IMG/VR virus record: IMGVR_UViG_2923682817_000001 | Span: 1 to 64,000 of that record | Reading direction: 5' to 3' (one strand) | Source of the DNA: a virus | Lineage: Duplodnaviria > Caudoviricetes | Length of the DNA: 64,000 nucleotides | In this document: positions 1 to 64,000 of the stretch, piece by piece | Numbering within the stretch: the stretch's first letter is position 1 | How the letters are laid out: each line of letters begins with the position of its first letter | The notes under the pieces: generated by a model | Told to the model about the DNA's origin: nothing | Seen by the model: only the letters and a program-made list of their open reading frames with translations | Database searches by the model: none | Translations under genes and position numbers: made by a program

Positions 1-483
1 CAACCTCAACCAGTCCAGGTCGGAGACACCAGGCTGCAGCAGGTAGGGGTGTATGCGGGTCGTCTTGTGGACCACCGCGGACAGGCCGTAGTCCTCGGCG
101 ATTTTCAACGCGATACCGCTATCGGTGATCTTGCGCCAGTCCTTGGTCCGCTGGGTCTCCATCGCGTGGCCGGTGCCGGCCAGCACGTAGGAGACGGCCT
201 CCATGCCCGGCCCCTCGGGGTGGTCGTGGTCGGGCCGCGAGTGGTGGACATAGCCCCACCAGGTCCGCAGCTGCGCCGGCGCGATCCCCCACTGGACCTC
301 TACCGGCGTGCCGGCGGCCGGCAGCTGCGGCCGGTAGCGCATCGGCAGCGCCTCGGGGTACAGCGCCCGCACGGTGGCCACGGTGTTGTGGGAGACGGCC
401 CGCTCGAAGGAGACCGAGAACGGTGCCGGCGACAGTTTGCGGCCGGCGAACCGCACCTCATAGTGAACGCGCAGGTCAGACAT
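1..483 (-). CDS. Baseplate hub (gpD/VgrG-like) protein, runs off the window start
   Basis: Not in the ORF track; read by hand from ATG 483, overlapping the LysM gene stop: MSDLRVHYEVRF...KITDSGIALKIAEDYGL...LLQPGVSDLDWLRL. Position follows the LysM gene. Confidence 0.65.
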   Translation of the reverse strand, partial: MSDLRVHYEVRFAGRKLSPAPFSVSFERAVSHNTVATVRALYPEALPMRYRPQLPAAGTPVEVQWGIAPAQLRTWWGYVHHSRPDHDHPEGPGMEAVSYVLAGTGHAMETQRTKDWRKITDSGIALKIAEDYGLSAVVHKTTRIHPYLLQPGVSDLDWLRL

Positions 484-739
484 ACTGCACCCGGATGACC
501 GTGCCGGGCTTCAACGTCCCCCAGTACAGGATTTCGGGGTTGACGTCGGCGATCTCCGACCACAGCCGGGCATCTCCCCAGTACTTGGCGGCGATCAGGT
601 CGACGCGCTCGCCGGCCTCGTCCACCTGGTGGAAGGTGAAGGAGAAGGCCCGCGCCGGGTTGGGCCGCAGCGGTATGCACCGCGTCAGCTTGCCCCGGTA
701 GGTCGTCATCTGGGGCGCCATGGTGTCGTAGCGGCTCAT
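476..739 (-). CDS. LysM/tail-X-like baseplate protein
   Basis: GERVDLIAAKYWGDARLWSEIADVNP...LKPGTVIRV is LysM-like; GGAGG lies before ATG 739. Confidence 0.8.
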   Translation of the reverse strand: MSRYDTMAPQMTTYRGKLTRCIPLRPNPARAFSFTFHQVDEAGERVDLIAAKYWGDARLWSEIADVNPEILYWGTLKPGTVIRVQYV

Positions 740-741
740 CG

Positions 742-1593
742 CTACCTCCAGACCGTCGGGTAGGGGCTGCCGTTGGGCACCCATCGGTTGGGAATGTCTC
801 CCAGGTCGAAATCAGCCGGATCCCAGGTGGCCTTGTCGGACGGGAACTGATACCCGTCAGCCCACGGGCCGGGGCCTTGACCGTTTCCGGTGTCCCACCC
901 CAGGTAATCGTCCAGCGTGCGCACCGGCGGCGGCTGGTACAGCGAACTGGACTTCATGGAGGGAAGCATGTTCGCGCTCATCCGCATTCCCACGCGGATG
1001 GGCACCATGTCTTTGCTGAAATGCGTGTACTCGATCGAAAGGCTGGTCAGGTATCCGTAGTAGGTCAGGCCGCTGCGCTGGTTACCGAAATGGAAATACA
1101 TGGGGATCGGCAACATCGGCCCGGTGTCGAAATTCGACCCTGAGGAGTACATGGCTTCCTCGCCGACCCGATTCATGATTCCGGTCATGGCCAAAGCTGC
1201 CCGCACGTCTCGCCAGGCGCCCTCGTTGTCGCCGTCCATGACCTCATACGTCCGGTCGAACAGCAGGGAGAAGTCCAGGCCCTGCTGCAGCTGGGTGAGC
1301 GGGTCGGCCTGGCCGGAGTCGGTGCGCACGGCCAGCGCAGTGGTCGGCGCGTCCCACTGCATGCCGTAGTTGGTCGAGATCGTCGCGGGGTTATACAGGA
1401 AGTACAGGTAGCGCAAGGCCGGCTTGGTGCCGTCGGCTCCGAACGCCTTGGGGTCGGTGCGGATGTAGCCGCGCTCGGGCGCCACCTCACGGGCGGCGAC
1501 GCCGCGGCCGTAGGAGTCGACAGTGCCGACGGACCCGTAGGTGGTGATCCGTCGGTCGAACGTGCCGTTGCTGTTGGGATTAACGGGCGCCAA
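742..1593 (-). CDS. Contractile-tail tube initiator / baseplate protein
   Basis: FLYNPATIS...FSLLFDRT...YGYLTSLSIEYTHF pattern; lies between the tape measure and LysM genes. Confidence 0.65.
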   Translation of the reverse strand: MAPVNPNSNGTFDRRITTYGSVGTVDSYGRGVAAREVAPERGYIRTDPKAFGADGTKPALRYLYFLYNPATISTNYGMQWDAPTTALAVRTDSGQADPLTQLQQGLDFSLLFDRTYEVMDGDNEGAWRDVRAALAMTGIMNRVGEEAMYSSGSNFDTGPMLPIPMYFHFGNQRSGLTYYGYLTSLSIEYTHFSKDMVPIRVGMRMSANMLPSMKSSSLYQPPPVRTLDDYLGWDTGNGQGPGPWADGYQFPSDKATWDPADFDLGDIPNRWVPNGSPYPTVWR

Positions 1594-4500
1594 TGGTCTT
1601 TACTCCTCCGCGTGCGATCTGCTGATACAGCTCCTTGCGTTCCAGTTCCTTGATGAAGGCCGACGCGGCGCTCTTACCGGTCTCCGGGGAGGTGCCGGCG
1701 CCGAAGGTGAGCACGACGGATCCGGGGCCGAAGTTGAGCGTCACCCCGCCCGTGCCGGGCGCCCCGGTCGACGACGTGCCGCCGTTGCCGGTCACCGCGC
1801 CGCCGAGGTTCTGCTGGATCAGGGCGTCACGGATCGTCTGGGCCTGGGCGGACGGGATGATCATTTCGCCCTTGTGGACGACGGCTTCCTGGTCGTCGGG
1901 CACCTGCCAGGCGCCGGAGTCGTACCACCCCTTGGCCACGCTGTGCGCCCAGGCCTTGGTCGGGCTGCCATAGCGGTCCTTGATGTAGCCCATGCCCCAC
2001 TTGATCTGGGTGGCCGGGTTGACCCGCCAGTCCTCCCCCGCGCTGGACATCTTCCAGGCGGGCAGCGCTTGGGGGATGCCGTAGGCGTCGGAGCCGTCGT
2101 TGTCAGCCCACTCGCTCCAGCCGCTTTCCTTGGTCCAGAGCTTCTCCAGCGGCGACCACTCCTTGTCGCTCCAGCCCTGCGCCTTGAGCATCCGCTTGGC
2201 CAGGCCCTTGTTTCGGCCGGTGTTGGCGGCCGGGTGGCCGGCCGGGGCGTAGTTCAGCGTCAGGTCGCCGCCGAAGCCGAGCTTGTTGCCCGCCCGGGTC
2301 AGGGAGGGATCCCCGCGGCGCTTGGCGTGACGGTCGGGGTTGACGGGGGCGTCCTTCAACCCTCCCAGCCGCTTTTTGTCCTTGGAGCTCAGCGCCGTGG
2401 AGACCTCGGAGTCCTTACCGCTGGGCTCCTGGCGAGTGCCGCGCAGCTCCTGCGGCAGTTCCTCCTCTGAGGTGGCTGCGTCGCCGGCCGCGCCGCTGAC
2501 CACACCACCGCCACCACCCCCGCCGCCGCCGCCGGCCAGGATGCCCGCCAGTGCCGACAGTTCGCTGGTGGAGTAGGCCGCGGCGTTGGGCGAGCCGAGC
2601 CCCATCGAACCGCCGCCACCGCCTCCCCCGCCGCCGCTGTAGCCGGCGGTGCTCGCGGTGGAGCCGGAGGAGTCCGCGGAGTCCGCGGAGTCCGTGGCCG
2701 CGGTGGCGACGTCGCCTCCCCCGCCGTCTGGGCTGGTCTCCTTGGTCGCCTTACCCCGCTTTGATCCGGAGCCGACGATGCGCCGCGCGTCGTCCCAGTC
2801 TCCGCGGCGGAACTGCTGGATCTGGATGGTGTTGCCGTTCTTGCCCTGCGAGCTCGTGCCGACGGTTTTGCCGTTGCCGATGTACATCTCGGTGTGCTCG
2901 GCCGCACCGGAGGCCGCCCCGGGCTTGCCGCGCGCCCACAGCAGGATGTCGCCGGGCTGCAGATCGTCCCAGTCGACGTGCTCACCCTGGGACCACATGT
3001 TGGTCGTGATCGGACCGACCTTGTAGCCCAGCTGCGAATACACCCGGGACACGAAACTGGAGCAGTCGAAATAACCGTCCTCGTCGCGGTACCGCATCGA
3101 GTACTTGTACTTGCGGCTGCCGGTGGCGTAGCTGGTGGCCAGGCTGGCCAGCCGCTTTTGCTGGGCCTCAATGTCGCTGCTGCCGGCCCCGCCACCCGGG
3201 GGAAGGCCACCGGACAGCACCGGAGCCGAGGCGCCGCCGGCCGGAGCGTCACCCTGGGAGAGCATGTACGACTGGCCGTTGATCATCATCTGCTGGGGCA
3301 TGTCGCCGGCGCCGGAGAACCCGGCGGCCATGCCCTTGAAGAAGTTCTTGATGTCGCCGATGATCGGCGCGTTGACGAAGGCGGCGACCGCCTCGGAGAA
3401 GGTGTGCATGGCGCTGGAGGAGGTATCCAGGGCGTCCATGTACTCTTCGTTGCCGGTCAGCTCCGAGGCGCGCGACTTGGCGTTGGCCCGCTCCTGGACC
3501 TTGGAGAACTGGTCCTTGATGCCGTACTTGGTGTCATTGATCTTGCGGAATTTGTCGTACTTGTCGCCGGCCAGGTTCGACTTGGACTGGACCTCGTCGA
3601 AGTCCTTGGTGTCCTTACCCTGGGCCGTGGCGCGGTTGTAGCCGGCCAGGTAGGGCAGCATGGCCTGCGCGCCTTCCTCACCGACGATCATCCGCAGGTT
3701 TTCCAGGCCGACGCCGCCTTCGCGGAAGTCGTCAGAGAAAACGTTCTCGGGAACGGCTTTGCGGCCCTGGTAGATGCGCTTGAGGAAGGCGGAGTAGAAC
3801 GCCGCATTGCCCTTGTAGGAGCCGTCGGAGGCCACCGGGTCTGGCAGGCCCATCAGCATCATGTTGAGCCTGTTGGAGGGCTTCATCATGTTGCCGACCA
3901 GCTGCGTGCTCTTGGACCAGCCCATGCCGACGTTGGCGTAGCCCAGGCCCGCGGCGGCGTTCTTCAGCGCGTCGTAGCGCTTTTGCCCGGAGTTGCTGTT
4001 CATCCCGCCGGAGTAGGCCGCGGCCACGCTCCAGCCGCCCATCGCATCCTGGGCGTTCTGTACCGACGCCTGGGCGTTGATCCCGATGCCGCCGTAGGTT
4101 GCGGGGGTGGTGCGCGAGGCGCCGAGCACGCTGCTTAGGACGCCGTTTCGGTCGACCTGGCTTTGGGTGTGGGAGCCGTAGGTGTTGAGCAGGTTGTTGT
4201 GGGCGCCGATGCCGACCTGAGCGTCCATCTGATCGACACCGCGCTGTGCGGCGATGCCGGCGCCCCAGCGCAGCGTGTTGAGGCCGGCTTCCATCCGGTT
4301 GTACTGGGTGCCCCAGGACTTGGGGGTGGTGCCGGACACCGCGGCCATGGTGCGCGCGAAGTAGCCCGGTCCGTGGCCGCCAGCCGGCGCCGCGCCGGCG
4401 GCCATGCCGCCGAAGGTTGATCCGCCGCCGTTGGTGCCGTAGGAGTGTCCGCCGGTCGGGGTGCGAGCTCCGCCCCGCGGGGTCTGGCCGCCGGCCTGCT

Positions 4501-4789
4501 GGGGGCCGTGCTGGTTTGTCCCAGGCAGGCCGGAGCCGGCCACCATGTTGTTGAGCTTGGCCCAGACCGACCCGGCCGGACCGCTGCCGTTACCCGCCCG
4601 GACGCCGCCGGAGTTGCCCAGCGCGGCCGACAGGCCATTGAGCGCCTTGGTCAGCTGGCCGAGCTCGGTCACCAACTTCTTGTGGTCGCCGGAGATGAGG
4701 GAGGTCGCGTGGGCGAATTTCTCGGTGGCGTCCTGCAGCGGCTTGAGACCGAGCATGGGTGACTGCCCGTCGGGCGGGTTGGTGCTCAC
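1580..4789 (-). CDS. Tape measure protein with NlpC/P60 and lytic transglycosylase domains
   Basis: 1069 aa, G/A-rich; FDCSSFV...HTEMYIG (NlpC/P60 Cys-His); LWTKESGW...AYGIPQALP...YIKDRYGSP (SLT-like). Confidence 0.85.
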   Translation of the reverse strand: MSTNPPDGQSPMLGLKPLQDATEKFAHATSLISGDHKKLVTELGQLTKALNGLSAALGNSGGVRAGNGSGPAGSVWAKLNNMVAGSGLPGTNQHGPQQAGGQTPRGGARTPTGGHSYGTNGGGSTFGGMAAGAAPAGGHGPGYFARTMAAVSGTTPKSWGTQYNRMEAGLNTLRWGAGIAAQRGVDQMDAQVGIGAHNNLLNTYGSHTQSQVDRNGVLSSVLGASRTTPATYGGIGINAQASVQNAQDAMGGWSVAAAYSGGMNSNSGQKRYDALKNAAAGLGYANVGMGWSKSTQLVGNMMKPSNRLNMMLMGLPDPVASDGSYKGNAAFYSAFLKRIYQGRKAVPENVFSDDFREGGVGLENLRMIVGEEGAQAMLPYLAGYNRATAQGKDTKDFDEVQSKSNLAGDKYDKFRKINDTKYGIKDQFSKVQERANAKSRASELTGNEEYMDALDTSSSAMHTFSEAVAAFVNAPIIGDIKNFFKGMAAGFSGAGDMPQQMMINGQSYMLSQGDAPAGGASAPVLSGGLPPGGGAGSSDIEAQQKRLASLATSYATGSRKYKYSMRYRDEDGYFDCSSFVSRVYSQLGYKVGPITTNMWSQGEHVDWDDLQPGDILLWARGKPGAASGAAEHTEMYIGNGKTVGTSSQGKNGNTIQIQQFRRGDWDDARRIVGSGSKRGKATKETSPDGGGGDVATAATDSADSADSSGSTASTAGYSGGGGGGGGGSMGLGSPNAAAYSTSELSALAGILAGGGGGGGGGGVVSGAAGDAATSEEELPQELRGTRQEPSGKDSEVSTALSSKDKKRLGGLKDAPVNPDRHAKRRGDPSLTRAGNKLGFGGDLTLNYAPAGHPAANTGRNKGLAKRMLKAQGWSDKEWSPLEKLWTKESGWSEWADNDGSDAYGIPQALPAWKMSSAGEDWRVNPATQIKWGMGYIKDRYGSPTKAWAHSVAKGWYDSGAWQVPDDQEAVVHKGEMIIPSAQAQTIRDALIQQNLGGAVTGNGGTSSTGAPGTGGVTLNFGPGSVVLTFGAGTSPETGKSAASAFIKELERKELYQQIARGGVKTIGAR

Positions 4790-4950
4790 AGGGTGGCCAG
4801 ACTCCTTCGTTGGGCGCGTTCAGAGGCGCGGTGCAGGAAGAACCTGCGTTCGGCAGCCGTCAGGGCGCGGGCGTCGGCGAGAGTCCATCCGGTGAAGCTC
4901 AAAATGATCAGCTCGTAGGCGTCGAACAGCAGGTCTCGATCAATCGCGAA
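4786..4950 (-). CDS. Tail assembly chaperone C-terminal extension (no own start; probable frameshift product)
   Basis: Frame FAIDRDLLFDAYELI...GWTLADARALTAAERRFFL overlaps the end of the chaperone gene and is coupled to the tape-measure start (GTGA). Confidence 0.6.
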   Translation of the reverse strand, partial: FAIDRDLLFDAYELIILSFTGWTLADARALTAAERRFFLHRASERAQRRSLATL

Positions 4951-5920
4951 ACAGCACGTCGAGAGACAGCGGTACCTCCGTCTCCTGCTCGCACTCCGGG
5001 CAGGTGACCGTGGCGTCTTCCTGGCGGGGGCCGGGCCGCTGGTCTTCCAGGGCGCGCAGGATGGCCGAGCGGTCGGGCATCGACATTGAGCGCGCGATGT
5101 CGAGCGCCTCCCCATTGGGCAGTCGGATCCCCGCGCCGTGGGCGTCGGTCAGAGAGGTGAGGGTCCGGGCCAGCAGGATCGTGTCCTGCTCGGCGCGGTT
5201 GATCTGGCGGTCGCGGATGGCCGCGAGGATGGCCTTGGTGTCGGCGCCGGTGGCGAAACGGGCCTGGGCTCGGCCGCCCCTGCGCAGTGCAACGGAAACC
5301 ACCGCGGGGACCGTCTCGTCAAGGCTGGTGGTGGGGACGTCGTCCAGGTCGTAGCGGAGCTCGAAGTCCTTGCTGCAGCGCTGGCAGCGCAGCTTCTCGA
5401 AGTGGATTTCGGAGCCGTAGGTGGCCGTGCGGATGGCCAGCAGCAGCGCGTCCCGCACACCGACGGGCAAGTTCTCCAGGTCCGCCGGCGAGGGCTTGGT
5501 GTCGCCGAGAGCGACTACGCCGCGCTGCAGCAGGGTCTCGGGCATTCGCTCGGGGATCCCGGAGTTGGCGGCGCGGGCCAGCTCCTCCTCGTCGTATCCG
5601 GTGAGCTCGCGCACGCGGCCCGTTCGCACCAGGACGCCGTTGAAGACGACGGGGACGGGCAGGGTGATGGTGTCGGGGGCCGGCGCCCCGATGGTGGTGT
5701 GGTTGATGGAGGAGGACATCACCGCCGCGACGTCGGAGACGACGCCGGGGTTTTCGGCCGGGTGCTGGGCGTCCGCCATGGGGTCGTACGGCGCGGGGGC
5801 CATCGGGTCGAACACCGCGGGCTGCGGGAGCGGGGGCAGGCTGGGGAAGCCTGCGGGGTCGTTGCGGGGCAGTACCGGAGCGGCCGGGACGATCGGGTCG
5901 TGGATGATCTGGTTGTCCAT
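4940..5920 (-). CDS. Tail/baseplate-hub assembly chaperone with two CxxC motifs
   Basis: Between tube and tape measure; VRELTGYDEE, CQRC and CPEC motifs. Confidence 0.75.
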   Translation of the reverse strand: MDNQIIHDPIVPAAPVLPRNDPAGFPSLPPLPQPAVFDPMAPAPYDPMADAQHPAENPGVVSDVAAVMSSSINHTTIGAPAPDTITLPVPVVFNGVLVRTGRVRELTGYDEEELARAANSGIPERMPETLLQRGVVALGDTKPSPADLENLPVGVRDALLLAIRTATYGSEIHFEKLRCQRCSKDFELRYDLDDVPTTSLDETVPAVVSVALRRGGRAQARFATGADTKAILAAIRDRQINRAEQDTILLARTLTSLTDAHGAGIRLPNGEALDIARSMSMPDRSAILRALEDQRPGPRQEDATVTCPECEQETEVPLSLDVLFRD

Positions 5921-5986
5921 GGGGGTGTCCTTGTCGGGGTTGTCCCGGCCGCCTGAGCGACCGGTTTGGAACGGTCCAAATTGCGT

Positions 5987-6535
5987 TTAGAGAACGACGC
6001 CGGTACCAGAGATGTCCGGGTTGAGCTTGAAGTACCAACCCTCGTGGGCCAGCGACATCTGGTTGATCGAAATACTGTTGGCGCCGGCGTCAAGATCACT
6101 GAACGCAACCGACGTGGGCCATGCATTCAGAAGACGCCAACCGGCAAGCGCGATCGGGTCGGGACCAGGCCACGGGTGAGCCAGAAGATAAATGTCGATG
6201 TTCATCCGGAAATCCGGAATCTTCGACCCGGCAGAACCCTGAAGGGCGTCGAACAGGTCATTCATCCAAAGCATCATCGCCGGCTCGCCGACCATGAGGC
6301 CGCGCGACATCGACACCGGAGAGAAATCGCTCTGACCAGGCATTTTCCGCGTGGTCGTGTTCATCCCGCCCTCGCGGTACGGAATTACCTCCGTGGTCAT
6401 GGAAAGGCCGGAGACGTTCATGAAGCCGGCCTGGCCAAACTTATAGCGGTCGCCTGTACCGGCGCCGCCGAAAACGACCTTGAATCGGAAAGACCGCAGC
6501 GGGTCTTCCTTCAGTCGGGTGGCCTGAGTAGCCAT
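5987..6535 (-). CDS. Tail tube protein (T4 gp19-like)
   Basis: DPLRSFRFKV, GF..VSGL, YREGG, KMPG, AWPT motifs; follows the sheath gene. Confidence 0.92.
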   Translation of the reverse strand: MATQATRLKEDPLRSFRFKVVFGGAGTGDRYKFGQAGFMNVSGLSMTTEVIPYREGGMNTTTRKMPGQSDFSPVSMSRGLMVGEPAMMLWMNDLFDALQGSAGSKIPDFRMNIDIYLLAHPWPGPDPIALAGWRLLNAWPTSVAFSDLDAGANSISINQMSLAHEGWYFKLNPDISGTGVVL

Positions 6536-6558
6536 AGGGGGAACCTACCTCCGGGGGT

Positions 6559-8103
6559 TTAGAAAATGGCTTCCTCGTTGGTGTCAGTGCCACCGTCGAA
6601 TTGCCCGATTTTGATGACCACAAATTCGGCCGGATACCTCAGGGCAACCCCGATATCGACGTTCACCCGGCCTGCGTTGATTTCGCTCTGCGGGTTGTTG
6701 TCGCCGTCACAGCGGACGAAGAAGGCCTCGGAATCCGACTTGCCCTGGAGCATTCCGGCCTTGCGCAGCATCGACAGGTAGTGAGTGATCGACAGCCGCA
6801 GCCGGTCCCACAGATCGGGGCCGTTCGGCTCGAACACCGCCCACCGCGACTGGTCGGACAGGGACTTGCGCAGGTAGATGAGGAACCGGCGGACGGGAAC
6901 GTACTTGTCCGGAAGCTCCCGCTTCAGCGTCCTTGAGCCGAAAATGCAGTGGCCGTAGCCGGGGATCATCCGAATGACGTTGATGTGCGCGTCGCCCAGG
7001 ATGTCCAGCTCGGGCTCAGTGAAGCGCGCCTCCGCGGAGAGGACGTTGGCCAGAACCGTCTCGATGCCGGCCGGCGCCTTGGCCACGTGCCGGAAAACAT
7101 CGGTCTTGGCCATCTGGCCGATCACCGCGCCGCCCGGGGGAAGCAGCCGCACCGCACCGAACATCGAGCTCGCGGGATCCGAGCACATCAGCCACGGCCC
7201 GTACACACCCGCGTAGGAGTTGGCCAGCAGCGAGGTCGGACCCTCCACCAGCGCCTGGTAGCCCTGCATCACCTGCGCACTGGTCGCGCCCTCGGCCGCC
7301 CGTGGGCCGTCGATGACCACGAACACGCGGCCGTTCTTGGAGGCCCAGTCGACGATCGGGTTGATGATGTTGGGGTCAGAGATCGCCGGCAGATTGAGAT
7401 CGAACGTCGCGCCCGGCACGTCGGCCAGCAGCTTGGTGTTCTCCACATAGTCATACGGGCCGGTGCCGTCGGCGCCGCCGGTCAGGGTGACCGACTGAGC
7501 CGGGATGATGTCCTTGACCTCGTCGTAGACGTAGGCTTCGGTGATCTTCTTGTTGGTCAGCTTCACCAGCAGCGATCCCGCGTACGGCGAGTTGACGATG
7601 GAGATGACGTAACGCGGGTCGTTGGGGTCGCTCGACATGTCGCCGAACCGCTCGGCTACCCGGCCGTCGTCGATCACCTGCAGATCGAACCGGCCCCGCG
7701 TCGCGCCGGTCGGGAGGATCCGCACGCTCGTGGTGTTGGACCACGATCCCTCGGCCAGGGCGGTCACCTGGAAACCGGCCAGCGGGGTGCCCGTGGTCGA
7801 GTCCATCAGATCTGCCTTGGCCGCCACGGCGTCAGAACGGGTCGTACGCACGATGAAGCACGAGCCGCCGCCGTTGGAGAAAAAGGTGTAAACCGCGTAC
7901 GGCAGATAGGACCCGTTCGAGCCGGAAAAGCCGCCGAACAGGTTGACGTACTGCGCCCAGGACCGAACCCGGGTCGGGATGGTCGGCCCCTTGGGAGCCA
8001 GGCCCACGAATGCGCCGATCGCACGCGAAGCAGATCCGTCGCCACGATTCGCGGGCGCCAGATTCTCTTCGACGTAAACTCCGGGCGTCAAGTAGGTTGC
8101 CAA
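6559..8103 (-). CDS. Tail sheath protein
   Basis: TPGVYVEE, AFVGLAPKGP, KAPAG, YVPVRR, VFEPN, FFVRCD, PAEFVVI motifs. Confidence 0.95.
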   Translation of the reverse strand: MATYLTPGVYVEENLAPANRGDGSASRAIGAFVGLAPKGPTIPTRVRSWAQYVNLFGGFSGSNGSYLPYAVYTFFSNGGGSCFIVRTTRSDAVAAKADLMDSTTGTPLAGFQVTALAEGSWSNTTSVRILPTGATRGRFDLQVIDDGRVAERFGDMSSDPNDPRYVISIVNSPYAGSLLVKLTNKKITEAYVYDEVKDIIPAQSVTLTGGADGTGPYDYVENTKLLADVPGATFDLNLPAISDPNIINPIVDWASKNGRVFVVIDGPRAAEGATSAQVMQGYQALVEGPTSLLANSYAGVYGPWLMCSDPASSMFGAVRLLPPGGAVIGQMAKTDVFRHVAKAPAGIETVLANVLSAEARFTEPELDILGDAHINVIRMIPGYGHCIFGSRTLKRELPDKYVPVRRFLIYLRKSLSDQSRWAVFEPNGPDLWDRLRLSITHYLSMLRKAGMLQGKSDSEAFFVRCDGDNNPQSEINAGRVNVDIGVALRYPAEFVVIKIGQFDGGTDTNEEAIF

Positions 8104-8112
8104 GAAAAACTC

Positions 8113-8757
8113 CTAGACTTCAGGTGCGGTGAAGGACCCGACGACGGCCCCGTCACGGTCGGACTGGTAATCGAAATCGTTGATTTTCCCGGTGACCTTC
8201 TCGACCGCCTCGAAGCGCTTGACCTCATACGGCGAGAATTCGGTGAACACCCGTACGACGTAGTTGACGGAGAACAGGCGCTTTCCGTGAGAGTCGACCT
8301 GGGAAGAAAGCTCAGGGCCGCCCAGCAAATCCAGGCTGGCGATGACGCCCATGGGCTCGATGTGGATGTAGCCGCCGCGCTCGGGGAGCAGGTCTCCGCG
8401 GGCCAGGCGTGCCATGAGCTCGCTCTGCTGCGCCTGCAGCCGCGTAAGTACGCTGACCTGGTAGTCGATGTTGTAAGGGATGGGCCGGTCGCCGTAGTAG
8501 CCCCACCGGTCATCCGGACCGGGCATGGGCCGGCCCTCTTGGATGTAGCGGAAATCGGTGAACCCGCGGCGCTCTCGATCCGACGCCCTAGTCACAGCGG
8601 TGCGCGTAAGAACAATGACGGGATATGTCATTGACGTGTTTTCCGGCTCAGGGGTTGTGAAACGCGCCGGAACAGTCGCCGGACCTGCAGCCGAGGACGC
8701 CTGAATGCCGGACAGCTTCGCCTTGATGGCGGCGTCCTCATTCAAAATCCACGGCAT
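8113..8757 (-). CDS. Tail terminator / neck protein
   Basis: Directly upstream of the sheath gene; PIPYNIDYQVS motif; mainly synteny. Confidence 0.6.
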   Translation of the reverse strand: MPWILNEDAAIKAKLSGIQASSAAGPATVPARFTTPEPENTSMTYPVIVLTRTAVTRASDRERRGFTDFRYIQEGRPMPGPDDRWGYYGDRPIPYNIDYQVSVLTRLQAQQSELMARLARGDLLPERGGYIHIEPMGVIASLDLLGGPELSSQVDSHGKRLFSVNYVVRVFTEFSPYEVKRFEAVEKVTGKINDFDYQSDRDGAVVGSFTAPEV

Positions 8758-8841
8758 CGGATCACCTAAACCTGAAAGGAATCAATCGTCACATTTCAGG
8801 GTAGGGCGGAGCCGCTTTCAAATGGTAAAACCAGTTGGTCG

Positions 8842-10443
8842 TCAGCTCACTCCGACGAGCGGCATGAATGGCGAGGGGACACCGATTGCCGTCGGGTCGA
8901 AAGACGCCGGAAGCGCCGCCTGCCCAGATTGATAAAACCCGCGACGGTGCGCCGGACCCGTTGCGGGAATCGCGAACCACACCCCGTTGGCGTCGTTCGC
9001 CGCCGCGGGATACGGAATGGTCAGCCCCGTCATCCCGCCGGCGAGGGCGATGATGTAGACGAAGCGCCCGCCGGCCTCGGCCGCGATCGGAGCCGGCAAC
9101 GCCCCACCACGCCACCCTGCCGCGGTCCACAGGGTGGGGTCGTTCGGCAGCGAGGAGACGAGCGCGCCTGCGTCGGTGTAGAGCCCGAGCACGTTGGGGG
9201 TCGCGCTGGTGGCGTAGGTGCCTCCGTTGCGTACGGCCGCCCACAACTTGGTGATCACGACTCCGGCCGGAATCCACACCCGGGCACCCATCAACGTGTT
9301 GTTGAGCACGCCGCTGTTGCCCATGTACTCCATCGGGTCGGCCGAGGCCGCGAGCAGACCGTAGCCGCTCAGCGGAAAAACAGGCCCCCCGCCTGAGCCG
9401 CCCGGGTGGCTATGGCCGATCGGTGCGTAGGCGGCGTTTCCTTCGGTGAGTGTCAGGTACTGCGGGTGAGGGTCGCCGGCCGACTCATGGGCGGAGATGC
9501 TCGCCGGATCTCCGGGGTCGCCCTTCGGCCCCTGCGCGCCAGGAGCGCCGTCCGCGCCGGCCGGTCCCCTCTCTCCGGTGTCGCCCTTGGGTCCGGCGGG
9601 GCCTGTCTCACCAACCGGACCGGTACTGCCGGGAGACCCAGGGATGCCCGGAGGACCAGTCTCCCCCGCCGGCCCCGCCGGCCCGGTAGCGCCATCTGCG
9701 CCCGGGGCTCCCGGAGCACCTGTCGGCCCGGATGCTCCCTGAACGCCCTGCGGACCAGTCGGCCCAACGGGACCTGTGTCACCCTTCGGACCCTGCGGGC
9801 CGGTAGCACCGACCGGACCAGCCGGGCCGGTGTCACCCTTCGGGCCGGCGGGACCGGGCGGCCCCGCGGTACCTGACCCGGGCGGCAGGGGCTCCCACGG
9901 GGTGCCCTGAATCGGCGCGGTCGCCAGATCCCCCGTCCACCAAGCGGCGAACTGCGGGTCGTTGGCGATGTCTTCCTTCTTCAGCTGGATAGCGTCGACA
10001 CCGACCACGACGTCCCGGGTCTTGAGCTGGCCCAGGACCGCGACCTTCGTGACACGGAAAAGCCGCCCGTCATAGGCCAGCCTGTCGTTGAGGTAGGAGC
10101 CATGCTTGACATCCAGCTCAGTCAGGCCGGTTTTCGTCAGGTGCGAAAACGACGCGGTCAGGTGCAGGGTGTCAGTCCAACTCAGACCCGCGGGCGCCTG
10201 CTCGGCTGGGCCTTCCTCGCGCACCACACTGAGCACCGGTACGGCGACTGGCGCGAAGTAGATCCGGCCGGCGTCGTCGGCCTCGCCGTAGACGTCGTGA
10301 GTCTCCGAGTCGGCCCGGTCATACCGGAAGTACGTGATCTCCTGGCCGTAGACGGTCTGATAGCCCTCCAGCGCCCCGTCGATCTCGTCCGACTCGTAGA
10401 CGGGATCGAAGCGCCCCTTCTTACGGTCCAGGCGGGCCATCAT
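8842..10443 (-). CDS. Neck/head-closure domain fused to a collagen-like repeat and a C-terminal globular domain
   Basis: Start moved to ATG 10443, coupled to the upstream stop; about 40 uninterrupted G-X-Y triplets at about 9510-9875. Confidence 0.7.
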
Positions 10444-11246
10444 CAGTACGGCCCCCAGATCGGCGAGGGCAGGCCGGAGGTGTCCTCGTTCGGAGCATCG
10501 ATGGGCGGCAGCAACCGCTTGGGGTAGGACTCCGGCCCGGACTCGTCGTACTCGCGCTCTCTGAAGACGGGGACCAGGCGGCCGGTGGTACGGCTGACGC
10601 GCCGCAGCGTGGTTACCTGGATACGGGCCATGCCGATGTTGAGCTGCTGACACAAGGTGGCGTAGCGCTCGCGCAGCAGACCGATGTGGGAAACGATCTG
10701 GCTGTAGCGCTGGGACCGCGCCAGGTGCGTTCCCTCGGCCGTCCACACGTCGGTGTCGGAGGCGGCGTCGGTCGCCATGTCCCACAGGGCCTCGATGGTG
10801 GCCAGGACGACCAGCGGCTCTTCCTCCACGATCGGGAGGTTGGCCAGGGTGATCGGCTCGCGCTTGTACCTGATGTGGCCGTTGGTGTCGCGGTAGCGCT
10901 CTGAGGTCTCGGCATCGTGGGTGTGCTGGACGACGGCCGTGGTGATGTAGGCGTCCATCTCGGCGTCGGTGAACAGGCTGTATGCCAGGCCGGAAATCAG
11001 GATGCTCGCGTCCGCGGGGATGGGCGCGGGGAAGGTGATCGTGCCTTCGAGCGGATCCAGCACATAGTCAGCCGGCGTCAGCTCGGTCACCGTGGATCCG
11101 CTCACCAGGTCCACCAGAAGCTGCGTGACGCGGCGCCGGCCGATCTCGTAGGTCGCTTTGCCTCCGGGCAGGGTCACACGGAAGCGCTCCCCCAGGTCAC
11201 CCAGCGCCGATCGGACCTTCTTACGCACATCGCCAATCACAGCCAT
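10443..11246 (-). CDS. Head-tail adaptor-like virion protein
   Basis: Position between head and neck genes; start [12 protein letters not shown]. Confidence 0.55.
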
Positions 11247-11313
11247 AACAAAAGTGTCCGTTTTCTCACGGTAAATCTGGTATTTCGAGTTCCTGGGCAG
11301 TACCATCCGCGCC

Positions 11314-11664
11314 ATGGGCCACAACGGATTTGGGCAGTACGGGGGCTACAGCGACCCCTACAACCAGCGCGACAACAGCTTCCACTCCGTCGTGGAATCA
11401 GCTTTGAACGCCGACGTCCAGGCCCGTGCGCTGGAAATCGCCCTGGACCCGCAGTGGCAATATGTGCGCCACCCCGAAACCGGCGAAATCCTCTACGACC
11501 TCAACGGAAACCCCGTGGTCGAGCGGATCCCCATGGAGCAGCGGCTGGCGCCGGCCGTCGAACGCAGCAACATGATCATGGGGATGCTGTTTCGCATCAT
11601 CCCCGGGATCGGAATCCTGGCGCTCATCATCTACGGCATCATCGCGACGATCGCCAAGGGGTAA
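11314..11664 (+). CDS. Small membrane protein inserted opposite to the morphogenesis operon (moron-like)
   Basis: Good high-GC codon usage; C-terminal hydrophobic helix IIPGIGILALIIYGIIATIA; followed by a hairpin. Confidence 0.7.
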   Translation: MGHNGFGQYGGYSDPYNQRDNSFHSVVESALNADVQARALEIALDPQWQYVRHPETGEILYDLNGNPVVERIPMEQRLAPAVERSNMIMGMLFRIIPGIGILALIIYGIIATIAKG

Positions 11665-11690
11665 CTCCCAGCGCTGGGAGTTGGCACTGC

Positions 11691-11741
11691 GAAGGCCCCC
11701 GCACGAGATCGCCTACACAGGGCGGTGGTGCGGGGGCCTTC
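11691..11741. terminator. Hairpin between convergent genes
   Basis: GAAGGCCCCCGCAC...GTGCGGGGGCCTTC inverted repeat. Confidence 0.7.
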
Positions 11742-11771
11742 TCCCATCCCCTGGTAGCAAGCAGGGGAGCC

Positions 11772-12191
11772 TCAGGACTGCGAGGCGGTCAGCTTGTTCT
11801 GGGCGATCTGCAGCGCCTGCCCGTTGACCGCCTGCTGGGTCGTGTCCAACTGCCAGGTGTAGAGAACCTCGCCGGTGTTGCCGACCTGAGCGGTGACGAG
11901 CGCGCAGTGAGTCACCGGCGCCGCCATGTCAGCCGTCACCGGGCCGAACGTAACCACCGTCGCGTTACCCGAGGTGCTCGGCCGCGAGGCCGTGGCCGGC
12001 GTCCAGGTGATCGGCTGGCGGCCGTAGCCGGGGGTGGCCACCTCAGGCAGCGAGGACAGGCCGACGTTGTCCGGGACAGACGACGTCAGCAGCGCGAGAT
12101 ACACGGCCTGGGGGGCGGTCCACTTGAGCGCTCGACCGGTGACGTAGTCGAGCTGGGCCTGCGCACCAGTAGCCGTCGGATTGCCAGCCAT
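11772..12191 (-). CDS. Virion structural protein
   Basis: VYLALLT...EV...YGRQPITW...VTFGP pattern common in phage structural proteins. Confidence 0.6.
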   Translation of the reverse strand: MAGNPTATGAQAQLDYVTGRALKWTAPQAVYLALLTSSVPDNVGLSSLPEVATPGYGRQPITWTPATASRPSTSGNATVVTFGPVTADMAAPVTHCALVTAQVGNTGEVLYTWQLDTTQQAVNGQALQIAQNKLTASQS

Positions 12192-12424
12192 CAGGCCTCC
12201 ACAAACAGTTGCTCGAACGCACTCACCACGAGCGCGATGGTCTGAACCGCGCCGCCAGAGTTGAAGTAGTTGGCCAGGACGGTGTCCTCCTCGGCCCACC
12301 CGATGCCGGGGGTGCCGGGCGGGTAGATGCCGGTGGCCTTCACGATCGCGCCGGCGGGCAGAGAGCCAGGGCCGACGCCGAAATCCTCAGTGAGCCGGTA
12401 ATCGGCCCCGATCACGATTTCCAT
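12191..12424 (-). CDS. Hypothetical protein (head operon)
   Basis: Translationally coupled on both sides; MEIVIGADY. Confidence 0.55.
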   Translation of the reverse strand: MEIVIGADYRLTEDFGVGPGSLPAGAIVKATGIYPPGTPGIGWAEEDTVLANYFNSGGAVQTIALVVSAFEQLFVEA

Positions 12425-12753
12425 CAGTGGTACACGAACCCGATCTCTTCGAGCCGGTTCCACACGTTGATCGGCACGGTGTAGGTCTGGCCGCGGAGGA
12501 ACGTGTAGTCCGTGCCCTGCCCGATGGTGATGTTCTCCAGGTCGGTGTTGACCCGCAGCCGCTTCGTGGCCGCCGAAACCTCGACGGTGTCCGACAGCTC
12601 CAGCTCGTCGTCGCCGTAGTCGACGACCGTGGGCGGGGTCATGGTGGAGATGCGGCTGGCGTTGGCGGCGATCTCTTCGGCGTGCAGCTCGGCCAGCTCG
12701 ACAGCAGCGCGGCCGGTGGCGTCGCGGGGGGACTTGCGGGAAGAAGCACTCAT
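12424..12753 (-). CDS. Hypothetical capsid-associated protein
   Basis: ORF directly after the capsid gene with a GGAG ribosome site. Confidence 0.6.
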   Translation of the reverse strand: MSASSRKSPRDATGRAAVELAELHAEEIAANASRISTMTPPTVVDYGDDELELSDTVEVSAATKRLRVNTDLENITIGQGTDYTFLRGQTYTVPINVWNRLEEIGFVYH

Positions 12754-12857
12754 GCTCTGGGCTCCAGATTTAAATAAGAATGGGGTTCCGGGTGCCGGAG
12801 AATGGCTTTACTAGCTCTTTTCTCCGGCACCCTGATACGCCTTATGGGGCGTAGGAA

Positions 12858-13922
12858 TTAGTTCGTCTCTAGGGTCACGATTGCATTGTCGGTGATTACC
12901 CCGAGTCCCCACACGCTATACCAAGCGATCGAGTGTTCCCTTCCATGATCAAGAACGCCCCCATCCCTCAGTTCGACGGGCAGAGAAATGGCGTGACCGA
13001 ACGCGTTGTCTCCGATCATCTGCGCCTGGTAAACGCTCTTACCGGTTGCGACATCGGCCGCGGTGTCGGCCGTGTTCCAGTTCACCGGACCTTCTCCGGT
13101 CTTGAAAAGCTGGCGAACCTGAGTGGTCTCGATGAAAACCACGTCGTCGATTCGGCCAATTTCACCGAGAGCGAAGTTGCCGGGGCTCGCGTATTTCGTC
13201 ATCTCGATCCAGGAAGGGTCGTCGCGAAGCTTCCTGGACTGGCTCGGAGAAACGAAACAGACGTAGGTCTCCCCAAGTCGGGGGATGTTCTTCTGCGCGA
13301 GTGTCTGGACGCCATCCTTCACCAGGGCAGTGGTGAAGTAGTGGTCGGTCAGAGTGGACCGTCCGGCGGCCGGAGAGCCCAGGTCATAGGGGCTGAGGGA
13401 GGTGATGGCACCGGCAGGCTGCTTGAGCTTGTCGTAGCCATAGAGCACGCTACTGCCCTTTAGCAATGTGTTTCTCGCTGAGCGATCCAAGTAGAGGGCC
13501 ATGTTACGCCCGAGGAGCCTGGAAGCCGACGAGAGAATATCGTCATAGGAGGCGTTCAGAAGCATCTCGGAAACGGCGACAGCCATGCCATGTTCCGCAA
13601 CCGTGATTGAGAACTGGCTCGCAGAGAGAGCGTAGGTCTCCATGCGGACACCTTCCACGAGTTGCTTCGCATCGGGGAGGTTGTTATAGCGCATGAAATT
13701 GATGGTCAGGCCCGGCTGGACGCCCAGTTCCGTGCGCTTTACCGCGAATTGTTCATACCGGAGTATCGGCATGGCGCTGAACAAAATTTCTTTCGACCAG
13801 ATGGTGGCAATGGCCGCGCCGAGGCCAGAGCCGGCGCCATACATGGAGCCCGGAACATTGGTCGCGAGGTTCGGCGTACCGGTGATCGCGGAGGTGGTGG
13901 GAAAACCGCCGTTGAATGCCAT
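12858..13922 (-). CDS. Major capsid protein (N4-gp56-like)
   Basis: IWSKEIL, PG.TINF.RY, GEIGRIDDVVFIET, D.GR...IAWY motifs; 354 aa after the scaffold gene. Confidence 0.9.
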   Translation of the reverse strand: MAFNGGFPTTSAITGTPNLATNVPGSMYGAGSGLGAAIATIWSKEILFSAMPILRYEQFAVKRTELGVQPGLTINFMRYNNLPDAKQLVEGVRMETYALSASQFSITVAEHGMAVAVSEMLLNASYDDILSSASRLLGRNMALYLDRSARNTLLKGSSVLYGYDKLKQPAGAITSLSPYDLGSPAAGRSTLTDHYFTTALVKDGVQTLAQKNIPRLGETYVCFVSPSQSRKLRDDPSWIEMTKYASPGNFALGEIGRIDDVVFIETTQVRQLFKTGEGPVNWNTADTAADVATGKSVYQAQMIGDNAFGHAISLPVELRDGGVLDHGREHSIAWYSVWGLGVITDNAIVTLETN

Positions 13923-13940
13923 AGGAGTTTACTCAGTCCT

Positions 13941-14768
13941 TTACCCGAAGAGTCCCTGGTTGCTATTCGGCTGCGCCGCCTGACCGATCAGCTGGTGTCG
14001 GATCTTGGCGTAATCAGCCATTGACATCTGCCTGAGCTCTTCTGGGGTGATCATTTTCTGTACCGAGTCGATGTCCATAGGCCCTGTCGCGGCGTACCCG
14101 GCAGGGGACACACCGCGGGGAGGTGCAGGCGGGGCCACCGAGCCGGCGGCGGCCTGCATGTTCGTGATGATCGAAGAGGTCTTCTCGCGCAGCACCGCAA
14201 TGCGGCGCTCGACCTCGTCCGGGGTGGAGCCGTCGACCAGGTCCAGAAGCTCGGGGGCGATCGTCTCGCCCTGCTGCTCCTCACGGACCCGTCGCTGTAC
14301 GTAGGCCTGGAGGGCGGAGAACTCTCGCTCCTTCTCCAGGGCGGCCTTCTCGGCCTGCCGCTCGGCTTCCAGAGCGGCGAACTTGGAGTTCCACTCCGCA
14401 CGCTCTGTCTGGAGGAGCTGCCGTACGGACATCTCCTCCTCAGCCGCCTTACGGGCGGCCTCGGCCTCTGCAGCCTGACGCGCCTGCTCAGCGCGCTGGA
14501 TTTCTGCCTCACGCTCGGCGAAGGTGTCCACCTTGCCGCGGAGCTCGTTCAGCAGCTCTTCCTGCTTGGTGAGCTTGCCGTAGAGCTTCCCCTTCTCCTC
14601 CGCACGGATCTGCTCGACCTGGGCGGCGGTGAAGTACTGCTCACCGGGCACCGGAGCGGCCGGGGCGGCCGGCGTGGGAGTGTGTTCCTCGGATCCACCG
14701 GCGATGAGATAGATCGGGCCGCGCTTGCCGTGGCCGATGATCTCACCGGGCTTGATAGTACGGGTCAC
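13941..14768 (-). CDS. Capsid scaffolding protein
   Basis: E/A/Q-rich coiled coil between portal and capsid genes. Confidence 0.8.
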   Translation of the reverse strand: MTRTIKPGEIIGHGKRGPIYLIAGGSEEHTPTPAAPAAPVPGEQYFTAAQVEQIRAEEKGKLYGKLTKQEELLNELRGKVDTFAEREAEIQRAEQARQAAEAEAARKAAEEEMSVRQLLQTERAEWNSKFAALEAERQAEKAALEKEREFSALQAYVQRRVREEQQGETIAPELLDLVDGSTPDEVERRIAVLREKTSSIITNMQAAAGSVAPPAPPRGVSPAGYAATGPMDIDSVQKMITPEELRQMSMADYAKIRHQLIGQAAQPNSNQGLFG

Positions 14769-14782
14769 TAACTCGTCTCCTG

Positions 14783-16512
14783 CTAATTATCTGCGTCCGG
14801 ATTTCGGCGCTGCGGCAATTTCGTGCCGTAGGCCTGTGTCACCAATTCGGTAATGAGTTGGTTTTCCTGTGCTCCGACCAGTCCCGTGAGCTGAGTGCCC
14901 ATCGGTCCTGGATTCGGCGCCGGACCCGCAGGATTCGAGTTAGTGCTGCCAGTTGCGGGGGTTGAGTTGTCAAGGGGAGTTCCGTCAGGATTCATCCCCG
15001 TCACTTCGACGATAGCAGCGCCGATCTGAGCATTGATAATGTCGAGTGCGCCTTGTTCCTTGGCGTCCAGGACCATCTCAGCAAATATCTCGGCTGCCTT
15101 TTCGTCTGGGAACTCACATCCCAAGTCCTTGAGCGCGCCACGCTTGGACTCCAAACCGAGCGCCATCTTCGCCTGAATCTCGTTCAGCTTGATGAGCTTG
15201 TCGGTCGGCATAGCGTCCGGCCAATCGCACTCGGTGCGATAAACCAGCGGGTCAGCGGGGTCAATGATGACCGGCTGACCGTCCTGAATGATGCCGTCGG
15301 TGTCGGGATCGTAGAGCATTGTCTCGGGCTCGAAGATGAACAACGTACGCAGGGCGAGCTCGTTTATTTTCTTCAGGCCCCGCGTGAAATTGACCAGCTT
15401 CGCGTCGCGATTGTTGGTGGCCGGTAGCCACTGGATGGACAAAGCGACGCCCGACGTATTGGAAATCGGCTGGACCTGGCCCAGCGACGTTTCCGGGACT
15501 CCCGACATCTCGTGCATGGACGTCTTGAGGAGCTGCATGAACTGCAGCGGCCCCGACAGGTCCACGCCGTTTTCAAGGTTGAAGACGGACGCGTCCTTCG
15601 GGAGGCCGCCCCATACCTTGCGTGGCCCCTTTTCGAGATTGCTCGCTTTGGCACCGAGCAAGATCGTTACGGGGGCCGCGTGGTACGAGATGATGTCTGC
15701 GATCTCCGTTGCCGTCTCGTTGTACTGCCTGTTCAGGGCGATGAGGTCCTGACAGTCAGACAGCCCCCACGGGGATCCGGAGACCGAGATGTTCGGCGTG
15801 TGGACGATCGGGATTACGCCAAGAGGATTCGGCCGGCGGTCGATCAGATCGTCATTTACATACTCTTCGATCCAGTCATCCGTCACGATTTCCGTGTACT
15901 GGAATACCTGCCTGGTCCCCTCTAGGGAAGTCGACCAGAAGCGGTATTTGATCTTGACCCTCAGTAAACGTTCCCGATCATGTGGGTGCCATTCTGGGAA
16001 CACGAATGCCGAGTTCAACGGAAGGATCCGAACGCGGCCAGGGTGGAGATTACCGGCCGGATCGGTGTACGCCGGATCGTAGGCGACCTTCACAAATGAG
16101 TCGCCGGACACGCCGCCCTGCTGCGCCATTTCGCGCAGCACCTGGGGCTTGTCGTTGTCCGTCTCCCAGATGCGATTAAGTAGCGCCGGCACGATGTGCG
16201 AGTACTGCTTCGCCGACTGGAAGGTCACCCCGCGGGAGAACGCGAAGTTGATCTGGAAGTCGGTCAGCCGCCGGACGTAGTTGAACGTCATGAGCGGCTC
16301 GCCAGGCTCACGCCTGTATGCGTGGTGATGGCCAAGGTAGAAAGCCCAGTTCATCGCGTAGCGATTCAGCCGAGGGCTCAACCATGAACTTCAAATTCGT
16401 CGAGTTACGGATGTAACTCGTCCGCCAACTCCACAAGACCGAGGGGCGAGATACTGATAGCGAGATCAGAACCGGCCGCGCGGGTGGAGGGCGGATAGAA
16501 AGCGATGCTCAT
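14783..16512 (-). CDS. Portal protein; 5' end interrupted by two short inserts
   Basis: Portal-like body (FNYVR, GDSFVKV, NPLGVIPIVH, WGLSD, SGVAL) in ORF 14783-16381. AGGAGG plus ATG 16512 opens MSIAFYPPS...GLVELADE, which hits TAA at 16407 and TGA at 16380. Confidence 0.85.
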
Positions 16513-16633
16513 CCTGGCATCACCTCCTTAAGACCGCGTCAACGCGGACGCACCCGACATTTCGCTTTTCAGCGTATGGCGGGTGCGTCCGAGAATTGTA
16601 ATGTGGAGTTATGAGGGGCGGCCCTGGAAAGGG

Positions 16634-17050
16634 CTACTGGTTAATGTTGGCGGGATTCTGGCGCAGGTAATGGCCGCCGGAGCGGGTCACCTGCTCGAAC
16701 TCGATTACGCCGTGGTCGCCGTAGGAGCCGTGGGAGAACTCGCTGAGGAAGGTGGGGGCCTCCACCCAGCTGGCAGAACCGGCGTGGGCGCGCTCGGCCA
16801 GGGTCTCGTGCGGCCACTTGGTGTCGACCTTGGCGTTCTGGTTGGGGCGGCCGGGATTCGTGCGGTAGCCCTGCATGATGCCCTCGGTGAAGCCGTCGGG
16901 CACGTCGCTGTCAGTCCCCAAGCCCTCCTCGAACCTCAGGGGGCCGCGGCGGACATCGTTCTGTCCGTACTTGGCCTCCCAGCGCGGAGTCATGCGCTCG
17001 GGGAAGTGGGGGGCCGGGGCGAAGGGGGAAGTCTGGGTGGGGTCAGCCAT
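16634..17050 (-). CDS. Hypothetical protein between terminase and portal
   Basis: Start MADPTQTSPF at ATG 17050; RRGPLRFEEGLGTD motif; good codon usage. Confidence 0.7.
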   Translation of the reverse strand: MADPTQTSPFAPAPHFPERMTPRWEAKYGQNDVRRGPLRFEEGLGTDSDVPDGFTEGIMQGYRTNPGRPNQNAKVDTKWPHETLAERAHAGSASWVEAPTFLSEFSHGSYGDHGVIEFEQVTRSGGHYLRQNPANINQ

Positions 17051-17115
17051 TTTGAAAGCTTTCTCTAAAGGGATCCACTTACCAGAGTAGAAACCGGGCG
17101 GGATCGGGTTGTAAT

Positions 17116-18717
17116 TCAGCGCCGGCCGTGGAAGGGAGACGAGCTCTGCTCGGCCTCGGGCATCTGGTGGTCGATCGTGAGAATGCAGGCCATCGCGAGA
17201 CTGTCGCAGTAGTCGTCGTGGGCGCCGGCCTCGTTGGGGGCCTCGGCCAGCATGTAGGGGCCGGTGTAGACCAGCTGCAGGTCGCTCATCTCCTGAATGA
17301 ACCGGCGGTAGGTGCGTAGCTTCTTGGTCTTGGCATGCGCCGGCCAGGACACCTTGCCGCGCTCCATGAGGGCCTGGAGGTGCTTCCAACGCGTGGACTG
17401 GTCGGGCCGCTGGCTACCGAGCTCTACGACCTCTACGTGCGGCATAAGGATCTTCAGTCGCTCGGCCACCGCGTCACCGACGCCGCCACTGTCCACGCCG
17501 ACGCTCAGCACGTGATAGGCGGACAAAAATTCTACGATGCGGTGGTATTGGGCTTCCCATGTAGTGGTTCCACCGAGGTCAAGCCAGTTGAGGACGCGGT
17601 GCTCGAAGAAGCCGAATTCGTCAGGGTTGTCCCAGTCGACCCAGACCACGGTCACGATGGTCGAGTCTTGCTTGCGCGCAGGGTCGATGCCGACCACGAC
17701 TGGTGACTTGTACCAGGCCTTGACGGTCTGCATGGATCGGTCCCCGAGCTCGTCCAGCCGCTCGGAGGTCGTGAACATGCCCGCCTCCAGCAGCCAAACC
17801 AGGCGGTAGCTCAGTTTGAACTCGTCGGAGTCCACGCCCATCTTGAGCTTCTGCTTCTCGCAGTGGATGTGGTACTTGGGGTTCTCTTTGGCCGCGGCCC
17901 GGTAATCGGCCTCGAAGTGGTCTTGGCGGGCGCCGCGCTTGGTCTGGTCTCGCTTGTTCTGCTGGATCGTGCGGTAGAAGACGTTCTTGGTATAGGTGGG
18001 GGTACCGGTATAGATGTGAGTAGCGTTGGTGCTCGCACCCATCGGCGTGATCGACTTGTCCACCATGCGGTCGTCGGCGCCCTGGCACTCGTCGATCAAG
18101 ATCAAATGGTAGGTTCTGCCCTCGATCGTCGCCCGCGGGTGGCAGGTTTGCCTGCGCACCAGGGAGCCACTGTTCAAGGTCAGCGTGCGGCCCTTGGCCT
18201 TGACCCCGTCCATGATGTCCGGGTCGTTCATGAGCTCGATCGCACGCTCAGACGTCAGCCGCGAGACGATGCGTCCGAAAAGGGTGTCCGCTTGTTCGTC
18301 GACCGGGGCGAACGCCCCCACCCAGACGCCCTCGGCGAAGCCGCCGAGCAGGTTGGGGTAGACCCGTGCCAGCACCGGAAACATGATCATGATTGCGGCA
18401 ATGGTGTTGGCGACCGTTTCCGACTTGCCGGACTGCCGGCTGAATAGTGCGGTCAGGGTCGCGCCATCATTAATGATGACAGACTCTATGATTCGGGCTG
18501 AAAACGGGCGTTGGTATCGATACAGGGGGTGGCCGCTCAGCTCGTCGACCACGACCAGCATCTTGTCGACGATCTCGTCCACCGTGGCCTGTGTGAACTC
18601 GTCCAGGACGACCTCGGTAGCCGCTCGCGCCGCGCGCTCTTCCTCGGTTTCCTCGTCGAAAAGGTCTTCTAGCTCATCATTTGTGAGCTCTGCGTATTCG
18701 GTCGCCTGAATCGTCAT
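17116..18717 (-). CDS. terL: Terminase large subunit
   Basis: Walker A SRQSGKS, Walker B LILIDE, nuclease motifs VGIDPA and HDDYCDS. Confidence 0.93.
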   Translation of the reverse strand: MTIQATEYAELTNDELEDLFDEETEEERAARAATEVVLDEFTQATVDEIVDKMLVVVDELSGHPLYRYQRPFSARIIESVIINDGATLTALFSRQSGKSETVANTIAAIMIMFPVLARVYPNLLGGFAEGVWVGAFAPVDEQADTLFGRIVSRLTSERAIELMNDPDIMDGVKAKGRTLTLNSGSLVRRQTCHPRATIEGRTYHLILIDECQGADDRMVDKSITPMGASTNATHIYTGTPTYTKNVFYRTIQQNKRDQTKRGARQDHFEADYRAAAKENPKYHIHCEKQKLKMGVDSDEFKLSYRLVWLLEAGMFTTSERLDELGDRSMQTVKAWYKSPVVVGIDPARKQDSTIVTVVWVDWDNPDEFGFFEHRVLNWLDLGGTTTWEAQYHRIVEFLSAYHVLSVGVDSGGVGDAVAERLKILMPHVEVVELGSQRPDQSTRWKHLQALMERGKVSWPAHAKTKKLRTYRRFIQEMSDLQLVYTGPYMLAEAPNEAGAHDDYCDSLAMACILTIDHQMPEAEQSSSPFHGRR

Positions 18718-18804
18718 ATAAACCCTCGTTTGTCCTATATTCGAGGGTAAGAAAAAAGGCCTACCGCGTTGTAATGCGGTAGGCCTACGACCAGGTCAGA
18801 CGGT

Positions 18805-19119
18805 CTATATCTTGGTCCGCAACGCCCTCGCGCGGCCGGTCTTGATGCGGTCGTGGACGTCGGGCCGCGGGAGTTCCGCGGCAGCTGCGATGGTCGCCGG
18901 CGCCATGTTGTGCGCGTCGGCCATGTACGTGAACAGGTCCGTGTTCTCGGTGTCGGTGTCCCACACCCACTCCCTTGCAAAAGCACACCAGATGTCGGAA
19001 CAGAACGCCCTGATGTCCTTGTACGCATACCCCATGAACGCCCGGCAGGCGCGGCACTGGACGATCATCAGCTCGCCGTCCTCCGGCTGCTGCGCCTTGC
19101 GAACGGAGATCTTAGGCAC
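18805..19119 (-). CDS. Cys-cluster protein with a C-terminal HTH-like segment
   Basis: CRAC...FCSDIWC; APATIAAAAELPRPDVHDRI. Confidence 0.55.
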   Translation of the reverse strand: MPKISVRKAQQPEDGELMIVQCRACRAFMGYAYKDIRAFCSDIWCAFAREWVWDTDTENTDLFTYMADAHNMAPATIAAAAELPRPDVHDRIKTGRARALRTKI

Positions 19120-19402
19120 CCTCTGACGCCCCCTTCTTCTTCAGTCCGTAGTCGGCCTCAATCTGCTGCAGGCCTTCACGGACCGCGATGACGCAGTCCA
19201 TGGGCAGCAGGTACCCCGAACTCGCTCTCCACTCGGTCGCGCCACCGACCTCCTTGGGGACCTCCACGAAGTCCCGCAGCTCGACGATGTCGTGGCCGGC
19301 GAAATTGAGCACCGCCAGGCGCGTTCTCTTGTCGGGCCGGGCCGCGTGGATCCGCCGCTCGAAGTAGATCTTCCGCCGGCCGACCGGCCTAGTCTCAGCC
19401 AT
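19112..19402 (-). CDS. PC4-like nucleic-acid-binding protein (tentative)
   Basis: IVELRDFV...W..SSGYLLP resembles the PC4 fold pattern; ATG 19402. Confidence 0.4.
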   Translation of the reverse strand: MAETRPVGRRKIYFERRIHAARPDKRTRLAVLNFAGHDIVELRDFVEVPKEVGGATEWRASSGYLLPMDCVIAVREGLQQIEADYGLKKKGASEGA

Positions 19403-19493
19403 CTGTTCTCGTCCCTTCCTTGAGGAATCTACCGCGATACATTCTATGCGTGGCTGGCCGATCAGCACAACACGCAGGGGTTCGTGTCGGCCG

Positions 19494-20722
19494 GGCAGCA
19501 AAAAGCGGCCGGAAGCACGAGCCTTCGGCCGCCATGGTGACACTGTCTTACACCGGCAGCAGCTCCTTCTGAGACATCTGGTGCCGAGCCACCTGCAGCG
19601 CCGCCCGCACGGTGCGCTCCTTGAGCTCGTACGGCAGCCGCGCTGCCACCACACGAGCCGTCAGCACGTCAGCATCTTCACCGGCAGCTGCTGCCGCCTC
19701 CAAGACTGCTGCCACCTGTCGCACATGCTTATCGGCAACGCGCGGCAGCTCGGCGTCAGCAGTCTGCTGCCGCACGGTCTGCTGCCGAGGCTTGGGCGGC
19801 AGCACTGCTTCGACTCGATCGCGGGCGCCAGCGGCAGCAATGACCGGCGGCAGCACGTCGCGGGGCGGGGCCGGCGGCAGCACCGGAGGCTCGTCCGGCA
19901 GCACGTCGGCAGCAGGGACCGGCAGCGGACCACCCTCGGCAGCAAGATCGGCAAGGAACGCGTCCCAGCGCGCGTCGTCCGCCACGGCCTTCTCCTGCTG
20001 CCGCTGCCGGTCCAAGCCCGGCTTGTCGCTGCCGGCAGCAATCGGCAGCACGGCAGCAGGTGCTGCCACTCGCTCGGGCGCCTTGGGCGGCAGCACCGCC
20101 GCCGCGGCGGCCACTGCTTCCGGTCGCTCTGCTGCCGGTGCTGCCGCGGCGCTTTCCTGCTGCCGCTGCTGCCGCCACTGTTCTGCTGCCTGCTGCCGCT
20201 CCTTGCGGTGTGCTTCTGCTGCTGCCATTGCTGCCGTTGCTGCCGCGTCTTCTGCTGCCAGCTCGGCAGCGATCCGCGCCTCCTCGTCGGCCTCGGCTGC
20301 TGCCACTACTGCCGGCTGCCGGGAGAACCAGACCAACACGAGCATGTGGCCGAAGGCGGCAGCAACGAGAGAGGGGATCGGCTTCAAAGCCAGCCGGAGC
20401 CAGAAGTCGGCAGCAAGAAGGCCGTCGTCGATCGCCAGCCACAGTGCTGCCAGGCCGATGGTCAGGACCAGACCGAAGATCGCGCCGAATGCTGCCGACC
20501 GCTTCAGGGTGCGGTGCCCCCGGGGGGTGAGGAAGTAGACGGCGGTGGACGCGAACTCGTAGCCGATGACGGTGATCGGCAGCGTCCAGTCCAAGGCGCC
20601 GAGGTGGATTGCGCGGCCGAGCTGCAGCAGGGAGTCGTAGTTGGTGCTGGCAGCAATGAGCATCGCCGGCGGCGTGATCGCTAGCAGGATCCGCGGGACT
20701 GCTCGGGGCAGTGCGGCAGCAG
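19494..20722. repeat. Dispersed (C)GGCAGCA motif array, both orientations
   Basis: Hand count of about 17 GGCAGCA and about 19 TGCTGCC in 1.25 kb. Confidence 0.85.
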
Positions 20723-20726
20723 ACAT
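19548..20726 (-). CDS. Spread-like (DUF2637/Spd-like) membrane protein
   Basis: Four N-terminal hydrophobic helices, a coiled coil, a P/A-rich linker and a helical C-terminus, as in actinomycete plasmid spread proteins. Confidence 0.55.
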   Translation of the reverse strand: MSAAALPRAVPRILLAITPPAMLIAASTNYDSLLQLGRAIHLGALDWTLPITVIGYEFASTAVYFLTPRGHRTLKRSAAFGAIFGLVLTIGLAALWLAIDDGLLAADFWLRLALKPIPSLVAAAFGHMLVLVWFSRQPAVVAAAEADEEARIAAELAAEDAAATAAMAAAEAHRKERQQAAEQWRQQRQQESAAAAPAAERPEAVAAAAAVLPPKAPERVAAPAAVLPIAAGSDKPGLDRQRQQEKAVADDARWDAFLADLAAEGGPLPVPAADVLPDEPPVLPPAPPRDVLPPVIAAAGARDRVEAVLPPKPRQQTVRQQTADAELPRVADKHVRQVAAVLEAAAAAGEDADVLTARVVAARLPYELKERTVRAALQVARHQMSQKELLPV

Positions 20727-20819
20727 CGTGGGGACCTTCCGTGGTGCGCGTTCTTGGTGGATTCGGGCCACCGTAGCGATCACCCCGTCTCGGTGTACAA
20801 CCTCCCAGCTCAGCGACGT

Positions 20820-21108
20820 GCCTCTGATGGCACATTCAGCACGGCAGATGGCGCAAAAAAGGCATGATTGGTGCGCCGAAGGCCGCTCGGATCGCCTAAA
20901 ACCGCCCTGCTTCGCACAGTCCAAAACAGGCTCTGAACTGCGACAATAGGACTGTGCAGGGAAGCTGTTAGACCACCGAAAGATTCTGATTGACAACTTC
21001 CAGTTGTGCGCCTAGTATCCTAAAAGCGCAGGTAAAGCGCCTGTGCGTAGGATTCTAGGGCACAAAAAAGCCACAAGGCCGTGCCCATCTGGAAGGGTTA
21101 GGGGCACA
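20820..21108. other. Candidate attP region
   Basis: Lower-GC gap next to the integrase with arm-like repeats (GGCGCAAAAAAGGCA about 20850, GGGCACAAAAAAGCCAC 21058-21074, GGGCACAA about 21102) and a GCACAGTCC/GGACTGTGC inverted pair. Confidence 0.5.
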
Positions 21109-22395
21109 ATGGCGCGCAAGAAGCTGATCCGGGGCATGGGCAGCCTGAAGAAGGTCGACTCCTGCAAGCACGGCGAGGACGCGCGCTGCAAGTGCAAGTG
21201 GCTCGGCCGGTGGTACGACGCGGCCGGCGAGCCCACCAAGCTCACCTTCGACGACTACGACGCAGGCTTCGAGCACCTGTTCCAGGAGTACACCAAAAAG
21301 CGCCAGGGCGTCGGCAGGATGTCCAAGGCCAAGGGCAAGGCCCCCTTGTTAGAGGTCTACGCCATCGAGTGGCTAGCCAGCATGCGCGACCTGGAGCCCG
21401 CCAGCAGGCGCAACTACAAGTCCATCCTGGAAACCCACGCCTTCCCCAGGCTCGGCAAGGTCCCCGTCAACCGCATCAACAAAGATCAGATAGCTGACCT
21501 GATCGACTACCTCTACTCCGAGGACCCGGAAACGGGGAAGGACCCGGTCTACGAGGGCACTGTCAAGAATCTCATCATGTACGTCCTGCGCCCGATTTTC
21601 CGCCAGGCTCAGGCTGACGTATGGCGCAGTGACAACCCCTGCGACGGACACCGGTTGCGCGACGTTCCCGACGCCGAGCGCTACGTCCCCACCCCGGCCG
21701 AGATCCACGACATCGCCCACACCATCAAGCCGATGTGGCGCCTGGCGATTTACCTCATGGCCGGGTGCGGCCTGCGCGAGGGCGAATTCCTGGGCGCCAG
21801 CACCGACATTCGTAAGAAAGACAACCGGCTCTGGATCTACCGGCAGTGGCACCATGAGGGCCGCTGGGCGCCGCTGAAGTACTGCAAGGCGAAAGAGGGG
21901 CGCTGGGTGCCTCTGGATCCGATCGTGGCCGCGGAGTTGGAACGGCACATCGCCGACTACGCGATCCCCGAGGGCGGGCTGCTGTTCCCCTCCCTCAAGA
22001 AGCCCGGCCAGGCGGTCAACAACTCGGTATTCAACCGAGCGCTCAAGGAAGCCTGCATCCGGCTCGGCCTCGACGACAAAGACATCACGGCCCACAACTT
22101 TAGGCATGCCTTCGCCAGCCACGTCATCGACGCGGGCGTCCCCCTGCCCGACGTCTCGCGCATGCTCGGCCACAAGTCCTACGAGACCACCTTCAAGACC
22201 TACTACAAGATGGTCGACCCGTCCTGGGAGCGCATCCAGCGCAACGTCAACACCTACCTGTCCACCGGCATCCCGGTCGACGCCACGCTCGGCGGCGTTG
22301 ACGCCTTCGCCGAAGACAAGCAGGCCGAGGTCACCGATCTGCTGGCCAAGCTCAAGGCCCTGGGCGTCACCGTGACGCTGGAGCAGGCCGCCTGA
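21109..22395 (+). CDS. int: Tyrosine integrase
   Basis: GCGLREGE (R), HNFRH (HxxR), LGH and TTFKTY (Y); N-terminal SAM-like domain. Confidence 0.93.
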   Translation: MARKKLIRGMGSLKKVDSCKHGEDARCKCKWLGRWYDAAGEPTKLTFDDYDAGFEHLFQEYTKKRQGVGRMSKAKGKAPLLEVYAIEWLASMRDLEPASRRNYKSILETHAFPRLGKVPVNRINKDQIADLIDYLYSEDPETGKDPVYEGTVKNLIMYVLRPIFRQAQADVWRSDNPCDGHRLRDVPDAERYVPTPAEIHDIAHTIKPMWRLAIYLMAGCGLREGEFLGASTDIRKKDNRLWIYRQWHHEGRWAPLKYCKAKEGRWVPLDPIVAAELERHIADYAIPEGGLLFPSLKKPGQAVNNSVFNRALKEACIRLGLDDKDITAHNFRHAFASHVIDAGVPLPDVSRMLGHKSYETTFKTYYKMVDPSWERIQRNVNTYLSTGIPVDATLGGVDAFAEDKQAEVTDLLAKLKALGVTVTLEQAA

Positions 22396-22424
22396 ACCAG
22401 ATCAACTTCAACGACAGGATCCCC

Positions 22425-22625
22425 ATGGCCACGTTTGAATCGCAGCCGCCCATCCACACGGGAACTACCGGAGCTGAGCACTACTCCTTCGCTCGGGAGT
22501 GGTTCGCCTCCAAGCCTCCGAAAGTCGAACGGATCGCCCGGCAGCGCTACCGCTGGGAAGAACTCCGGGAACGCTGGCCGTCTATGACCGCTGCGAAGAC
22601 CGCCTACCGCCGTCGGCACCGATGA
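22425..22625 (+). CDS. Hypothetical protein
   Basis: 66-aa ORF with AGGA upstream, followed by a terminator. Confidence 0.45.
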   Translation: MATFESQPPIHTGTTGAEHYSFAREWFASKPPKVERIARQRYRWEELRERWPSMTAAKTAYRRRHR

Positions 22626-22637
22626 CACTGTCCCGGA

Positions 22638-22680
22638 CAGCAAAACGCCCCCGTACCGAGCGGTACGGGGGCGTTTTGCT
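22638..22680. terminator. Bidirectional terminator
   Basis: AGCAAAACGCCCCCGTACC-GAGC-GGTACGGGGGCGTTTTGCT between convergent genes. Confidence 0.85.
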
Positions 22681-22686
22681 GTGCAG

Positions 22687-23028
22687 TCAGGCGCTCAGCT
22701 CGCGCTGTTCCTTCTCCAACTGCTCGATCTTGACCAACGCCTGCTGGTATCGAATCTCGCGCTCGTGGTCGATGAGCGGTGCAGCGTTTGCCAGATGGTC
22801 ACGCAAGCCACTTACCGCGATGTAGAACGGCCAGATGAACGCGACAAACATAGCTTCGGCCGCTGCATCCTTACGCCACCTGGCGAGATGCACTGCATCC
22901 TCTGCCAACGTTGGGTAGAGACGTACGTGATCCTCCATCGACCGCTTGATAAAAATCGGCGCGACGCGGGCAAGCCCGACGTACAGGTGCAGCGCGACGG
23001 TGCCGAGCACGATACCCAGGACGATCAT
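22687..23028 (-). CDS. Membrane protein
   Basis: Two hydrophobic segments and a coiled-coil tail; coupled start. Confidence 0.6.
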   Translation of the reverse strand: MIVLGIVLGTVALHLYVGLARVAPIFIKRSMEDHVRLYPTLAEDAVHLARWRKDAAAEAMFVAFIWPFYIAVSGLRDHLANAAPLIDHEREIRYQQALVKIEQLEKEQRELSA

Positions 23029-23189
23029 GACGCAGCCTCCACCGCGTCCCGCAGCCTGTCATAGGCGCCGAAATCTACGCCTGGCATCGGGTCGGCACGG
23101 TCCAGGTAGTAGGCCAGATCGGCCTTGGAGACGATCACGTATCCGGCGCGGGCGTAGGCCGCCGCGAGCTCATCGTGGATCTTAAACAT
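23025..23189 (-). CDS. Hypothetical protein
   Basis: MFKIHDELAAAY; overlaps both neighbours. Confidence 0.5.
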   Translation of the reverse strand: MFKIHDELAAAYARAGYVIVSKADLAYYLDRADPMPGVDFGAYDRLRDAVEAAS

Positions 23190-23964
23190 TGGCGCGGATC
23201 GCCTGCTCGGCCTCGGCACGCATGCGGAGGGTCTTGTCGTAGTCCTTGAAGCGCGCCTTGCTGATGACTCGCCGATCATGCGACCTCAGCACGATGCCCT
23301 CGCTGCGGCCGGGCGTGCCGGTCGACACCCGGGTTGCCGCGTAGGGTGCCATGAACTCGCGCATGCCGGCGATGCTGCGCGGAAGCTCGGCGGCGTCCAG
23401 GGTGAACAGCCTCGGAGTCAGGAGCAGGTATGCCATCTTTGCCTGAGCCTGCAGCGCGGCCTCGCCGGCGAAGTCCTGGCCGCCGCGGTCACGCCACATG
23501 GCGATCTCGTTGTGGTCCATCGAGATCCTGTCCGGGTCCACCGTGGCGGCGTCGAACAACCGGAAGGCCGCGGTGCCGTCCCCGTACTGCTTCCATTCCG
23601 GCAGCTGCTTGCCGCCGTACACCTCCAGGTACAGCACGAGGATTTCGTCCCAGGCGCCCTCGACCTTGTAGCCGACCTCGCGCAGGGCGTCCACGATCCC
23701 CTGCTGAGGGTTGTGGACTCGGTCGCCTGAGCAGGTCAGCAGCTCACCGCGGGAGCCGATCAGGAAACGGCCGTCGGGAAGAACGATCAGCCGAGCATTG
23801 GTGCCGTCGACCTTCTCCGTCCCGATCACCGTGCCCTCGTATTCGGTGGGCTCTTCCAGCAGGATGCCCTTGGCCCGGGGGTTCAGCGCGTGGTGCGTGG
23901 GGATGCTCGGGTATTTCGTCAGGGAGTTGATCTTCTCCAGGTCCTGCTGCCGCAGACGGTACAT
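23182..23964 (-). CDS. RNA ligase (Rnl2-like ATP-dependent nucleotidyltransferase)
   Basis: Motif I EKVDGTN, IGSR, FRLFD, motif IV EGIVLR and terminal K; GGAGG before ATG 23964. Confidence 0.85.
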   Translation of the reverse strand: MYRLRQQDLEKINSLTKYPSIPTHHALNPRAKGILLEEPTEYEGTVIGTEKVDGTNARLIVLPDGRFLIGSRGELLTCSGDRVHNPQQGIVDALREVGYKVEGAWDEILVLYLEVYGGKQLPEWKQYGDGTAAFRLFDAATVDPDRISMDHNEIAMWRDRGGQDFAGEAALQAQAKMAYLLLTPRLFTLDAAELPRSIAGMREFMAPYAATRVSTGTPGRSEGIVLRSHDRRVISKARFKDYDKTLRMRAEAEQAIRANV

Positions 23965-23966
23965 GA

Positions 23967-24302
23967 TCAGACCTCCTGTGCCTGCGGATACATACGCTTG
24001 TCGATTTCGGCGATCCACAGCTCGTCAAGCAGCTCGTAGCCCGCCTCGAAATTGTCGTATTCGCCACAGCGGAGGAAGAAACCCCGTGCGGCGGCGTCGT
24101 CGTCGTCCCAGTCCATGACCGAAAGGGCGCTGTCGTAGCCGTCGTACAGCTGGCCGAGGGGGCACAAAACAGTGTGGGACGTGTCAAGCCTGGCCTTGTC
24201 GATCTTCTCCCACCAGTCGGGCTTATTGGCATCGAGGCTGGCCGCTCCGAACGCCACCCTGGCGCCGTACTTGGCGAGGATCTCGGGGGTAACCGTGACC
24301 AT
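23967..24302 (-). CDS. Hypothetical protein, tandem paralog 3 of 3
   Basis: Shares WW..ID, C.LGQL and LWIAEID with the two upstream genes. Confidence 0.8.
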   Translation of the reverse strand: MVTVTPEILAKYGARVAFGAASLDANKPDWWEKIDKARLDTSHTVLCPLGQLYDGYDSALSVMDWDDDDAAARGFFLRCGEYDNFEAGYELLDELWIAEIDKRMYPQAQEV

Positions 24303-24304
24303 GC

Positions 24305-24655
24305 TCAGACCTCCAACGCCTGCGCGGCCTCGCGCATGTCGATTTCAGCGATCCACAGCTGCGTCCGGAGCTGGTAGGCGTCCCTAACCGCTTGGGAGAG
24401 GGAGTCACCACTGCAGTACAGGCCGAGCCGCTCGGATTCGCCCAGGTTCAGGCCGAGGAGCTCCAGGCCGATCTCGAACTCGTCGAACAGCTGACCGAGG
24501 ACACAGTCATAGGAGTTGCCCAGGTCGAGAGAGACCCTGTCGATCCCCGTCCACCAGTCGGGAAGTCGGTTGTCCATCTCCGCGGCGCCGGCGGCGACCT
24601 GCTTGCCGGCCTCAATACGCAGGGCGTCGTCCGTGACGAGGATTACCGTGCTCAT
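24305..24655 (-). CDS. Hypothetical protein, tandem paralog 2 of 3
   Basis: MSTVILV; VAAGA, DWWTGID, CVLGQL, LWIAEID. Confidence 0.8.
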   Translation of the reverse strand: MSTVILVTDDALRIEAGKQVAAGAAEMDNRLPDWWTGIDRVSLDLGNSYDCVLGQLFDEFEIGLELLGLNLGESERLGLYCSGDSLSQAVRDAYQLRTQLWIAEIDMREAAQALEV

Positions 24656-24665
24656 TCGACGTCTC

Positions 24666-25031
24666 CTAAGCCTGATCGGCGTTGGCCGCGGCGGCCTCGC
24701 GCTTGTCGATTTCGGCGATCCACAGGTGCGTCCGCAGGCGGTAGGCGTCAATCACCTCCGAGGACTCTTCCTCACCGGGGACGTACACGCCGTAGTTCTC
24801 GGCGTCGTCCGCGCACCAGCGCAGAACGTCCCTGCCGTGCCAGTAGAAGCGGTAGAGCTGACCCAGCACGCAGTCGTAGACGTCAGCCTGGTTGAGCCGA
24901 CTCTTGTCGATCTTCTCCCACCAGCCAGCGTGACGGTCGTCGAGCTCAATCGCGCCGGCGGCGACCTGTTCGGCGGCCTGCTCGGCAGCCTCAGTGTCGA
25001 CGGTGGCCATGTCGGGGGTCATCGTGTCCAT
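24666..25031 (-). CDS. Hypothetical protein, tandem paralog 1 of 3
   Basis: MDTMTPD; VAAGA, GWWEKID, CVLGQL, LWIAEID. Confidence 0.8.
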   Translation of the reverse strand: MDTMTPDMATVDTEAAEQAAEQVAAGAIELDDRHAGWWEKIDKSRLNQADVYDCVLGQLYRFYWHGRDVLRWCADDAENYGVYVPGEEESSEVIDAYRLRTHLWIAEIDKREAAAANADQA

Positions 25032-25051
25032 GTAATTGCTCCTGTTGGGAT

Positions 25052-25240
25052 TCAGATCGTGGGCTGCTGGTTGATCCAGTCGTAGAGCTCGCGCTCCGAG
25101 CACCTCGGGCTTCCGCCGATCCTTCTGAGCGGCAGTCCATAGGCTCGGGATTCGCGCTTCACCCAGCGCGGGCTCATGCCGACGATCTCGGCGATTTCCT
25201 CGGGGGTGAGGAGCCGGTCGCCCACTTTCACAACGGCCAT
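25052..25240 (-). CDS. Excisionase/BldC-like small HTH protein
   Basis: LLTPEEIAEIVGMSPRWV...LP.RRIGG..R; 62 aa. Confidence 0.8.
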   Translation of the reverse strand: MAVVKVGDRLLTPEEIAEIVGMSPRWVKRESRAYGLPLRRIGGSPRCSERELYDWINQQPTI

Positions 25241-25395
25241 TGCCGGCCCTCTCTTGCGGTCTACGGCGCCTTGCGGCGTCCTGTGGCAAGAGCAGAACAT
25301 GCATCCCAACTAGGGCCGCAACCCCCCAAAGAGACATCCCAACTAAGGAATGGAATGTGATGTTTTCCGCAGCCGGACAATCGGGTTATGCGGGG

Positions 25396-25647
25396 TCAGG
25401 TCCGCGGCGTTGTCTGGCCTGCGCGCCGCCGGCGCAGGTCGTCCACGGCGCCCAGGGCCATCTGCAGGCCCTTCTCCAGCTCATCCAGCTCGTCGTCCTG
25501 GAGGTTCTTGCGGTGGTCCTCAGCAGCCTTCCAGGCGCCGGACAGGCACACGTCCAGCCAGTCTAGGACCTGCTCCCTGGAAATACGGGCCAGCCGAGCG
25601 GCTGCGCGGGCGCGGACCCTGTCCGGCGACCTCTTGAACAGACTCAC
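25396..25647 (-). CDS. Hypothetical protein
   Basis: GTG start coupled to the upstream stop; helical protein. Confidence 0.6.
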   Translation of the reverse strand: MSLFKRSPDRVRARAAARLARISREQVLDWLDVCLSGAWKAAEDHRKNLQDDELDELEKGLQMALGAVDDLRRRRAGQTTPRT

Positions 25648-25913
25648 GGAATCACGCTCCGATAGATCGCCTTCCAATGCCGTTTTCCGTCCATGGCGAT
25701 GTATGGGGACCGAATGCAGTCGATCCGTCCGAACTGGGTGCGCGAGGTGTACATGTGGCGGAAATAGCGGTCGGCCCGACGCTCGACAAGCCACCGGGGT
25801 GTTCGACAGTGGCTTGTGAGCTGTACCTCTACGGGGCCGATGATGTCGCCTCGTGAGTAGCTGCTGACCACTCCGGTGCGAAATCGTCTGGGAATGAGTC
25901 TGCACAGCTTCAC
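25644..25913 (-). CDS. Hypothetical protein, atypical codon usage
   Basis: GTGA overlaps at both ends. Confidence 0.45.
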   Translation of the reverse strand: MKLCRLIPRRFRTGVVSSYSRGDIIGPVEVQLTSHCRTPRWLVERRADRYFRHMYTSRTQFGRIDCIRSPYIAMDGKRHWKAIYRSVIP

Positions 25914-26323
25914 CGGTCCTCCCCCGCCTCGTCCTGGTCATCGGGCTGTCCGTCATAGGCCAGGTCCATGAGGGTGATCAGCTTCCACTCCTCGTCCACG
26001 TCGCCGGCGGCTTTCTGAGCGATGATCTCCCGTTCGACCTGGCGCTCGAACCGCGGACTGATGCGGCCGTCGTCGTCGAACAGGCCGTCATCTTCTACCG
26101 CCTGCAGAGCACGGAGGATCGCGGTGTCCTCGTCGAGCTCGTAGCCGGTCCAGCGGCCGATGGCGATGGCGCGGCCGGCGCGGCCGTATCGGATGATGAC
26201 GCAGCGGCCGAATCGGTAGGGGTAGTTGTCCTCGCGCGTTTCGGCGGTGTGGAAAATGGGTGAGCCCGGCTCCAGCCGCAGGGGCTGGCAGAAGACCGGA
26301 CCAAAAACGTAGGCTCTCGACAT
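25910..26323 (-). CDS. Hypothetical protein
   Basis: 137-aa ORF with good codon usage. Confidence 0.65.
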   Translation of the reverse strand: MSRAYVFGPVFCQPLRLEPGSPIFHTAETREDNYPYRFGRCVIIRYGRAGRAIAIGRWTGYELDEDTAILRALQAVEDDGLFDDDGRISPRFERQVEREIIAQKAAGDVDEEWKLITLMDLAYDGQPDDQDEAGEDR

Positions 26324-26463
26324 ACCCGGAAAGCTATTTACCCCGCCACCAAATGTGGTAGCGGGGTACTTAGTCAGCGGATTCTTCCGCGGTATTCACG
26401 CACTTCCGCGGGGCGGTAGGCGCGAGCGATTGGGCAACCGCAGCGGTGGCCTTTTTCCGCCGG

Positions 26464-27147
26464 TCAGGTCATGCCGGTGGGCTGGTCAAGGGCCGGTTCC
26501 GGGGCGTAGGGATAGAAGTTGAGGACACGGTTGATGTAGCGGCCCGGCGACTTCTGCCTCTTAAAGTTCCGCCAAATGTTGGCTGGCACGTCGTAATAGC
26601 CGTACACCTGGCCGTTGCGGAATCGTACGCGCAGGGTGTTGGTGGTCTTGTCGTAGCCGGCGGCCAGGGTCCGCGGCCTGGGCGGATTAATGCTCGGGGT
26701 CGGCTGATAGGGCATGAGGTAGATGTCATTACCCTGCCGGGCCATTTCCAGCGCCCACCAGGCCATGGGATCCATGTGGACATGGCGGGACTCTTCTTGC
26801 TCGTTGAGATAGTCGAGCAGGTCGAGCTGTTCATGCTGGGCGTCGGCGTCCTGGGTGCCGTCGCGCTGGGCGCGCTGCTCGGCGGTGGGGATCAGGGCAT
26901 CGGCGGGGCGGGCGCCCGTTCGGCTCGGGAGGGGCCGCAGGGCCTCAGCGAAGCGCTGAGCGCGGACCTGGGCACTGGTGGCCGGCGCACCACGGCGGGG
27001 CGGCCGAGGGGCTGCAGTGGGCACAGGGGCCGGCGCAGGGGTCGATGCCGGCGCGGGCTGCGGTCCGGGATTTCCCGGGTTACGGGGTCTGAAGACCTTG
27101 CTCTGCTTGCTCTGCCGGCCACGGTTGCCGGACGGGCGGCGGGCCAT
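26464..27147 (-). CDS. KTSC-domain protein
   Basis: C-terminal AGYD...LRVRFRNG..YGY.DVP...W..F....SPGRYIN. Confidence 0.85.
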   Translation of the reverse strand: MARRPSGNRGRQSKQSKVFRPRNPGNPGPQPAPASTPAPAPVPTAAPRPPRRGAPATSAQVRAQRFAEALRPLPSRTGARPADALIPTAEQRAQRDGTQDADAQHEQLDLLDYLNEQEESRHVHMDPMAWWALEMARQGNDIYLMPYQPTPSINPPRPRTLAAGYDKTTNTLRVRFRNGQVYGYYDVPANIWRNFKRQKSPGRYINRVLNFYPYAPEPALDQPTGMT

Positions 27148-27365
27148 CAGATGCTGTGTCGGGCGATGGCGGCGTTGGCCCAGAACTGGGTCTCGTCGAG
27201 TGCGTCGATGGCCTTGTTCTTCTCGTGACCGTCGGGCATGAGCGTGTTGAGGACGTGGGCCAGGTTGAGACAGGCGGCGCGGACGCTCTCGTGCGCCTTG
27301 GCGCGGCTCTCAGAGATGGGCGGGTGGTGCGTAAATCGGCGATTGAGGGAGGAGGCGGGGATCAT
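27147..27365 (-). CDS. Acb2/Tad1-like helical hairpin protein (candidate nucleotide sponge)
   Basis: RFTHHPP...VR...LA..L....P...EK..AI..L.E..FWANAAIAR pattern. Confidence 0.6.
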   Translation of the reverse strand: MIPASSLNRRFTHHPPISESRAKAHESVRAACLNLAHVLNTLMPDGHEKNKAIDALDETQFWANAAIARHSI

Positions 27366-27463
27366 GTGGTGCTCCGATCAGCGTGGTTCCCTGGTCGGTG
27401 CGTGGTGGAGCCCGGTCCCGTCACTGTCTGAATCGGCCGTGACGGGACCGGGGTAAGGGGGGC

Positions 27464-27700
27464 TTACGCCGGAGGGGTGATGGTGCTGAGCGGGGGGCGC
27501 TTGGCGTCGTCGAAGGCGTAGTCGAATACGGCGGTGAGGTGCAGGCCCTCGTGGCCGTAGACCTGGCCGGAGTTGAGGTGGGGTGCGGTCGCACCACCGT
27601 TCTGCGCGGTGCCGCCAACGTTCGGCTCGTCGCGGTCGATCGACTTGTAATTCGGGTAGCCGGGGGCGACCAGGTTCTGGGGGTTCTGCTTGACTGCCAT
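27464..27700 (-). CDS. Hypothetical protein
   Basis: 78-aa ORF with GAAAGG upstream. Confidence 0.6.
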   Translation of the reverse strand: MAVKQNPQNLVAPGYPNYKSIDRDEPNVGGTAQNGGATAPHLNSGQVYGHEGLHLTAVFDYAFDDAKRPPLSTITPPA

Positions 27701-28048
27701 TATCGGCCTTTCGGGGATTTACTGGGACTCATCCCAGTATTGCTGGTTTTCGCCTTGAGGTGTTTGTGCGGTCGTGCCGGGCGCCCATTCGTATCCGAGC
27801 TCGTGGTTGGACACTGTTTCGTGGTAGCAGCCGGGCGGGCCGTAGTGAATTCCGTCATGGAAGTAGCAGGTCTGGACGTGCATCATGAGCCTTCGCGAAG
27901 TGCTGCCGACTTGATGGAGGTCGCTCGGAGCCGCTCGGCGTTCTCGGCCATTTCCGCCACGACGCGTTGGAGAGCGGTCTGTGCGGCGGTGATGTAGTCG
28001 GCGGGCTCAGATTCAGCGGTGCGCCGGGTTGTGCTCCAGGCCATATGC

Positions 28049-28384
28049 TCACGCCTTCGCGGTGTTGGAGTCCTTCGCCTGCGGATTTTTAGCTTCCGCC
28101 AGTCTGGTGGTGACGTCTTCCAACACGGCTACGACGTCCTCAAGCACGGCCGCGTTCTGCTTGGCACTGTCCACCATCGACTGCGCGATGGGGACTACTG
28201 TCTCGATGACGCCGGAAAGTCTTGCGTTCTCATCGACTACGCGCCGGTATGCGCGTCCGGGCACGACGATCTCGTTTACAAAGATGAGAAACACAAAGGC
28301 CGCGAGTGGGCCGAGGAACAGCGGATTCGTTAGAAAATCCCCCGCGGGTTCAACGGCGTTCGCAGCCAGTGTGAAGAGAAGCAC
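28049..28384 (-). CDS. Holin-like membrane protein
   Basis: One transmembrane helix, IVVPG motif and a coiled coil. Confidence 0.45.
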   Translation of the reverse strand: MLLFTLAANAVEPAGDFLTNPLFLGPLAAFVFLIFVNEIVVPGRAYRRVVDENARLSGVIETVVPIAQSMVDSAKQNAAVLEDVVAVLEDVTTRLAEAKNPQAKDSNTAKA

Positions 28385-28448
28385 GGTACCGCCGATCAGT
28401 CGAAATAACGTCTGTATTCGAGGGTACCGTTTTGTCGCTATTCGGTTG

Positions 28449-29045
28449 TTATGCGCGGGCGATGATGTCGTTGATGTCGTCGTAGGTGAGTTCGACGAAC
28501 CCGTCAGGCTTTTCTACCTTGCCGTCCGGCCGCTTCTTCACCTTTCCCGTTTCGGCGTCGATCTTCGTCTTGTTGTTGTCGTCGACCAGCTGGAAGACGG
28601 CGGGCAGATCGATACCCATCACTTCGGCCGTGCCGTAGACGACGTACAGCAGGTCGGCAAGCTCTTTCGCCAGTGCAGCGATGTTTCCGCGCCCGACCCG
28701 GAACTTGTAGATCTCGGTGTCGACCTCGTCGCTCTCTTCGCCGATGAGGGTCCGCCGCAGGACCAGGAGCTTCTGCTGAGCGTCGGTATCGAGCTCCAGG
28801 AACGGCTTCTGGTCGATCGCCTCGTGCCACTCTCGAAGCTCGGCCATGGGGTCGTAGCGGCGCGGTCGACGCGGCAGGGGCTGCACGGGCGGAAGCTTGA
28901 AGCGCACGGATCCGTCGGCGTTGACGCCTACCGGTTCGGGCAGGTCGTACATAGGCGGGCCGACCTCTTCAAACAGATCGTTGAGACTCTTCCAGACTTC
29001 CTGGCGAAGGAACCCGGGCTGGCCTTCCTTGAGGGGCTCAGTCAT
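28449..29045 (-). CDS. MazG-like NTP pyrophosphohydrolase
   Basis: LIGEESDE...KELADLLYVVYG...NNKTK...DGKVEKP. Confidence 0.85.
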   Translation of the reverse strand: MTEPLKEGQPGFLRQEVWKSLNDLFEEVGPPMYDLPEPVGVNADGSVRFKLPPVQPLPRRPRRYDPMAELREWHEAIDQKPFLELDTDAQQKLLVLRRTLIGEESDEVDTEIYKFRVGRGNIAALAKELADLLYVVYGTAEVMGIDLPAVFQLVDDNNKTKIDAETGKVKKRPDGKVEKPDGFVELTYDDINDIIARA

Positions 29046-29048
29046 GGG

Positions 29049-29873
29049 TCAGACCTCCAGCTGGAACAGGACAAAGTCACGCATGAGCTGGTTGCGGTCG
29101 TTCCACAGGTCTTCGGCGATCCAGAAGTTGACCTTGGCGCCGAAAATCTCGACCTCCTGGCGCCGGTACTTGGTCGGGTAAGTCGTCGAAGCGCTGGAGC
29201 GGTTGATGCCGGACAGGGAGGAGATCAGGCGGAAGCCCTGGGGCGGCTCGGTGTGGACGAAGTAGGTACCGAACGGCCCGTTGGGGTCGGTCTTACGCTG
29301 GCCGTGCTTCGGCCCGCCCAAGAAGATCTCCTTGTAGACCGGCTCGGGCGTGGGCTTCGGCTCGGCGGTCTCCGTGGGCTTGTCCCCGGCCGCGTAGCTC
29401 TTGAGCTGCTCGACGAGCTTGTCCTTGTCCAAGGGGGCCGAGGCCAGGGTGCCGTTCGGGCCGCCGCTGACGGACGAGAGCGCGGTGCCGAAGGAGTCGG
29501 AGAGGGAGAAGAAGGGGCGCCTGGAGGGGGCGAGACTGAGAGTGGGGCGGGCGGTGGGCCTGATCGGCTCGGGCTTGGGCTCAGGCTTCGGCTCGGGGCG
29601 GACGGGCACGGGCTTGACCGTGGCGCCCTGCTCGATCAGGTTGTAGATGCGGTTCCTCATCTGAGAGTTCCAGCACCTGGAGTAGAGGTAGGAAGGCCCG
29701 TAGATGAAGCACGCGTCCTTGGGGTCGATGCCGTCGAGCTGGGTCTGTGAGGTCAGGTAGATGATGTTGTTCGACCGCAGGCCGTTCTTGCGCAGGGTGT
29801 CCATGATCGGCTTCGCCACGGTGAGAGAGTGGGCGAGGACAAAGTGGCGGCGCTGCCGCTGCGTGGTGGGCAT
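29049..29873 (-). CDS. Hypothetical protein
   Basis: 274-aa ORF with good codon usage and PEPK linkers. Confidence 0.7.
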   Translation of the reverse strand: MPTTQRQRRHFVLAHSLTVAKPIMDTLRKNGLRSNNIIYLTSQTQLDGIDPKDACFIYGPSYLYSRCWNSQMRNRIYNLIEQGATVKPVPVRPEPKPEPKPEPIRPTARPTLSLAPSRRPFFSLSDSFGTALSSVSGGPNGTLASAPLDKDKLVEQLKSYAAGDKPTETAEPKPTPEPVYKEIFLGGPKHGQRKTDPNGPFGTYFVHTEPPQGFRLISSLSGINRSSASTTYPTKYRRQEVEIFGAKVNFWIAEDLWNDRNQLMRDFVLFQLEV

Positions 29874-29934
29874 GGCGAGGACGCTACGAATGCGTAGTTG
29901 GGATGCGTCAAGTTGGGATGTTTGCCCGGAAATG

Positions 29935-30115
29935 AAAAAGGCCCCGGAGGGGCAACCTCGGGGCCTGGCATCCGGACCATGGATGCTCTAAGAGAGTGGG
30001 CCGGCTTCCCCATCCACTGGATCCTCTTGCCCAAGATCCACCAAGAACAATCGCATCCGCAAGGTCGGGGAAACCGGCTTGTCGCTGACCCTACCGGTTC
30101 GTGGTCAGCGGGTGC
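29935..30115 (-). ncRNA. Candidate 3'-UTR-derived structured antisense RNA
   Basis: Several stems with G-U pairs on the minus strand, a segment complementary to early-gene leader A, and a terminator ending GGGGCCTTTTTC. Confidence 0.45.
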
Positions 30116-30118
30116 TAC

Positions 30119-30469
30119 TTAGGCCGCTACTGGTGAGCGGCCGAACTCTACCCAGCGGAACATCCCATAGGCGAACTTGTAGTGGAAGCCGTGGAGTGAG
30201 CCGTGCTGCTCGAAAATCAGGATGCCGTTGGGGATGGTGACCTGGCCGAACTCGACCATGCCAGTGATGCGCCAGCGGTTGCCGTTGCGGGTGTAGATGG
30301 CTGCCTCACGCTCGACCCAGGCCTGGGCGTCGGCGAGGTCGTCGTACCAGGGTTCGGGGGCCGGCAGGCTCTGGGTGCCGATCTTCCAGGCAGGCTTGGT
30401 GAGGTAGGCCCGCCATACCCAGTCGGTGGTGGGGGCCGTTGCGGTCGCTCCTTCAGGGCTGTTGTGCAC
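30119..30469 (-). CDS. Hypothetical protein (leader B)
   Basis: GTG start after CCACGCACCACCGAAGGGAA. Confidence 0.65.
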   Translation of the reverse strand: MHNSPEGATATAPTTDWVWRAYLTKPAWKIGTQSLPAPEPWYDDLADAQAWVEREAAIYTRNGNRWRITGMVEFGQVTIPNGILIFEQHGSLHGFHYKFAYGMFRWVEFGRSPVAA

Positions 30470-30502
30470 GGGGTTCCCTTCGGTGGTGCGTGGTGGTGGT
30501 TC

Positions 30503-30742
30503 TTAAATCAGGTGGTCCAGGGCGCCGGCCTTGATGTCGGCCGTCCAGGCGCCGATGTCGTCCGGGGTGAACACCAGGACGTGGCCGGTCGGGTGCTTGG
30601 TGTCCAGCATGCCGACCACTCCCCCGGCCAGCGGGGCGAGGGCGACACAGTTGCTGTTGCCGTGGGAACGGCTGCTCTTTCGCCAGGCAACGTCGGGCAG
30701 CTCGGTGGCGAGCATGCCGTTGCGGATATGGGTCATCTGCAT
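30503..30742 (-). CDS. DUF397 protein (standalone)
   Basis: WRKSSRS..NSNCV.LA...DTK.P...LVFT...IKAG. Confidence 0.9.
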   Translation of the reverse strand: MQMTHIRNGMLATELPDVAWRKSSRSHGNSNCVALAPLAGGVVGMLDTKHPTGHVLVFTPDDIGAWTADIKAGALDHLI

Positions 30743-30839
30743 GATCCCAGGATATTTGGAGGTGGCAATACCTGTCTATGGCCAGCTATTGCTGTATCGC
30801 ATCAGGCCTGGTAGAGACCCCCTGCCTAGGGTCAGCTAC

Positions 30840-31097
30840 ATGGTCGAATTTTCGGCGACGAAGCCGAAGTGGAAGCAGATCGCGGGGATACTGCGCGAGC
30901 GGATCCGCACGGGCGAGTATGGGCCGGACACGCTCATCGTCGAGCTGCAGCTGGCTCAGGAGTTCGAGGTCGCCCGCCAGACGATACGCAAGGCGATTAC
31001 GAAGTTGCGTGACGAAGGGCTGCTGGAGACCGAAGTCGGGGTCGGGTCGTCGGTCCGGGCCGGTGCGGTCGAGAGGCTCCAGGCGGTCGACGAGTAG
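30840..31097 (+). CDS. GntR-family winged-HTH regulator (DNA-binding domain only)
   Basis: WKQIA..LRERI..GEY.P...LAQEFEVARQTIRKA...LRDEGL...G.GS.V. Confidence 0.88.
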   Translation: MVEFSATKPKWKQIAGILRERIRTGEYGPDTLIVELQLAQEFEVARQTIRKAITKLRDEGLLETEVGVGSSVRAGAVERLQAVDE

Positions 31098-31296
31098 CTC
31101 GCCGCCGGCCGGCTCGATGGGATGCGGGCGGGCCGACGGCTCGTTTACGGCTGGCCCGTAGAGGGTAGATCATGATCTTGTCGTTGCCTACCAACTATAT
31201 GCAATTGGTCGTTACGAACCCTTCTGACCTGATCAGAGCGTTGATACTCTTCGGCTCGCGACGCACCTGTGCGCATAAGGGGTATTTGGAGCTGAC

Positions 31297-31653
31297 ATGG
31301 CAAAAGAACTTCGGGAACAGCTCGTCGACGATTTCGACGGGAGCGAGGCGGTCGACACGATCAACTTCGCGGTGTCGGGCTTCGCGTACGAGATCGACGT
31401 GTCAGAGGAGCACCGCAAGGAGTTCTGGGAGTTCATGGAGCCGTGGATGAAGACGGCCCGCCGTCAGGCTGTGCTGCGTCGCCCGCGTCGGTCGGGGATG
31501 CGTGGACCCGTCTGGGCGGATTCTCAGCGGGTACGGGCCTGGGCCAAGGAGGCCGGCTTGGAGGTCAGCGATAAGGGCTACCCGTCGCACGAGGTGCAGA
31601 TGAAGTTTGTGGCCGCCTACGCCAACGGGGATCTGCCCGACAAGTACTTGTGA
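31297..31653 (+). CDS. lsr2: Lsr2-family protein
   Basis: LVDDFDG..A..TINF.....YEID dimerisation domain; VRAWAKEAGLEVS DNA-binding domain. Confidence 0.88.
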   Translation: MAKELREQLVDDFDGSEAVDTINFAVSGFAYEIDVSEEHRKEFWEFMEPWMKTARRQAVLRRPRRSGMRGPVWADSQRVRAWAKEAGLEVSDKGYPSHEVQMKFVAAYANGDLPDKYL

Positions 31654-31894
31654 TCTGTCCGCTGACCGGACGTTAAGAGAGGGGAGTCCCCCGGATACCA
31701 CCCCGGGAGACTCCCCTTCTTCCTGACCAGCCTCGACAGGGCTTGAAGAAGGGTTCCTCCCCCTGATCGGTTGGTAGCTGGTGACTCACACCCAGGGAGT
31801 GCGCCCGCAACATCGACAAGCGGCGCTCGGTGAGCTGGAAGGACTCTACAGCCAGTTATGCGAGGCTTACCAGATCACGACTGTCCGTTCTGGA

Positions 31895-32020
31895 CATATT
31901 TCATCTGTTTTTAACTTTTTGCCGTTGACCTGGTCAAACTTTTTACTTCGAGCCTCCGCGCACCCTGATTTTGATCTTGTTTTTTGATCGTCTTTTGTCG
32001 TTGACCTTGTATTTGATCTT
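31895..32020. repeat. AT-rich repeat tract, candidate replication origin
   Basis: TTTGATC at 31970, 31983, 32012; CGTTGACCT at 31923, 31999; AACTTTTT at 31913, 31937. Confidence 0.55.
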
Positions 32021-32600
32021 CCCCACTCTCCGGGGCCGAGAGCCGGGAAGCGCAGGGCGGGGATCTCCCCTCCCCTCGCGCAGACCTGGGCCAAAAAAGG
32101 CGGTCTACACGAGGTGAGGGGAGACACGGAACTCTCCGTACGCCGCTTCGCGGTCGCTTGGTTGGTCACTCGTGCCGGACCGGGCATTACCACCGGTCCC
32201 AGGGCGAGATGTTGTGCAGATCTAGTACCCGGCCCCATCTCGATGGGTCGTCATCCGTAGTACGACTGGACTGCCAGCCCCAGAGTGAGCCTGTCTTAGC
32301 GTGCGCTCCCGGCCTCGCGGCGTTCACCCCAGCCCCGGGCCGAGCTCTACCGAAACGGCGGTCGCACCCGAGTACTGAAGCTAGGGAGCCAACCTCTGGC
32401 TGCCTACACATTCAGTAAGACCGTTTACCCCCTCTCGGGGGCTCTCTCTACACCCGGTGGCCAAGCCGGTGGGAGGTTACTCATTCCGCCTTTTCCTCCG
32501 CTGGCGGGACTGCCATCCACCGAGCCTCGTACGAGGGGCAGGGACTGCGCAGGGGCATGTTTCAGAGGGTGCCCACTCCCCAAAGTTGTTCGACGCGGCC
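32021..32600 (-). ncRNA. Candidate long structured RNA
   Basis: No convincing ORF; many hairpins; long stem 32064-32124 with G-U pairs on the minus strand; promoter-like TGTACA-17-TAACTT upstream. Confidence 0.4.
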
Positions 32601-32772
32601 GAAGTTACCAGGTATGGCCAGGTATGTACAGCTGTTGCCAGCTGCAAGATCGGGGCAGCCTCGCGAGCGACCGCGGCGCCCGAGCGCATCGGGCCGGCCC
32701 CCGCACGCGGCCGTCCGACAGACATGACAAGGCCCCCACCACTCGGCGGGGGCCTTGCCTACGTCTCGGGAT

Positions 32773-33015
32773 CTACCGGCGCCGCTGCGCCTTCCTGTGC
32801 CGCTTCTGGGGCGTCTTTGGCTTCTCCTCTGGGTACGGCTCCAACCCCATGGCTATACGCCGGGCGTTGTGCATCTTGTACCGAAACCTGAAACCGCCTT
32901 GACCGCGTCCACGCGGCTCACGGCACGGTTCGCCGGCCACCGCGGCGCACTTCTGCGCGGTGCAGAACACCGTGCCCCGCTCGTAAGGCTGCTGCGCCAC
33001 TCGTACCGTTCCCAT
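32773..33015 (-). CDS. Small Cys/His zinc-finger-like protein
   Basis: C....C.A..GEPC...H..R pattern; basic tail. Confidence 0.55.
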   Translation of the reverse strand: MGTVRVAQQPYERGTVFCTAQKCAAVAGEPCREPRGRGQGGFRFRYKMHNARRIAMGLEPYPEEKPKTPQKRHRKAQRRR

Positions 33016-33157
33016 GCGGCGATTCTAGCTGGAAGATCGCGCCGGAGCCACGGGGAAACCTGCTCACGAATACCGGAATGGTGTCCATAGACAGGTATGG
33101 CCAGCCACTAACACCTATAAGATGCACATAACATCCACCAAGAACAGCGGAGTACCC

Positions 33158-33715
33158 GTGACGCATCACACCGGATCCCACTACACGCCCGGCTACGGCT
33201 ACCCGCCTGCACCGGTTCCGTCCCGCCCGGGATTCAGCGGCTTGACCGTCGTCCTCGTCGCCTCTGGAACGCTCCTGTCCGGCTGCTTCGGCGGATTCAT
33301 CATCGGCAGCGTGAGCGGATCCACCGCGGCGGCTCCCTCCGAGCGCACGACCCTCCCGCGGGCCAGCAAGGCCGCCGTGCCGACCCACAAGTCCACCCAG
33401 CCCCAGGCGGCCGAAGCCGAGGGCGAGCCGCGCAAGCCTCGCCCTGGCGACTTCCAGCTCTCGGTTAAGACCCTGAAGCAGTCCTGTTTCAGCTCGGCCG
33501 GCTGCCTCATCACCTTTCGAGTGGTGCCGTCCTACCGCGGGCCGGCCCTGGGTGACCAGCAGTACACCGTCACCTACAAGGTCACCGGCGGTAAGGAACC
33601 GAAGATCGGATCGTTCACGATGGTCGGCGCCCAGCTCTCCTACGACCGCCAGGATTTCCTCTCCACCAACTCCTCCGCGGACCGGCTCGCTGCCGAGGTG
33701 ACCGAGGTTCTCTGA
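33158..33715 (+). CDS. Membrane-anchored/exported protein
   Basis: Hydrophobic helix, S/T/P linker, QSCFSSAGC domain; preceded by a leader-A-like sequence. Confidence 0.75.
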   Translation: MTHHTGSHYTPGYGYPPAPVPSRPGFSGLTVVLVASGTLLSGCFGGFIIGSVSGSTAAAPSERTTLPRASKAAVPTHKSTQPQAAEAEGEPRKPRPGDFQLSVKTLKQSCFSSAGCLITFRVVPSYRGPALGDQQYTVTYKVTGGKEPKIGSFTMVGAQLSYDRQDFLSTNSSADRLAAEVTEVL

Positions 33716-33772
33716 CCCCTGGCAGCAGGAAGGCCCCGCACCAAGCTGGTGCGGGGCCTTCCTCGTTCCTGG

Positions 33773-34333
33773 TCAGATGCGGAAGATCCTCGCGGTGCCG
33801 CGCTGGGCAGAGTAGACCCAGTAGTTGCGGTGGCCGGTTGCCTCTTCGTGGTCGGTCTGCCAGGTGTAGGCGACCTGCTCTTCCTCCGACGCCTCCGACC
33901 GCTCGGGGCAGTGACGACACTCGCTGTAGCAGAACGTCACTACGGCCCGATTGTCGGCCATCTTGTCGACCGGCCGCGCGTGGATCACTTCGCCAGCCGC
34001 GTGCACAAGCTCGCCAGCAGGCTCGGCCCCGGGCTCGGGGGCCGGCGGGGACAAGGTGGCGCCGATGGTGGCGGCGCAGTCGGTGAGGATGGTTTCGGCG
34101 AGCTCCTCCAGGGCAGCCACGTCAGCATGTCGCCACTTGGTGCCGGTCAACCCGGGGAGATCGGCCCGCATGAGGTTTCCCGGGGCGCTTCCGGCCGGGG
34201 CGATGAAGAAGACCGGCGCCTTGCCGACCAGTCCTTCCCGCCGGCCCCGCGGGGTGTTCTTCCACACGATGCGACACCCGGGCTTGGGCAGGCCGTCGAC
34301 CTGGACGGGGCGGCCCTTGTCGTCGGTGATCAC
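33773..34333 (-). CDS. Hypothetical protein with a C-terminal CxxC/H motif
   Basis: CRHC...HEEATGH; coupled to the upstream gene. Confidence 0.65.
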   Translation of the reverse strand: MITDDKGRPVQVDGLPKPGCRIVWKNTPRGRREGLVGKAPVFFIAPAGSAPGNLMRADLPGLTGTKWRHADVAALEELAETILTDCAATIGATLSPPAPEPGAEPAGELVHAAGEVIHARPVDKMADNRAVVTFCYSECRHCPERSEASEEEQVAYTWQTDHEEATGHRNYWVYSAQRGTARIFRI

Positions 34334-34626
34334 TTCTGGCTCCCGAACAGCTCGCGGCCGTCGTGGACGGTGTAGACGATGCCGCTCAGCGTGAACTGGG
34401 CGTTGATGATCTGGGCCATGGCGTCCCAGGCCCGGCTGTCCATCACCGCGGATCCGCGCCGCTCGGGGAGGTCGACGTACTCGACAAGGACGGCCTTGTC
34501 GGCGTCCAGGAGGGTGCCGATGTAGGGGCAGTGGATCTCCCTCTCGACGGCGTAGAGCAGCCTCAGACGGGCCAAGGCGGCGTCTGCGTCGGTATCGCCG
34601 ACAATGGCTTCAGTGATCTCGTTCAT
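34330..34626 (-). CDS. Hypothetical protein (operator-linked, leader B)
   Basis: ATG after CACCGAAGGGAAATCGGG; operator at 34691. Confidence 0.7.
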   Translation of the reverse strand: MNEITEAIVGDTDADAALARLRLLYAVEREIHCPYIGTLLDADKAVLVEYVDLPERRGSAVMDSRAWDAMAQIINAQFTLSGIVYTVHDGRELFGSQK

Positions 34627-35050
34627 CCCGATTTCCCTTCGGTGTTGCGTGGTGCGCCGTTCCTGCTGGCGTGCACCAATACTCTCACGTTAAGGAATCC
34701 AGCGCAACTCATTCCTCAAAGACGCCGTGACCTGGGAAAATGCGGATAATTTATCGATTTCCTAGACAGTGTCAGAGCTACCGCGCCACGCGAGGCGCGG
34801 CAAAAGGCCCCGTCGAAAGACGGGGCCTTTCTTCGTACGCCGTGGCCCCGGGGAGTCCCGTACCCGGAACGGCTCATCCCAGAGCCACGAACCCTGGTTA
34901 CCCTCGGCGGTGGCCGGTCAGGGGAAGCGACCGGAAAAGGCGCACGTTATGGGGATGACACACGCCGCGCACCGCCGAGGGTCCGCCGACCAATCAACCT
35001 GCCTATCCCTCGGGCTCACGGTCACCAACCGGCCGGCGGAGTCTTGTGGG

Positions 35051-35446
35051 TCAGTACATGAACAGGAACCAGACGGTGCGGCCCTTGGCGCCGGCCTCTT
35101 CTCGAACCCCCCAGGCCTCCGACCGATCGCTCAGCAACTTCATGCCTCGGCCGCTCTCGGCGAGCTCGTCGACTTCGAGCACCTGCGGCGCCGACGACTC
35201 CGATCCGTCGTCGCGGACTTCGACGAGCACGTAGTCCGGACCGGTCTCCAGTCCGACGGCGACTTGCCCACCGTTTCCGGAACGCGTGTGGCGAACCGCG
35301 TTGGTAACGAGCTCGGAGACCGCCAGCACGAGGTCATCATGTAACGGGTGTTCGCTGCTGATCAGATCTCGCACCCAGTCGCGCGCCTGGCCGGGGGCCT
35401 GCGTTCCGCCCGGAACCTGGTACTCGGAAAGCAGTCCGATCATCAT
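35051..35446 (-). CDS. HATPase_c anti-sigma-like ATP-binding protein
   Basis: LAVSELVTNAVRH, VEVRDDG, ESGRGM.L, WGV, VWF. Confidence 0.9.
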   Translation of the reverse strand: MMIGLLSEYQVPGGTQAPGQARDWVRDLISSEHPLHDDLVLAVSELVTNAVRHTRSGNGGQVAVGLETGPDYVLVEVRDDGSESSAPQVLEVDELAESGRGMKLLSDRSEAWGVREEAGAKGRTVWFLFMY

Positions 35447-35654
35447 ACTTCGACCCTTTCGCCAGCCCCGATTTCGCTCAATGGTCAGCCCAAGGAGGCC
35501 CCATCCAGGCGAGAGCGCGAACGCCCAACATGCGGTGGAGGACCCGTTACTCTCGATCGTGACGGTTCGACACGCCCATGTAAAGCCGTTCGATCGGAAC
35601 GGTTCGAGTGACTTACGTTCCAAATCCAGGCAAAGGGTGCAGAAGGGGTGCGGT

Positions 35655-36512
35655 ATGGGTGGTAGATCAAGCCCGACCATCGGGCGGCGGCAGCTCGCTG
35701 GAGAACTCCGCAGGCTACGTACGGCAGCCAAGATGACTCGCGAGGATGTAGCCGAGCAGCTCGACTGCGCGCCGGCCACCGTCACGAAGTTCGAGAACGC
35801 AACGGCCGCGGTCAGCGTGGCCACAGTCGCAATGCTCATGGAGATCTACGGCGTCGCCGGCCCCGCTCGCGACGACATGCTGAAGCTTGCCCGCGAGGCC
35901 CGCCAGCGTGGATGGTGGCACCAGTACAGCCGAGCGATCCCAGCATGGTTTTCCGTCTACGTCGGCCTGGAGGAAGCAGCATCGGAGATCAGCTCCTGGC
36001 ACCCCGAAGTGCTTGACGGCCGACTTCAGACCGAAAGCTACATGCGCGCCCTGATCAGCGCCGAGCTGCCAGTCCCCGACGCCTCGGAGATCGACCGCCG
36101 GGTGGCCGTACGACTCAAGCGCCAGGAACGCCTACACGAATCCGAACCGCTCAGCCTCTGGGTCGTCATCGGCGAGGCCGCGCTGCGCCGGCTGGTCGGC
36201 GGCCCCGAAACCATGCGCGAACAGCTCGAACACCTTGTGCAGCAGTCCCTACTGAACAACGTGACCATTCAGGTTCTTCCGTACAAGACCGGCGCCTACC
36301 CCGGCATGCACGGCGGATTTCACCTGCTCCGCTTCCCAGAAGCCACCGGGGACGCCATCGTGTACGTTGAATACCAGCAGGGGTCCATTTACCTGGAGAA
36401 GAAGCCAGACGTGGCCTCCTATGATCGTCTCTTCGACCACCTCGTGGCCAGGGCTCTCGGCCCGGACGAATCCCGTGCCATGATCACGCAGGTGGCCGAG
36501 GAATACTCGTAG
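35655..36512 (+). CDS. XRE-HTH plus DUF5753 regulator (WhiJ-like)
   Basis: RRQLAGELRRLR, GWW, LQTESY.RA, RLKRQ, GEAAL, QVLP, YLE. Confidence 0.92.
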   Translation: MGGRSSPTIGRRQLAGELRRLRTAAKMTREDVAEQLDCAPATVTKFENATAAVSVATVAMLMEIYGVAGPARDDMLKLAREARQRGWWHQYSRAIPAWFSVYVGLEEAASEISSWHPEVLDGRLQTESYMRALISAELPVPDASEIDRRVAVRLKRQERLHESEPLSLWVVIGEAALRRLVGGPETMREQLEHLVQQSLLNNVTIQVLPYKTGAYPGMHGGFHLLRFPEATGDAIVYVEYQQGSIYLEKKPDVASYDRLFDHLVARALGPDESRAMITQVAEEYS

Positions 36513-36541
36513 CACTACCAGCAGAAGGGTGCAGGTGACCT

Positions 36542-36796
36542 ATGGCACCGAAGCAGTGGCGTAAGGGCAGTCTCAGCGGCAACGGCGGCGCGGACTGCGT
36601 CGAAGTGGCGGTCGTTCCCGGCAACGACCCCGAGGTGGCCGAGAACAAGGCCGGTGAGCCCATCGTCTACCTCGTCCGCGACTCCAAGAACCCCGAGGCA
36701 GCCCCGCTGTCGTTCGACAAGCGCGAGTGGGCCGCATTCATCGGCTCGGTGAAGCTCGGCGAGTTCGACCCCGAGGCGGAGCCGGCGACCGTCTGA
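36542..36796 (+). CDS. DUF397 protein
   Basis: WRKGS.S.NGGADCVEVA...VRDSKNP...EW.AF...VK.GEFD. Confidence 0.92.
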   Translation: MAPKQWRKGSLSGNGGADCVEVAVVPGNDPEVAENKAGEPIVYLVRDSKNPEAAPLSFDKREWAAFIGSVKLGEFDPEAEPATV

Positions 36797-36974
36797 TCAG
36801 CTCGTTGATAGGCCCTCCCCGGGATCCGGGGAGGGCCTATCTATTTGGAACGGAACCTATGTGGGAGATTTCCGGAACGGTTCGATCCGAACTTGTTACC
36901 TTGAACGGATAGTCCGTAGTCGCTCGTGGCCGTAGCGTCATGGGCGACCGATCACCAACACGGAGGTGTGCACC

Positions 36975-37193
36975 ATGTCTGCCAGAGAAGCCGAGGTTAC
37001 TGTTGAGGTCGTCCCGGGAGACCACCCGTCCGTCCCCCCTCACAAGCGCGGAACCGACGCGCAGATCTGGCTCGTCATCGTCGGCAATGAGGGGCTGCTG
37101 GCCTTCAACAAGGCCGAATGGACGGCCTTCATCGGCGGCGTCAAGGACGGCGAGTTCGACATCGAAGACGCTGACGAGCTGACGACCGTCTAA
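36975..37193 (+). CDS. Divergent DUF397-like protein lacking the WRKSS/Cys motif
   Basis: Keeps VEV and LAF..AEWTAFIGGVKDGEFD only. Confidence 0.75.
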   Translation: MSAREAEVTVEVVPGDHPSVPPHKRGTDAQIWLVIVGNEGLLAFNKAEWTAFIGGVKDGEFDIEDADELTTV

Positions 37194-37236
37194 CCGCACA
37201 CGTCCGTACACAACCCCATCAGTGAGGAGCAAGACC

Positions 37237-37437
37237 ATGGATCTGACCGGTGCGAAGTGGCGCAAGAGCAGCCGCAGCAACGGCAACGGCGGCGAGTGCG
37301 TCGAAGTGGCCGACAACCTCCCCGGCGTCGTCGGCGTGCGTGACTCCACGGACCCGAGCGGGCCGGCCCTGGCCGTCAGCCGCCCGTCCTGGGGCGCCTT
37401 CATCCGCGCCGCGAAGTCGGGCATGTACGACGCCTGA
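37237..37437 (+). CDS. DUF397 protein
   Basis: WRKSSRSNGNGGECVEVA...VRDS.DP.GP.L. Confidence 0.93.
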   Translation: MDLTGAKWRKSSRSNGNGGECVEVADNLPGVVGVRDSTDPSGPALAVSRPSWGAFIRAAKSGMYDA

Positions 37438-37502
37438 TGACCGATAAGCGGAGACCCTCCCCGATGAAGGCGGGGAGGGTCTCACAGAGCGAGGATACCC
37501 AC

Positions 37503-37700
37503 ATGCACAAGTACGCTGGCGCCCTCTGGCGCAAGAGCCGGCGCAGCACCAACGGCGGAGACTGCGTCGAAGTGGCGGTCGTTCCCGACGCCGTCGGCCT
37601 CCGGGACTCCACGGACCCGCACGGACCTGTGCTGGACCTCACCCGGGAGCAGTGGCACCGCTTCGCCCGTTCCGTGAAGGCCGGCGAGCACGACGTCTGA
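37503..37700 (+). CDS. DUF397 protein
   Basis: WRKSRRSTNGGDCVEVA...LRDS.DP.GPVL. Confidence 0.92.
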   Translation: MHKYAGALWRKSRRSTNGGDCVEVAVVPDAVGLRDSTDPHGPVLDLTREQWHRFARSVKAGEHDV

Positions 37701-37763
37701 CCCCGTCTTAAAAGCGGGAGACCCCGAGCGAGTGGAATTCCACTCGCTCGGGGTCTTTTGTTC

Positions 37764-38480
37764 CTACAGTCTCTCCCCGTTCTCCAGCATGCGCCAGACC
37801 GCCTCCAGCTCGGCCGGCGTCTTGGTCGACAGCTCGATCAGCTGGTCAGCATCACGCAGCCGCTGCCAGAGCGGATACGACCGCCGAGCCAGGACCAGGC
37901 GCGGCCTACCCTCATGCCGGCCCATCTCCAGCAGCCACCCGTCCTCACCAACCGGCCGCTCGGCGGCCAGGTAGTAGTACTGAGAGACGGAGTTCCAACC
38001 GACGGTCGCGTCCCAACCGTTCTTCACCACGACCCGCGCCACGGCAGAGACCTCGCCCCACCAGTCCGCGGACACATCGCCCGAGGGAGCCGTCCCCTCC
38101 TCCCCGCGGACCAGCGGCGTGCACCGGCCGTCCTCGTCGATCTCCCACAGCCCCGGGCCGGGAAGGAAGTACTGCCGGTTGTCGGCGGAGAAGGCAACGA
38201 CCAAGCCGAGCTCGTCCTTGATTGCCTGACGGGCCGCGGCCGGCGACGGGATGTGCTGACGCACCCGGGCGATCACCGCTACGCCGAAGTTTCGGATGTC
38301 GCTAAGTTCTTTGTCAGTCAGCTTGGCCGCCTCGGCCACGGTCAGTGCGCCGGCGCCGGCGACCAGCCCGCTAGTCGCCCGATGGCCGATGTTGTCGTGG
38401 CCGAGCAAGTCAGCGAGCTCGCGCGCCACATCCGCTCGGCAGCTGAGGCTCAAGCAACGGGTAACCGTGGTCTCGCTCAC
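37764..38480 (-). CDS. RNA polymerase alpha-CTD-like domain fused to domain X
   Basis: LTDKELSDIRNFG; C-terminus similar to the N-terminus of 38477-39025. Confidence 0.65.
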   Translation of the reverse strand: MSETTVTRCLSLSCRADVARELADLLGHDNIGHRATSGLVAGAGALTVAEAAKLTDKELSDIRNFGVAVIARVRQHIPSPAAARQAIKDELGLVVAFSADNRQYFLPGPGLWEIDEDGRCTPLVRGEEGTAPSGDVSADWWGEVSAVARVVVKNGWDATVGWNSVSQYYYLAAERPVGEDGWLLEMGRHEGRPRLVLARRSYPLWQRLRDADQLIELSTKTPAELEAVWRMLENGERL

Positions 38481-39025
38481 TCGCCTGCCTCCAGGTCCAG
38501 GCGCTTCGTGTAGTCCTCGATCGCCGCGTCCAGCTCGTTGCCGGCCAGCTCGACTGAGCCGTCCGGGCCAATCACTGACCGAGGGGTCAAGGTCCCGCTG
38601 TCCAGGCCGGCCCACAGCCGCCCCAGTGCCTCGGCGCGCGTGGCGAAGTCGTCTTCGGTCTCCACTTTGTGGTGTCGGAAGTAGGTGACCGACCACGGCC
38701 CCTTGGCCCTACCCGTCTCGACGACCGCGGCCCCGAGCTTCACCCTCTTCTCCCAGATCTGGGCCAGCCGGTCGGAGTCCTTGCCGGCTAGCCGGATCAT
38801 GTCGTAGGTGCCGGTCGCCTTGATGTACCGGCCGCCGGCCAGGTCGACCAGCCGTTCCTCTACCACCGGGACGTCGTCAACCAGCTCCAGCGCCCAGTTC
38901 CCGCGCTCGCCGCGCAGGTAGCACTTGGACCGGTTGCCCGTGATGGTGACGTCCCAACCGTGCTTGACCAGGGCGTCCGCGATCGGGAAGATGCCCGCCC
39001 ACTCGCTCGTCTCGAAGTCGCTCAC
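38477..39025 (-). CDS. Hypothetical protein (domain X)
   Basis: W..I..IA..LVKHGWD.TI...YL.GER..W.LEL shared with the downstream gene. Confidence 0.7.
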   Translation of the reverse strand: MSDFETSEWAGIFPIADALVKHGWDVTITGNRSKCYLRGERGNWALELVDDVPVVEERLVDLAGGRYIKATGTYDMIRLAGKDSDRLAQIWEKRVKLGAAVVETGRAKGPWSVTYFRHHKVETEDDFATRAEALGRLWAGLDSGTLTPRSVIGPDGSVELAGNELDAAIEDYTKRLDLEAGE

Positions 39026-39744
39026 AGCAGGTCCCCGTCCGTCTCGAAGGTCTCGACGACAAGGCGCGTGCTACCAACGCAGGCACCCATGCCGTCACCC
39101 GACATGTAGACGGCGTCGTCCGGCAGCAGCTCGGCGAAGTGGCGCTCACCGAGCTGTTCGACAGAGCAGTCAGCCATCTGCCGCACTTCCAGGCCCGGCC
39201 AGTTCTTGGAGAAGTACGTCCAGAGCATCTCCCGCAGCCGCGCGGGCGACGACGCGACACCGACCGGCGACAAGATCTCAGGGCCAACGCACCAGCCCTC
39301 GGTCTGCATGATCACGTAAGACTTGCCTGGCTCGCCAGTATGGAGGGCGCTATTGACCGGCTCCTGCTCCCAGGCCCTGATGTCAGAGGATCCCGCCTCG
39401 GCCATGCGCCGCACGAGGTCCAGAGAGTACGTGGCGAGGCGGGGCCGGTCGTCCTTGACGAAGTCGGCGTGCTTCGGCTCCTGCTCAACGACCTCGACCG
39501 GCGGGTAGGTCCTGTGGCCGATCGCGATACGGATCCTCGCCAGATTGTGGGGTCCGAACAGCTTCAGGTCGACCAGCTCGCCGTTGCTGAGGTTGGCCAG
39601 CCGCTGCAGCGTCGTGATCTTTTCGCGAACCAGCTTGTTGAGAATCGTGTGGCCCAGACGGTCGTGTCCGAGGGCCTCGCCGAGCTCAGGAGCCCTCTCG
39701 TACAGGCAGGCCCCGTTAGGGCAGGGGGTGTCGGTGCTGATCAC
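39022..39744 (-). CDS. RNA polymerase alpha-CTD-like domain fused to domain Y
   Basis: NKLVREKITTLQRLANLSNGELVDLKLFG; C-terminus similar to 39741-40280. Confidence 0.7.
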   Translation of the reverse strand: MISTDTPCPNGACLYERAPELGEALGHDRLGHTILNKLVREKITTLQRLANLSNGELVDLKLFGPHNLARIRIAIGHRTYPPVEVVEQEPKHADFVKDDRPRLATYSLDLVRRMAEAGSSDIRAWEQEPVNSALHTGEPGKSYVIMQTEGWCVGPEILSPVGVASSPARLREMLWTYFSKNWPGLEVRQMADCSVEQLGERHFAELLPDDAVYMSGDGMGACVGSTRLVVETFETDGDLL

Positions 39745-40280
39745 TGCAGCTCCCCGTCCATCTCGTAGCCGATGATGTGGAAGGCGCTGTAGCCGACGAA
39801 GGCCGCCATGCCGTCGGCCGACAGGGTGATGACGTCGATGGGACGCCGGCCCTTGAGGTGCTGGGCGTGCAGCTCCTGCTCCTTGTCCGCGGTCTGCACG
39901 ATGGTCTTGCCCGGGTACTCGCGCAGGAGGTACTCGCCGAGCCGCTCCTTGGCCTTCTGCCGGGAGCTGGCGACGCCGATCACGTAGTCCCTGAGCGACT
40001 CGTCGGAGTCAGGACTGCTCTCGCCGAAGACGATGACGTAGGCCTTCGTGGAGTCGTCGATCTCCTGCTCGATCCCGTACTCAGCCACGAGCCGCTGCGT
40101 GTAGACGCTCTGCCTTGCGAGCACGTCGGGGTTGGCGCGCAGGTACTCGACGACCTGCCGGTAGGCGACCTGGTCCCGGGAGCTCGTCGTGGAGGCCGGC
40201 GGGTTGTAGAGCAGGACGGGGACGTCGGCGCACGGGTTGCTGGAGTAGGTGGGGGGATCGTTGTTCTCGGTGGATCTCAT
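39741..40280 (-). CDS. Hypothetical protein (domain Y)
   Basis: K.YVI...GVASS...Q.AD...S.DGM.A.VG shared with the downstream gene; start set at ATG 40280. Confidence 0.65.
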   Translation of the reverse strand: MRSTENNDPPTYSSNPCADVPVLLYNPPASTTSSRDQVAYRQVVEYLRANPDVLARQSVYTQRLVAEYGIEQEIDDSTKAYVIVFGESSPDSDESLRDYVIGVASSRQKAKERLGEYLLREYPGKTIVQTADKEQELHAQHLKGRRPIDVITLSADGMAAFVGYSAFHIIGYEMDGELQ

Positions 40281-40299
40281 GGGGCCATTATTCCGTGTC

Positions 40300-41500
40300 C
40301 CAGCGCCCCAGGCACCCATTTTCGGACGTTTTTTCTCGTATTTTCGTGCTTGTCGACTCCCCCGTCGGTGACTTGCTGCGTCAGGCCACTGTGCGCCTTT
40401 TTCGAGCATTTTTCCCATATTTTTTATGGTCTGACCTGCAGTGCTAGCAGCCTTGCTCGCGAGCCCGGGAACACTGAATGTCCATGCATGGCGGCTTAGG
40501 CCACTGTTATGTAAATATCCCTGTCAGCTACCTGATTTACCAGGCCGGCGACCTCCGGGCAAGATCATTTAAGGGTGGGGGGTCTCGCCATTTGTCAAGC
40601 CCCTGGGGGAAGTTGCACGAAACCTACAACATGCACACAAAGTTACACTGTGACACGCTGTGTAATACGGACAAGGTAGACATACCTCTTGCCGTGCGGA
40701 ACGTGCCCATTTTGTGCCCCCGCAAGCCTGTGACCTGCGCATATACCCCAATGCCTGAGAACTAAGAGTTGTGGGGCGCAATGTGCCCGACCCCCTGACC
40801 TGCGCATATACAGGGGCGCCCAGAGGGCCAGACGGCACGCATTGGCGCTCACGCACGGCGACGAGGCGGCGCACCTGTTGTCACTTGTCGCCAGCGCCCT
40901 TGACTTTTTGAGGCCACTGCTATATAGGGCCGGCCGCGCGTCTGGCCCCACGCCCCGGAAATGAACATGATGACCATATCGCCTACCCACTGCATACTCA
41001 TGCGCTGCCCTGCATGTCTTACCCCTGCTTGCATGTGCAAGCGTGCTGCAAGCGCCCATGAATACCAATCACAAAATAAAATACCGCAGATAAATACACG
41101 GTAACGACGCGCTATTTATTGAGACCATGCCGCACGGCGCCCGGCGCCCACTGGCGCCCACGCTGACCACGGCGCACCGACCACGCTACCCGGGGGAATG
41201 GGTGGCTGTATCCCTATGTATCTGTAGGGCTCTCAGAGCCACCGAGCGGGCCGATTTTGTGGACAGGTACAGACAGGTATGCCCAGCCTTGATACGCTCC
41301 CCCACAGCGCAGACAGACAAGCGGCGGTTCCCCAGGGTCGGGGATCGTGTGGCCCTGTCTGCGTACGTCGGGCAGTAGTGCGCGCATGCTGCCTGGCGGT
41401 CGGTGCTCTCGTATGGCCGATACCCGAGGGCGCCGATTTTCGCCCGCAACACGAAGGAGCCCCCCGGCACTACGGCCGGGGGGCTCAGGTGGTTCTGTGG
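40300..41500. other. Large non-coding region
   Basis: Lower GC, phased T tracts, TGACCTGCGCATATAC at 40731 and 40797, no credible ORF. Confidence 0.6.
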
Positions 41501-41505
41501 GCTGG

Positions 41506-42075
41506 CTACAGGTGGGGATACCGCATGTTGACGACCAGGGCGCCGCGCGGCATACCGTGGGCGGCTGCAACGTCCTCGGCCGCCGCGGAGATGCTGTATC
41601 GCTGCGGGAGGTGGGGCATCCCGGGGCGGCTACGCGCGGCCCAGGTCCCGCCGGTAACGGTGTTGTTGCTCCACAGCGTGCCGCCGGTCTGGTGGATCAC
41701 GGCGTGAAAGCCGTTCGGACCGTGCACCGCGGCGCGGCGTCCCTGGTATCGCTTGGTCATGGTGACAGTGAGCGTGATCATGGTGGCCGGTTCTTGGACC
41801 GGTGCCCACTGGACATGGTGGTGGTACATCTCGCTTGTCACCTGCGCGCCGTTCTCATACCGGGCGCCCAGGACGTAGCGGCCGGTGTTCTCGCCCCCAT
41901 ACATCCGGTCACGCTCGGCCTGGCGGACGCGGGTCTCAGCAACGCCCATGGCGGCCAGTGCTTCGAGCAACTCGGCGCGGTCGGCCACGTGGGTCACGTT
42001 CCAGACGGGCGCGGGCGCGAGCTTGCTCGTGGTGCTGTAGTAGATGTGGACATCGGCGGTGCGGAGCTCGATCAT
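41506..42075 (-). CDS. Early-array hypothetical protein
   Basis: Hairpin and leader B upstream. Confidence 0.7.
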   Translation of the reverse strand: MIELRTADVHIYYSTTSKLAPAPVWNVTHVADRAELLEALAAMGVAETRVRQAERDRMYGGENTGRYVLGARYENGAQVTSEMYHHHVQWAPVQEPATMITLTVTMTKRYQGRRAAVHGPNGFHAVIHQTGGTLWSNNTVTGGTWAARSRPGMPHLPQRYSISAAAEDVAAAHGMPRGALVVNMRYPHL

Positions 42076-42153
42076 GGCTGATTTCCCTTCGGTGCTGTGT
42101 GGTGGTGGGGAGCGGCGCCCGGCGCCGTGGTGGTGACGCCGGGCGGCCGGTGG

Positions 42154-42660
42154 CTAGATCAGGCTGGCGGGCTGAGCGCTCATGCTCACCAACAGGCCGT
42201 GAGTCGACCCGTTGTAGATCTTGCGGATTTCGCTCTGCGCGCTGATCTCACATCGGCCGCACGCCAGCACGTAAAACATGACCTCGGCCCGCATGTCGTA
42301 AGCCGCGTACCAGTCGGTGAGGGTGACCATTCGGACCGTGATTCGCGGGGCGAAACACAACCACGCTTCCAGGCTGGCGGCGTCGACGTCACGACGGCTC
42401 ATGTTGTAGACACGGGCGGCGAGGATCTTTGCAGCCTCAGTGATCACAGAGGGCGCGCAGGTCTCGCCGTTTTCGTCGGTGGCCAGCACCGGCACGACGA
42501 ACCCGGGGAGACGGCCCGCGGCGGTGGGCGCGTGGGCAGCCTCGCCGGGGTAGACGCCGGTCACGGCAACGGCGGCGTAAGACGGGCGGGTCTCGCGGTA
42601 GTAGCTGTGCATGGTGCGGACTGCCAGGGAGAGAACGTCGGGGGCGGTCGTGATGTCCAT
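42154..42660 (-). CDS. Early-array hypothetical protein
   Basis: Hairpin and leader B upstream. Confidence 0.7.
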   Translation of the reverse strand: MDITTAPDVLSLAVRTMHSYYRETRPSYAAVAVTGVYPGEAAHAPTAAGRLPGFVVPVLATDENGETCAPSVITEAAKILAARVYNMSRRDVDAASLEAWLCFAPRITVRMVTLTDWYAAYDMRAEVMFYVLACGRCEISAQSEIRKIYNGSTHGLLVSMSAQPASLI

Positions 42661-42738
42661 GGGGCGGTTTCCCTTCGGTGCTGTGTGATGGGGGGTGGCG
42701 CCCCGGGCGCGGTGGTGGTCACGCCCGGGGCGAGAAGG

Positions 42739-43932
42739 TCAGGCGTCGGCGAAGCTGAAGGAAACGGCGTCGGCCGGGAGGCTCCAGTACTCGGCGAGCA
42801 TCTCGGCGGCGTGCTCGGGCCGGGCCAGGCAAGAGAACCCCTGAGCGTCCGGGCGCAGCTGGCCGTCTTGCTTGAGCAGCTTGCGGCCCGAACCAAGCTG
42901 AGCGATGGCGGACCATCCCGCGGTCTCCCGCCACACAACGCCCGTGCTCATGGGACCGATCACGCGGAACAGGCGGCCGTTGCCCTCCTCGTGCAGGAAC
43001 AGGAGGGTCTTAGGCCCGCCGTCGCTGATGGTGTGGCGCTGGCGCTTGATGTCAGAGAGCAGGGACGCGGCGGCGTCAATGGCGTACTGCTCTACGGTGA
43101 ACCAACGGACCGGGGCGGGGGTGTCGTAGGTGGTGGGAGCGCCGGGGACGCGGCCGTGAACGATGCCGTACCACGTGCAACGGTGGTCGGAGTACGTGAT
43201 CACCCAGATACGCCCGGCGCGCGGGTGCTTGTCGGTGGGGTCAGCCGGGACCACGGTCTCGCCCGTAATCGTCGCGGCCACGTTGCCGCCGGTGAACCCG
43301 GGCGCCTTCGTGTGGATCGTCTCGCCCACGGTGGGGTAAGGGCGCTCTTCCTCGGTGGCCGGGGTCAGGTAGGCCTCAAACCAGGTCAAGATGTCGTCGG
43401 CGGCGTCGTCGACCGGCGCCGATTCCTGCGCGGCCTTAACCCGGGCGACGGTGGCAGCCAGAACCGGGACCATCTCGGCGAGCTCGGCGAGGCGGTCGAC
43501 CGGGGCGGGGGTCTCCTCCCCCTCCCCCTGCTCAATCTCGGCCGGGGTAGTCGCCGGCGACTCCTCAAGGGCGGCTACCTTGCACTCTCGGCAATTGGTG
43601 CTAGTCATGGCCCTACGCTCCACCGTGCCGTCTTTCGAGCCCTCGGTGGTGATCCACGCCGTGATCATGTGGCCGCACTGGTGGGTGATCACGCAGACGT
43701 GAAGATCATTGGCGGCGATGGTCTCGGCGTTGTCGGCGACAAGCTGCGTGTGCTCCCTGGAACCCAGGTGGCCGACCACGTACATGGGCTCCATGAAAGA
43801 CCGCTTCTTTCCCTGCCCGTCTTCGTAGTGGCGACGCACAGAGTGGGTCTTGGTGCTGATCTCGGAGCGCTTGATGCCGAACTGGGCGAGCGTGTCCTTG
43901 ATGCGCTTGGCGTTGGGGCTGAGGTAACCCAT
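42739..43932 (-). CDS. Early-array hypothetical multidomain protein
   Basis: ATG 43932 after leader A. Confidence 0.75.
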   Translation of the reverse strand: MGYLSPNAKRIKDTLAQFGIKRSEISTKTHSVRRHYEDGQGKKRSFMEPMYVVGHLGSREHTQLVADNAETIAANDLHVCVITHQCGHMITAWITTEGSKDGTVERRAMTSTNCRECKVAALEESPATTPAEIEQGEGEETPAPVDRLAELAEMVPVLAATVARVKAAQESAPVDDAADDILTWFEAYLTPATEEERPYPTVGETIHTKAPGFTGGNVAATITGETVVPADPTDKHPRAGRIWVITYSDHRCTWYGIVHGRVPGAPTTYDTPAPVRWFTVEQYAIDAAASLLSDIKRQRHTISDGGPKTLLFLHEEGNGRLFRVIGPMSTGVVWRETAGWSAIAQLGSGRKLLKQDGQLRPDAQGFSCLARPEHAAEMLAEYWSLPADAVSFSFADA

Positions 43933-44072
43933 TTTCGTGCTCCCTTGCGGTTGTTCTTGGTGGACTACTTGGAGCCTAGCACGCATGAGGAATGTACAGC
44001 AACATATTCCTCAAATTGGCCTCTGGGCAGCAGAAAACCCCCGCACCATGCGCGGTACGGGGGTTTGCTGGC
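43933..44072 (-). promoter_or_regulatory. Repeat module: terminator, operator, promoter, leader A
   Basis: Operator 43986-44013; TTGCTG-18-TAGGCT; CCACCAAGAACAACCGCAAGGGAG. Confidence 0.85.
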
Positions 44073-44115
44073 GGCCCTGTAAGGGCCTCAGAGGGCGCTG
44101 TCGGCCAGCAGGGGG

Positions 44116-45516
44116 TCAGACATGCGCGGGGGCGGTACCGGTGGGGCTGAGACGCCACACCGACGCCTGGAAGGGCTCCGCGTACTCGTAAAACGCCTCG
44201 ACCATCGCCGTCTGCGTGACCGGGTCGACGGACAGGACACGGCGCGCAAAGCGGCTGCCCTCAAGAGTGAACGTCTGAGCAGAGGGGACGTTGGGACCGG
44301 TCACCTTGACGGGCGCCGATTCCCGCTCGGTCACCTTGTCACCCCACGGGAAGACTTCGGCCTGAACATCGCTCATGGCGTGGGCGGCAGACTTCCAATC
44401 GGCGTGGTAGCTGCGCACGTCGCGAGTGACGTACGTTTCTCCGGCGGGGTCGACCGGCACCGACGGCCAGAAGACCGCCACAACGAACGGCGTGACGCCG
44501 TGCGAGGGGTCGTAAGTGGATCGCTCGACCACGGCCACGACGCCATCACGGGCGCGTCCCTTGCCCCAGGACACGGCCTTTACGGTGCCCGTGATCGTGT
44601 TGAAGGGCGCGTACACGAGTACGCGCGTGTTGGGCACGGGAACCCCGAGCGTCTCCGGCCCCCTGGTCGTCTTCACGACTTCGCGCGACAGGTCGAAGGC
44701 TGAGACCGTCGTCAGCATCTTGCCCTCCAGGGTGGACACGTTGACCTCGGCATAGACGCCGTGCACATACATCACGCGAACACGCTTGGTTTCGCCGTTT
44801 TCGTCGGTGAGGGTGAACCGTTCGGCGGCGAACAGCTCGGGGGCCAGCTGCCACGCGGACACCGTCTCGGCCCGGCCAGCACCAAATACGGTGATGCTGC
44901 CGTCAGGGTAGGCACACAGCGCGCGAACGGTCTCGGTCTGGCCGTTCTCGGCGGTCAGGGTGAAGCTGTCGGCGGATTCAGTGAGCCAGTTGTGGCGCGC
45001 GTCATCCTCGGGGCGCTCATCCTCAGTCGTGCGCTCAGTCTCGGCCTGCTCAGCCAGGTACTCGGCCGACGGCACCCGCACGTAAGGCTCAGGGCTCAGA
45101 GCGTCGGCGGAAACCGTGGTCTCCAGGCCGTCACAGTAGATGTCGGCGAGCGTGGCCGGGGCTCCGAGTTCGTCCAGCACAACCCGGACACTCCACACGT
45201 CGGCGCTGTCGGTGGTGCCCTCGTCGTTGGTGTAGGTGATGCCATCCATTCCCGCGGCGACGGTGGCCGGGGCGGTTACGGCAATCACAGTAGCGGCCTT
45301 GTCGTTGAGCTCGATCGTGTACGCCTTACCCTCCACATGCTCAATCAGACGCGCGGCCTTGATCTGCTTGAGCATCTCCCAAACCGGTTCCTGCCAAGTA
45401 ACGGGCTGGCCGAGACGGCGGCCGTTCTCGTCGCAGCCAGACACGAAGCCCGTCACGACGGTGCAAGCGGCCTTGATCTCGTCGACCCTCTTGGAGTTGC
45501 GGGCGATGGTTCGCAT
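44116..45516 (-). CDS. Early-array hypothetical multidomain protein
   Basis: ATG 45516 after leader A; three similar beta-rich units (T.T...G.T....V...TVSA..LS). Confidence 0.75.
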   Translation of the reverse strand: MRTIARNSKRVDEIKAACTVVTGFVSGCDENGRRLGQPVTWQEPVWEMLKQIKAARLIEHVEGKAYTIELNDKAATVIAVTAPATVAAGMDGITYTNDEGTTDSADVWSVRVVLDELGAPATLADIYCDGLETTVSADALSPEPYVRVPSAEYLAEQAETERTTEDERPEDDARHNWLTESADSFTLTAENGQTETVRALCAYPDGSITVFGAGRAETVSAWQLAPELFAAERFTLTDENGETKRVRVMYVHGVYAEVNVSTLEGKMLTTVSAFDLSREVVKTTRGPETLGVPVPNTRVLVYAPFNTITGTVKAVSWGKGRARDGVVAVVERSTYDPSHGVTPFVVAVFWPSVPVDPAGETYVTRDVRSYHADWKSAAHAMSDVQAEVFPWGDKVTERESAPVKVTGPNVPSAQTFTLEGSRFARRVLSVDPVTQTAMVEAFYEYAEPFQASVWRLSPTGTAPAHV

Positions 45517-45657
45517 TTTCGTGCTCCCTTGCGGTTGTTCTTGGTGGACTACGTGGAGCCTAACACGTCTAAGGAATCTACGTAAACACATTCCTCAGAT
45601 AGGGCTGTGAGCAGCAGCGAACCCCCACCCCATGCGCGTTGCAGGGGTTCGCTGGCA
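45517..45657 (-). promoter_or_regulatory. Repeat module: terminator, operator, promoter, leader A
   Basis: Operator 45570-45597; TTTACG-18-TAGGCT. Confidence 0.85.
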
Positions 45658-45663
45658 GGGCGG

Positions 45664-47214
45664 TCAGGAAGTGGTCAGCGTGCGGCGCTCGGCCTCGGCC
45701 CAGAGCGCAGAGTCGTCGGGCGCAGCCTCCAAGCGCTCCCAGAGCTCCGCGTCAGGCAGGCTGGCCAACGTCGCGGCGATCATCTCGGCCAGCTCGGCCG
45801 CCCAACGCACGTCGATCTCTGCGCGGACCTGCGCGAGGCGGGCGGCGACCGACGGGGCGAACCGGTCGCCCTCGCAATCCAAGACCCCCGACTCTTCCTC
45901 AAGGGCTTCAGTGGTCATGGAGGCGACGTCGGGCCGCGGGGCGATGGCCACCAGTACGGCCGGGCGCGGCGCGCGTCGCTGGGCGGGCACCGGCGGGGCG
46001 GCGGGCGCTTCGACGGCGGGCGCCTCGGGCGCGGCCTGGTCGACGTCGGCGGGCGCGGTCTCGGGCTCGGACTCGACGGCCGGGGCGGTCTCGGCGGGCG
46101 CCTCGGGCGCGGCCTGGTCGACGTCGGCGGCCGGGAGCATCGCGGCCTTGGTCGGGCGCTTGAAGTACCCAAAACACGGATCGTCTTCGGAGACTTCCAC
46201 GGCCGCCGTGAACTCCAGCCGGTCGCCCTTGTCGACACTGAGGGCGGACGGGCACGTTCCCCAGACCATAAAGCCGCGGTCGTCCTTGACGGTGATCTTC
46301 ACCGAACCGCCGCGCCCGTACCCATAGTTATTGTCTCGCCATTCGGCCTTGAGAACCGTTCCCGCGATCTTGATGCGCTTGTCAGTCACCGGGACCGGGG
46401 AGGCCTCGGACTGCTCACGGGCGCGCTTGGCCGCGCGCTCGTCGGCCTGGTCGACGATCTTCGCCAGGGTGGCCGACTGCTTAGGGGTCAGGTAGCCGTA
46501 CCGGTTGAAGGCGCGCACCATGTCGTCAGTGAAGCGGCCCGCCCAGTCAGACAGCACGCGGTAAAGGCGGTGCTGTCGCTGGCTCCCCCGCGCGGGGAGG
46601 CCGTTTTCCCGCACGTAGTCCAAGCGGTAGTAGCCCGTGCACGTGGAGACGGGGATCTGTCGCGGGTCAACGTCGGCGTTGTGGTTGGCCGCGGCGAATT
46701 CGGCGTCTTCCAGCGCTTCGGCGTTGCGCTCCGCGTGCTCCTCCTCGGTCTTGCACAGAGAGCACATGCGGTCGAATTCCTGCCACTCGTCCAGGAAGGC
46801 CAGCAGGCGCGCGTTCTCCTCCCCCTGGGCCAGGAACGCGGCCCGCTTCTCGGCCCGCTCGGCCTCTATGCGCAGCTGCTCGCGGCGGTTGGTCGACTGG
46901 ACCTGAAGGAAACGGATCTTCCCGGCGGCCTCGGCCGCGATCTCCATTTTCTCGGCGCAGTCCTGGCCGATGGTGATCCACTTGCCGGTAGGGGCGTAGA
47001 GGAAAACCGCGATGTAGCGCATACGCGAGCCGCAGATGTCGCACTTCGTGGCCGCGCGGCTGGTCTCGGCGTTGGGCCGGTAGGTCTCACGCTCCCACTT
47101 GATGAACTCGTGGGAGTAGTCCTTACGCTCTTCGTCCCAGCAGTCCACCGCGTCCATGAAGTGGTAGGCGGTGGCGTCGATGACGCTCGGTCGGTGGTCG
47201 TCGGTGCGGATCAT
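45664..47214 (-). CDS. Early-array protein with a Zn-finger and an OB-fold-like domain
   Basis: CDICG...IGQDC; IAGTVL...VWGT.P...KGD...F.A.V...FKRP; internal repeat of about 38 bp encoding ADVDQAAPEAPA. Confidence 0.7.
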   Translation of the reverse strand: MIRTDDHRPSVIDATAYHFMDAVDCWDEERKDYSHEFIKWERETYRPNAETSRAATKCDICGSRMRYIAVFLYAPTGKWITIGQDCAEKMEIAAEAAGKIRFLQVQSTNRREQLRIEAERAEKRAAFLAQGEENARLLAFLDEWQEFDRMCSLCKTEEEHAERNAEALEDAEFAAANHNADVDPRQIPVSTCTGYYRLDYVRENGLPARGSQRQHRLYRVLSDWAGRFTDDMVRAFNRYGYLTPKQSATLAKIVDQADERAAKRAREQSEASPVPVTDKRIKIAGTVLKAEWRDNNYGYGRGGSVKITVKDDRGFMVWGTCPSALSVDKGDRLEFTAAVEVSEDDPCFGYFKRPTKAAMLPAADVDQAAPEAPAETAPAVESEPETAPADVDQAAPEAPAVEAPAAPPVPAQRRAPRPAVLVAIAPRPDVASMTTEALEEESGVLDCEGDRFAPSVAARLAQVRAEIDVRWAAELAEMIAATLASLPDAELWERLEAAPDDSALWAEAERRTLTTS

Positions 47215-47352
47215 TTGGGGCTCCTTGCGGTCGTTCTTGGTGGATTACGTGGAGCCTAGCACAGATGAGGAATATACGTAAACATATTCCTCAACATGAG
47301 CCTGAACAGCAGAAACCCCCAACACCACATGAGGCGTTGGGGGTTTCTGTGT
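47215..47352 (-). promoter_or_regulatory. Repeat module: terminator, operator, promoter, leader A
   Basis: Operator 47266-47293; TTTACG-18-TAGGCT. Confidence 0.85.
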
Positions 47353-47367
47353 GGGGCTGTGGGGGCC

Positions 47368-47796
47368 TCAGTCCTCACCGGGCTGCATGAGGGTGAGAAC
47401 GGGTTCCCCCTTGTCCCCGGGGCCGAGGTGGACCACCAGGGAGACGCGGCGGGCCATCCTCCCGCGGCCACCGCGCGGCACCCGGTAGAGCTCCACCGGG
47501 GCCTTGCCACCACGACGACGGACGGCGTTGATGGCAAGGCGGGTCATCCAGACCACGTCCCACAGGCGCCCGGCCTGGTCCTGTACGGTCCCCTTGCGGT
47601 TGTTGTCGGCGTCGGTCCACTCCACGCAGTCGGCCCACACGGCCGCCGTCATGGCCAGCGGGATCACAATCCCGGCGTTCTCCAACAGGTCGGCCGGGAC
47701 TTCTCGGAGCAACTCATCTGCGATCAGGTCCGCCCGGGTGATTACGTCGATGTCATCGCCGAAAAGCTCGTTCATCTCGTCTTTGGTCATGCTCAT
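47368..47796 (-). CDS. DUF6573-like protein
   Basis: TRADLIAD...P.AMT.AVW.DCV.W...QD..GRLWDV.WM...GPGD.GEPV.T.M.P.ED. Confidence 0.75.
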   Translation of the reverse strand: MSMTKDEMNELFGDDIDVITRADLIADELLREVPADLLENAGIVIPLAMTAAVWADCVEWTDADNNRKGTVQDQAGRLWDVVWMTRLAINAVRRRGGKAPVELYRVPRGGRGRMARRVSLVVHLGPGDKGEPVLTLMQPGED

Positions 47797-47876
47797 GATC
47801 CGATTTCCCTTCGGTGGTGTGTGGTGGTGGTGGTCCGATCCGCCCCCGGACATCGCGCCCGGGGGCGGATCCGATG

Positions 47877-49151
47877 TCATGCGGCCAGCGCGGCGGCGTC
47901 CTGGTCGGTGGGGCTCTTGGCGTCGAATCCGAGGGCCGACAGGATCTCGTTAGAGACCTGAAGGACGCGGGCGGCGCTGTCCTTCACGGCCTTGACGTCC
48001 TTCCCCCAGCCGGCCACGTAGGGGACCGCGTACTGAGCCGATTCGATGCCCGCGACAGTGGCGACCACGAACGACACCGACTCGGCCTCAACCTCCTGGG
48101 CCTCCCGGCTCATGCCTCGCGTGTTGTGCTCGCACATGATGTGCGCCAGCTCATGCGTGAGGGACGTCACGGCCTGCGCGTCGACCTGGTGGCCCTTGAC
48201 CACAACGCGCCGTTCGGCGAAGTTCACGAAAGCCTCAGCGCTCCCGGCGTCGCCACGCTCCAAGGTGTACCCGCGGGCCTCAACCTGCGCGGCCAGCGCA
48301 TCCCACAGCCACGCCGGAGCATCGCCGGTCAGATCCTGGGGAATCGGCGCGGCGGCCGTCGGCACTGGCTCCCCCTCGGTCTGGGAGATGTCGAACACCG
48401 GGACCAGGAAGAACCGCGTGGAGTCGAACCCGGAGATAAGGGTGATCTCGGTTTCCTGACCGGTCGCGGCGTCGGTCTCCGTAACGGTCATGGTGTCGGC
48501 CTTCTTGGTGCGGGGCGCCCAGACCTTGAGAGACTTGCTTCCCTTGATCACCGTTCGTCCAAGCTTGTTCCACTCCGAAAGCGGGCGGACGTCGGTTGCT
48601 TCGGGCATCTGGGTCCGCAGAAAAAGCGTGTTGTTCAGGCTGTACTTACGCAGGGACGCCCGGAATCGGAGCATCTCGGCCCAACCCTCCGCGGTGGTCA
48701 GGGTCTCTACCGCGGCCGTCAGTGCCTCGTGGGCTTCCTGCATGCGCTTGGCGCGCTCCTCCGGGGTGAGACTGAACCGACCGGACTTCTTCTTGCCGGT
48801 CTTCTTCTTGCCGTTCTTCGCGGTGGTGGACTTCTTGGCCGGTGCGGCGGCGGCCTTGACGGGCTCGGGCTTGGGCTCAGGCTTGACCGGCTCGGGCTGC
48901 TGGCCGTCGATCTCAGCGAGGGCCGCCCGCCCAAGGTCGGTGATCACATAGGCCCAGTTGCTGCGGTCGGTCGGGGTGTTCTTCTCGACCAGACCGCGCC
49001 GCTTGAGAGCCTGCACCGAGTTGGCGTTAACGCCAGCCCTGCGCATGTCGTCCAGGAAGGCGGCCACGCTGCCGCCGGCGACTGCGAGATTCCGGAGGCT
49101 GGTGATCATCAGGGCGGAGAGGCCGCGGACGTTGTCGAGAGTGTTCGCCAT
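47877..49151 (-). CDS. ardC: ArdC-like antirestriction protein (ssDNA-binding plus HExxH domain)
   Basis: W..ML.F...L..YS.NN....Q...AT.V....W..LGR.V.KG.K; VFDISQT.G; THELAH; EVEAES. Confidence 0.85.
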   Translation of the reverse strand: MANTLDNVRGLSALMITSLRNLAVAGGSVAAFLDDMRRAGVNANSVQALKRRGLVEKNTPTDRSNWAYVITDLGRAALAEIDGQQPEPVKPEPKPEPVKAAAAPAKKSTTAKNGKKKTGKKKSGRFSLTPEERAKRMQEAHEALTAAVETLTTAEGWAEMLRFRASLRKYSLNNTLFLRTQMPEATDVRPLSEWNKLGRTVIKGSKSLKVWAPRTKKADTMTVTETDAATGQETEITLISGFDSTRFFLVPVFDISQTEGEPVPTAAAPIPQDLTGDAPAWLWDALAAQVEARGYTLERGDAGSAEAFVNFAERRVVVKGHQVDAQAVTSLTHELAHIMCEHNTRGMSREAQEVEAESVSFVVATVAGIESAQYAVPYVAGWGKDVKAVKDSAARVLQVSNEILSALGFDAKSPTDQDAAALAA

Positions 49152-49290
49152 TTTCGTGCTCCCTTGTGGTTGTTCTTGGTGGATGTGAAGACCGTAGCAC
49201 GTCCAAGGAATCTAGTGCAACACATTCCTTAAAAATGCCTCTGAGCAGCAGAGAGCCCCAACGCCATGCATGGTGTTGGGGCTCTCTGGT
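49152..49290 (-). promoter_or_regulatory. Repeat module: terminator, operator, promoter, leader A
   Basis: Operator 49204-49231; TTGCAC-18-TACGGT. Confidence 0.85.
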
Positions 49291-49297
49291 GGGGTGA

Positions 49298-49606
49298 TCA
49301 GTGGTCGCAGGTGACCGTCTTGCACTTGGCGAGCATCTCGTCAGCCCTGTCGTAACCCACGGTTGGCGACGACTCCCCCAGGCCGAGCAGTGCGGCAAGG
49401 CCGACGCGGAAGGCGTGCGCCTCGCCGTTGTAGAGCACCCACAGCATTGCGTCGCCGCCCTGGGTGAAATCCGGGTGGTGGTACTTGGCGGCCTGCCGGT
49501 ACGCGCCACACGCGTTGTAGGTGAGGCTGCGCGCCGCCTTGGTGATGTGCTCGCGCAGCTGGTCGGCCGGGGAAATGTCCGTGACAGGGGCGTTCTTGAT
49601 TCGCAT
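49298..49606 (-). CDS. Early-array hypothetical protein
   Basis: GGAG ribosome site; 102 aa. Confidence 0.65.
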   Translation of the reverse strand: MRIKNAPVTDISPADQLREHITKAARSLTYNACGAYRQAAKYHHPDFTQGGDAMLWVLYNGEAHAFRVGLAALLGLGESSPTVGYDRADEMLAKCKTVTCDH

Positions 49607-49638
49607 ATGAGGCTCCGAGCGCTTGGTGTGGGGGGTGA

Positions 49639-50016
49639 TCAGGCGGCGGCCGAAGTGCGGCCGTAGTTGCGGCTGTAGCTCTCGGCCTCGGCCATGCCGT
49701 TCTCGAAGTGCTTGGAGCCGTGCAGCATGCCGTACCAGCCGAGAATGCGGTAAGCGTCCACGACAAGCGGGTTCATCTCGGCCTCCTCCCGCATGCCAAG
49801 CTGCTCGTACATACCGAGGAGGTAAGCGCAGGTCTGGCGGGTGGCGCGGGCGCCGGTGAAAACGACCTGCCAGCTACCCGGGATCAGCCAGCGGCTACCC
49901 CGACCGGTGCGCAGGTCGGCCCCCTGAATGACGTTGCCGATTCCTCCCTCCGTGAGCGCCTCAACCTCCGCGGCGACGGCGTGAACGATCGTTCCCGTAA
50001 TGATCATGCGGCGCAT
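49639..50016 (-). CDS. Early-array hypothetical protein
   Basis: ATG after a leader A variant. Confidence 0.7.
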   Translation of the reverse strand: MRRMIITGTIVHAVAAEVEALTEGGIGNVIQGADLRTGRGSRWLIPGSWQVVFTGARATRQTCAYLLGMYEQLGMREEAEMNPLVVDAYRILGWYGMLHGSKHFENGMAEAESYSRNYGRTSAAA

Positions 50017-50054
50017 GTGGTGCTCCCTGCGGTGCGTTGTTCTTGGTGGTGTGC

Positions 50055-50184
50055 ACAGCTAACCACAGTTGAGGAATACACCGCAAGTCATTCCTTAAAA
50101 CTCTCTAGATCTCTCACATAAGGCCAGGTCACAGCCTTTTTTGAGGAATGAGTTGCAATACATTCCCCAGCTGTGGTTAGCTGA
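50055..50184. promoter_or_regulatory. Back-to-back operator/promoter pair at the centre of the early array
   Basis: Operators 50070-50097 and 50142-50169 lie in inverted arms, each ending CTGTGGTTAGCTG. Confidence 0.85.
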
Positions 50185-50236
50185 TGCCACGCCGGAAACG
50201 GCAGCGCCACGCAGCACCACCGAAGGGAATCGAATC

Positions 50237-50491
50237 ATGATCCACTACCACGTCATCAGGCCCGGCGAGTCCGGGGGCGGCAAGCTCGGCGGCCGTACCT
50301 TCGAGAAGCTGGACCACGCCCGCGCCGAATTTCTCCTGCTCGCCCCCCACCACGCACAGGGGATCACCGCGGAGTACTGCCGCCAGGTTTTCGCTAACGG
50401 CAACGTGGTTCGGCTGCGCGACGGAGACGAACACGGGGGCGCCCCAATCGCCTATTTCGCCGAGTGCAAGCGAGACGGCGTCTCCTGCTGA
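50237..50491 (+). CDS. Early-array hypothetical protein
   Basis: ATG after leader B. Confidence 0.7.
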   Translation: MIHYHVIRPGESGGGKLGGRTFEKLDHARAEFLLLAPHHAQGITAEYCRQVFANGNVVRLRDGDEHGGAPIAYFAECKRDGVSC

Positions 50492-50593
50492 TCTGCCTGA
50501 CGGGTCCTCCGCTCACCGCGCCGGCGATCCGGCGCGGCCGGGCGGGGCGTCCGCCTGGACGATCCACCACGCACCACTGAAGGGAATCCGATC

Positions 50594-50893
50594 GTGAACA
50601 AGCCGCTGACGCTTTCCACGCCCGAACTGCAGGCCGGGGACGTCGTCTTGACATACGGGATGCGCGTACGTCTCTCCCCTGAGCCGCGGATCTACCAGAA
50701 CAGGGGGACGGTCTACGCCTGGAACGGCACCGTCGAGAACCTGGACGAAGTCAAGGCGGACGGATTCGTGCCCATGTCGTTCCTGTCCGAAGGGCATTGG
50801 GTCGACGGCAAGGGGTGGGTGTACGAAGTGACCGGCCGCTGGGTCATTCAGGGAAACGACCTTGCTACCTGGGCTGTGATGCGGTCGGCCTAG
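50594..50893 (+). CDS. Early-array hypothetical protein
   Basis: Hairpin and leader B; W.IQGN.LA.W motif. Confidence 0.75.
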   Translation: MNKPLTLSTPELQAGDVVLTYGMRVRLSPEPRIYQNRGTVYAWNGTVENLDEVKADGFVPMSFLSEGHWVDGKGWVYEVTGRWVIQGNDLATWAVMRSA

Positions 50894-50985
50894 TGGGTCT
50901 GTCCGGGGACAAGCGGGCAGCTGCTCGCCGGTCCTCGCGTGGATCCACCCACGCCACCACCACGCACCACCGAAGGGAATCCGAC

Positions 50986-51579
50986 ATGAGTTGGTACCAG
51001 GATCAGGCGGCCATGCTGCAGCTCGCCCACGACATCGCCGAGCACCTGAAAGACTTCACGGTCGAGCTGTACCCCGTGCCCTTTGACGGCCACAGCAAGA
51101 TCAGTCTTGTAAACGGAGCGTTCCGCCTCGTGCTCCACCAGGACAGCGCGATGCACCGGAAGGGCAAGGTCACGTTCCTGACCGACTTGCCCTATGGCGA
51201 CAGGGTCAACGACCGTACGGTTACCTCCCCCGATCTCACCCTGAGCGCTCACCGGACCGGTAAGTCACTCGCCGGCGACATCACCCGGCGCCTGCTTCCC
51301 GAATACGTCCAGGCCATGCGCCAGGCGCGCGAGCAGATCGACGCGGCGCGCAGCCGGCGAGCCGAAACGAAGAACATGGCCCAGGCAATCGCCGCCATGC
51401 TGCCTGACGGCTACGCCAGGAACAGCGACGACAACGGCACCAACCAGCGCATCACGTGGCGCGGCTCCAAGGGACAGATTGACCTGTGGTCTGGTCGATC
51501 CGCGGTGGTCTCTCTGAACGTCGAGAGTCCCGAATTCCTCACCGAGCTGGTTGAGCTGATCGCCAAGCACTCCGCCTGA
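50986..51579 (+). CDS. Early-array hypothetical protein
   Basis: Hairpin and leader B; DITRRLLP.Y motif. Confidence 0.75.
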   Translation: MSWYQDQAAMLQLAHDIAEHLKDFTVELYPVPFDGHSKISLVNGAFRLVLHQDSAMHRKGKVTFLTDLPYGDRVNDRTVTSPDLTLSAHRTGKSLAGDITRRLLPEYVQAMRQAREQIDAARSRRAETKNMAQAIAAMLPDGYARNSDDNGTNQRITWRGSKGQIDLWSGRSAVVSLNVESPEFLTELVELIAKHSA

Positions 51580-51670
51580 CGGGTCCTCACCTACCGGGCC
51601 GGCGATCCGGTCCGGTAGGTGAGATGTCCGCCTGGACGAGTCCACCATGCACCACCGAAGGGGATCCGAT

Positions 51671-52024
51671 ATGACCATCAGGGACATGTCCAAGAAAGAC
51701 CTGGTCCACGTCGCGAACGGCGCTTTCACTAAGATCTACGAGCAGCGTACGGCCGTCCCCTCCTGGGGATCCGACGGCGCTATGACTAACTCGATGAGGG
51801 CCAACAACGAGGGCGACTCCGCAACCCTCTTCGCCGAATCCCGGACCTCTGGAATCTGGGCGCCGGACATGCGCGCGGAGATCGGCGTGCGGCTGCCGCT
51901 GTCCGAGCTGCGCCAGTACATTGCCGAGCTGACCGCGATTGCCGACGACCTCGAACAGCAGCAGGAGCAGCGCAAGGCCGATAACCGGGCCTTGATGCGC
52001 CTGTGCAACAACGGGAACGGCTGA
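51671..52024 (+). CDS. Early-array hypothetical protein
   Basis: Hairpin and leader B. Confidence 0.7.
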   Translation: MTIRDMSKKDLVHVANGAFTKIYEQRTAVPSWGSDGAMTNSMRANNEGDSATLFAESRTSGIWAPDMRAEIGVRLPLSELRQYIAELTAIADDLEQQQEQRKADNRALMRLCNNGNG

Positions 52025-52025
52025 C

Positions 52026-52373
52026 ATGGCGATCTCGTGGCGCAAGTACCGGAACACTGGTGAGATCTTCGGCCGGGTGTACATCGAGCACCGCTACGGG
52101 CTGTACGACTTGGTCAACATCCTCGCGAAGTACGCTCACGAAAACAACGACGCCGGCCCCTTCGACGAGCTCGACGTCACGAAACCCCTGTCGAAGACGT
52201 CGGCGGAGAAGTACATCCGCGAGCAGCTCCACGAATATGGACATCACGCGTCGTGGCTCTGGCGCGACAACACCGACGAGGACATGATCGAAATGTGCTT
52301 CGCGTGGGGTCGCGAAACCGCGATCCGAATCTGGCCGGAGTTCGCCGACCAGTTCGCCGAGGTGTCCGGGTGA
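52026..52373 (+). CDS. Early-array hypothetical protein
   Basis: Adjacent to the upstream stop; good codon usage. Confidence 0.7.
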   Translation: MAISWRKYRNTGEIFGRVYIEHRYGLYDLVNILAKYAHENNDAGPFDELDVTKPLSKTSAEKYIREQLHEYGHHASWLWRDNTDEDMIEMCFAWGRETAIRIWPEFADQFAEVSG

Positions 52374-52459
52374 AGTCCGATCATCTCTGATCATGGTCGG
52401 GCCGATTTTGGTCCGTTGGCGGATTGTGCCTCGCATCCCAACTGTGTTTGGCGGATTGC

Positions 52460-52590
52460 GCCCCGTATCCCAATTAGGATGCGGGGCTTTTCGCTGTTCA
52501 AAGGTGCTTTTAAGGAATATATTGTGTTTCATTCCTCACGCTGCCATACTGAGCACACACCACAGCAGTACCGAAGGGAACCCCCGCCCC
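52460..52590 (+). promoter_or_regulatory. Repeat module: terminator, operator, promoter, leader B
   Basis: Operator 52511-52538; TTGTGT-17-CATACT. Confidence 0.8.
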
Positions 52591-52821
52591 ATGAGCAAGC
52601 ACGACATGACCGAGCTCACCAAGGCCCTTACAGACCAAGGGTTCGAGGTGGTCACCAAAGGCGTCCGACACCCCAAGGTCTACAAGGTGACGACCAACCC
52701 CGACGGCGGTGAACGGCGCCGGCTGATCACTACGCTCCCGTCGTCGTCTTCATCAGGTCGGAACCTGGACAACACACTTCCCTACCTGCGCAGGGCTGGG
52801 TTCGTGTGGAAGAACCGCTAA
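52591..52821 (+). CDS. HicA-like toxin
   Basis: L.K.L..QGFEV..K...H.KV...T.PSS.S..R...N....LRRAG; 76 aa, basic. Confidence 0.65.
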   Translation: MSKHDMTELTKALTDQGFEVVTKGVRHPKVYKVTTNPDGGERRRLITTLPSSSSSGRNLDNTLPYLRRAGFVWKNR

Positions 52822-52896
52822 AAGTGACATCCCCCGCCCCGTCCTCAATACTGAGGGCGGGGCTTCCCCGTGCAATAACGACGACGAGGTGACGCG

Positions 52897-53226
52897 ATGG
52901 CCGAGAAGCAATGGTCGGTCCAGGTCGACTGGGGAAACGTCCCCAGCGAGCGCGAGATAGACACCATGCTGGACTACCTGAACGAGCACCGGCCGGACAC
53001 GCTCCCCGCTCTGGGCATCCTGGAGAACGGCCTGATGTCGGCTCGGCTGATGATCGCGACCCATGAGGGCTGGGACGCCGAGGCGGCCCTGTCGAGCGCT
53101 CGAAGGGCTCTCCAGCGCGCCCAGGGGGTCAGAGACCTGAGTATCCGACGGGTGGAGGTCATGCCCTGGGCGGAGTTCCTGGAGCGTGAGGAGGCGTTTG
53201 CGGACGGGGCGATGATCTCGACCTGA
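52897..53226 (+). CDS. HicB-like partner protein (no C-terminal HTH)
   Basis: Acidic ORF after the HicA-like gene; VEVM...EF..R motif. Confidence 0.45.
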   Translation: MAEKQWSVQVDWGNVPSEREIDTMLDYLNEHRPDTLPALGILENGLMSARLMIATHEGWDAEAALSSARRALQRAQGVRDLSIRRVEVMPWAEFLEREEAFADGAMIST

Positions 53227-53239
53227 CCGGCGCCCTTTA

Positions 53240-53372
53240 GGCCCCCGTTCCCCCTATGGGATCGGGGGCTTTTTGCTGCTCACAGTCTTTTTTGAGGAAT
53301 GTATTGCGCTGCATTCCTTGTCGGTGCTACGGTATTCACATCCACCAAGAACAACCGACAAGGAGCCACCAC
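53240..53372 (+). promoter_or_regulatory. Repeat module: terminator, operator, promoter, leader A
   Basis: Operator 53293-53320; TTGCGC-18-TACGGT; TCCACCAAGAACAACCGACAAGGAG. Confidence 0.85.
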
Positions 53373-53636
53373 ATGGCCCGCAACCTTCTCGCCAGCACCG
53401 ACTACCGGGTGCGCCTTCAGATGGCACTCACCCTGCGCGCCGACCGGCTGGCCGACCTTCAGGGCCTTGAGACCGAGCTGACGGAGGCGGCCGACGGCTT
53501 CACCCGCGGAATCCTGCGGACCCGCATTCGCGCCACGTCCAACCACATCGCGGGCTGGGAGGACTACATCAACGACGGCTGCCCCTACGAGCCGCGCGCC
53601 CAGGTCACCCGCTCCACCTACCGCCGTACCGCCTGA
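53373..53636 (+). CDS. Early-array hypothetical protein
   Basis: ATG after leader A. Confidence 0.7.
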   Translation: MARNLLASTDYRVRLQMALTLRADRLADLQGLETELTEAADGFTRGILRTRIRATSNHIAGWEDYINDGCPYEPRAQVTRSTYRRTA

Positions 53637-53824
53637 GGGGACGACATGACCGACGGTGAATTTCCCACGCTCCCCATCCTGTGCCCCGCCTGCTTTTTCA
53701 ACCTCAAGGACGACGGCTACCCCAGAGCACACCAGAACGCCACGGACGGGAAGACCTGCTCCTACGAGCTCAGCCCCGCATTGCTGGACTTCTGGTCCGA
53801 CCCTGACGCCTGAAGGGAGCTGTT

Positions 53825-54106
53825 ATGCGTACCTGTCTCACCCCTGATCAGTTGGCAAGCCTCGCCGCGCAGGGATTCGCCGAGTCACAGCGCAGCCGCT
53901 TCGTTGACCCTGACGCAGTCGCCAAGTCCAAGCGGATTCTTTGCGAACGCGGAGAGGAATGGGCCGCAAGCGTTCTCATGCGCGACCTTTCCCGCCGGTC
54001 TCTCCTGCTTCCCCATCTTCCGTACCTGGAGAACGGCGAGTTGGAAACGCTCATCCTTGCCGACCGCGCCGAATGGGATCAGCTCGCGGCGCTGGCTCAG
54101 GCATAA
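53825..54106 (+). CDS. Early-array hypothetical protein
   Basis: GAAGGGAG ribosome site; 93 aa. Confidence 0.65.
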   Translation: MRTCLTPDQLASLAAQGFAESQRSRFVDPDAVAKSKRILCERGEEWAASVLMRDLSRRSLLLPHLPYLENGELETLILADRAEWDQLAALAQA

Positions 54107-54135
54107 CCACCCTGAAAATACGAGAGGAACCGATC

Positions 54136-54492
54136 ATGGAACAGACCACCGTAGACCAGCAGATTTCCGAGGCCGAGCAGCGTGCGGCGCTGGCCCAGAC
54201 CCGCGCGGACTGGGAGAAGTTCGACGGCATCCGCCAGCGGGTGAACGCCATGGACATCATGGTCGACGCCTTGCGCGGCAAGACGGCCGACGGCCCGTGG
54301 CTGATCACGGCCGGAGCCATCCGCGTGAAGGACCTGGAGAAGCTCGTCACCCTGGCCGAAATCGCGCTCCGGGTCCACCGCGAGATCCAGTCGTGCGCGG
54401 ACCAGCAGATCCCCCTTGAGGGCCGCGAATCTGAGCTGGCATTCGACCTCTGGAACCGCGTCAACACCTTGAACGCCCAGCAGTCCGAGTAA
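54136..54492 (+). CDS. Early-array paralog (C-terminal module only)
   Basis: F.GIR.R.NAM...DLE.L..LAE.A shared with 54579-55277. Confidence 0.75.
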   Translation: MEQTTVDQQISEAEQRAALAQTRADWEKFDGIRQRVNAMDIMVDALRGKTADGPWLITAGAIRVKDLEKLVTLAEIALRVHREIQSCADQQIPLEGRESELAFDLWNRVNTLNAQQSE

Positions 54493-54578
54493 CCCTCACC
54501 GTAGGCGGGCCGATTTGGTCCGGTCCGCCTGCGGGCAAGGCCACTCGGCCGAGTCTGTTCGCACTGAAGGGAACCCCC

Positions 54579-55277
54579 GTGAAGAAGTCCGGCATCAAGC
54601 CTGGCGAGTTCTACGCCCTGAACAATCGCTACAGCACCGACCTGGTACGCGTGATCAATCTCGACCAGCTGGTGGTCAACGTTGACCGGAGCTGGGACCG
54701 CACCGTTCGAGCGTGCTTCGAGACCTCCCGCGACAAGCGGCCGACCCGCTGGAACTACGCGCAGGCCTCGGGATTCGCCGCGGTGAAGCTGGCGAGCGAC
54801 ACCCCCGAGCTGCGCGAGGCCGCGGCCAAGCTGACCCTTGACGACTTTCTGGCCGCCACGAATTCCGAGCCGGCTGACGGTCTGGAATTCGTGATCGTGA
54901 CGACCCTGGCCAAGATCCTCGGCCCGTACACGGAGGTTATGGCCGCCAAGGAGGCCGAGGAGGAGCGGGCGAGGCTTGCCCGCGAGCAGTCCGAGAAGAA
55001 GGCCGCGGAAGTGGCTGAACGGTTCAACGGCATTCGCGGGCGGCTCAACGCGATGGGCGTCACCGTCTTCCCCGAGCGCGTTGGCGGGACCATGTCAGGA
55101 AGGGCCTACATGGACGACTTGGAGCGGCTCGCCGCGCTGGCCGAACTCGCGGTTGATCTGCACACCAAGATTGACCAGGGCGCCGGATCCTTCGAGATGG
55201 CGTCGATCGAAGCGCATAGGTACGGCGCGGGATACGCGTTTGGGGTCTGGGAGAAGGTCCAGGCTCTGAACGCCTAG
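54579..55277 (+). CDS. Early-array paralog
   Basis: Hairpin and leader B; similar to both neighbours. Confidence 0.75.
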   Translation: MKKSGIKPGEFYALNNRYSTDLVRVINLDQLVVNVDRSWDRTVRACFETSRDKRPTRWNYAQASGFAAVKLASDTPELREAAAKLTLDDFLAATNSEPADGLEFVIVTTLAKILGPYTEVMAAKEAEEERARLAREQSEKKAAEVAERFNGIRGRLNAMGVTVFPERVGGTMSGRAYMDDLERLAALAELAVDLHTKIDQGAGSFEMASIEAHRYGAGYAFGVWEKVQALNA

Positions 55278-55381
55278 TTGTCCCAGTGGTCCTGTTCGCC
55301 GGCGGGCCGATTTGGTCCGACCCGCCGGCGGGCAAGGCCGCTCGGCCAGCTCCGCTACGCACCACCGAAGGGAATCCGATC

Positions 55382-56074
55382 ATGAAGCGCTCCGAGATCG
55401 TACTTGGCTCCGTCTACGCACACCAGCGCACTGGTGGACACGCTGAACCGATCATGTTCGTGTCGACGAGCTCCATCTACGAGCAGTGCTCGCGCGCTAA
55501 CTCCCCCGTCGGCGGTGTTTTCCGCCAGACGAGCGATGTTCGGCCGCGGTCCCGCTACGGCGTCGCCCTGTCCGGCTACCCCGTGGTGCGGCTGATCGTC
55601 GACACGCCGGAGAACCGCAAGCGCGCCGCCGAGGTCTCCATGGAGGACTTCGAGCACGCCACCACGGCTGACCTCGGGGACGGTCTGTGGCTCGATGTCG
55701 TGGCCCGTACGCAGCTAATCACGGGCCTGTATGACGTGCTGAAGGCCGAGACCGCCGCACGCGACGAGCGCAGCCGGGCCGCCCTCTCAGAGCACGAGGC
55801 GAAGGCCGCCGCCAGCCGCCAGCACTACAACGACACGCGCAACAGCCTGTCCGTCTACGGGGTCAAGCTGCGCGAGCTGAGCCCCTACGACGACGACATC
55901 ATCACTCACGCGAAGGTCAAGCTGGAGGACCTGGACAAGCTGCGCGGCATCCTGGACACCGTGCGCAACCTGGAGATGCTCGTCAAGGAGTGGGACACGG
56001 GCGGCCAGACGGAAACCGCGGCTGAGATCGTTCTGATTCTCCGCAACCTGCAGCGCGGTCTCGTCTCCGAGTAG
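55382..56074 (+). CDS. Early-array paralog
   Basis: MKRSEI..G.VYA versus MKKSGI..GEFYA; hairpin and leader B. Confidence 0.75.
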   Translation: MKRSEIVLGSVYAHQRTGGHAEPIMFVSTSSIYEQCSRANSPVGGVFRQTSDVRPRSRYGVALSGYPVVRLIVDTPENRKRAAEVSMEDFEHATTADLGDGLWLDVVARTQLITGLYDVLKAETAARDERSRAALSEHEAKAAASRQHYNDTRNSLSVYGVKLRELSPYDDDIITHAKVKLEDLDKLRGILDTVRNLEMLVKEWDTGGQTETAAEIVLILRNLQRGLVSE

Positions 56075-56163
56075 CCATGGTGGGGAGCGGCGCGGAGTAA
56101 TCTGATCCGTTCCCGGCCACGGCCGCTCGGCCGATTCCGTTCGCACCGCGCGAGGAGTTTGCG

Positions 56164-56832
56164 ATGTTGATCACTGAACTGATCCCCGAGGGTATGTCGG
56201 GACCTGGCCGGCAGACGGTCGAGCTCGACGGCGTGACGTATGAGCTCGTCGCCTGGGGACATCTCCGTTCCGGCGACCCGGTTAGCTGGGACGTGGTCCG
56301 CTTGGCTGGAGAGGATCGCGTCAGGTTTGCGCACATCATCCAGCACCAGCCGACAGAGCGTGTGTTCGACGTTCGGCCGGTTTCGTGGTTCATGCCCACG
56401 GTGACGACCAGCGTGACTGGTGACCTGGCCGAGATCGTGGCCGAGGTTCGCAAGCACAACGAGGCCGACGACAGGCTGTTTGCCGAGGAGGTAGGCGATC
56501 TGCGCGGGTTCGCTGCGCTGGTCTGGGCGGTCAGGCACTCGCCGATCAAGTCGGAGTTCAGCAAGCGGTACGACACCTACCGGATCCCTGTGTACGACGC
56601 GTTGCCACTGGTCTGGGTGACTCTGCGGTTCGAGACCGAGTCGCGGACCGTGCCTTACTACGATGCCGAGACGAACGAGATGACGACCAGGCTGCTGGAG
56701 TTCGGCCCCAACGGCAAGTACACGGTGCAGGTGCGCAACCCGGAATACCAGGATGAAGACGTCCGGCTGTTCGACGACCCGCGCGAAGCGGTCCGCAGCG
56801 CTGCGGAAGCGGCGAACTCTGCCTACACCTGA
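56164..56832 (+). CDS. Early-array hypothetical protein
   Basis: GAGGAG ribosome site; 222 aa. Confidence 0.7.
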   Translation: MLITELIPEGMSGPGRQTVELDGVTYELVAWGHLRSGDPVSWDVVRLAGEDRVRFAHIIQHQPTERVFDVRPVSWFMPTVTTSVTGDLAEIVAEVRKHNEADDRLFAEEVGDLRGFAALVWAVRHSPIKSEFSKRYDTYRIPVYDALPLVWVTLRFETESRTVPYYDAETNEMTTRLLEFGPNGKYTVQVRNPEYQDEDVRLFDDPREAVRSAAEAANSAYT

Positions 56833-56842
56833 TCCGGTCATG

Positions 56843-56878
56843 ACGAAGGCCCCCCGGCTTGCGCTGGGGGGCCTTCGC
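56843..56878. terminator. Hairpin between the early array and the convergent late operon
   Basis: CGAAGGCCCCC...GGGGGCCTTCG. Confidence 0.75.
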
Positions 56879-56957
56879 GTTTATCCACCACGGGCGGCAC
56901 CGAAGGGAATTCCGTACCACCGCGGCATCAACGGTAGCAGGCTGCCGGACGGTCCGG

Positions 56958-58451
56958 TCAGTCTCCGATCACCTCGGCCTCAACAATGCCGGCGTCAGCG
57001 AAGACGTGGTCCGACTGCACCGGGGCCGCCAGTGCCCGAGCCGATTCCGACGCGTCTTTGCCGAACAGTCTGGCGATCATTCCGGACTGGGCCTGAGCTC
57101 GGGACGAGGCCTTGACCGAGATGGACAGCGTTTCCGATTCCGACTCGCGGTGCTTGGCGATGCTGCGGTCCCATCCGTCCAGCTCCTTAGTCAGGTTCGG
57201 GTCGGCGTATCCGCCTTCCATCTGCTCGACCATGTGCATGAACGCGATTCGCTGGAATCTGATGGCTCGGATTGCGTCGTCGGCGGCGTCGATCTGCTCG
57301 CGCGTCCGCAACGTGATGGGCACCTCATAGGCGCAGCCGGCGTCAGGGCGAAATGCCTTGCAGTGGGAGGCGATATAGCAACTATTGCACTGGCGTAGGG
57401 ACGTGCCGGCGATGCTCGGCAGGTTGTCGGTGCGGCTGATCTGCTCGCCGTTTTCTCCCAGCTCAGAGCGTGAAACCTGGCGGAGCGAGAGGCCCGGGAG
57501 GAGCTCGCGTTCGCTCTCGTCGCGGGCGACCGCAGTTGTGGTTTTGGTCCGAGCTTCTGGGGTGTCCATCCCAACTACGGCAGGGGTGGTTTCCCCATTT
57601 ACGTCCGTGACCGGTTCAGGCGACATAGTAAGTGTTTTCTTTCGCGAGTTGAGATGTCCGACCAGCTGGCGCCACGACCAGACGGCGACCTTCAGGACCT
57701 CGGTGGAGTCGTCGCCCTCGAACAGGTCCGTGTCGAATCCCTCACGGTCCAGGTGCGCGCGGTGACGCTTGCGGCCCTGCGCCTTGTAGGCCTTGGGGTA
57801 GCGCTTCAACGTGTGGCCGGTCCAGATCTGGGAGTCGCCGTACTGGGCCGGCGACAGCCAGCTGGTGGATGCGACCGAGTCCCAGGCGATCGACTCCATG
57901 AGGTCCGGCTTGGTCATTGCGATGCCGTGCAGACGAACCCCGCGGCGGGCGATCCGGTTGAGGACGCCGGCGATGTCTCGGCCGGAGATCGACGTCTGCG
58001 GCACCCCGACGCGGCCGTAAGAGTCCGCCAGGCGCTCCAGCTCGGGCAGGCCGGCGGCTGCGTCCCAGATCGGGAGGAATTTCTCCCCCAGGTCGCCGTA
58101 GAAGTCCGATCGCTGGCGCTCGATCCAGTCCGGTCCCATGGCGCGGGCGTCCAACTCGGAGACCATCTCGACCCTGTCCAGGTTCGCCAGGACGAAAGCC
58201 TGATAGCGGTCCGACAGGGTCTCGATGTCCTCGCGGCTGTAGGAATCCGGTTTGCTGTTGACGGTGTAGGCGCCGGAGTCCAGGAAGACGCGTTGTCCGT
58301 CTGGGTATTTGTCGCTGATGAGCCATGGCCGGGCGAATTTCGTCCGGCGGGACAGACCGACGAAGGACAAGCCAACGTCGGTCACGTCCTGCTCGGCGAG
58401 GAGCTTGCGCCAGCCTGGGATCTCCGACCCACCGAAGTAGAGGGTCAGCAC
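56958..58451 (-). CDS. TGT/DpdA-like barrel protein with a C-terminal Cys cluster
   Basis: VFLDSGAY, LHGIAMT, DSVASTSW; CNSC.....C........C. Confidence 0.6.
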   Translation of the reverse strand: MLTLYFGGSEIPGWRKLLAEQDVTDVGLSFVGLSRRTKFARPWLISDKYPDGQRVFLDSGAYTVNSKPDSYSREDIETLSDRYQAFVLANLDRVEMVSELDARAMGPDWIERQRSDFYGDLGEKFLPIWDAAAGLPELERLADSYGRVGVPQTSISGRDIAGVLNRIARRGVRLHGIAMTKPDLMESIAWDSVASTSWLSPAQYGDSQIWTGHTLKRYPKAYKAQGRKRHRAHLDREGFDTDLFEGDDSTEVLKVAVWSWRQLVGHLNSRKKTLTMSPEPVTDVNGETTPAVVGMDTPEARTKTTTAVARDESERELLPGLSLRQVSRSELGENGEQISRTDNLPSIAGTSLRQCNSCYIASHCKAFRPDAGCAYEVPITLRTREQIDAADDAIRAIRFQRIAFMHMVEQMEGGYADPNLTKELDGWDRSIAKHRESESETLSISVKASSRAQAQSGMIARLFGKDASESARALAAPVQSDHVFADAGIVEAEVIGD

Positions 58452-60091
58452 TAGAAAAGCCGCTTCATGCTGTCCGGGTCGTTGCCCGGCTTGATCTTGT
58501 TGATGTAGGCCCGGTGCTTCTTCAGCTCCGTGTCAGTAAGGGTGTCGACATTCTTGCCGTCGTCGCCCCACTTGCGGCCACGCCCGCGGAGGTTCCGCCA
58601 CACCTCGGAGTCCTTGTCCCTGGGGGGCAGTACGGGACCATGCAAGGTCTGTCCGAGGACGCGCATCTCGTCGTCAGCAGTGGCGGGCCTGGAGAGGTTC
58701 CACTTGACCGTTTCCCGGCCGTGTACGTCCGTGCCGTTGTACTCGGCGCTGATGAGATCCGGGTGATTGGCGAACTTCTCCGAGACCTTGCGCACGGCCG
58801 CCGCGGTGTCCTTGGACACAGGGATCTTCCGGACGGACTTCCACTGGTCGATGGAGGAACGGTCGGAAAGGTCGGCGAGCTGCGTCGGCTGCTGCGCCGG
58901 GGCAGCTGCAGTCGCGGCGGCGGCGGCCGGCTTCTTGGTGCGCCGCTTGCGTGCGGGCTTAGCAGCCGGCGCGGCGGCCGGCGCCGGGGCCGAGGCGGTC
59001 AGTGAAGGCTTCGCCGCGGGCGCCTCGATGGCGGCCAGGGTGCTCGGAGCCGCGGGCGAAGAGGTGGGGGCCGGCGAGCTGGTCGGCGCGGCGTACGGAT
59101 TACGCAGCACGGACCCGCGGACGACGGTGGGCGGCGCAGCGGCGGCAGGCGTCGCGACGGGCCGGGGTTTCGGTGTCGCCGAGCCGCGCAGGGTCGGGGT
59201 GAACTGCGGTCCGGTCAGCGGTCCGTGCATACCAACGGCTTCGCGCGATGCGGGGTGTGCCGCCAGCGGGTTTCGGCGCGTCGCCGATTCCGGGGCGCCG
59301 TAGGGGTTCGGGCCGGCCTTGCGCGCGGCGGGTGCCGCGGTGGTGGGCGTCGGCGCGTACGGGTTGCGGCCGGCCTTGGACGCGGGGGTGGTGGACCTCT
59401 GGGTGAAGTCGGCCGGGCGGCTGATCTGCGCCATGGCCTGCTGACGGGCGGCTGCCAGGCGGTCGTAGGAGCCGCTGAGGTGCGCGCCGGCCGCGGTGCC
59501 CTGCAGCGACTGCGGAGTCCCGTGAATGCTCTGTCGGGCGTTGCTGATCGTCTGCTGGAGGCGAGCCTGGCCCTGGTCGGCGATCTCCTGCCAGCTGCGG
59601 TTAGGCGTCGGGGCCGATGCGCTGGGGCGCGCGGATACGAACGAGTTGCCGTCGTTGCCAACGCGGTGGGAGGAAGAGGCCACCAGCTTGTCAGGGCGCG
59701 CGGCCGGCCTACTGGGAGCTGCGGGAGAGGCTGCGGGGCCGCGGGCTACGAGCTGGTCAGGGCGGACGTTACGGGGGGCGCTGGTGAACTGGGCTCCAAG
59801 GTGCGGCGCCGGGGCGGGCTGCGGCCTGTCGTACTTCGACAGGTCCGCCGTCGACCTGGCCGGCAGGGTGTGGGAGTCGATGTCTCCGGGCGCGGCCGGC
59901 GGGCCGTTCTTCGGCTTGGGCGAGGCCTCGGGGGTTCGGCCGGGCTTGGCGCCGGGCTTGGCGGTGACGCGCTTGCGGTCGATGTAGGCGGCGCGGCGCT
60001 CGGCGTAGGGGTTCTTCAGCTGCCCGATGCCCTGGGAGACCCGTAGGCGCTGCTCGTGGTTGATGTTGTGGAGGGCGTTGAAGTCGATCAT
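58451..60091 (-). CDS. Low-complexity P/A/R-rich protein with repeated NPY motifs
   Basis: Start moved to ATG 60091, coupled to the HAD-like gene (GGAG upstream); ends adjacent to the next start. Confidence 0.65.
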   Translation of the reverse strand: MIDFNALHNINHEQRLRVSQGIGQLKNPYAERRAAYIDRKRVTAKPGAKPGRTPEASPKPKNGPPAAPGDIDSHTLPARSTADLSKYDRPQPAPAPHLGAQFTSAPRNVRPDQLVARGPAASPAAPSRPAARPDKLVASSSHRVGNDGNSFVSARPSASAPTPNRSWQEIADQGQARLQQTISNARQSIHGTPQSLQGTAAGAHLSGSYDRLAAARQQAMAQISRPADFTQRSTTPASKAGRNPYAPTPTTAAPAARKAGPNPYGAPESATRRNPLAAHPASREAVGMHGPLTGPQFTPTLRGSATPKPRPVATPAAAAPPTVVRGSVLRNPYAAPTSSPAPTSSPAAPSTLAAIEAPAAKPSLTASAPAPAAAPAAKPARKRRTKKPAAAAATAAAPAQQPTQLADLSDRSSIDQWKSVRKIPVSKDTAAAVRKVSEKFANHPDLISAEYNGTDVHGRETVKWNLSRPATADDEMRVLGQTLHGPVLPPRDKDSEVWRNLRGRGRKWGDDGKNVDTLTDTELKKHRAYINKIKPGNDPDSMKRLF

Positions 60092-60567
60092 GGATTCTCC
60101 AGGGGGCGGTGCGCTGCCCGAAGGGCTCGGGTGCGGTCGAGCTCGGAAACCATCTGGTCCCAGGGGGTGACGTGCTTGTCGTAGTCGGGCCGAAATTCCG
60201 GCCGGGAGAACGGGGCGTCCACGTAGTGGAGGCAGGCGACACCCATGTGGGAGATGACGGCGACGACGCCGGGGTCTGGGTCGACCAGCAGGTCCACGGT
60301 GGCGCCCATGCCGCGCAGCCGTTCGATCTGGCGCAGCCGTCGAATGGCGTTGTCGCTGGGGTCTTCTGGCCGCCGCTCGACCAGCACCTGGTGCTTGGTG
60401 TAGCCGTTGATGCCCAGCCACATGTCGTCCAGGGGCGAGTCAGCGATGACGGCCAGCCGGTAGATCTCGGACAGCCCGTGGTAGAGGGCGCGGCCGACGG
60501 GGATGGTGCCATCGGTGGACTCGTCGCGCAGGACTCCGTCCAGGGTGATGACGGCTAGCGTGCTCAT
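60088..60567 (-). CDS. HAD-like fold protein
   Basis: VITLDGVL (motif I with the first Asp replaced), LLVDPDP. Confidence 0.6.
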   Translation of the reverse strand: MSTLAVITLDGVLRDESTDGTIPVGRALYHGLSEIYRLAVIADSPLDDMWLGINGYTKHQVLVERRPEDPSDNAIRRLRQIERLRGMGATVDLLVDPDPGVVAVISHMGVACLHYVDAPFSRPEFRPDYDKHVTPWDQMVSELDRTRALRAAHRPLENP

Positions 60568-61568
60568 CGGACCCCCCGGGCGCTGGTCCAACTCAGGGCC
60601 TCGCGTAAGGCCGTTTTGTGGTCGGCGATCGATTGGCCGTACAGGCCGAGCTCAGCGGCCTTGTGGGCGCTTCTGGCCACCGCGGCGGCCTCGGCCAGGG
60701 CCGGCCCCACGCCGTTAGCCTTGAAGGCCTGCCACCGGAAATTGGCGTAGTCGCCGTAGCCGGATCCGCCGGGGCCGAAGGCTGCTTTGCGGCCCAAGTG
60801 GATGTCGTCGAACAGGGCCGCGGCCTGGGCGGCGGCCAACCGCAGCTCGGTGGACGCGTTGGTTTCGCCCGGGGATCCAGGGAGGGCGCCGGCCAGGCGT
60901 GCGTGTGCGTTGTTGAAGCGGGCCAGGATTTCGCGGGCGACGTCGGCCTGGCGGTCGATCTGCTGCCACCACTCGCGCGGGTACAGCGAGCGCGGGTTGG
61001 CCGGCAGCTGAGGCGGTCGGATGGTCCAGGCACCCGCGGTGAGGTCATAGGCGGCGTAGGGGTTGATGTTGCGCACCCCGCCGAGGTCGGCCGAACACGC
61101 GGGGTTCCAGAAGAACGTCAGCTCGAAGGTCTTGCTGGCGAAGGTGGTCGACGCCGTGGCGGGCCACAGCGCTGTTTTGAGCTCGCCGTTGATGTGGTCG
61201 GCCAGCTCGGCGTCGGTGTAGGCGCCGTAGCCTGGGTTGTGCTGGCGGAACACGGCCGCGGTGATGCCGACCATGACGTCCAGGTCGCCGTTTCCGCGGT
61301 CTCCGGACCACTGGTAGGAAATCCCGGAGCCGGCCAGCCACAGACGCGACCAGGCGCTCTGGGAGTTGTAGCGTCCGCTCCAGAATCGGGAGATTTCCCC
61401 GATGATGTGGGCGCGGATTTCCGGCTTCAGGTGCTCGCCGGCGAACAGGGACGGATCAAGATCCGAATCCGGGGACGCGAAATAGCCGCTGTGGCCTGGT
61501 TCCGGGATGATTTCCGGTGTGACCTTCACAGCATGCCTTAAATAAAATGCATCGGATTCATAGCCCAT
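60564..61568 (-). CDS. Pol-beta-superfamily nucleotidyltransferase
   Basis: LAGS..SYQW......GDLDV (GS...DxD); FELTFF; AYDL...W. Confidence 0.75.
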   Translation of the reverse strand: MGYESDAFYLRHAVKVTPEIIPEPGHSGYFASPDSDLDPSLFAGEHLKPEIRAHIIGEISRFWSGRYNSQSAWSRLWLAGSGISYQWSGDRGNGDLDVMVGITAAVFRQHNPGYGAYTDAELADHINGELKTALWPATASTTFASKTFELTFFWNPACSADLGGVRNINPYAAYDLTAGAWTIRPPQLPANPRSLYPREWWQQIDRQADVAREILARFNNAHARLAGALPGSPGETNASTELRLAAAQAAALFDDIHLGRKAAFGPGGSGYGDYANFRWQAFKANGVGPALAEAAAVARSAHKAAELGLYGQSIADHKTALREALSWTSARGVR

Positions 61569-61654
61569 GGTCCGATTCTAGTTTCGTGTGTTCTTTTTAA
61601 GTTAAATGCGAAAAGCCCCCACAAGTTACTGTGGAGGCTTTTCTAGTTGGGTTA

Positions 61655-62008
61655 TTAGGCGTGCGGCTTGATGCGGTTCATGATGGCGGCGTTGGCGGCC
61701 TGTTCCTGAACGAGGCGGGCGGCCTCGCGCATCCTGCGCTCAACCTCAATGGCGGTCTTCTGGGCCTGAATGTCGGAGCGCACGGCCGCGCAGCCGGCGT
61801 CCATCTCGTCGGGGTGGGCGATCTTGTCGATGCTGAGCTTGTCGCTGATCAGGCTGATGTCGTTGTGGGCGACCCACTGGCCGTCGTAGTCCTGGAAAAG
61901 GACGAACGCGACACGGACCGGCAGTCCGGGCGTCTTCTCCGGCGTGGGCTCGTCGCCGGCGGGGGCTGCGGGGGGCTGGCCAAGGGCGGCTGCGCCGGAA
62001 CCGTTCAC
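61655..62008 (-). CDS. Hypothetical protein
   Basis: Coupled ORF followed by a terminator-like hairpin at about 61610-61643. Confidence 0.65.
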   Translation of the reverse strand: MNGSGAAALGQPPAAPAGDEPTPEKTPGLPVRVAFVLFQDYDGQWVAHNDISLISDKLSIDKIAHPDEMDAGCAAVRSDIQAQKTAIEVERRMREAARLVQEQAANAAIMNRIKPHA

Positions 62009-62313
62009 TGGGAGGTCTCCTTGTCGTTGTTCTTGGTGAGGTCGACTTCCAGCGCGTTGATGCCGGACTGGAGCCAGCCTAAAAACTGGTGTCGGGCCTG
62101 GTTGTGGCCTCGCAGGAAAGCGGCCTCGGTGTCGGCCTTGACCTCGGGGGTGGCCAGCACCCGCTCCAGGCGGTCGCGCATCTCGTTAGCGGCGCTCTCG
62201 ACATCGGCGCGGCGGCGGCGTTCCAGCGCGACCTCACGCTGGGCGTATTCGAGCTGCTGGCGCGCGGCCTTGAGCTCCCGCTTGAGCGTCTTCTTGGTCC
62301 TCTTGTGGTCCAC
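62005..62313 (-). CDS. Coiled-coil hypothetical protein
   Basis: 102-aa helical ORF in the operon. Confidence 0.6.
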   Translation of the reverse strand: MDHKRTKKTLKRELKAARQQLEYAQREVALERRRRADVESAANEMRDRLERVLATPEVKADTEAAFLRGHNQARHQFLGWLQSGINALEVDLTKNNDKETSQ

Positions 62314-62316
62314 GGC

Positions 62317-62823
62317 TCAGTCCTTGAAGCTGTAGTCGCCGCGGCCGGCGCGCATGCGCTGCATCGCGATGGAGAAATACGGGCAGAACTCGCACAAGAA
62401 CCTGTTGGACTTGACCGGTGACAGGCCGAGGTCTTTTCGCTCGGCCTTGGTGTCGGGGATCAGGCGCTTCTTCTCGCTCTTGAAGTCGCCGCAGTTCTTG
62501 GTTCTGTTGCGGGATTTCCAGCAGGTGAAGGCGTCTTCCTTGAAGGTTGCCTTGACCTCGTAAAACTTGTCGCCCAGGCCCTTGCCGGTGCGGGCGTTGA
62601 TCTGCTCGATGATCATCTGCCGGGCGTTGGGGTCTTTCCAGTGCTTCTCGGGCACGTCGAACAGGGCGCCGCCGCGGTGGCGGTTTCCGTCGGGGTACTG
62701 GTGTCGGGAAGCCAGATAGTCCAGCAGGTGGTCACCCCGGACGTCCCCCTCATACCAAGGGAGCTCCTCAATGGACTTGCACTCGCCGCACAGCAGTAGC
62801 CGCAGCTTGGAATCGTCAGACAT
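62317..62823 (-). CDS. Cys-rich hypothetical protein
   Basis: CGEC, C...C and LCEFCP motifs. Confidence 0.7.
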   Translation of the reverse strand: MSDDSKLRLLLCGECKSIEELPWYEGDVRGDHLLDYLASRHQYPDGNRHRGGALFDVPEKHWKDPNARQMIIEQINARTGKGLGDKFYEVKATFKEDAFTCWKSRNRTKNCGDFKSEKKRLIPDTKAERKDLGLSPVKSNRFLCEFCPYFSIAMQRMRAGRGDYSFKD

Positions 62824-62855
62824 GCGCCAGGTCTTTCTGCAGATCAGGGGGTCAA

Positions 62856-63638
62856 TTAGGAAATCGGAGCGTTCCAGAGCGCTGCCCAGGTGAGCCGGCC
62901 CACGGCGCCGTCGACAGACAGGCGGTGCTCGTCCTGGAAGGCCCGGACCACCTGCGCCGTCTTAGGGCCGTAGCGGCCGTCGACCTCGATGGACCAACCG
63001 CGTTCCTTCAGCCGGGCCTGCAGCCGCCGGACACCGTTGTTGGGCTTGGTCTTGCCGCTGTTACGTGCCTGGGAGAACCAGTCGTCGGGGGCCAGCGGGA
63101 ACTTCGGTGCGCTGTCGCCGGCGGCGGGGCGGCCGACGGGCTTGGTGGCCACCGGCGGCGGGATCGGGGCGCCGGCCTTGGCGTACTTGGGGTAGCCGAA
63201 GCCGACGAACAGGCTGCGGTCGCGGTAGCGGATGGCCACCTGGTCGGCGGTGTTGCCCTCGATGGTGACGACCCGACCCCGGGCGTCAGTGCCTAGGACG
63301 ATGACCACGTGGTCGATCGCGGAGATGATCTTGGTGCCCGACCAGTCGATGAAGCCGATGGCACCTAGGGTGGGCTTGGCGCCCCAGCGGCCGTTGCGGG
63401 CGAACCAGGCGGCGTGGTGGGGGGTGTATGCGTACTCGCCGACGATGTCGACGGCTTCCTCGCCGCCGGCCTCGTGCGCGCAGTAGACCACGAACATGTC
63501 GCACCAGGCGGCCTTGTCGAACGCGCTGTTCTTCTGGCGGTCGCCGTACCACTGGCCGAACTTCGTCGCGCCGTTCTTCTCGGCGTAGCCCTCGTAGGAC
63601 TTGGCTACCCTGATCAGCTGCTCAGCAGTGAAGCTCAT
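62856..63638 (-). CDS. Endolysin (CHAP-like amidase plus peptidoglycan-binding domain)
   Basis: AWCDMFV, DHV.IV, IEGNT; VRRLQ.RL...VDG.YGPKT...FQ....L.VDG.VG..TW. Confidence 0.9.
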   Translation of the reverse strand: MSFTAEQLIRVAKSYEGYAEKNGATKFGQWYGDRQKNSAFDKAAWCDMFVVYCAHEAGGEEAVDIVGEYAYTPHHAAWFARNGRWGAKPTLGAIGFIDWSGTKIISAIDHVVIVLGTDARGRVVTIEGNTADQVAIRYRDRSLFVGFGYPKYAKAGAPIPPPVATKPVGRPAAGDSAPKFPLAPDDWFSQARNSGKTKPNNGVRRLQARLKERGWSIEVDGRYGPKTAQVVRAFQDEHRLSVDGAVGRLTWAALWNAPIS

Positions 63639-63787
63639 GCCACACCGCCGCTCAGCTCGTCGAAGGTTGGCAGCCCGAGCACCTCGCCGCCCTGCGCGCC
63701 GTCGCTATCGCGCACCGGCGCCATACCAGGGACGTTGACCGGGACCGGGGAGACATACACAGCGGGGGCATACTCGTACTCGCTCAC
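63635..63787 (-). CDS. Small hypothetical protein (50 aa)
   Basis: Read by hand: GTG start, MSEYEYAPAVY; 4-bp overlaps at both ends. Confidence 0.5.
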   Translation of the reverse strand: MSEYEYAPAVYVSPVPVNVPGMAPVRDSDGAQGGEVLGLPTFDELSGGVA

Positions 63788-63954
63788 GCCAGACTCCCCT
63801 TGGTTCCAAGCAGCCCGACCATGACGTGGCCCGGGTAGGTGTTGGAGGGGGAGGCGTCCGGGCCGCTGCGGTCAACGCGGGGCTTGCGGATGGCGCCGTC
63901 GGTCATGCCTTCGTGCAGCTCGTCCTTACAGCTGCGGGGGGTTGCATAAGCCAT
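63784..63954 (-). CDS. Small hypothetical protein (56 aa)
   Basis: Read by hand: MAYATPRSCKDELHEGMTDG. Confidence 0.5.
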   Translation of the reverse strand: MAYATPRSCKDELHEGMTDGAIRKPRVDRSGPDASPSNTYPGHVMVGLLGTKGSLA

Positions 63955-64000
63955 TTACGCGATCCGCTTTCCGGTACCGTTGGGCTTCCGCCTGTCATTG

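What the first reader, a model, noticed from the sequence alone, without database searches (positions are those of the whole stretch)
16370..16530. Portal gene broken by two hairpin micro-inserts: candidate programmed ribosomal bypassing
Seen (minus strand): AGGAGG, ATG 16512, then ...GCG GAC GAG [TTA CAT CCG TAA CTC GAC] GAA TTT GAA GTT CAT GGT [TGAGC] CCT CGG CTG AAT CGC. Insert 1 (16399-16416, 18 nt) opens with the rare TTA codon, holds an in-frame stop and forms the stem CGAGTTAC-ATCC-GTAACTCG. Insert 2 (16376-16380, 5 nt) opens with TGA, shifts frame and can pair with the downstream CTCGGC. Removing both gives ...VELADEEFEVHGPRLNRY, which matches my unverified recollection of this portal family. 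Known: T4 gene 60 and mitochondrial byps pair a take-off codon with a stop or avoided codon and a hairpin; UUA-linked bypassing has been proposed for Streptomyces phage genes. Inference: two hops (GAG to GAC/GAA; GGT to AGC) or one 35-nt hop (CCG to CCT) gate virion assembly on host UUA-tRNA status. Splicing by the phage RNA ligase is a less likely alternative. Caveat: another TTA lies in the portal body near 15965.
Basis: partly seen in the sequence, partly recalled or inferred. Interest (0 to 1): 0.88.

Follow-up and report, generated by a model that had tools for sequence, protein, structure and literature searches.

The report
Ribosome-hop gaps in phage portal gene
The essential portal gene of this 105-kb phage-like element is broken by an 18-base and a 5-base insert that ribosomes most likely hop over, because related phages carry some two dozen differently built inserts of the same design.

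Summary
On the minus strand, a 32-codon start (ATG 16512), an 18-nt gap (16416-16399), six codons (EFEVHG), a 5-nt gap (16380-16376) and the 531-codon portal body together encode the continuous N-terminus that uninterrupted homologues have. Contigs of three sequencing runs carry the same DNA.

In 193 related loci I found 26 further distinct gaps at 13 sites, and they follow one rule. A take-off codon is followed in frame by a slow or stop codon (TTA, AGA, TAG or TGA). The gap then usually ends in a synonymous copy of the take-off codon. Gap 1 is TTA-led and folds into a T4-gene-60-like hairpin. Gap 2 is TGA-led and belongs to a recurring minimal class that lands on AGC.

The best reading is two programmed ribosomal hops (about 0.65). 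Gating by the host's single UUA tRNA is inferred only, and an in-frame TTA in the portal body argues against a simple switch. Both landings here are near-cognate, so a defective gene is not excluded.

In print, this has been proposed only for a few Streptomyces phage terminase genes. This scan has already reported the same design on other DNA.

The parts
16523..16528 (-). Shine-Dalgarno AGGAGG, 10 nt before the portal start ATG
   Evidence: There is no comparable SD before TTG 16381 or ATG 16354 (read by eye).
16417..16512 (-). Portal coding segment 1: 32 codons (MSIAF...VELADE) ending in the take-off codon GAG (16419-16417)
   Evidence: Against four relatives, 16-18 synonymous versus 2-4 non-synonymous codon differences.
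16399..16416 (-). Gap 1, 18 nt: TTA CAT CCG TAA CTC GAC. TTA sits in the A site after take-off. The last triplet GAC is a near-cognate landing, and the next codon GAA is the alternative landing.
   Evidence: Gaps at the same site occur in L131/L132 (22 nt), L010/L011/L017, L028, L030 and L210.
16401..16420 (-). Take-off hairpin: 8-bp stem CGAGTTAC / GTAACTCG with loop ATCC. The 5' arm holds GAG+TTA. The 3' arm holds the TAA, which is simply the complement of TTA.
   Evidence: -12.0 kcal/mol for 42 nt, reached by 2.3% of shuffles. L028's 25-nt gap has the same architecture.
16381..16398 (-). Portal coding segment 2: six codons EFEVHG, ending in the take-off codon GGT (16383-16381)
   Evidence: Identical to the family consensus. 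Differences from L005 are 3 synonymous and 0 non-synonymous.
16376..16380 (-). Gap 2, 5 nt: TGAGC. The stop TGA sits in the A site after GGT. The landing triplet AGC pairs with tRNA-Gly(GCC) at positions 2 and 3.
   Evidence: Same minimal class as CGA|TTAGC|CTG (L030, L034), CGA|TAGC|TTG (L052) and AAT|TAGC|TGG (L191).
16363..16383 (-). Weaker second hairpin that starts at the take-off GGT and encloses TGA and the landing
   Evidence: -9.4 kcal/mol, reached by 10% of shuffles. Not significant on its own.
14783..16375 (-). Portal coding segment 3: body (PRLNRY... to the stop), SPP1 Gp6-like portal
   Evidence: (PF05133, E 4.8e-22).
15965..15967 (-). In-frame TTA (conserved Leu, CGT TTA CTG), at the position where relatives L028, L030 and L034 carry gaps
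17116..18717 (-). Large terminase, uninterrupted (context)
12858..13922 (-). Major capsid protein, uninterrupted (context)

Best explanation
The portal protein of this temperate-type, 105.5-kb phage-like element is made by two successive ribosomal hops (translational bypassing).

Proposed sequence of events:
1. Translation starts at ATG 16512, behind a strong SD.
2. After 32 codons, peptidyl-tRNA-Glu sits on GAG and the A site holds UUA. UUA is the host's rarest codon and is read by a single tRNA gene.
3. The stalled ribosome lets the mRNA slide. The 8-bp hairpin that contains GAG+UUA folds and compacts the 18-nt gap.
4. The tRNA re-pairs on GAC. Alternatively it re-pairs on the following GAA, which would lose one Glu.
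5. Decoding resumes through EFEVHG.
6. At GGU the A site holds the stop UGA. A second short hop of 5 nt puts the tRNA-Gly on AGC and CCU in the A site, and the portal body is read.

Ribosomes that fail to hop release only a peptide of about 35-40 residues.

Shown here: the anatomy, the reality of the DNA, the continuity of homologues, and the family-wide rule. Inferred: that hopping occurs here, its efficiency, the exact landing triplets, and any regulatory use.
For: 1. Homologues are continuous across both gaps. The whole gene aligns to P0005 with only these two skips.

2. The family follows a rule. In 193 related loci plus the window, one search lists 35 distinct skips.
- Of the 25 that break the frame or hold a stop, 24 open with TTA (13), TAG (6), TGA (3) or AGA (2). 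The simulated null mean is 1.0, with a maximum of 6 in 5000.
- 17 end in a synonymous copy of the take-off codon. The null mean is 1.05, with a maximum of 7.
- The one exception (L031) is a 1-base loss in a C run.
- Internal control: of the 10 skips that neither break the frame nor hold a stop, the 8 ordinary indels show neither feature (0 of 8). The other 2 are the TTA-led in-frame gaps CGA|TTACGY|CTG, which follow the rule.
- L210 and L211 add two more gaps.

3. Among 19 non-identical take-off/landing pairs, 13 differ only at the wobble position (P = 0.002). A tRNA-level constraint predicts this. A DNA-level repeat does not.

4. Host awareness: all TTA-led gaps lie in loci with GC of 0.61 or more. 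The two low-GC loci (0.41, 0.45) use stops.

5. Same-site relatives of gap 1:
- L131/L132: GAA|22 nt|GAG, with an identical landing GAA.
- L210: TTACCTCGAT then GAA. The window's gap equals this type plus 8 internal bases that create the hairpin.

6. L028's 25-nt gap has the same hairpin layout.

7. Gap 2's class (slow codon + GC, landing AGC) recurs in 3 other distinct gaps in 4 loci.

8. The portal is the only convincingly frame-broken conserved gene in the contig when compared with two relatives' 110-kb contigs. In the 13 interrupted loci, the capsid (13 of 13), scaffold (13 of 13) and terminase (12 of 13) ORFs are present.

9. TTA occurs at 0.10 per 1000 codons in the host, which has one tRNA-Leu(UAA). 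The phage contig carries no tRNA-Leu.

10. Precedent: bypassing of UUA-led gaps in the phiHau3 terminase has partial experimental support (PMC10732093; sections 3.4, 3.5 and the closing section read).
Against: - There is no RNA, ribosome or protein evidence, and the element is not shown to make virions.
- Both landings here are only near-cognate (GAG to GAC, GGT to AGC). By contrast, 20 of the 28 gaps in the series (both of the window's counted) land on a synonymous codon, so this copy could be inefficient or dead.
- Two sequential hops multiply the inefficiencies.
- The portal body needs the UUA tRNA at codon 139. That conflicts with simple licensing by tRNA scarcity.
- Interrupted portals are frequent in elements carried in bacterial assemblies (12 of 34) and absent from the 5 plaque-isolated relatives. 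This would also fit non-productive, trapped elements.
- The 91-nt region as a whole does not fold unusually well (z -1.42).
- Kin are not independent: several gaps are shared by related loci, and some loci are the same contig in two collections.
Confidence: 0.65

Rival explanations
1. The portal gene is defective. The element descends from bypass-competent ancestors, but its landing codons have decayed (GAC, AGC). It then persists only as a non-productive prophage or plasmid-like replicon.
For: - Both landings are imperfect, against 20 of 28 synonymous landings in the series.
- Interrupted portals are enriched in genome-borne elements (12 of 34) compared with 0 of 5 cultured phages.
- The contig carries a tyrosine integrase, so persistence without particles is conceivable.
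Against: - The same near-cognate arrangements recur in distant relatives. GAY followed by GAA occurs in L210. AGC landings occur in L030/L034, L052 and L191.
- No other conserved gene of the contig is broken.
- The six codons between the gaps keep the consensus residues, with only synonymous changes against L005.
Confidence: 0.17
2. Gap 2 is not hopped over. Instead it is resolved by a +2 shift with out-of-frame decoding of AGC as serine, giving ...EFEVHG-S-PRLNRY. In the TAGC gaps of relatives the shift would be +1. Gap 1 is still bypassed.
For: - All four minimal gaps put AGC first in the new frame.
- AGC is a common codon in the host, at 15.5 per 1000.
Against: - For three of the four, AGC matches the take-off codon at positions 2 and 3 (GGT; CGA twice), as P-site re-pairing predicts.
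- No homologue carries an extra residue there.
- L097's TAGCTC gap cannot be solved this way.
Confidence: 0.1
3. The matched triplets are short direct repeats left by a DNA-level insertion. The gaps would then be removed at the DNA level by slippage between the repeats in a subpopulation (a phase-variation-like switch), not by ribosomes.
For: Deletion between take-off and landing repeats would restore the gene exactly. Some repeats extend to 4 nt, for example CGAG...CGAG in L010.
Against: - This does not explain why the first gap codon is, in frame, TTA/AGA/stop in 24 of 25 cases, nor why stops replace TTA in low-GC loci.
- It does not explain the wobble-only differences between repeats.
- The window's own gaps lack exact repeats.
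- No joint or deletion variant appears in the three runs' contigs, although contigs drop rare variants.
Confidence: 0.04
4. A single 35-nt hop. UUA, CAU and CCG are decoded, the ribosome stalls at UAA, and peptidyl-tRNA-Pro moves from CCG (16410-16408) to CCU (16375-16373). The product reads ...ADE-LHP-RLNRY.
For: It fits the family rule formally: a stop follows the take-off codon and the landing is synonymous. It could rescue ribosomes that do decode UUA.
Against: - It deletes EFEVHG, which is near-invariant in the 120 listed homologues and kept intact here.
- CCC lies one base before CCU and would capture the tRNA in the wrong frame.
- No relative has a gap longer than 25 nt.
Confidence: 0.03
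5. The gaps are cut out of the mRNA (micro-splicing using the phage RNA-ligase-family protein), or the portal simply starts downstream at TTG 16381 or ATG 16354 and the 35-aa ORF is separate.
For: - A PF09414 RNA_ligase-family hit lies at 23245-23832.
- Gene callers did start the protein downstream (P0004, 502 aa).
Against: - Gaps of 4-25 nt share no boundary motif or structure, and their defining features are frame- and codon-aware.
- There is no SD before the downstream starts but a strong one before ATG 16512.
- The N-terminal block is the most conserved part of the family and is under purifying selection.
- No Rfam family matches there.
Confidence: 0.03

Closest known systems
UUA-led coding gaps in the large terminase of Streptomyces phage phiHau3 (g6/g7/g8) and of the StrepC.1 and S. 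catenulae prophages. Smith et al. 2013 was not held, and is known only through PMC10732093. Antonov et al. 2023 (PMC10732093) was read in sections 3.4, 3.5 and the closing section, plus passages.
   Same: An essential late gene of an actinophage is split by short non-coding blocks (7-10 nt there). UUA directly follows the take-off codon. The host has a very rare UUA and one tRNA for it. A stem-loop is proposed as stimulator. In the E. coli test a stop codon could replace UUA.
   Different: - A different gene (portal) in an unrelated, roughly 105-115-kb phage lineage.
- Here one gap is 18 nt with a strong take-off hairpin, and the other is stop-led.
- The landings are near-cognate.
- The family offers 28 distinct gaps at 13 sites, against 4 sites in 3 of 100 terminase genes.
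Phage T4 gene 60 bypass (50-nt gap). Recalled knowledge; mentioned in PMC10732093.
   Same: The take-off codon lies in the 5' arm of a hairpin that folds on take-off. A non-decodable or slow codon follows it. Peptidyl-tRNA re-pairs downstream. The target is an essential phage gene.
   Different: - Gaps are 18 and 5 nt rather than 50.
- The first gap uses UUA rather than UAG.
- The landing is not identical to the take-off codon.
- The role of a nascent peptide is unknown.
- No adjacent homing-endonuclease gene was found here.
Low-level hopping at hungry or stop codons in E. coli (Weiss et al. 1987; Gallant and Lindsley 1998). Recalled; alluded to in PMC10732093's introduction.
   Same: Short hops of a few bases from a codon to a matching codon when the A site is slow. 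This fits the 4-9-nt gaps of the family and gap 2.
   Different: Those are laboratory constructs or errors. Here the arrangement sits in natural essential genes and recurs under selection.
Mitochondrial 'byps' of Magnusiomyces capitatus (recalled)
   Same: Short hairpin-forming inserts inside coding sequence, bypassed between matched codons.
   Different: Byps are 27-55 nt, number dozens per genome, and spread like mobile elements. Here only the portal gene of the contig is affected, and most gaps are too short to fold.

Membership tests
UUA-mediated translational bypassing (phiHau3-terminase type) | Short non-coding block inside an essential ORF, with flanking segments that together encode a contiguous homologue | tested here: met
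UUA-mediated translational bypassing (phiHau3-terminase type) | UUA codon in frame immediately 3' of the take-off codon, at the 5' edge of the gap | tested here: met
   Gap 1: GAG then TTA at 16416-16414. Gap 2 does not meet this; it opens with TGA.
UUA-mediated translational bypassing (phiHau3-terminase type) | Host in which UUA is exceptionally rare and read by a single tRNA | tested here: met
   0.10 per 1000 codons, the rarest sense codon. One tRNA-Leu(UAA) in the host and none on the phage contig. Developmental control of that tRNA in this host was not tested.
UUA-mediated translational bypassing (phiHau3-terminase type) | Landing codon cognate to the peptidyl-tRNA | tested here: inconclusive
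   GAG to GAC matches at the first two positions. GAG to GAA is cognate for tRNA-Glu(UUC) but drops one Glu. GGT to AGC matches at positions 2-3.
UUA-mediated translational bypassing (phiHau3-terminase type) | Full-length trans-frame protein actually produced | not testable with these tools
   No RNA holder was listed and no proteomics is available.
T4 gene 60-type bypass | Stem-loop containing the take-off codon and the following undecoded codon | tested here: met
   8-bp stem with 4-nt loop at 16420-16401.
T4 gene 60-type bypass | Identical take-off and landing codons, a 50-nt gap, and a nascent-peptide signal | tested here: not met
   The landing is not identical and the gaps are 18 and 5 nt. 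A nascent-peptide effect is not testable. So this works like gene 60 but is not a member.
Programmed -1/+1 ribosomal frameshifting | Slippery heptamer or a shift-prone P-site codon whose tRNA re-pairs one base away | tested here: not met
   There is no X XXY YYZ motif, and no re-pairing is possible at GGT_TGA or GAG_TTA (read by eye). Gap 1 is in frame but holds a stop.
SPP1 Gp6-like portal protein (PF05133) | Profile match over the curated cut-off | tested here: met
   79 bits against a cut-off of 25.5.
Mobile bypass cassette with homing endonuclease (as T4 mobA / gene 60; lead from earlier scan notes) | Endonuclease gene next to the gapped gene | tested here: not met
   The neighbouring ORFs have no Pfam or PHROG hit. 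The ORF associated with interrupted loci (8 of 13 against 1 of 22) is a clade-specific protein without a hit.

The most novel reading that the evidence does not exclude
The gaps are a tRNA-sensing developmental switch. When charged UUA-tRNA is scarce (young hyphae), ribosomes hop and the portal is made. When it is plentiful, UUA is decoded, portal synthesis aborts after about 35 residues, and the element's integrase, which carries its own in-frame TTA (21349), is translated instead. One host tRNA would then set particle production against lysogeny.

In addition, the near-invariant N-terminal peptide of the portal would act in the exit tunnel as a bypass enhancer. That would explain why 11 of 13 gap sites cluster at residues 28-55.
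Probability: 0.15. Interest if true: 0.9.

Novelty: new variant of a known kind. Interest (0 to 1): 0.78.

Why it matters
Translational bypassing is one of the rarest ways of reading a gene. It has one well-studied case (T4 gene 60) and one partly tested proposal in three actinophage terminase genes.

A natural series of about 28 differently built gaps in one conserved protein gives direct, testable rules:
- which A-site codons trigger take-off (UUA and AGA in high-GC hosts, stops elsewhere);
- how strictly the landing must match;
- that gaps of 18 nt or more tend to carry a take-off hairpin.

It also shows that annotation pipelines mis-call these essential genes as truncated. The window's own protein is called at 502 aa, and 23 of the 120 listed homologue calls start inside or after the N-terminal block. 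This distorts judgements of prophage intactness.

If the link to the host's UUA tRNA holds, it would be a compact sensor of host physiology. That would interest both phage biology and synthetic biology.

Tried and rejected
- **Other frame transitions in the contig.** tblastn of all ORFs of two relatives' contigs against C4 gave four further two-frame candidates. Inspection showed antisense shadows or adjacent genes. For example, 62.4-63.7 kb holds two separate minus-strand genes.
- **Homing endonuclease next to the portal** (lead from earlier notes). Not found with Pfam or PHROGs.
- **Recent transfer of gap 1 together with its flanks.** Rejected. The window and L210 are 59% identical in the 93 nt before the gap, against 61-67% in the body.
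- **Internal SD as a general stimulator.** GGAG lies 12 nt before the window's TTA, but same-site relatives have TCGAG or TTGAG instead, so I do not claim it.
- **Closer relatives.**
  - 0 of 39 other genomes of the host's genus have a match.
  - 2 of 400 genomes of the family match, and both were already in hand.
  - The phage collection holds only relatives at about 58% protein identity.
- **Rfam.** Only two sub-threshold chance hits in 16000-17000.
- **RNA evidence.** No RNA holder was listed.
- **Gap-free DNA variants.** None appear in the contigs of three runs, but contigs drop rare variants.
- **Earlier-note look-ups.** Searches by other words and by sequence gave nothing.
- **Sources I could not see.** Smith et al. 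2013 was not held. The supplements of PMC10732093, which hold the phiHau3 gap sequences and structures, were not seen, so my comparison of landing codons with phiHau3 is incomplete.
- **Not verified on DNA.** The P0075 gap was deduced from its protein only.
- **Literature coverage.** Four searches found no paper describing gaps in a portal gene. The two candidate papers only cite the terminase work or list in-frame TTA codons.
Full report
**1. The observation**

- AGGAGG at 16528-16523 and ATG at 16512.
- 32 codons ending GCG GAC GAG.
- An 18-nt block, TTA CAT CCG TAA CTC GAC, at 16416-16399.
- Six codons, GAA TTT GAA GTT CAT GGT.
- A 5-nt block, TGAGC, at 16380-16376.
- CCT CGG CTG AAT CGC and the rest of a 532-codon ORF.

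The ORF finder lists the last part as starting at TTG 16381, in the -1 frame. The palindrome CGAGTTAC-ATCC-GTAACTCG is exact.

**2. What the element is**

- The window is the first 64 kb of a separate 105,521-bp contig with 65.5% GC. It belongs to a 10.49-Mb, five-contig high-GC actinomycete assembly whose chromosome contigs have 71-72% GC.
- The neighbourhood runs large terminase, a conserved 140-aa ORF, portal, scaffold-like ORF, major capsid.
- The contig also carries a tyrosine integrase at 21043-22395.
- Its nearest cultured relatives are the 112-116-kb Streptomyces phages BRock, GiJojo, pSt2308, Alone3 and LuckySocke, at about 58% portal identity.

**3. Homologues are continuous**

- The annotated portals of GiJojo and BRock (572 and 573 aa) read straight through the region. 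Their sequence equals the window's first segment, then EFE(V/M)HG, then PRLNRY....
- Most of the 120 best database homologues are 560-577 aa with the same near-invariant block ...ISPLGLVELADEEFEVHGPRLNRY....
- The first 32 codons differ from four relatives at 18-22 codons each. Of these, 16-18 are synonymous. The segment has therefore evolved as coding sequence.

**4. The same design recurs in relatives**

Twenty-three of the 120 gene calls start inside or after the N-terminal block. That prompted a look at the DNA.

I fetched loci from three collections:
- 34 loci from species-representative genomes;
- 80 viral contigs, of which 79 were usable;
- 80 metagenome contigs, of which 2 are cut at the contig edge;
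- 4 more loci with an interrupted protein as query.

Some contigs occur in two collections.

Loci carrying gaps:

| Collection | Loci with gaps |
|---|---|
| Species-representative genomes | 12 of 34 |
| Viral contigs | 5 of 79 |
| Metagenome contigs | 5 of 78 |
| Biased fourth set | 2 of 4 |
| Cultured phages | 0 of 5 |

The gaps follow one rule, verified on the DNA. A take-off codon X is followed in frame by TTA, AGA, TAG or TGA. After 0-19 further bases comes a synonymous copy of X, and then the normal next codon.

Examples:
- GAG|TTACCGAG|GAA
- CTT|TTACCTC|GCT
- CAC|TTACCAC|TGG
- TAC|TTAT|GCG
- CGA|AGACCCGC|TTG
- GAG|TAGCTCCGCTTGAG|TTT
- TTC|TGACGATTT|GAA
- GAA|TTACGCCTCATCACCTCCTGAA|GAG

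tabulates 35 distinct skips.
- Of the 25 that break the frame or hold a stop, 24 open with a slow or stop codon (null mean 1.0, maximum 6 in 5000 simulations).
- 17 end in a synonymous landing (null mean 1.05, maximum 7).
- The single exception, L031, is the loss of one C in a C run. That is what an ordinary error looks like.
- Eight ordinary in-frame indels in the variable C-terminus show neither feature.
- Two in-frame gaps, CGA|TTACGY|CTG, also follow the rule.

Counting all of these, plus L210 and L211, there are 28 distinct gaps at 13 sites.
- 20 have synonymous landings: 9 identical and 11 differing only at the wobble position.
- Of the 19 non-identical pairs, 13 differ only at the third position (P = 0.002).
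- All TTA-led gaps lie in loci with GC of 0.61 or more. The two loci with GC 0.41 and 0.45 use stops.

These features depend on the reading frame, on codon identity and on the host's tRNA supply. That points to the ribosome, not to DNA or RNA processing.

**5. The window's two gaps in that light**

*Gap 1.* It sits at the commonest site (ADE|E) and opens with TTA.
- The closest interrupted relatives, L131/L132 (76% identity), have a 22-nt TTA-led gap at the same place with an identical GAA landing.
- L210 has TTACCTCGAT followed by GAA. The window's 18 nt equal that type plus eight internal bases (ATCCGTAA) that create the 8-bp hairpin.
- In both, the triplet before GAA is an Asp codon. So the landing is either near-cognate GAY, which keeps both Glu residues, or the following cognate GAA, which loses one Glu.
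- The hairpin gives -12.0 kcal/mol over 42 nt, reached by 2.3% of shuffles. The contig holds 40 perfect 8-bp hairpins in 105.5 kb.
- The take-off codon and the TTA lie in its 5' arm, as in T4 gene 60. The in-frame TAA is simply the complement of TTA.
- L028's 25-nt gap at another site has the same layout (-16.8 kcal/mol, 3% of shuffles). Three other long gaps have no hairpin.

*Gap 2* (GGT|TGAGC|CCT). It opens with a stop and belongs to a minimal class.
- Other members are CGA|TTAGC|CTG (L030, L034), CGA|TAGC|TTG (L052) and AAT|TAGC|TGG (L191).
- In this class the landing triplet overlaps the slow codon, so its first base is forced to be A. The free bases GC then match positions 2-3 of the take-off codon in three of the four.
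- The alternative, out-of-frame decoding of AGC as Ser, cannot be excluded.

**6. The DNA is real and the element is otherwise intact**

- Contigs of three runs agree with the window over 16100-16700 without a difference at the gaps. The runs come from at most two samples and two studies, and may be the source of the assembly.
- Against the complete 110-112-kb contigs of two relatives, the portal is the only convincing frame-broken conserved gene.
- In the 13 interrupted loci, the capsid (13 of 13), scaffold (13 of 13) and terminase (12 of 13) ORFs are present.

**7. Host context**

- TTA is the host's rarest sense codon: 0.10 per 1000 in 1,066 long high-GC3 ORFs.
- The host has one tRNA-Leu(UAA) gene, two tRNA-Glu(CUC) and one tRNA-Glu(UUC).
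- The phage contig has no tRNA-Leu.

Two facts complicate a simple scarcity-licenses-portal story.
- The portal body contains an in-frame TTA at a conserved Leu (15967-15965). This is exactly the site where L028, L030 and L034 carry gaps.
- Gap 2 does not involve UUA at all.

In 65 distinct high-GC portal ORFs there are only five in-frame TTA codons, and three of them sit at gap sites. This hints that in-frame TTA codons and gaps are evolutionarily linked.

**8. Mechanism**

The best-supported explanation is two successive ribosomal hops, described under Best explanation.
- Shown: the anatomy, the continuity of homologues, the family rule with its controls, the reality of the DNA, and the host's codon and tRNA setting.
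- Inferred: that hopping happens in this element, its efficiency, the landing triplets, the hairpin's role, and any regulatory meaning.

The early position of the gaps may limit the cost and toxicity of abortive products, or it may reflect a nascent-peptide effect. Eleven of 13 sites lie at residues 28-55. The P value is post hoc.

The rivals are set out with their tests in Rival explanations:
- a decayed, defective copy;
- a serine-inserting shift at gap 2;
- excision at the DNA level;
- a single 35-nt hop;
- RNA splicing, or a downstream start.

**9. Comparison with what is known**

The closest published system is the UUA-led gaps in the phiHau3 large terminase and two prophage terminases. 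Only 3 of 100 terminase genes had them. They were proposed in 2013 and partly supported in 2023 (PMC10732093).
- Full-length product was seen in Streptomyces.
- A junction peptide was found by mass spectrometry in E. coli after UUA was changed to UAA.

The present case works like that system, and its hairpin works like T4 gene 60. It differs in gene, in phage lineage, in gap lengths, in the stop-led second gap and in the near-cognate landings.

Four full-text searches found no paper on gaps in portal genes (checked in 62, 63).

Earlier notes of this scan report the same design in portal genes of at least 26 other genomes. I reached the reading before looking them up, and I confirm it independently on my own loci. 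Their lead that the gaps travel with homing endonucleases is not borne out at this locus.

**10. Verdict**

This is a real and well-supported candidate for double translational bypassing in an essential phage gene. It is a new variant of a known but very rare kind. No expression data exist, and this copy's imperfect landings leave about one chance in six that it is defective.

Noticed in passing
window 21043-22395 (+), TTA at 21349-21351: The contig's tyrosine integrase (PF00589, 81 bits) carries an in-frame TTA (P L L E V). It would need the same rare tRNA whose absence is proposed to favour the portal hop.
   Followed up: partly
window 15965-15967 (-); L028, L030, L034 around locus positions 3400-3440: The portal's in-frame TTA (CGT TTA CTG) lies at the site where relatives have a 25-nt gap or the 5-nt TTAGC gap. 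In 65 high-GC portal ORFs, 3 of only 5 in-frame TTA codons lie at gap sites. This suggests in-frame TTA codons are precursors or relics of gaps.
   Followed up: partly
relatives: L008, L014, L023, L062, L210 and the window's gap 1: The string TTAC(CTC) recurs at three different sites (VEL|A, ADE|E, FY|L), and C is the commonest base after TTA in the gaps. This is a possible fourth-base context effect or a shared origin. Unexplained.
   Followed up: no
L031 (about 3390-3400 of the locus): A one-base loss in a C run breaks this relative's portal body. It looks like an assembly error or an ordinary mutation, and it served as a contrast to the designed gaps.
   Followed up: partly
window 16510-16520 (-): A three-codon mini-ORF, ATG CCA GGA TGA, starts 2 nt after the SD and overlaps the portal ATG (ATGA). 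A similar GATGCC...ATG arrangement is seen in relatives (L010, L210, L211).
   Followed up: no
window 23245-23832 (-): RNA_ligase family (PF09414) hit, 50.5 bits, on the phage contig. My follow-up Pfam call used wrong coordinates and was not repeated.
   Followed up: partly
window 33541-33631 (+): ARAGORN calls a 91-nt tRNA-Cys with anticodon ACA. It is the only tRNA call on the contig, and its length and anticodon are odd, so it may be a false positive.
   Followed up: no
database proteins P0004, P0012, P0044, P0056, P0064 and others: Public gene calls of gapped portals are truncated or carry wrong-frame leaders. The window's own portal is on record as 502 aa starting at MTFNY. Some short calls (P0022 = L006, P0094 = L009) are merely mis-called starts on uninterrupted genes.
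   Followed up: partly
L010, L011, L014, L017, L023, L028, L030, L034, L009: about 2000-2850 of each locus: A clade-specific ORF of about 235 aa directly upstream of the portal, with no Pfam or PHROG hit. It is present in 8 of 13 interrupted loci and 1 of 22 uninterrupted loci. Shared ancestry most likely explains the link; there is no evidence of a functional link.
   Followed up: partly

Follow-up and report, generated by a model that had tools for sequence, protein, structure and literature searches.

Why is one short DNA word repeated so densely inside, and just beyond, a protein-coding gene of a phage, and which protein reads it? The window (the whole stretch of DNA analysed here, 64,000 nucleotides) belongs to contig C4, a 105.5-kb temperate myovirus replicon that is a phage of a mycelial actinomycete, and it raises this question at gene X, located between the integrase and the terminase. 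Our results indicate that gene X very probably has a second role, as the docking region of a DNA-binding protein that is most likely encoded by X itself, because about 47 copies of the word are present in all frames and on both strands and are kept in related phages; this reading comes from sequence comparison. Full-text literature searches, whose coverage leaves out many subscription papers, returned no description of such arrays.

The array and its position in the phage genome

The features of the locus are as follows.

17116..18717, minus strand: large terminase, downstream of gene X and two small ORFs
18805-19119 and 19112-19402: the two small ORFs between gene X and the large terminase
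~19203..20720, both strands: array of 47 GGCAGC sites (consensus CGGCAGCA), 45 within gene X and 2 on the 3′ side of the gene
19500..19534, minus strand: hairpin followed by U5, 16 nt past the stop codon of gene X, resembling an intrinsic terminator
19548..20726, minus strand: gene X, 392 aa (P0001), with ATG at 20726-20724 preceded by GGAAGG, and TAA at 19550-19548
19551..19760, minus strand: C-terminal domain of X, 70 aa, three predicted helices (10-25, 35-41, 48-66), pLDDT 83.5, candidate motif reader
19761..20306, minus strand: Ala/Pro/Gln-rich linker, aa 141-322, which cannot be aligned between lineages
20307..20726, minus strand: N-terminal membrane domain, aa 1-140, a distant DUF2637/SpdB2-like domain
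20990-21018: promoter-like site spanning the attP core
20993..21005: attP core, 13 bp (ACAACTTCCAGTT), identical to attB at C2:5417024-5417036
21043..22395, plus strand: tyrosine integrase, divergent from gene X

GGCAGC or its complement GCTGCC occurs 47 times in 19203-20715 and about once per kb elsewhere, and the two copies outside the gene, at 19494 and 19203, lie beyond its 3′ end. The hexamer is preceded by C in 36 and followed by A in 37 of the 47 cases, giving the consensus C-GGCAGC-A. The seven-mer GGCAGCA/TGCTGCC is found 50 times in the 64-kb window, with 37 copies in kb 19-21 and 35 within gene X, the latter being the number of about 35 that the original prediction had reached by hand. 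Both orientations are used (23 sense and 22 antisense copies of the hexamer in gene X), as are all three phases, and the resulting peptides AA (11), RQQ (6), VLP (6), VAA (4) and AAA (3) include the frame-dependent VLP, AAA and RQQ readings described before. Likewise, GCA and GCT, which had been called uncommon elsewhere, make up 36% and 18% of alanine codons in gene X; across 11 further genes from the window their shares are 6% and 8%. A degenerate 9-bp tandem is limited to 20129-20246, and the remaining copies are dispersed. A plain CAG/CTG triplet repeat was considered and rejected, with G preceding 46 of the 54 GCAGC in the region.

The position of the array suggests a regulatory or architectural explanation. 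Gene X is 267 bp from the attP core, and the array begins 278 bp from it, at the end of the integrated prophage and immediately upstream of the late operon. The copies might be sites for a phage helix-turn-helix protein or another regulator, forming a roadblock or a silenced domain at the prophage edge, with autoregulation of X, shielding of the late operon from read-in, or modulation of integration and excision beside attP as variants. Binding sites within a gene are expected to hamper its transcription, and X has its own hairpin, found by folding and absent from the list of the consensus terminator scan, that looks like an intrinsic terminator setting X apart from the late operon; Rfam gave zero matches over 18500-21500. 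However, neither operators nor integrase arm sites are known to come anywhere near 47 copies over 1.5 kb. Arm-type repeats would be placed at either side of the core and no more than a few hundred bp from it, whereas no GGCAGC is present on the integrase side and the nearest site, 278 bp off, is on one side only. Moreover, the upstream region of the related lineage L004 carries a separate repeat, AACGTGTC, in five copies, which fits an operator or arm role better. Hence a regulatory role of the array seems unlikely.

Selection on the DNA and the switch of motif between lineages

In the control for amino-acid content, which had been set beforehand as the refuting test, the enrichment persisted. 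Gene X holds 35 seven-mers against 8.0 ± 2.1 under synonymous shuffling (maximum 15 in 2000 shuffles), 3.1 ± 1.6 when the gene is recoded with replicon codon usage, and 1.9 ± 1.3 when codon order is shuffled. When the maximum over all hexamers was taken in each shuffle, 45 copies stood against 16.9 ± 2.5 (maximum 22 in 300). The best 1-kb window holds 33 seven-mers, and all other 1-kb windows of the 10.5-Mb genome hold at most 7. Excess is found both in the part coding for the linker (aa 141-322; 30 copies and 13.2 expected) and in the part coding for the membrane domain (aa 1-140; 8 copies and 1.9 expected). For the membrane-domain part it recurs in three of the four array-bearing lineages, the other two having 13 vs 1.7 and 7 vs 1.2, and 0 of 3000 shuffles matched the observed counts. 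Since the excess outlasts synonymous shuffling in the whole gene and in the membrane-domain part, selection acts on the DNA of the array itself, as the original prediction had proposed. The array is a clear case of DNA-level constraint rewriting a protein, with codon choice and amino-acid content of the linker tracking the motif, and genes that bear such arrays would mislead both gene finders and codon-based tests of selection.

The four array-bearing lineages are diverged. GGCAGC is used in the window phage and in L024/L011/L012, and GGAAGC in L004 and in L081; overall protein identity with the window X is 29-36%, the linkers are unalignable, and each lineage has 27-45 in-gene sites at 25-38 per kb. 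The array of L081 was forecast from peptide repeats and later seen in its DNA. Strong arrays are each specific for their own variant, with 25.9 vs 1.7 per kb in the window phage and the reverse in L004 and L081. Moreover, L024 has eight sites in non-coding DNA 3′ of the gene and L004 has some upstream of the gene, which means that sites of the array do not depend on a coding context. A point against reading of the array by X is that L018/L019 and L070/L071 encode the complete protein, including the C-terminal domain, and have no array, and that L095 has only a weak mixed one; hence the X protein works without a dense array.

These comparisons bear on the possibility that the array has no function, as a by-product of slippage or low-complexity drift in a disordered linker, or that it acts as a decoy for, or titrates, a host factor. 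The linker is indeed low-complexity and tolerant, the stretch at 20129-20246 is a tandem, and two lineages manage without any array. However, slippage is unable to produce inverted copies, and sites are carried on both strands, in three phases, in the conserved membrane-domain part and in non-coding flanks. In addition, the array is kept among lineages whose linkers cannot be aligned, and strong arrays discriminate a single base. Either reading is thus most improbable.

A pac site bound by the small terminase, just upstream of the terminase genes, can be weighed with the same lineages. Short repeats are the building blocks of known pac sites, and in all lineages the large terminase gene follows the array at a distance of 0.4-2 kb. 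Yet L018/L019 and L070 have X and a large terminase 55-70% identical to that of the window, and no array. No small terminase was recognised in Pfam and PHROGs scans, and L004 is without any ORF between X and the terminase. We consider packaging a very unlikely role for the array.

The X protein as candidate reader and membrane anchor

Four hydrophobic stretches (about aa 12-29, 45-66, 78-99 and 117-134) and a basic loop at aa 67-77 were read from the translation of gene X. Pfam and PHROGs scans assign X no family, and X with four relatives gave zero matches to Pfam DUF2637 (PF10935) even at E <= 10. A profile of the N-terminal domain retrieves 39 proteins, and in a scan of 38 of them DUF2637 was detected at E <= 0.01 in 17, the curated cut-off being exceeded by 9. 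By this route through intermediate sequences the N-terminal domain is a distant relative of DUF2637/SpdB2, judged by sequence, and the description of X as a spread-like gene holds; DUF2637 is the family annotated at the SpdB2 place in Streptomyces transfer operons. Language-model look-alikes of X are DUF2637 clusters (score 0.88), which is a lead only. In the whole genome, PF10935 was found at four places on C2 and at none on C4. No match was obtained by tblastn of the N-terminal domain against phage and plasmid collections, nor by searching the phage collection with a plasmid DUF2637 protein. The word-indexed protein search retrieved X alone, because alanine-rich words flooded its candidate list. 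The setting of a transfer operon (traB, traA, GntR regulator) is absent around gene X.

For the C-terminal domain, a fold search with the model gave nothing at E <= 0.001 (best E 1.5), and the nearest folds, none of them significant, are DNA-binding helix-turn-helix domains. Helix 3 reads RTVRAALQVAR in both GGCAGC lineages, whose C-terminal domains are just 35% identical, and KQVGNALIVAK and KIISNAVIYAK in the GGAAGC lineages. At the sequence level, the candidate reader thus differs together with the motif across lineages; as there are four lineages in two clades, this link could come from shared descent alone. In favour of X as the reader, the neighbours common to array-bearing loci are X and the integrase only, since L004 is missing the small ORFs before the terminase and the array-less L018 has them.

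We suggest, with a probability of roughly 45%, that the array is read by the C-terminal domain of X itself, which would keep the phage genome membrane-bound so that it can spread or be inherited. The array would then provide dense recognition sites for a sequence-specific DNA-binding protein, over and just past a coding gene. The predicted features of X suggest that four membrane helices are joined, by a long and flexible linker in the cytoplasm, to a small terminal three-helix DNA-binding domain, which would be the likeliest reader of the sites. Many membrane-anchored copies of X may tether the phage genome by this single locus to the cytoplasmic membrane or to septal cross-walls, and free phage DNA could be carried in this way to neighbouring hyphal compartments or spores. 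Because the element is without its own ParAB and TraB, such tethering would stand in for a partition or spread system.

The element is virion-forming, as the original prediction had it, and is also present as free DNA beside an integrated copy. The free phage DNA has about 10x the k-mer depth of the integrated junctions (one run; a contig-derived depth, not a copy number). High depth of free DNA may stem from spontaneous induction rather than plasmid-like carriage. Streptomyces as the host is not supported, and the host genus shares its GTDB family with a Nonomuraea genome. Spread through mycelium, as the original prediction had it, would be a virion-independent route for phage genomes to spread or be inherited in filamentous hosts.

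The original prediction fared differently in the part that concerned transfer machinery. A search of the replicon for TraB/FtsK and ParAB found none: the 14 FtsK-domain matches in the genome include none on C4, and ParB_N and ParA are also missing there, ParA being found on C1, C2, C3 and C5. This rules out a clt/TraB or parS/ParB system that is complete on the replicon itself. Its main idea could still hold if a clt-like locus were read in trans by a host or resident-ICE translocase of FtsK/TraB type, pumping phage DNA between compartments. TraB-recognised short repeats define clt (PMC4447253 and PMC3583192), the former describing the reading of 8-bp clt repeats by TraB. FtsK-domain ORFs (478-557 aa) occur several times on the host chromosome, in two cases adjoining DUF2637 genes, and X is in a family that partners TraB on plasmids. 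Against this, the 105.5-kb replicon itself is without FtsK/TraB, and the same motif is kept in phages of different samples and hosts, which better fits a phage-encoded reader. On the host chromosome the motif is neither over-represented nor strand-skewed. Reading in trans thus appears quite unlikely. A Chi- or KOPS-like motif of the host was also rejected, the word being near composition expectation and without strand skew on C1 or C2.

Comparison with known systems

In ParB-parS, RacA-ram of Bacillus subtilis and Noc, dispersed short sites recruit a DNA-positioning protein, sometimes at the membrane or the pole. X differs from these in having no ParB fold or ParA; its reader and membrane anchor would be one polypeptide, with the sites in its own gene.

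A Spd protein that binds repeats in its own gene, as invoked by the original prediction, is in print: SpdA2 of pIJ101, a spread-region protein, binds the palindrome sps within its coding region, where the sites shape its peptide, and loss affects segregational stability (PMC4170104). However, sps consists of 1-3 copies of a 12-bp palindrome, and its binding protein SpdA2 is small, soluble and marked by a zinc-finger motif, whereas the array of X is an asymmetric 6-8-bp word present about 47 times in a membrane-protein gene.

The array shares with clt/TraB of pJV1, pWTY27 and pSVH1 the use of element-specific short repeats and cis action on DNA movement in mycelial actinomycetes (PMC3583192 and PMC4447253), the latter proposed for the array. 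Published clt loci, as mapped in this analysis, have 5-9 copies in <= ~120 bp of non-coding DNA beside traB (at its 3′ end in pJV1 and pWTY27), whereas here there is no traB and 47 copies over 1.5 kb are located in-gene in both orientations. In pJV1 and pWTY27 the clt repeats form compact non-coding clusters adjoining traB, distinct from the intragenic arrays of their SpdB2-like genes, and the present array does not conform to this known type of clt.

A close parallel is SpdB2/DUF2637 of pSVH1, in which a membrane domain of four helices is followed by a long linker and a DNA-binding C-terminus, an arrangement predicted for X as well; homologues on actinophages have already been reported (PMC4447253). 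Plasmid members also carry intragenic arrays. In the SpdB2-like gene of pJV1, GCTCAC is present in 16 copies, with 3.8 ± 1.6 expected, and in that of the NBC_01506 plasmid there are 17 copies of CGACAC, with 8.9 ± 1.7 expected; those of pJV1 and pWTY27 are weaker than the phage arrays and lie apart from the published clt repeats. In the max-over-hexamers test of seven plasmid genes, three beat all 300 shuffles, one equals the maximum and three do not. X differs from SpdB2 as a distant relative without a direct Pfam match, and no homology was detected between its C-terminal domain and the one in DUF2637 proteins of plasmids (hhalign probability 0.3%). Moreover, its replicon has no TraB partner and its array is two to three times denser. 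Site-specific reading is proposed for X, whereas binding of DNA by pSVH1 SpdB2 is reported as non-specific (PMC4447253).

How Spd proteins recognise and move DNA in mycelium is an open question in actinomycete conjugation, in which only TraB-clt is understood. As a tentative and, on balance, doubtful generalisation, SpdB2-type membrane proteins may be sequence-specific DNA anchors with a cognate centromere inside their own gene. The present phage family would be the extreme form, with 35-47 sites reshaping the linker, and the weaker arrays of pJV1, pWTY27 and other plasmids would be the cis site of Spd for intramycelial spreading, a module that temperate phages would have borrowed to move or keep free genomes in hyphae without virions. 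Being element-specific, gene-embedded and conserved in phages, with counterparts outside clt in classic plasmids, such an array is a testable candidate for the cis site of the Spd machinery.

The motif array in gene X

The 64-kb window contains 50 copies of GGCAGCA or its complement, 37 of which fall within kb 19–21, and the GGCAGC hexamer is found in 47 copies between 19203 and 20715 and at about 1 per kb elsewhere. Gene X (19548–20726, minus strand, 392 aa) holds 35 seven-mers, the number of the original prediction, and its 45 hexamers (23 sense, 22 antisense) cover both orientations and all three phases, as had been claimed for several frames. Peptide readings of the motif in X are AA, RQQ, VLP, VAA and AAA, which include the three proposed at first (VLP, AAA and RQQ). 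Aligned sites gave the consensus C-GGCAGC-A, with the 5′ C in 36/47 and the 3′ A in 37/47. An unbiased comparison of k-mer counts, with the remainder of the replicon as background, ranked GGCAGCA (36 vs. 0.37 expected) and CGGCAGCA (27 vs. 0.2 expected) highest. The densest 1-kb window contains 33 seven-mers, and no other 1-kb window across the whole 10.5-Mb genome has more than 7. Tandem Repeats Finder reported a single degenerate 9-bp tandem (20129–20246). A plain CAG/CTG triplet run was rejected, because a 5′ G precedes 46 of the 54 GCAGC in the region.

That the array is a by-product of drift is an unlikely alternative reading. When positions coding for the same amino acid swapped codons (synonymous shuffling), the 35 seven-mers of X fell to 8.0 ± 2.1 (maximum 15 in 2000 shuffles), so that the predicted excess over codon-shuffled sequence stays. 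Recoding X with replicon codon usage left 3.1 ± 1.6 seven-mers. GCA codons, said to be forced by the motif and uncommon elsewhere, indeed make up 36% of Ala codons in X vs. 6% in other window genes. Moreover, a max-hexamer test, which scores each shuffle by its most frequent hexamer and is free of motif choice, gave 45 vs. 16.9 ± 2.5 for X (z 11.1) and z of −1.4 to 0.7 for five other phage genes. The excess is present separately in each of the three parts of X: the conserved membrane-domain coding part has 8 copies vs. 1.9 expected (8 reached in 0/3000 shuffles), the linker coding part 30 vs. 13.2 and the C-terminal domain coding part 7 vs. 3.0. The motif excess resides in DNA, not in protein.

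Array conservation and a one-base switch

Motif arrays in seven lineages with DNA, taken from loci around terminase relatives and X relatives (lineage; array; max-hexamer z; helix 3)
Window; GGCAGC, 45 in gene; 11.1; RTVRAALQVAR
L024/L011/L012 (single metagenomic lineage); GGCAGC, 35; 8.8; RTVRAALQVAR
L004 (Nonomuraea contig); GGAAGC, 35; 18.7; KQVGNALIVAK
L081; GGAAGC, 35 in gene, 3 in remaining 4.8 kb; 8.6; KIISNAVIYAK
L095; weak mixed array, GGCAGC 10 and GGAAGC 9; outside max-hexamer test; RQVRNVVRIVR
L018/L019; no array; −0.1; RQVCNALRLAK
L070/L071; no array; 0.7; KAWRNALNEAE

Strong arrays discriminate the third base: the window array has 25.9 GGCAGC vs. 1.7 GGAAGC per kb, and the preference is reversed in L004 and L081. 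The lineage proteins are 29–36% identical overall to the window's X, their linkers are unalignable, and the motif is carried by different peptides (AA/RQQ/VLP in the window, GS/AAA in L024, QEA/AEA/LLP in L004 and L081). The L081 array was foretold from KQEA repeats of its protein, ahead of its DNA. In L024, 8/35 sites lie in non-coding DNA past the stop codon and 28/35 are on one strand, and the L004 array extends to sites upstream of the gene. Helix 3 is identical in both GGCAGC lineages, the whole C-terminal domains of which are just 35% identical. Judged from these sequences, the match of helix 3 and motif is as expected from co-evolution of a reader protein and its sites; with two clades, shared descent can give the same.

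The divergent integrase–X layout upstream of the terminase gene is common to the window, L024 and L081. A packaging recognition (pac) site is one of the less likely readings of the array. L018, which has no array, has small ORFs between X and terminase; L004 lacks them. The large terminase is 890 aa in L018 (2332–5004) and L019 (2021–4696) and has an insert of ~360 aa after the Walker region, which looks like an intein. Upstream of X, L004 has another repeat family, distinct from the array: AACGTGTC occurs five times at 20–260, partly in inverted pairs, and may mark operators or arm sites of the integrase. The stretch that separates X from the terminase gene in L004 contains a palindromic repeat of ~20 bp at 1520–1600, present twice with a spacing of 49 bp, that resembles CRISPR repeats.

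The attachment site and the phage replicon

Features of the prophage edge and of a host-like regulator cluster on the phage (30503–37697)
20993–21005: attP core, 13 bp
21043–22395: tyrosine integrase, divergent from X
31279–31653: Lsr2-like gene, in the regulator cluster
35235–36512: HTH_31/DUF5753 gene, in the regulator cluster
Within 30503–37697: three DUF397 genes, in the regulator cluster

Contigs from three public runs, aligned to window 17–24 kb, branch exactly at 20993–21005. The phage-to-phage path (free attP form) has a k-mer depth of 70–85 in run X1, and two further contigs, at depths of 7.2 and 9.25, exit the phage there as both hybrid junctions; these values derive from contigs and are not copy numbers. 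Loose ends of the exiting contigs are both flanks of C2:5417024–5417036 on the host chromosome, which is the attB core and bears the identical 13 bp. Contig branching and this identity therefore place the attP core next to X and upstream of both genes, with 267 bp between it and the X start codon and 38 bp between it and the start of the integrase gene. Integrated and free forms of the prophage coexist. In the assembly the phage is a separate contig (C4) and attB, within a 522-aa chromosomal ORF, is empty. When integrated, X and the array lie at one prophage end and point inward to the late operon, with a hairpin and U5 run after X and no GGCAGC on the integrase side of the attP core. Less probably than a membrane tether, the array could be regulatory, or a roadblock at the prophage edge. 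A promoter-like site for integrase (TTGACA, 17 bp, TAGTAT; 20990–21018) spans the attP core and would be split by integration.

C4 (105,521 bp, 65.5% G+C; accompanying replicons 70–72%), whose first 64 kb make up the window, is the complete genome of a contractile-tailed phage. Genes for sheath, tube, baseplate, capsid, portal and large terminase are present, as are those for PolA, DnaB, primase, RecA, RNR, ThyX, an O-like initiator and a DnaC-like loader, and the tail genes continue across the contig ends. TraB/FtsK or ParAB, for which a search of the rest of the replicon had been proposed, are absent: a domain search of C4 found no FtsK/TraB domain, and neither ParB_N nor ParA was found on it, a ParA being encoded on each of C1, C3 and C5. 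Another less likely reading is that the array is the site for a translocase supplied in trans. The host's genus has 40 genomes, one of which is also in the family sample of the Nonomuraea genome bearing L004; hence the host is a relative of Nonomuraea and not demonstrably Streptomyces.

Beside the initiator and loader genes, a 33-bp direct repeat (C4 92079–92183; L002 8079–8183) is probably an origin iteron. A 524-aa ORF (56961–58532, minus strand) matches phrog_887, named queuine tRNA-ribosyltransferase (E 4e-58); DpdA-like enzymes of this kind put 7-deazaguanines into phage DNA, and the DNA of this phage may be modified. A dispersed repeat of ~100–170 bp, 79–84% identical, lies between genes of unknown function (43906–44072, 45490–45656, 49143–49269 and 53265–53366; one copy inverted). 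The 91-nt tRNA-Cys called by ARAGORN at 33541–33631 is unusual in both length and anticodon (ACA) and could be a false positive or an element that resembles a tRNA.

Protein X, plasmid spread genes and the reading of the array

Pfam and PHROGs scans of X matched no family. A profile of the N-terminal 140 residues, made from five phage homologues, found only 39 proteins among 1.84 billion, and its distant matches are DUF2637 (17/38 scanned at E ≤ 0.01, 9/38 above the curated cut-off). The Atlas look-alikes of X likewise belong to DUF2637 clusters, a result that serves only as a lead. Thus the description of X as spread-like is upheld by profile links via intermediates, though X has no Pfam or PHROGs match of its own. 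On Streptomyces conjugative plasmids, the DUF2637 gene occupies the place of SpdB2: it shares the transfer operon with traA, traB and a GntR regulator. SpdB2, a membrane protein for which four helices are predicted, is reported to form oligomers and pores, to bind dsDNA non-specifically and to be required for intramycelial spreading (PMC4447253).

In the family alignment, a linker that cannot be aligned separates the membrane domain from a conserved C-terminal domain (~65 residues), for which AlphaFold2 predicted three helices (pLDDT 83.5). Foldseek with this model gave no significant match; its top, non-significant rows were homeodomains, Rex and HrcA, which are DNA-binding helix-turn-helix (HTH) folds. 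Plasmid DUF2637 proteins carry a C-terminal HTH, but hhalign detected no relation between it and the domain of X (probability 0.3%).

Plasmid SpdB2-like genes have intragenic arrays separate from the published clt repeats, which TraB recognises. Nine such repeats are published for pJV1 (PMC3583192), located directly after traB (11107–11143 and 33–81), and its SpdB-like gene (666–1781) contains 16 GCTCAC, out of 22 on the whole plasmid; these 16 occupy either orientation and every phase, and synonymous shuffling leaves 3.8 ± 1.6. In pWTY27 the clt word TGACACC lies at 9805–9869 and the DUF2637 gene (5597–6694) contains 18 CCGCGA; on a 15-kb Streptomyces plasmid, the DUF2637 gene (L086 7442–8598) and the DNA immediately upstream together contain 23 CGACAC. 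These signals are modest and depend in part on peptide repeats, with max-hexamer z of 5.5, 5.1, 3.8, 3.3, 2.8, 1.4 and 1.4 for seven SpdB2-like genes, −0.3 to 2.6 for six traB genes and −0.3 to 1.9 for five other plasmid genes. In addition, a host chromosomal DUF2637-like gene (C2:1676967–1678256) and its relative L080 (390–1425), encoding 374–382 aa, bear clusters of palindromic CCGTACG(G): with the DNA after them they have 16–18 CCGTACG, mostly as the palindrome CCGTACGG, and the maximum across 150 random chromosomal windows is 15.

We read the array as a selected set of predicted protein-binding sites, with a probability of about 0.85. Different samples and hosts retain the motif, and it changes with lineage; for this reason a phage-encoded reader is the most likely. 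The best candidate, at roughly even odds, is the C-terminal domain of X, since it is the sole predicted DNA-binding domain that always accompanies the array and its helix 3 varies with the motif. Such binding could tether phage DNA to membrane or septa for spread or inheritance, as suggested by the only known role of the family, the lack of ParAB/TraB and the presence of phage DNA in both free and integrated form.

Literature searches, with key subscription papers outside their reach, found no account of such arrays. Arrays of sites that position DNA are already known. The original statement that some Spd proteins bind sites in their own genes agrees with what is reported for SpdA2 and sps (PMC4170104). 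What is new is the scale and setting, ~47 asymmetric sites running through a membrane-protein gene in all frames, and also the conservation of the array across phages with a switch in specificity, with a weaker counterpart, distinct from clt, in plasmid spd genes.

Follow-up and report, generated by a model that had tools for sequence, protein, structure and literature searches.

Within the 64-kb window of phage DNA analysed here, part of the ~105-kb genome of a temperate, myovirus-like actinophage of a high-GC actinomycete, a minus-strand operon encodes a small DUF397 protein and a 116-aa orphan protein (Table 1). The latter has no homologue but itself among 5.8 billion proteins in a near-length search. 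The promoter-like site of the operon has CCATAGACAGGTAT in common with the promoter of the plus-strand gene at 33158, and the predicted operon mRNA is leaderless, its first base falling on the ATG at 30742. Beginning after the stop codon of the 116-aa gene (30119-30121) is a 3' UTR of ~180 nt (29935-30118), which ends with a minus-strand intrinsic terminator; a promoter scan between stop codon and terminator found no promoter-like site. Beyond the terminator, a leftward gene block (from 29873) includes MazG-like and Acb2/Tad1-like genes, and the gene immediately downstream has a promoter-like region to itself, in which CATCCCAACT motifs recur. Candidate phage regulators are encoded at 30840-31097 (GntR-like) and 35286-36512 (XRE-DUF5753).

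The 3' UTR contains an inverted copy of a sequence, leader A, that forms the mRNA start of six early genes and, in part, of four more. On the plus strand the copy reads TCCACCAAGAACAA (30037-30050), TCGCAT (30051-30056) and CCGCAAGG (30057-30064); re-reading the minus strand gave CCTTGCGG-ATGCGA-TTGTTCTTGGTGGA, exactly as an earlier note on this DNA had it. That note also placed the copy 3' of the operon and before its U-tailed terminator, and both sequence and fold bear this out. Because a stop codon and a terminator that is U-tailed on the minus strand only flank the copy, it is transcribable only as antisense. It is identical to the leader-A consensus at 22/22 positions (14/14 and 8/8). With up to two mismatches allowed, the 14-mer occurs 11 times in the window (0.17 expected), a count that none of 100 shuffles reached, and the two-part leader pattern has 3 matches against 0.00 expected.

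Nothing else of a leader-A cassette accompanies the copy. When the stretch 29880-30125 was compared with the rest of the phage, the sole similarity was the 13-19-nt leader; the surroundings of the copy lack an operator, a promoter or -10 element, a Shine-Dalgarno core, a start codon and a credible ORF, and the 3' UTR shows no cassette resemblance besides the leader copy itself. The earlier claim that no credible plus-strand gene follows the copy holds: the sole candidate, a TTG-initiated frame at 30079-30240 (53 aa), has no Pfam match and was rejected on its GC3 of 0.45, compared with ~0.85 for genes of this phage. We also rejected an rRNA-complementary enhancer, which is unlikely because a true rRNA site would give multiple chromosomal copies, whereas the chromosome holds just three near-matches to the anti-leader, each of them single.

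The leader-A sites named in the earlier note are real, six of them accompanied by a promoter and a start codon (43951, 45535, 47231, 49170 and 50037 on the minus strand, 53341 on the plus strand). Partial copies lie at 33134 (plus strand) and at 40261, 20748 and 62027 (minus strand). The cassettes are 72-190-nt repeats whose copies are 74-88% identical to the reference. Promoters with the inverted repeat AGGAAT-N12-ATTCCT carry either leader A or a second leader, leader B; other promoters, too, can be followed by the first half of leader A. As a module, leader A is thus separable from its promoter, since genes with either leader are driven by one operator-promoter type.

Table 1. Features of the 3' UTR and its operon, of leader-A genes and of the second orphan leader copy; hairpins, stems and pairing are predicted.
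Feature	Position	Strand	Remarks
Promoter-like site of DUF397 operon	30749-30781	minus	TAGACA-18-TATCCT
DUF397 gene, 79 aa, first in operon	30503-30742	minus	Pfam PF04149, E 4.7e-14
116-aa orphan gene	30119-30469	minus	GC3 0.85; leader B before it at 30474-30488
Hairpin 1, 8-bp stem + 2, without U tail	30083-30110	minus	-15.3 kcal/mol; right after stop codon
Anti-leader stem-loop	30000-30078	minus	13-bp closing stem around inner helix and apical loop
Anti-leader part 2	30057-30064	minus	CCUUGCGG, complement of CCGCAAGG, which extends into AAGGGAG ribosome site
6-nt insert AUGCGA	30051-30056	minus	bulged against common leader; partial pairing with CGCA insert of 50037 variant
Anti-leader part 1	30037-30050	minus	UUGUUCUUGGUGGA, complementary to first 14 nt of leader-A mRNAs
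Hairpin 3	29968-29986	minus	GCAUCC-N7-GGAUGC
Intrinsic terminator	29935-29965	minus only	G+C-rich hairpin 29940-29965, then U5 (29935-29939)
Leader A of 397-aa gene (start 43932)	43943-43964	minus	downstream of AGGAAT-N12-ATTCCT operator-promoter
Leader A of 466-aa gene (start 45516)	45527-45548	minus	
Leader A (A13>G) of 516-aa gene (start 47214)	47223-47244	minus	
Leader A of ArdC-N-like 424-aa gene (start 49151)	49162-49183	minus	
Leader A variant with CGCA insert, 125-aa gene (start 50016)	50025-50050	minus	best predicted duplex partner
Leader A of 87-aa gene (start 53373)	53341-53363	plus	
Leader A, first half only; gene start 33158	33134-33147	plus	behind different promoter
Leader-A-like 5' UTR of 392-aa membrane-like gene (start 20726), adjoining integrase gene	20748-20761	minus	
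Second orphan, leader-B copy on plus strand	56887-56926	minus (hairpin)	in 3' UTR of minus-strand gene 56958-58451; without start codon

The minus-strand UTR is predicted to adopt a well-defined structure of -87.4 kcal/mol (z -3.61), which none of 200 shuffles equalled. As the earlier note had described, the copy is enclosed by a stem and flanked by hairpins in the predicted folds; the stem comprises 13 bp (30000-30012 with 30066-30078) rather than the 12 bp given there, and its single plus-strand C-A mismatch becomes a G-U pair on the minus strand only. The complement of the leader-A mRNA 5' end, UUGGUGGA, is predicted to lie in the apical loop. Opening would cost 1.6 kcal/mol for the seed 8-mer (30037-30044), 9.6 for the 14-mer and 15.9 for all 28 nt; full pairing costs 16-19 kcal/mol in opening because UUGUUC and part of CCUUGCGG are paired in the minimum free energy structure. 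The stem-loop folds at -42.8 kcal/mol on the minus strand compared with -31.6 on the plus strand. This strand asymmetry of -11.2 kcal/mol compares with a mean of +1.7 (sd 6.4) in the background, where -8.7 is reached by 5.5% of random windows; it is a weak signal and not an independent one, because a C/A-rich leader has a G/U-rich complement, whose composition favours folding.

Calculated duplexes with the ten leaders range from -25.5 to -44.5 kcal/mol, or from -7.2 to -24.5 net of opening, in a segment-restricted calculation for which 35,162 windows of the phage gave a mean of -18.7 (sd 3.8). The complementarity to the leaders to which the earlier note had drawn attention is borne out by this ranking: leaders at 50037, 20748, 43951, 45535 and 47231 are the best predicted non-self partners, although an unrelated window at 63545 (-37.7) ranks among them. 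The combination of 14 + 8 nt of perfect complementarity with a predicted seed-opening cost of 1.6 kcal/mol corresponds to the accessible seed of trans-acting antisense regulators. Across the ten target 14-mers there are 8 deviations from the consensus, 5 of which still pair as G·U; the 3 true mismatches fall at end positions (1, 1 and 14) and all four internal changes are wobble-compatible, a signal that comes from 4-5 changes, most of them A>G, a type of change that would also be favoured by transition bias and GC pressure.

Taken as a model, these features suggest that the 3' UTR carries a trans-acting anti-leader RNA that would cover leader-A mRNAs at their 5' end and ribosome site, a reading that we put forward tentatively and at somewhat less than even confidence. 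What the analysis establishes is the sequence and orientation of the copy, its separation from the other cassette parts, its predicted fold and its pairing energies; we infer that such an RNA exists, accumulates and pairs with the leaders, and that its effect is repressive. The acting species might be the whole 29935-30118 UTR or a fragment cut from it, working in trans. Its apical loop UUGGUGGA would meet the unstructured 5' end UCCACCAA of each leader-A mRNA, and the helix would grow to 14 bp and then, beyond a 6-nt bulge, by another 8 bp, covering the start of the ribosome-binding site. The duplex would block initiation, offer a double-stranded target to RNases, or both, so that one RNA could bring about the joint shutdown of unrelated, separately transcribed early genes. 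The idea of the earlier note that a small RNA uses the shared leader as an address tag is thus partly supported: the antisense anatomy fits it, as does the separability of leader A from its promoter, whereas the likeness to P1 C4 and P4 CI is an analogy only.

Several observations favour an anti-leader RNA. The copy is consensus-perfect and stripped of every other cassette part, its 6-nt insert is partly complementary to the CGCA insert in the 50037 leader, leader B has an orphan copy built along the same lines, and the Cluster K phages discussed below offer an analogy. Against it, one 3' UTR would need to titrate up to ten mRNAs made from strong promoters, the partial target at 33158 has the same promoter type as the operon that would make the RNA, the element is known from a single genome, and some Cluster K phages that retain 17-18 start-associated copies lack the corresponding loop or have another in its place.

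The second orphan bears both on the anti-leader RNA and on its main rival, which we regard as somewhat unlikely: that the copy is a recombination scar, an inverted cassette trimmed on both sides by leader exchanges, leaving a neutral orphan in an ordinary stabilising hairpin. Shared leaders would mark module junctions, the cassettes have clearly spread by duplication and recombination, and orphans are not unique because the leader-B copy at 56887-56926 exists. Yet both orphans are antisense, lie in minus-strand 3' UTRs and sit in minus-favoured hairpins, the leader-B hairpin folding at -24.0 kcal/mol on the minus strand compared with -12.0 on the plus strand, with UUCCC, the complement of the GGGAA of the ribosome site, in its loop. 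A single exchange at the leader would moreover leave one canonical flank, but the flanks of the leader-A orphan are non-canonical on both sides. All 22 leader positions are intact and match the consensus while all surroundings are unrecognisable, and the 13-bp stem brackets the copy exactly, with the seed in the apical loop.

A scar would also fit the distribution of the early region, which is absent from the nearest relatives and therefore appears to have a high turnover. Distant kin with terminases 60-63% identical (BRock-like Streptomyces phages, G088:C45 and a prophage in G366) share structural and replication genes, but early region, operator and leaders are all absent from them. No match was obtained by blastn of 29000-31500 against phages or of 27000-34000 against plasmids, by tblastn searches of phages with each of the two flanking proteins, by a related-locus search in viral contigs or by a DNA search covering 39 further genomes of the genus; among 400 further genomes of the family, 14 had a single match to the 14-mer and none had a cluster. 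Exact leader-pattern scans returned 2 viral, 1 genome and 17 metagenome stretches, each single-copy. Blastn re-matched the leader in five of these (L002, L003, L004, L038 and L049): four lie in a single coding sequence (..ATKNNRKEA..) found in contigs of ~47% GC, and L004 has nothing of a cassette around it. The remaining 15 metagenome loci were assessed only by their single-copy state and the lack of blastn or meaningful tblastx similarity to the phage. We regard the leader-pattern stretches elsewhere as chance matches because they are single-copy and either coding or without cassette context or phage similarity.

The arrangement of the leaders themselves raises another explanation, namely that leader A is recognised as double-stranded DNA at +1 to +14, in the manner of a stoperator, or is bound as RNA by a protein of the phage or the host, and that the orphan is an extra or decoy site for which strand is irrelevant. 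Stoperators are DNA sites for an immunity repressor that are scattered through the genome. The L5 stoperators are mentioned by Pope et al. (PMC3203893) as asymmetric 13-bp sites and transcription regulators. Like them, leader A is a short asymmetric repeat in one orientation relative to transcription (10/11 copies, at the predicted transcription start), and its first half occurs alone behind other promoters. In contrast to stoperators, leader A lies at mRNA 5' ends beside a separate palindromic operator, and the promoters already contain this inverted-repeat operator of their own. The orphan retains the ribosome-site half, which a DNA site at +1 would not need, and the spacing between the leader-A halves varies by 0-6 nt, which RNA pairing accommodates more easily than a DNA-binding protein would. 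No candidate binding protein was identified, and we consider a DNA or protein site improbable.

The pairing could also occur as proposed and have a different outcome, which we judge very improbable. Since the predicted duplex begins at the extreme 5' end of the mRNAs, it might protect them from 5'-dependent RNases and so activate; alternatively, the element, which lies directly upstream of the terminator and of the leftward block with the MazG-like and Acb2/Tad1-like genes, might sense early mRNAs, the pairing refolding the UTR and so changing termination at 29935-29965 and read-through leftwards from 29873. Extension of the duplex into the ribosome site favours repression, however, inspection of the sequence revealed no convincing antiterminator pairing, and the downstream gene has a promoter-like region of its own.

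Returning to the anti-leader RNA, we compared it with known regulatory RNAs. Rfam at gathering thresholds gave no match in the whole 64-kb window, C4 antisense RNA included, and a search of 29850-30200 at E<=10 gave only 4 weak matches (E 1.3-6.1, 13-17 bits compared with gathering thresholds of 41-112), all on the terminator. The c4 RNA is a structured phage antisense RNA whose exposed loops pair near a ribosome-binding region and repress phage genes, and it is processed out of the transcript that also carries icd-ant, its only target operon. The element described here resembles it in its predicted structure and in the loop-exposed complementarity to a short ribosome-site region, and differs in having six to ten separate target transcripts elsewhere in the phage genome and no Rfam match. 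The role of c4 in the immunity of P1 and P7 is credited to Citron & Schuster (1990) in a review (PMC12197685). RNAs of the c4 or CI type come from the transcript that bears their target sites; in our phage the operon transcript contains no leader A, and the leader-A sites are 3-32 kb away, the nearest at 33134 and the six full cassettes at 14-23 kb with their own promoters. The small, processed CI RNA of P4 is complementary to the repeated seqA and seqC sites in leader transcripts and acts on nascent transcripts of its own operon, leading to termination. Complementarity to repeated leader sites is common to both, whereas here the complementary sites are mRNA 5' ends and ribosome sites in many different transcripts, and no homology was detected. 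Enterobacterial 3'-UTR-derived sRNAs of the CpxQ, SroC and DapZ class are Hfq-dependent and use short imperfect seeds on host-gene targets. The present element likewise lies between a stop codon and an intrinsic terminator on the same strand, with a predicted accessible seed and several predicted mRNA targets in trans, but its complementarity is perfect over 14 + 8 nt, the actinomycete lacks Hfq and the targets have a common tag.

If the anti-leader RNA is real, it may belong to a wider scheme, which we consider unlikely on present grounds, in which some actinophages run address-tag regulons: an identical 5' leader on unrelated early genes, together with one inverted copy in a hairpin loop of a non-coding transcript tail, the hairpin being the master anti-leader RNA by which all of them are timed or silenced. 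Two such pairs would be present here (leader A with 30000-30078, leader B with 56887-56926). Phage antisense RNAs and 3'-UTR-derived sRNAs are both already known; literature searches and the accessible text of a 2025 review of phage sRNAs (PMC12197685) yielded no description of many separately transcribed genes being controlled by one phage RNA through a shared 5' tag. If the scheme is true, pairing a tag with its anti-tag would also provide a compact, orthogonal means of silencing gene sets in actinomycetes.

The same logic would explain the start-associated sequence (SAS) of Cluster K mycobacteriophages and its single reversed copy. The SAS is an identical asymmetric motif at the ribosome site of many non-structural genes (Pope et al. 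2011, PMC3203893), about half of these genes have upstream an inverted-repeat-containing promoter, the ESAS (PMC3203893; Adephagia paper, PMC11373665), and its function is still called unknown (PMC11373665). Actinophage start-associated motifs have had no assigned function since 2011, and an anti-leader RNA offers a concrete, testable hypothesis. The architecture agrees with that seen here: a start-associated motif recurs, a subset of the copies has an inverted-repeat promoter upstream (compare AGGAAT-N12-ATTCCT), and there is one reversed orphan. The sequences differ, the SAS being GGGATAGGAGCCC at 3-9 bp before start codons and the leaders here TCCACCAAGAACAA-CCGCAAGGGAGC and CACCACCGAAGGGAA, as do host and phage type; because the sequence is different and the phage unrelated, the likeness is an analogy only.

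Literature on Cluster K RNA-seq or on non-coding RNA at the reversed SAS yielded nothing usable. In Anaya we located the single reversed SAS at 59870-59882, where it occupies the apical loop of a hairpin spanning 59849-59904, within a non-coding region that matches 182 phage records. Unlike the copy described here, the reversed-SAS hairpin follows a terminator-like hairpin and is not in a demonstrable 3' UTR. An anti-SAS loop with up to 3 mismatches is present in 6/16 sampled phages; a different loop sequence occurs in 7/16 (five C/U-rich, two not) and the loop is absent from 3/16, while the SAS is unchanged, at 16-18 copies each in the 5 records checked. Natural relatives without the loop include KiSi, SirPhilip and Marshawn. 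The hairpin itself shows compensatory changes in 5/16 pairs, with G-U pairs on the gene-sense strand.

Leader A, the shared 5′ leader of the early genes, heads six complete cassettes, in which an upstream terminator is followed by TTG-AGGAAT-N12-ATTCCT (an inverted repeat across the -35 region), a TAGGCT-like -10 element, the leader, GGGAGC and the start codon; four further copies are partial. The leader lies ~8 nt downstream of the -10 element and therefore at the predicted mRNA 5′ end. In the window, its 14-mer has 11 matches at ≤2 mismatches versus 0.17 expected (0/100 shuffles reach 11) and the two-part leader pattern has three versus 0.00 expected; at ≤1 mismatch in the whole genome, nine of 12 14-mer matches are in the phage, all inside the window. 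Only one leader-A copy is without a gene. This inverted orphan copy, the anti-leader, reads TCCACCAAGAACAA-TCGCAT-CCGCAAGG on the + strand at 30037-30064, a sequence given in the earlier note and confirmed by our reading of the window, and it equals the consensus at 22/22 leader positions. It lies between two minus-strand genes, encoding 116 aa (stop 30119) and 274 aa (start 29873), in the 3′ UTR of the operon formed by a DUF397 gene and the 116-aa gene.

Features of the window discussed in the text
Feature	Position	Strand	Remarks
Leader A, complete cassettes	43951, 45535, 47231, 49170, 50037	-	with promoter and start codon
Leader A, complete cassette	53341	+	with promoter and start codon
Leader A, partial copies	33134, 40261, 20748, 62027		mainly first half; behind other upstream sequences
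AGGAAT-N12-ATTCCT before leader-A genes	44011, 45595, 47291, 49229, 50095, 53295		
AGGAAT-N12-ATTCCT before leader-B genes	34716, 50144, 52513		
Leader B, start-associated copies	30474-30488, 34633, 42083, 42669, 47805, 50215, 50572, 50965, 51650, 52566, 55360		
Hairpin directly past stop codon	30083-30110	-	predicted
Large stem-loop	30000-30078	-	predicted; closed by 13 bp
Small hairpin	29968-29986	-	predicted
Terminator hairpin	29940-29965	-	G+C-rich, then U5
Shared 14-mer CCATAGACAGGTAT, -35 region	30768-30781	-	DUF397 operon
Shared 14-mer CCATAGACAGGTAT, -35 region	33085-33098	+	gene 33158
GntR-family HTH-only small protein	30840-31097	+	85 aa; E 5e-15
XRE-DUF5753 (WhiJ-like) regulator gene, then four DUF397 paralogues	35286-37700	+	
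Acb2/Tad1 hairpin-domain protein	27147-27365	-	candidate counter-defence gene
MazG-like pyrophosphohydrolase	28449-29045	-	candidate counter-defence gene
ArdC-N-like protein	47877-49151	-	candidate counter-defence gene

Sequence, orientation, isolation from cassette parts, predicted fold and pairing energies are what the analysis shows. In a genome-wide short-word BLAST of 29880-30125, the only matches inside the phage were the 13-19-nt leader and two unrelated 13-14-mers, and no trace of operator, -10 element, GGGAG core or start codon was found around the 30037 copy. The sole candidate + strand gene behind it (53 aa from TTG 30079), which runs antisense through the 116-aa gene, was rejected, having a GC3 of 0.45 versus ~0.85 for real genes and no Pfam match. 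The earlier note had seen no credible + strand gene here, and we agree; as cassette parts are missing too, its proposed search for a cassette remnant finds nothing beyond the leader.

The minus-strand RNA from stop codon to U tail (187 nt) folds at -87.4 kcal/mol (z -3.61; 0/200 shuffles as good) with pair probabilities near 0 or 1, and the terminator U tail is present on the minus strand only. Flanking hairpins and an enclosing stem had been described before: the hairpins are predicted on both sides, and the stem is present at a predicted length of 13 bp, not 12. Within the large stem-loop, UUGUUC is predicted to pair with GGGCAA and GGAU with AUCC, below an apical loop, UUGGUGGAUCUU, with one predicted G-C pair across it. 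The most exposed part is predicted to be the eight bases complementary to the leader's first eight; opening costs 1.6 kcal/mol for these, 9.6 for the 14-mer and 15.9 for the full 28 nt. The + strand of the same region also folds well (z -3.06). The stem-loop itself is more stable on the minus strand by 11.2 kcal/mol (-42.8 versus -31.6), with four G-U pairs, and the strand difference in random 83-nt phage windows is +1.7 ± 6.4, with 5.5% reaching -8.7. This asymmetry is weak evidence for an antisense RNA: leader A is rich in C and A, so its complement is rich in G and U and acquires G-U pairs from composition alone. That the copy instead serves as a DNA site, a protein site or a decoy we consider quite improbable.

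Duplex calculations, restricted to the anti-leader segment 30035-30066, bore out in silico the claimed complementarity to leader A. Ten leaders form predicted duplexes of -25.5 to -44.5 kcal/mol, or -7.2 to -24.5 net after opening both sides; the target side costs only 1.3-4.9 kcal/mol to open, so the leaders are predicted to be unstructured. When 36-nt windows from both strands of the entire phage were scanned (35,162 in all; mean -18.7, sd 3.8), the leaders at 50037, 20748, 43951, 45535 and 47231 came out as the best non-self partners, with one unrelated window (63545) ranking among them. The strongest partner, the 50037 leader, carries a CGCA insert in the same place as the orphan's 6-nt insert, and common leaders are predicted to bulge the orphan's six bases out. 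Since UGCG of the 6-nt insert pairs with this CGCA and thereby yields the strongest duplex, the insert is, under the pairing model, non-arbitrary. The ten target 14-mers show eight departures from consensus, five of which still pair as G·U; internal changes are wobble-compatible in 4/4 cases, and the three true mismatches fall at end positions 1, 1 and 14. Such variants would fit kept pairing, a signal that is suggestive only because events are few and A>G is favoured by transition bias and GC pressure.

We tentatively propose a trans-acting anti-leader RNA that may either be part of the operon's 3′ UTR or be released from it by cleavage, a possible rather than probable reading that draws on in-silico evidence from one genome. 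The loop would contact the mRNA 5′ end, the helix would grow to 14 bp with a further 8 bp beyond the bulge, and the ribosome site would be occluded and/or the duplex cleaved. We infer that transcription runs through the UTR, that the RNA is stable and pairs in vivo, and that the effect is repressive. The same pairing with another outcome, 5′-end protection or a termination sensor, seems very doubtful. The operon promoter is of a different, sigma-70-like type, with an mRNA predicted to be leaderless, and the 14-mer at its -35 region recurs only before gene 33158. Because this promoter lacks the early operator, either timing is possible: the anti-leader RNA could quench leaky early transcripts in the lysogen or shut off early genes during lytic growth. 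By location it fits the 3′-UTR-derived sRNAs. The previously drawn analogy to P1 c4 and P4 CI extends to the exposed complementary segments that it would use but not to membership, as it has no model match and its targets lie in trans. The available parts of a phage sRNA review and of the literature searched describe no "address tag" that is shared by several genes and served by an anti-tag RNA of its own.

Leader B, a start-associated sequence as the term is applied to Cluster K phages, has the core CACCACCGAAGGGAA; allowing ≤2 mismatches gives 12 copies, and in 11 cases a start codon follows directly. The operator-promoter is common to leader-A and leader-B genes, so that a single promoter type serves two classes of leader, the pattern that a post-transcriptional tag would produce. 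On the two strands together, at least nine early promoters (19423-53318) have this palindrome overlapping their -35 region. CCACCACG often precedes the leader B core, and some leader-B copies are inside operons. The twelfth copy (56887-56926, +) lacks a start codon. Convergent genes flank it: it follows the terminator of the + gene 56164-56832 and falls within the 3′ UTR of a minus-strand gene for a queuine tRNA-ribosyltransferase-like PHROG (56958-58451). Its hairpin is again more stable on the minus strand (-24.0 versus -12.0 kcal/mol; four G-U pairs) and displays in its loop UUCCC, the complement of GGGAA in the leader-B ribosome site. This second orphan repeats the anti-leader design, which argues for a functional class. 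At the same time, the 30037 copy is not the only orphan leader, as would equally be predicted if that copy were a neutral recombination scar within an ordinary 3′ hairpin, an explanation we regard as unlikely.

By architecture, the anti-leader is closest to the start-associated sequence (SAS) system of Cluster K mycobacteriophages. In the sections available of Pope et al. 2011 (PMC3203893), the SAS, GGGATAGGAGCCC, is found 11-19 times, shortly ahead of start codons, roughly half the copies having an upstream inverted-repeat element (ESAS), and whether RNA or protein binds it is left open; the ESAS was later read as a SigA-like promoter with operator (PMC11373665, in part), and passages of 2024 and 2025 papers still call the SAS role unknown. 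In phage Anaya the single reversed SAS lies at 59870-59882, within the 385-bp non-coding gap gp96-gp97, which matches 182 phage records at 70-100% identity. Among 16 phages (Anaya and 15 picked down the match ranking), an anti-SAS (≤3 mismatches) occupies the hairpin apical loop in six, the loop sequence differs in seven (five C/U-rich) and is deleted or absent in three. The consensus fold of 12 of these (KiSi and SirPhilip, loop deleted, and Keshu and Pharb, longer insert instead, were left out) has 16 pairs (Anaya 59849-59904 and homologous stretches); five of them show double changes that compensate each other, and several are G-U on the gene-sense strand. On this comparative evidence the hairpin is a real RNA structure, and its loop in Cluster K likewise presents an inverted start-associated motif. 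Amgine, Amohnition, Unicorn and Marshawn each have 17-18 forward SAS copies beside differing loops (GCUUCCCUUCCC, CCCUCCUUCCCC, UUCUCCCUUCCC and the non-complementary CCAAAACGCCU, respectively), which counts against a strict SAS/anti-SAS link. In most cases the Cluster K loop is rich in C and U and has complementarity to the ribosome site, but it is not co-conserved with the SAS; the likeness is analogy, not homology.

Searches of GenBank phages and plasmids, IMG/VR contigs and 39 other genomes of the genus gave no counterpart of the region, nor did 400 other genomes of the family, 14 of which have single chance matches to the leader 14-mer; Rfam gave zero family matches to the element. Exact leader patterns occur, always single-copy, in two viral, one genome and 17 metagenome stretches. 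Five were viewed in context: a single coding sequence found on low-GC contigs accounts for four, and the fifth has no cassette context; the other 15 were judged by single-copy state and absent similarity to the phage only. Distant relatives, the 110-kb contig G088:C45 and a prophage in genome G366, have structural and replication genes in common with this phage (23-66% amino-acid identity), not the early region, and no comparable cassettes were seen in three G088 stretches scanned. G088:C45 (110,447 bp, another genus of the same family) is syntenic with this phage, its own contig, and carries a tRNA-like repeat cluster at ~50.1-51.1 kb. BRock-like Streptomyces phages are the nearest named kin (terminase identity 60-61.5%); BRock likewise has no such cassettes, as covered by a motif scan of its first 50 kb and a repeat scan of its first 16 kb.

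The phage contig C4 (105,521 bp, 65.5% GC, the window being its first 64 kb) belongs to a 10.5-Mb genome whose large contigs have 71-72% GC. By gene content (tail sheath, baseplate parts, large terminase, integrase, excisionase-like protein, endolysin, and Acb2/Tad1-like, MazG-like, Lsr2-like, ArdC-N-like and several DUF397 proteins), it is a temperate actinophage of myovirus-like type that was assembled as a separate contig. The Acb2/Tad1, MazG-like and ArdC-N-like genes likely serve counter-defence; the last bears leader A. The gene for the GntR-family protein, a candidate phage regulator, and the DUF397 operon are transcribed divergently; an Lsr2-like gene (31297-31653) comes after the former. 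The DUF397 paralogues behind the XRE-DUF5753 gene are additional to the DUF397 gene 30503-30742. The motif CATCCCAACT has six exact copies versus 0.09 expected (25302-25344, 29896-29920, 52434, 57567), including two tandem pairs in promoter regions, one just downstream of the terminator 29935-29965 and adjoining the palindrome CTACGCATTCGTAG. A 91-nt tRNA-Cys (anticodon ACA) called by ARAGORN at 33541-33631 (+), within ORF 33158-33715, is probably false. Finally, the 116-aa protein (30119-30469) returned zero homologues in a near-length search; an identical sequence is on record on two contigs, the longer of 408,952 bp, so another assembly may have the phage joined to a larger replicon or integrated in one.
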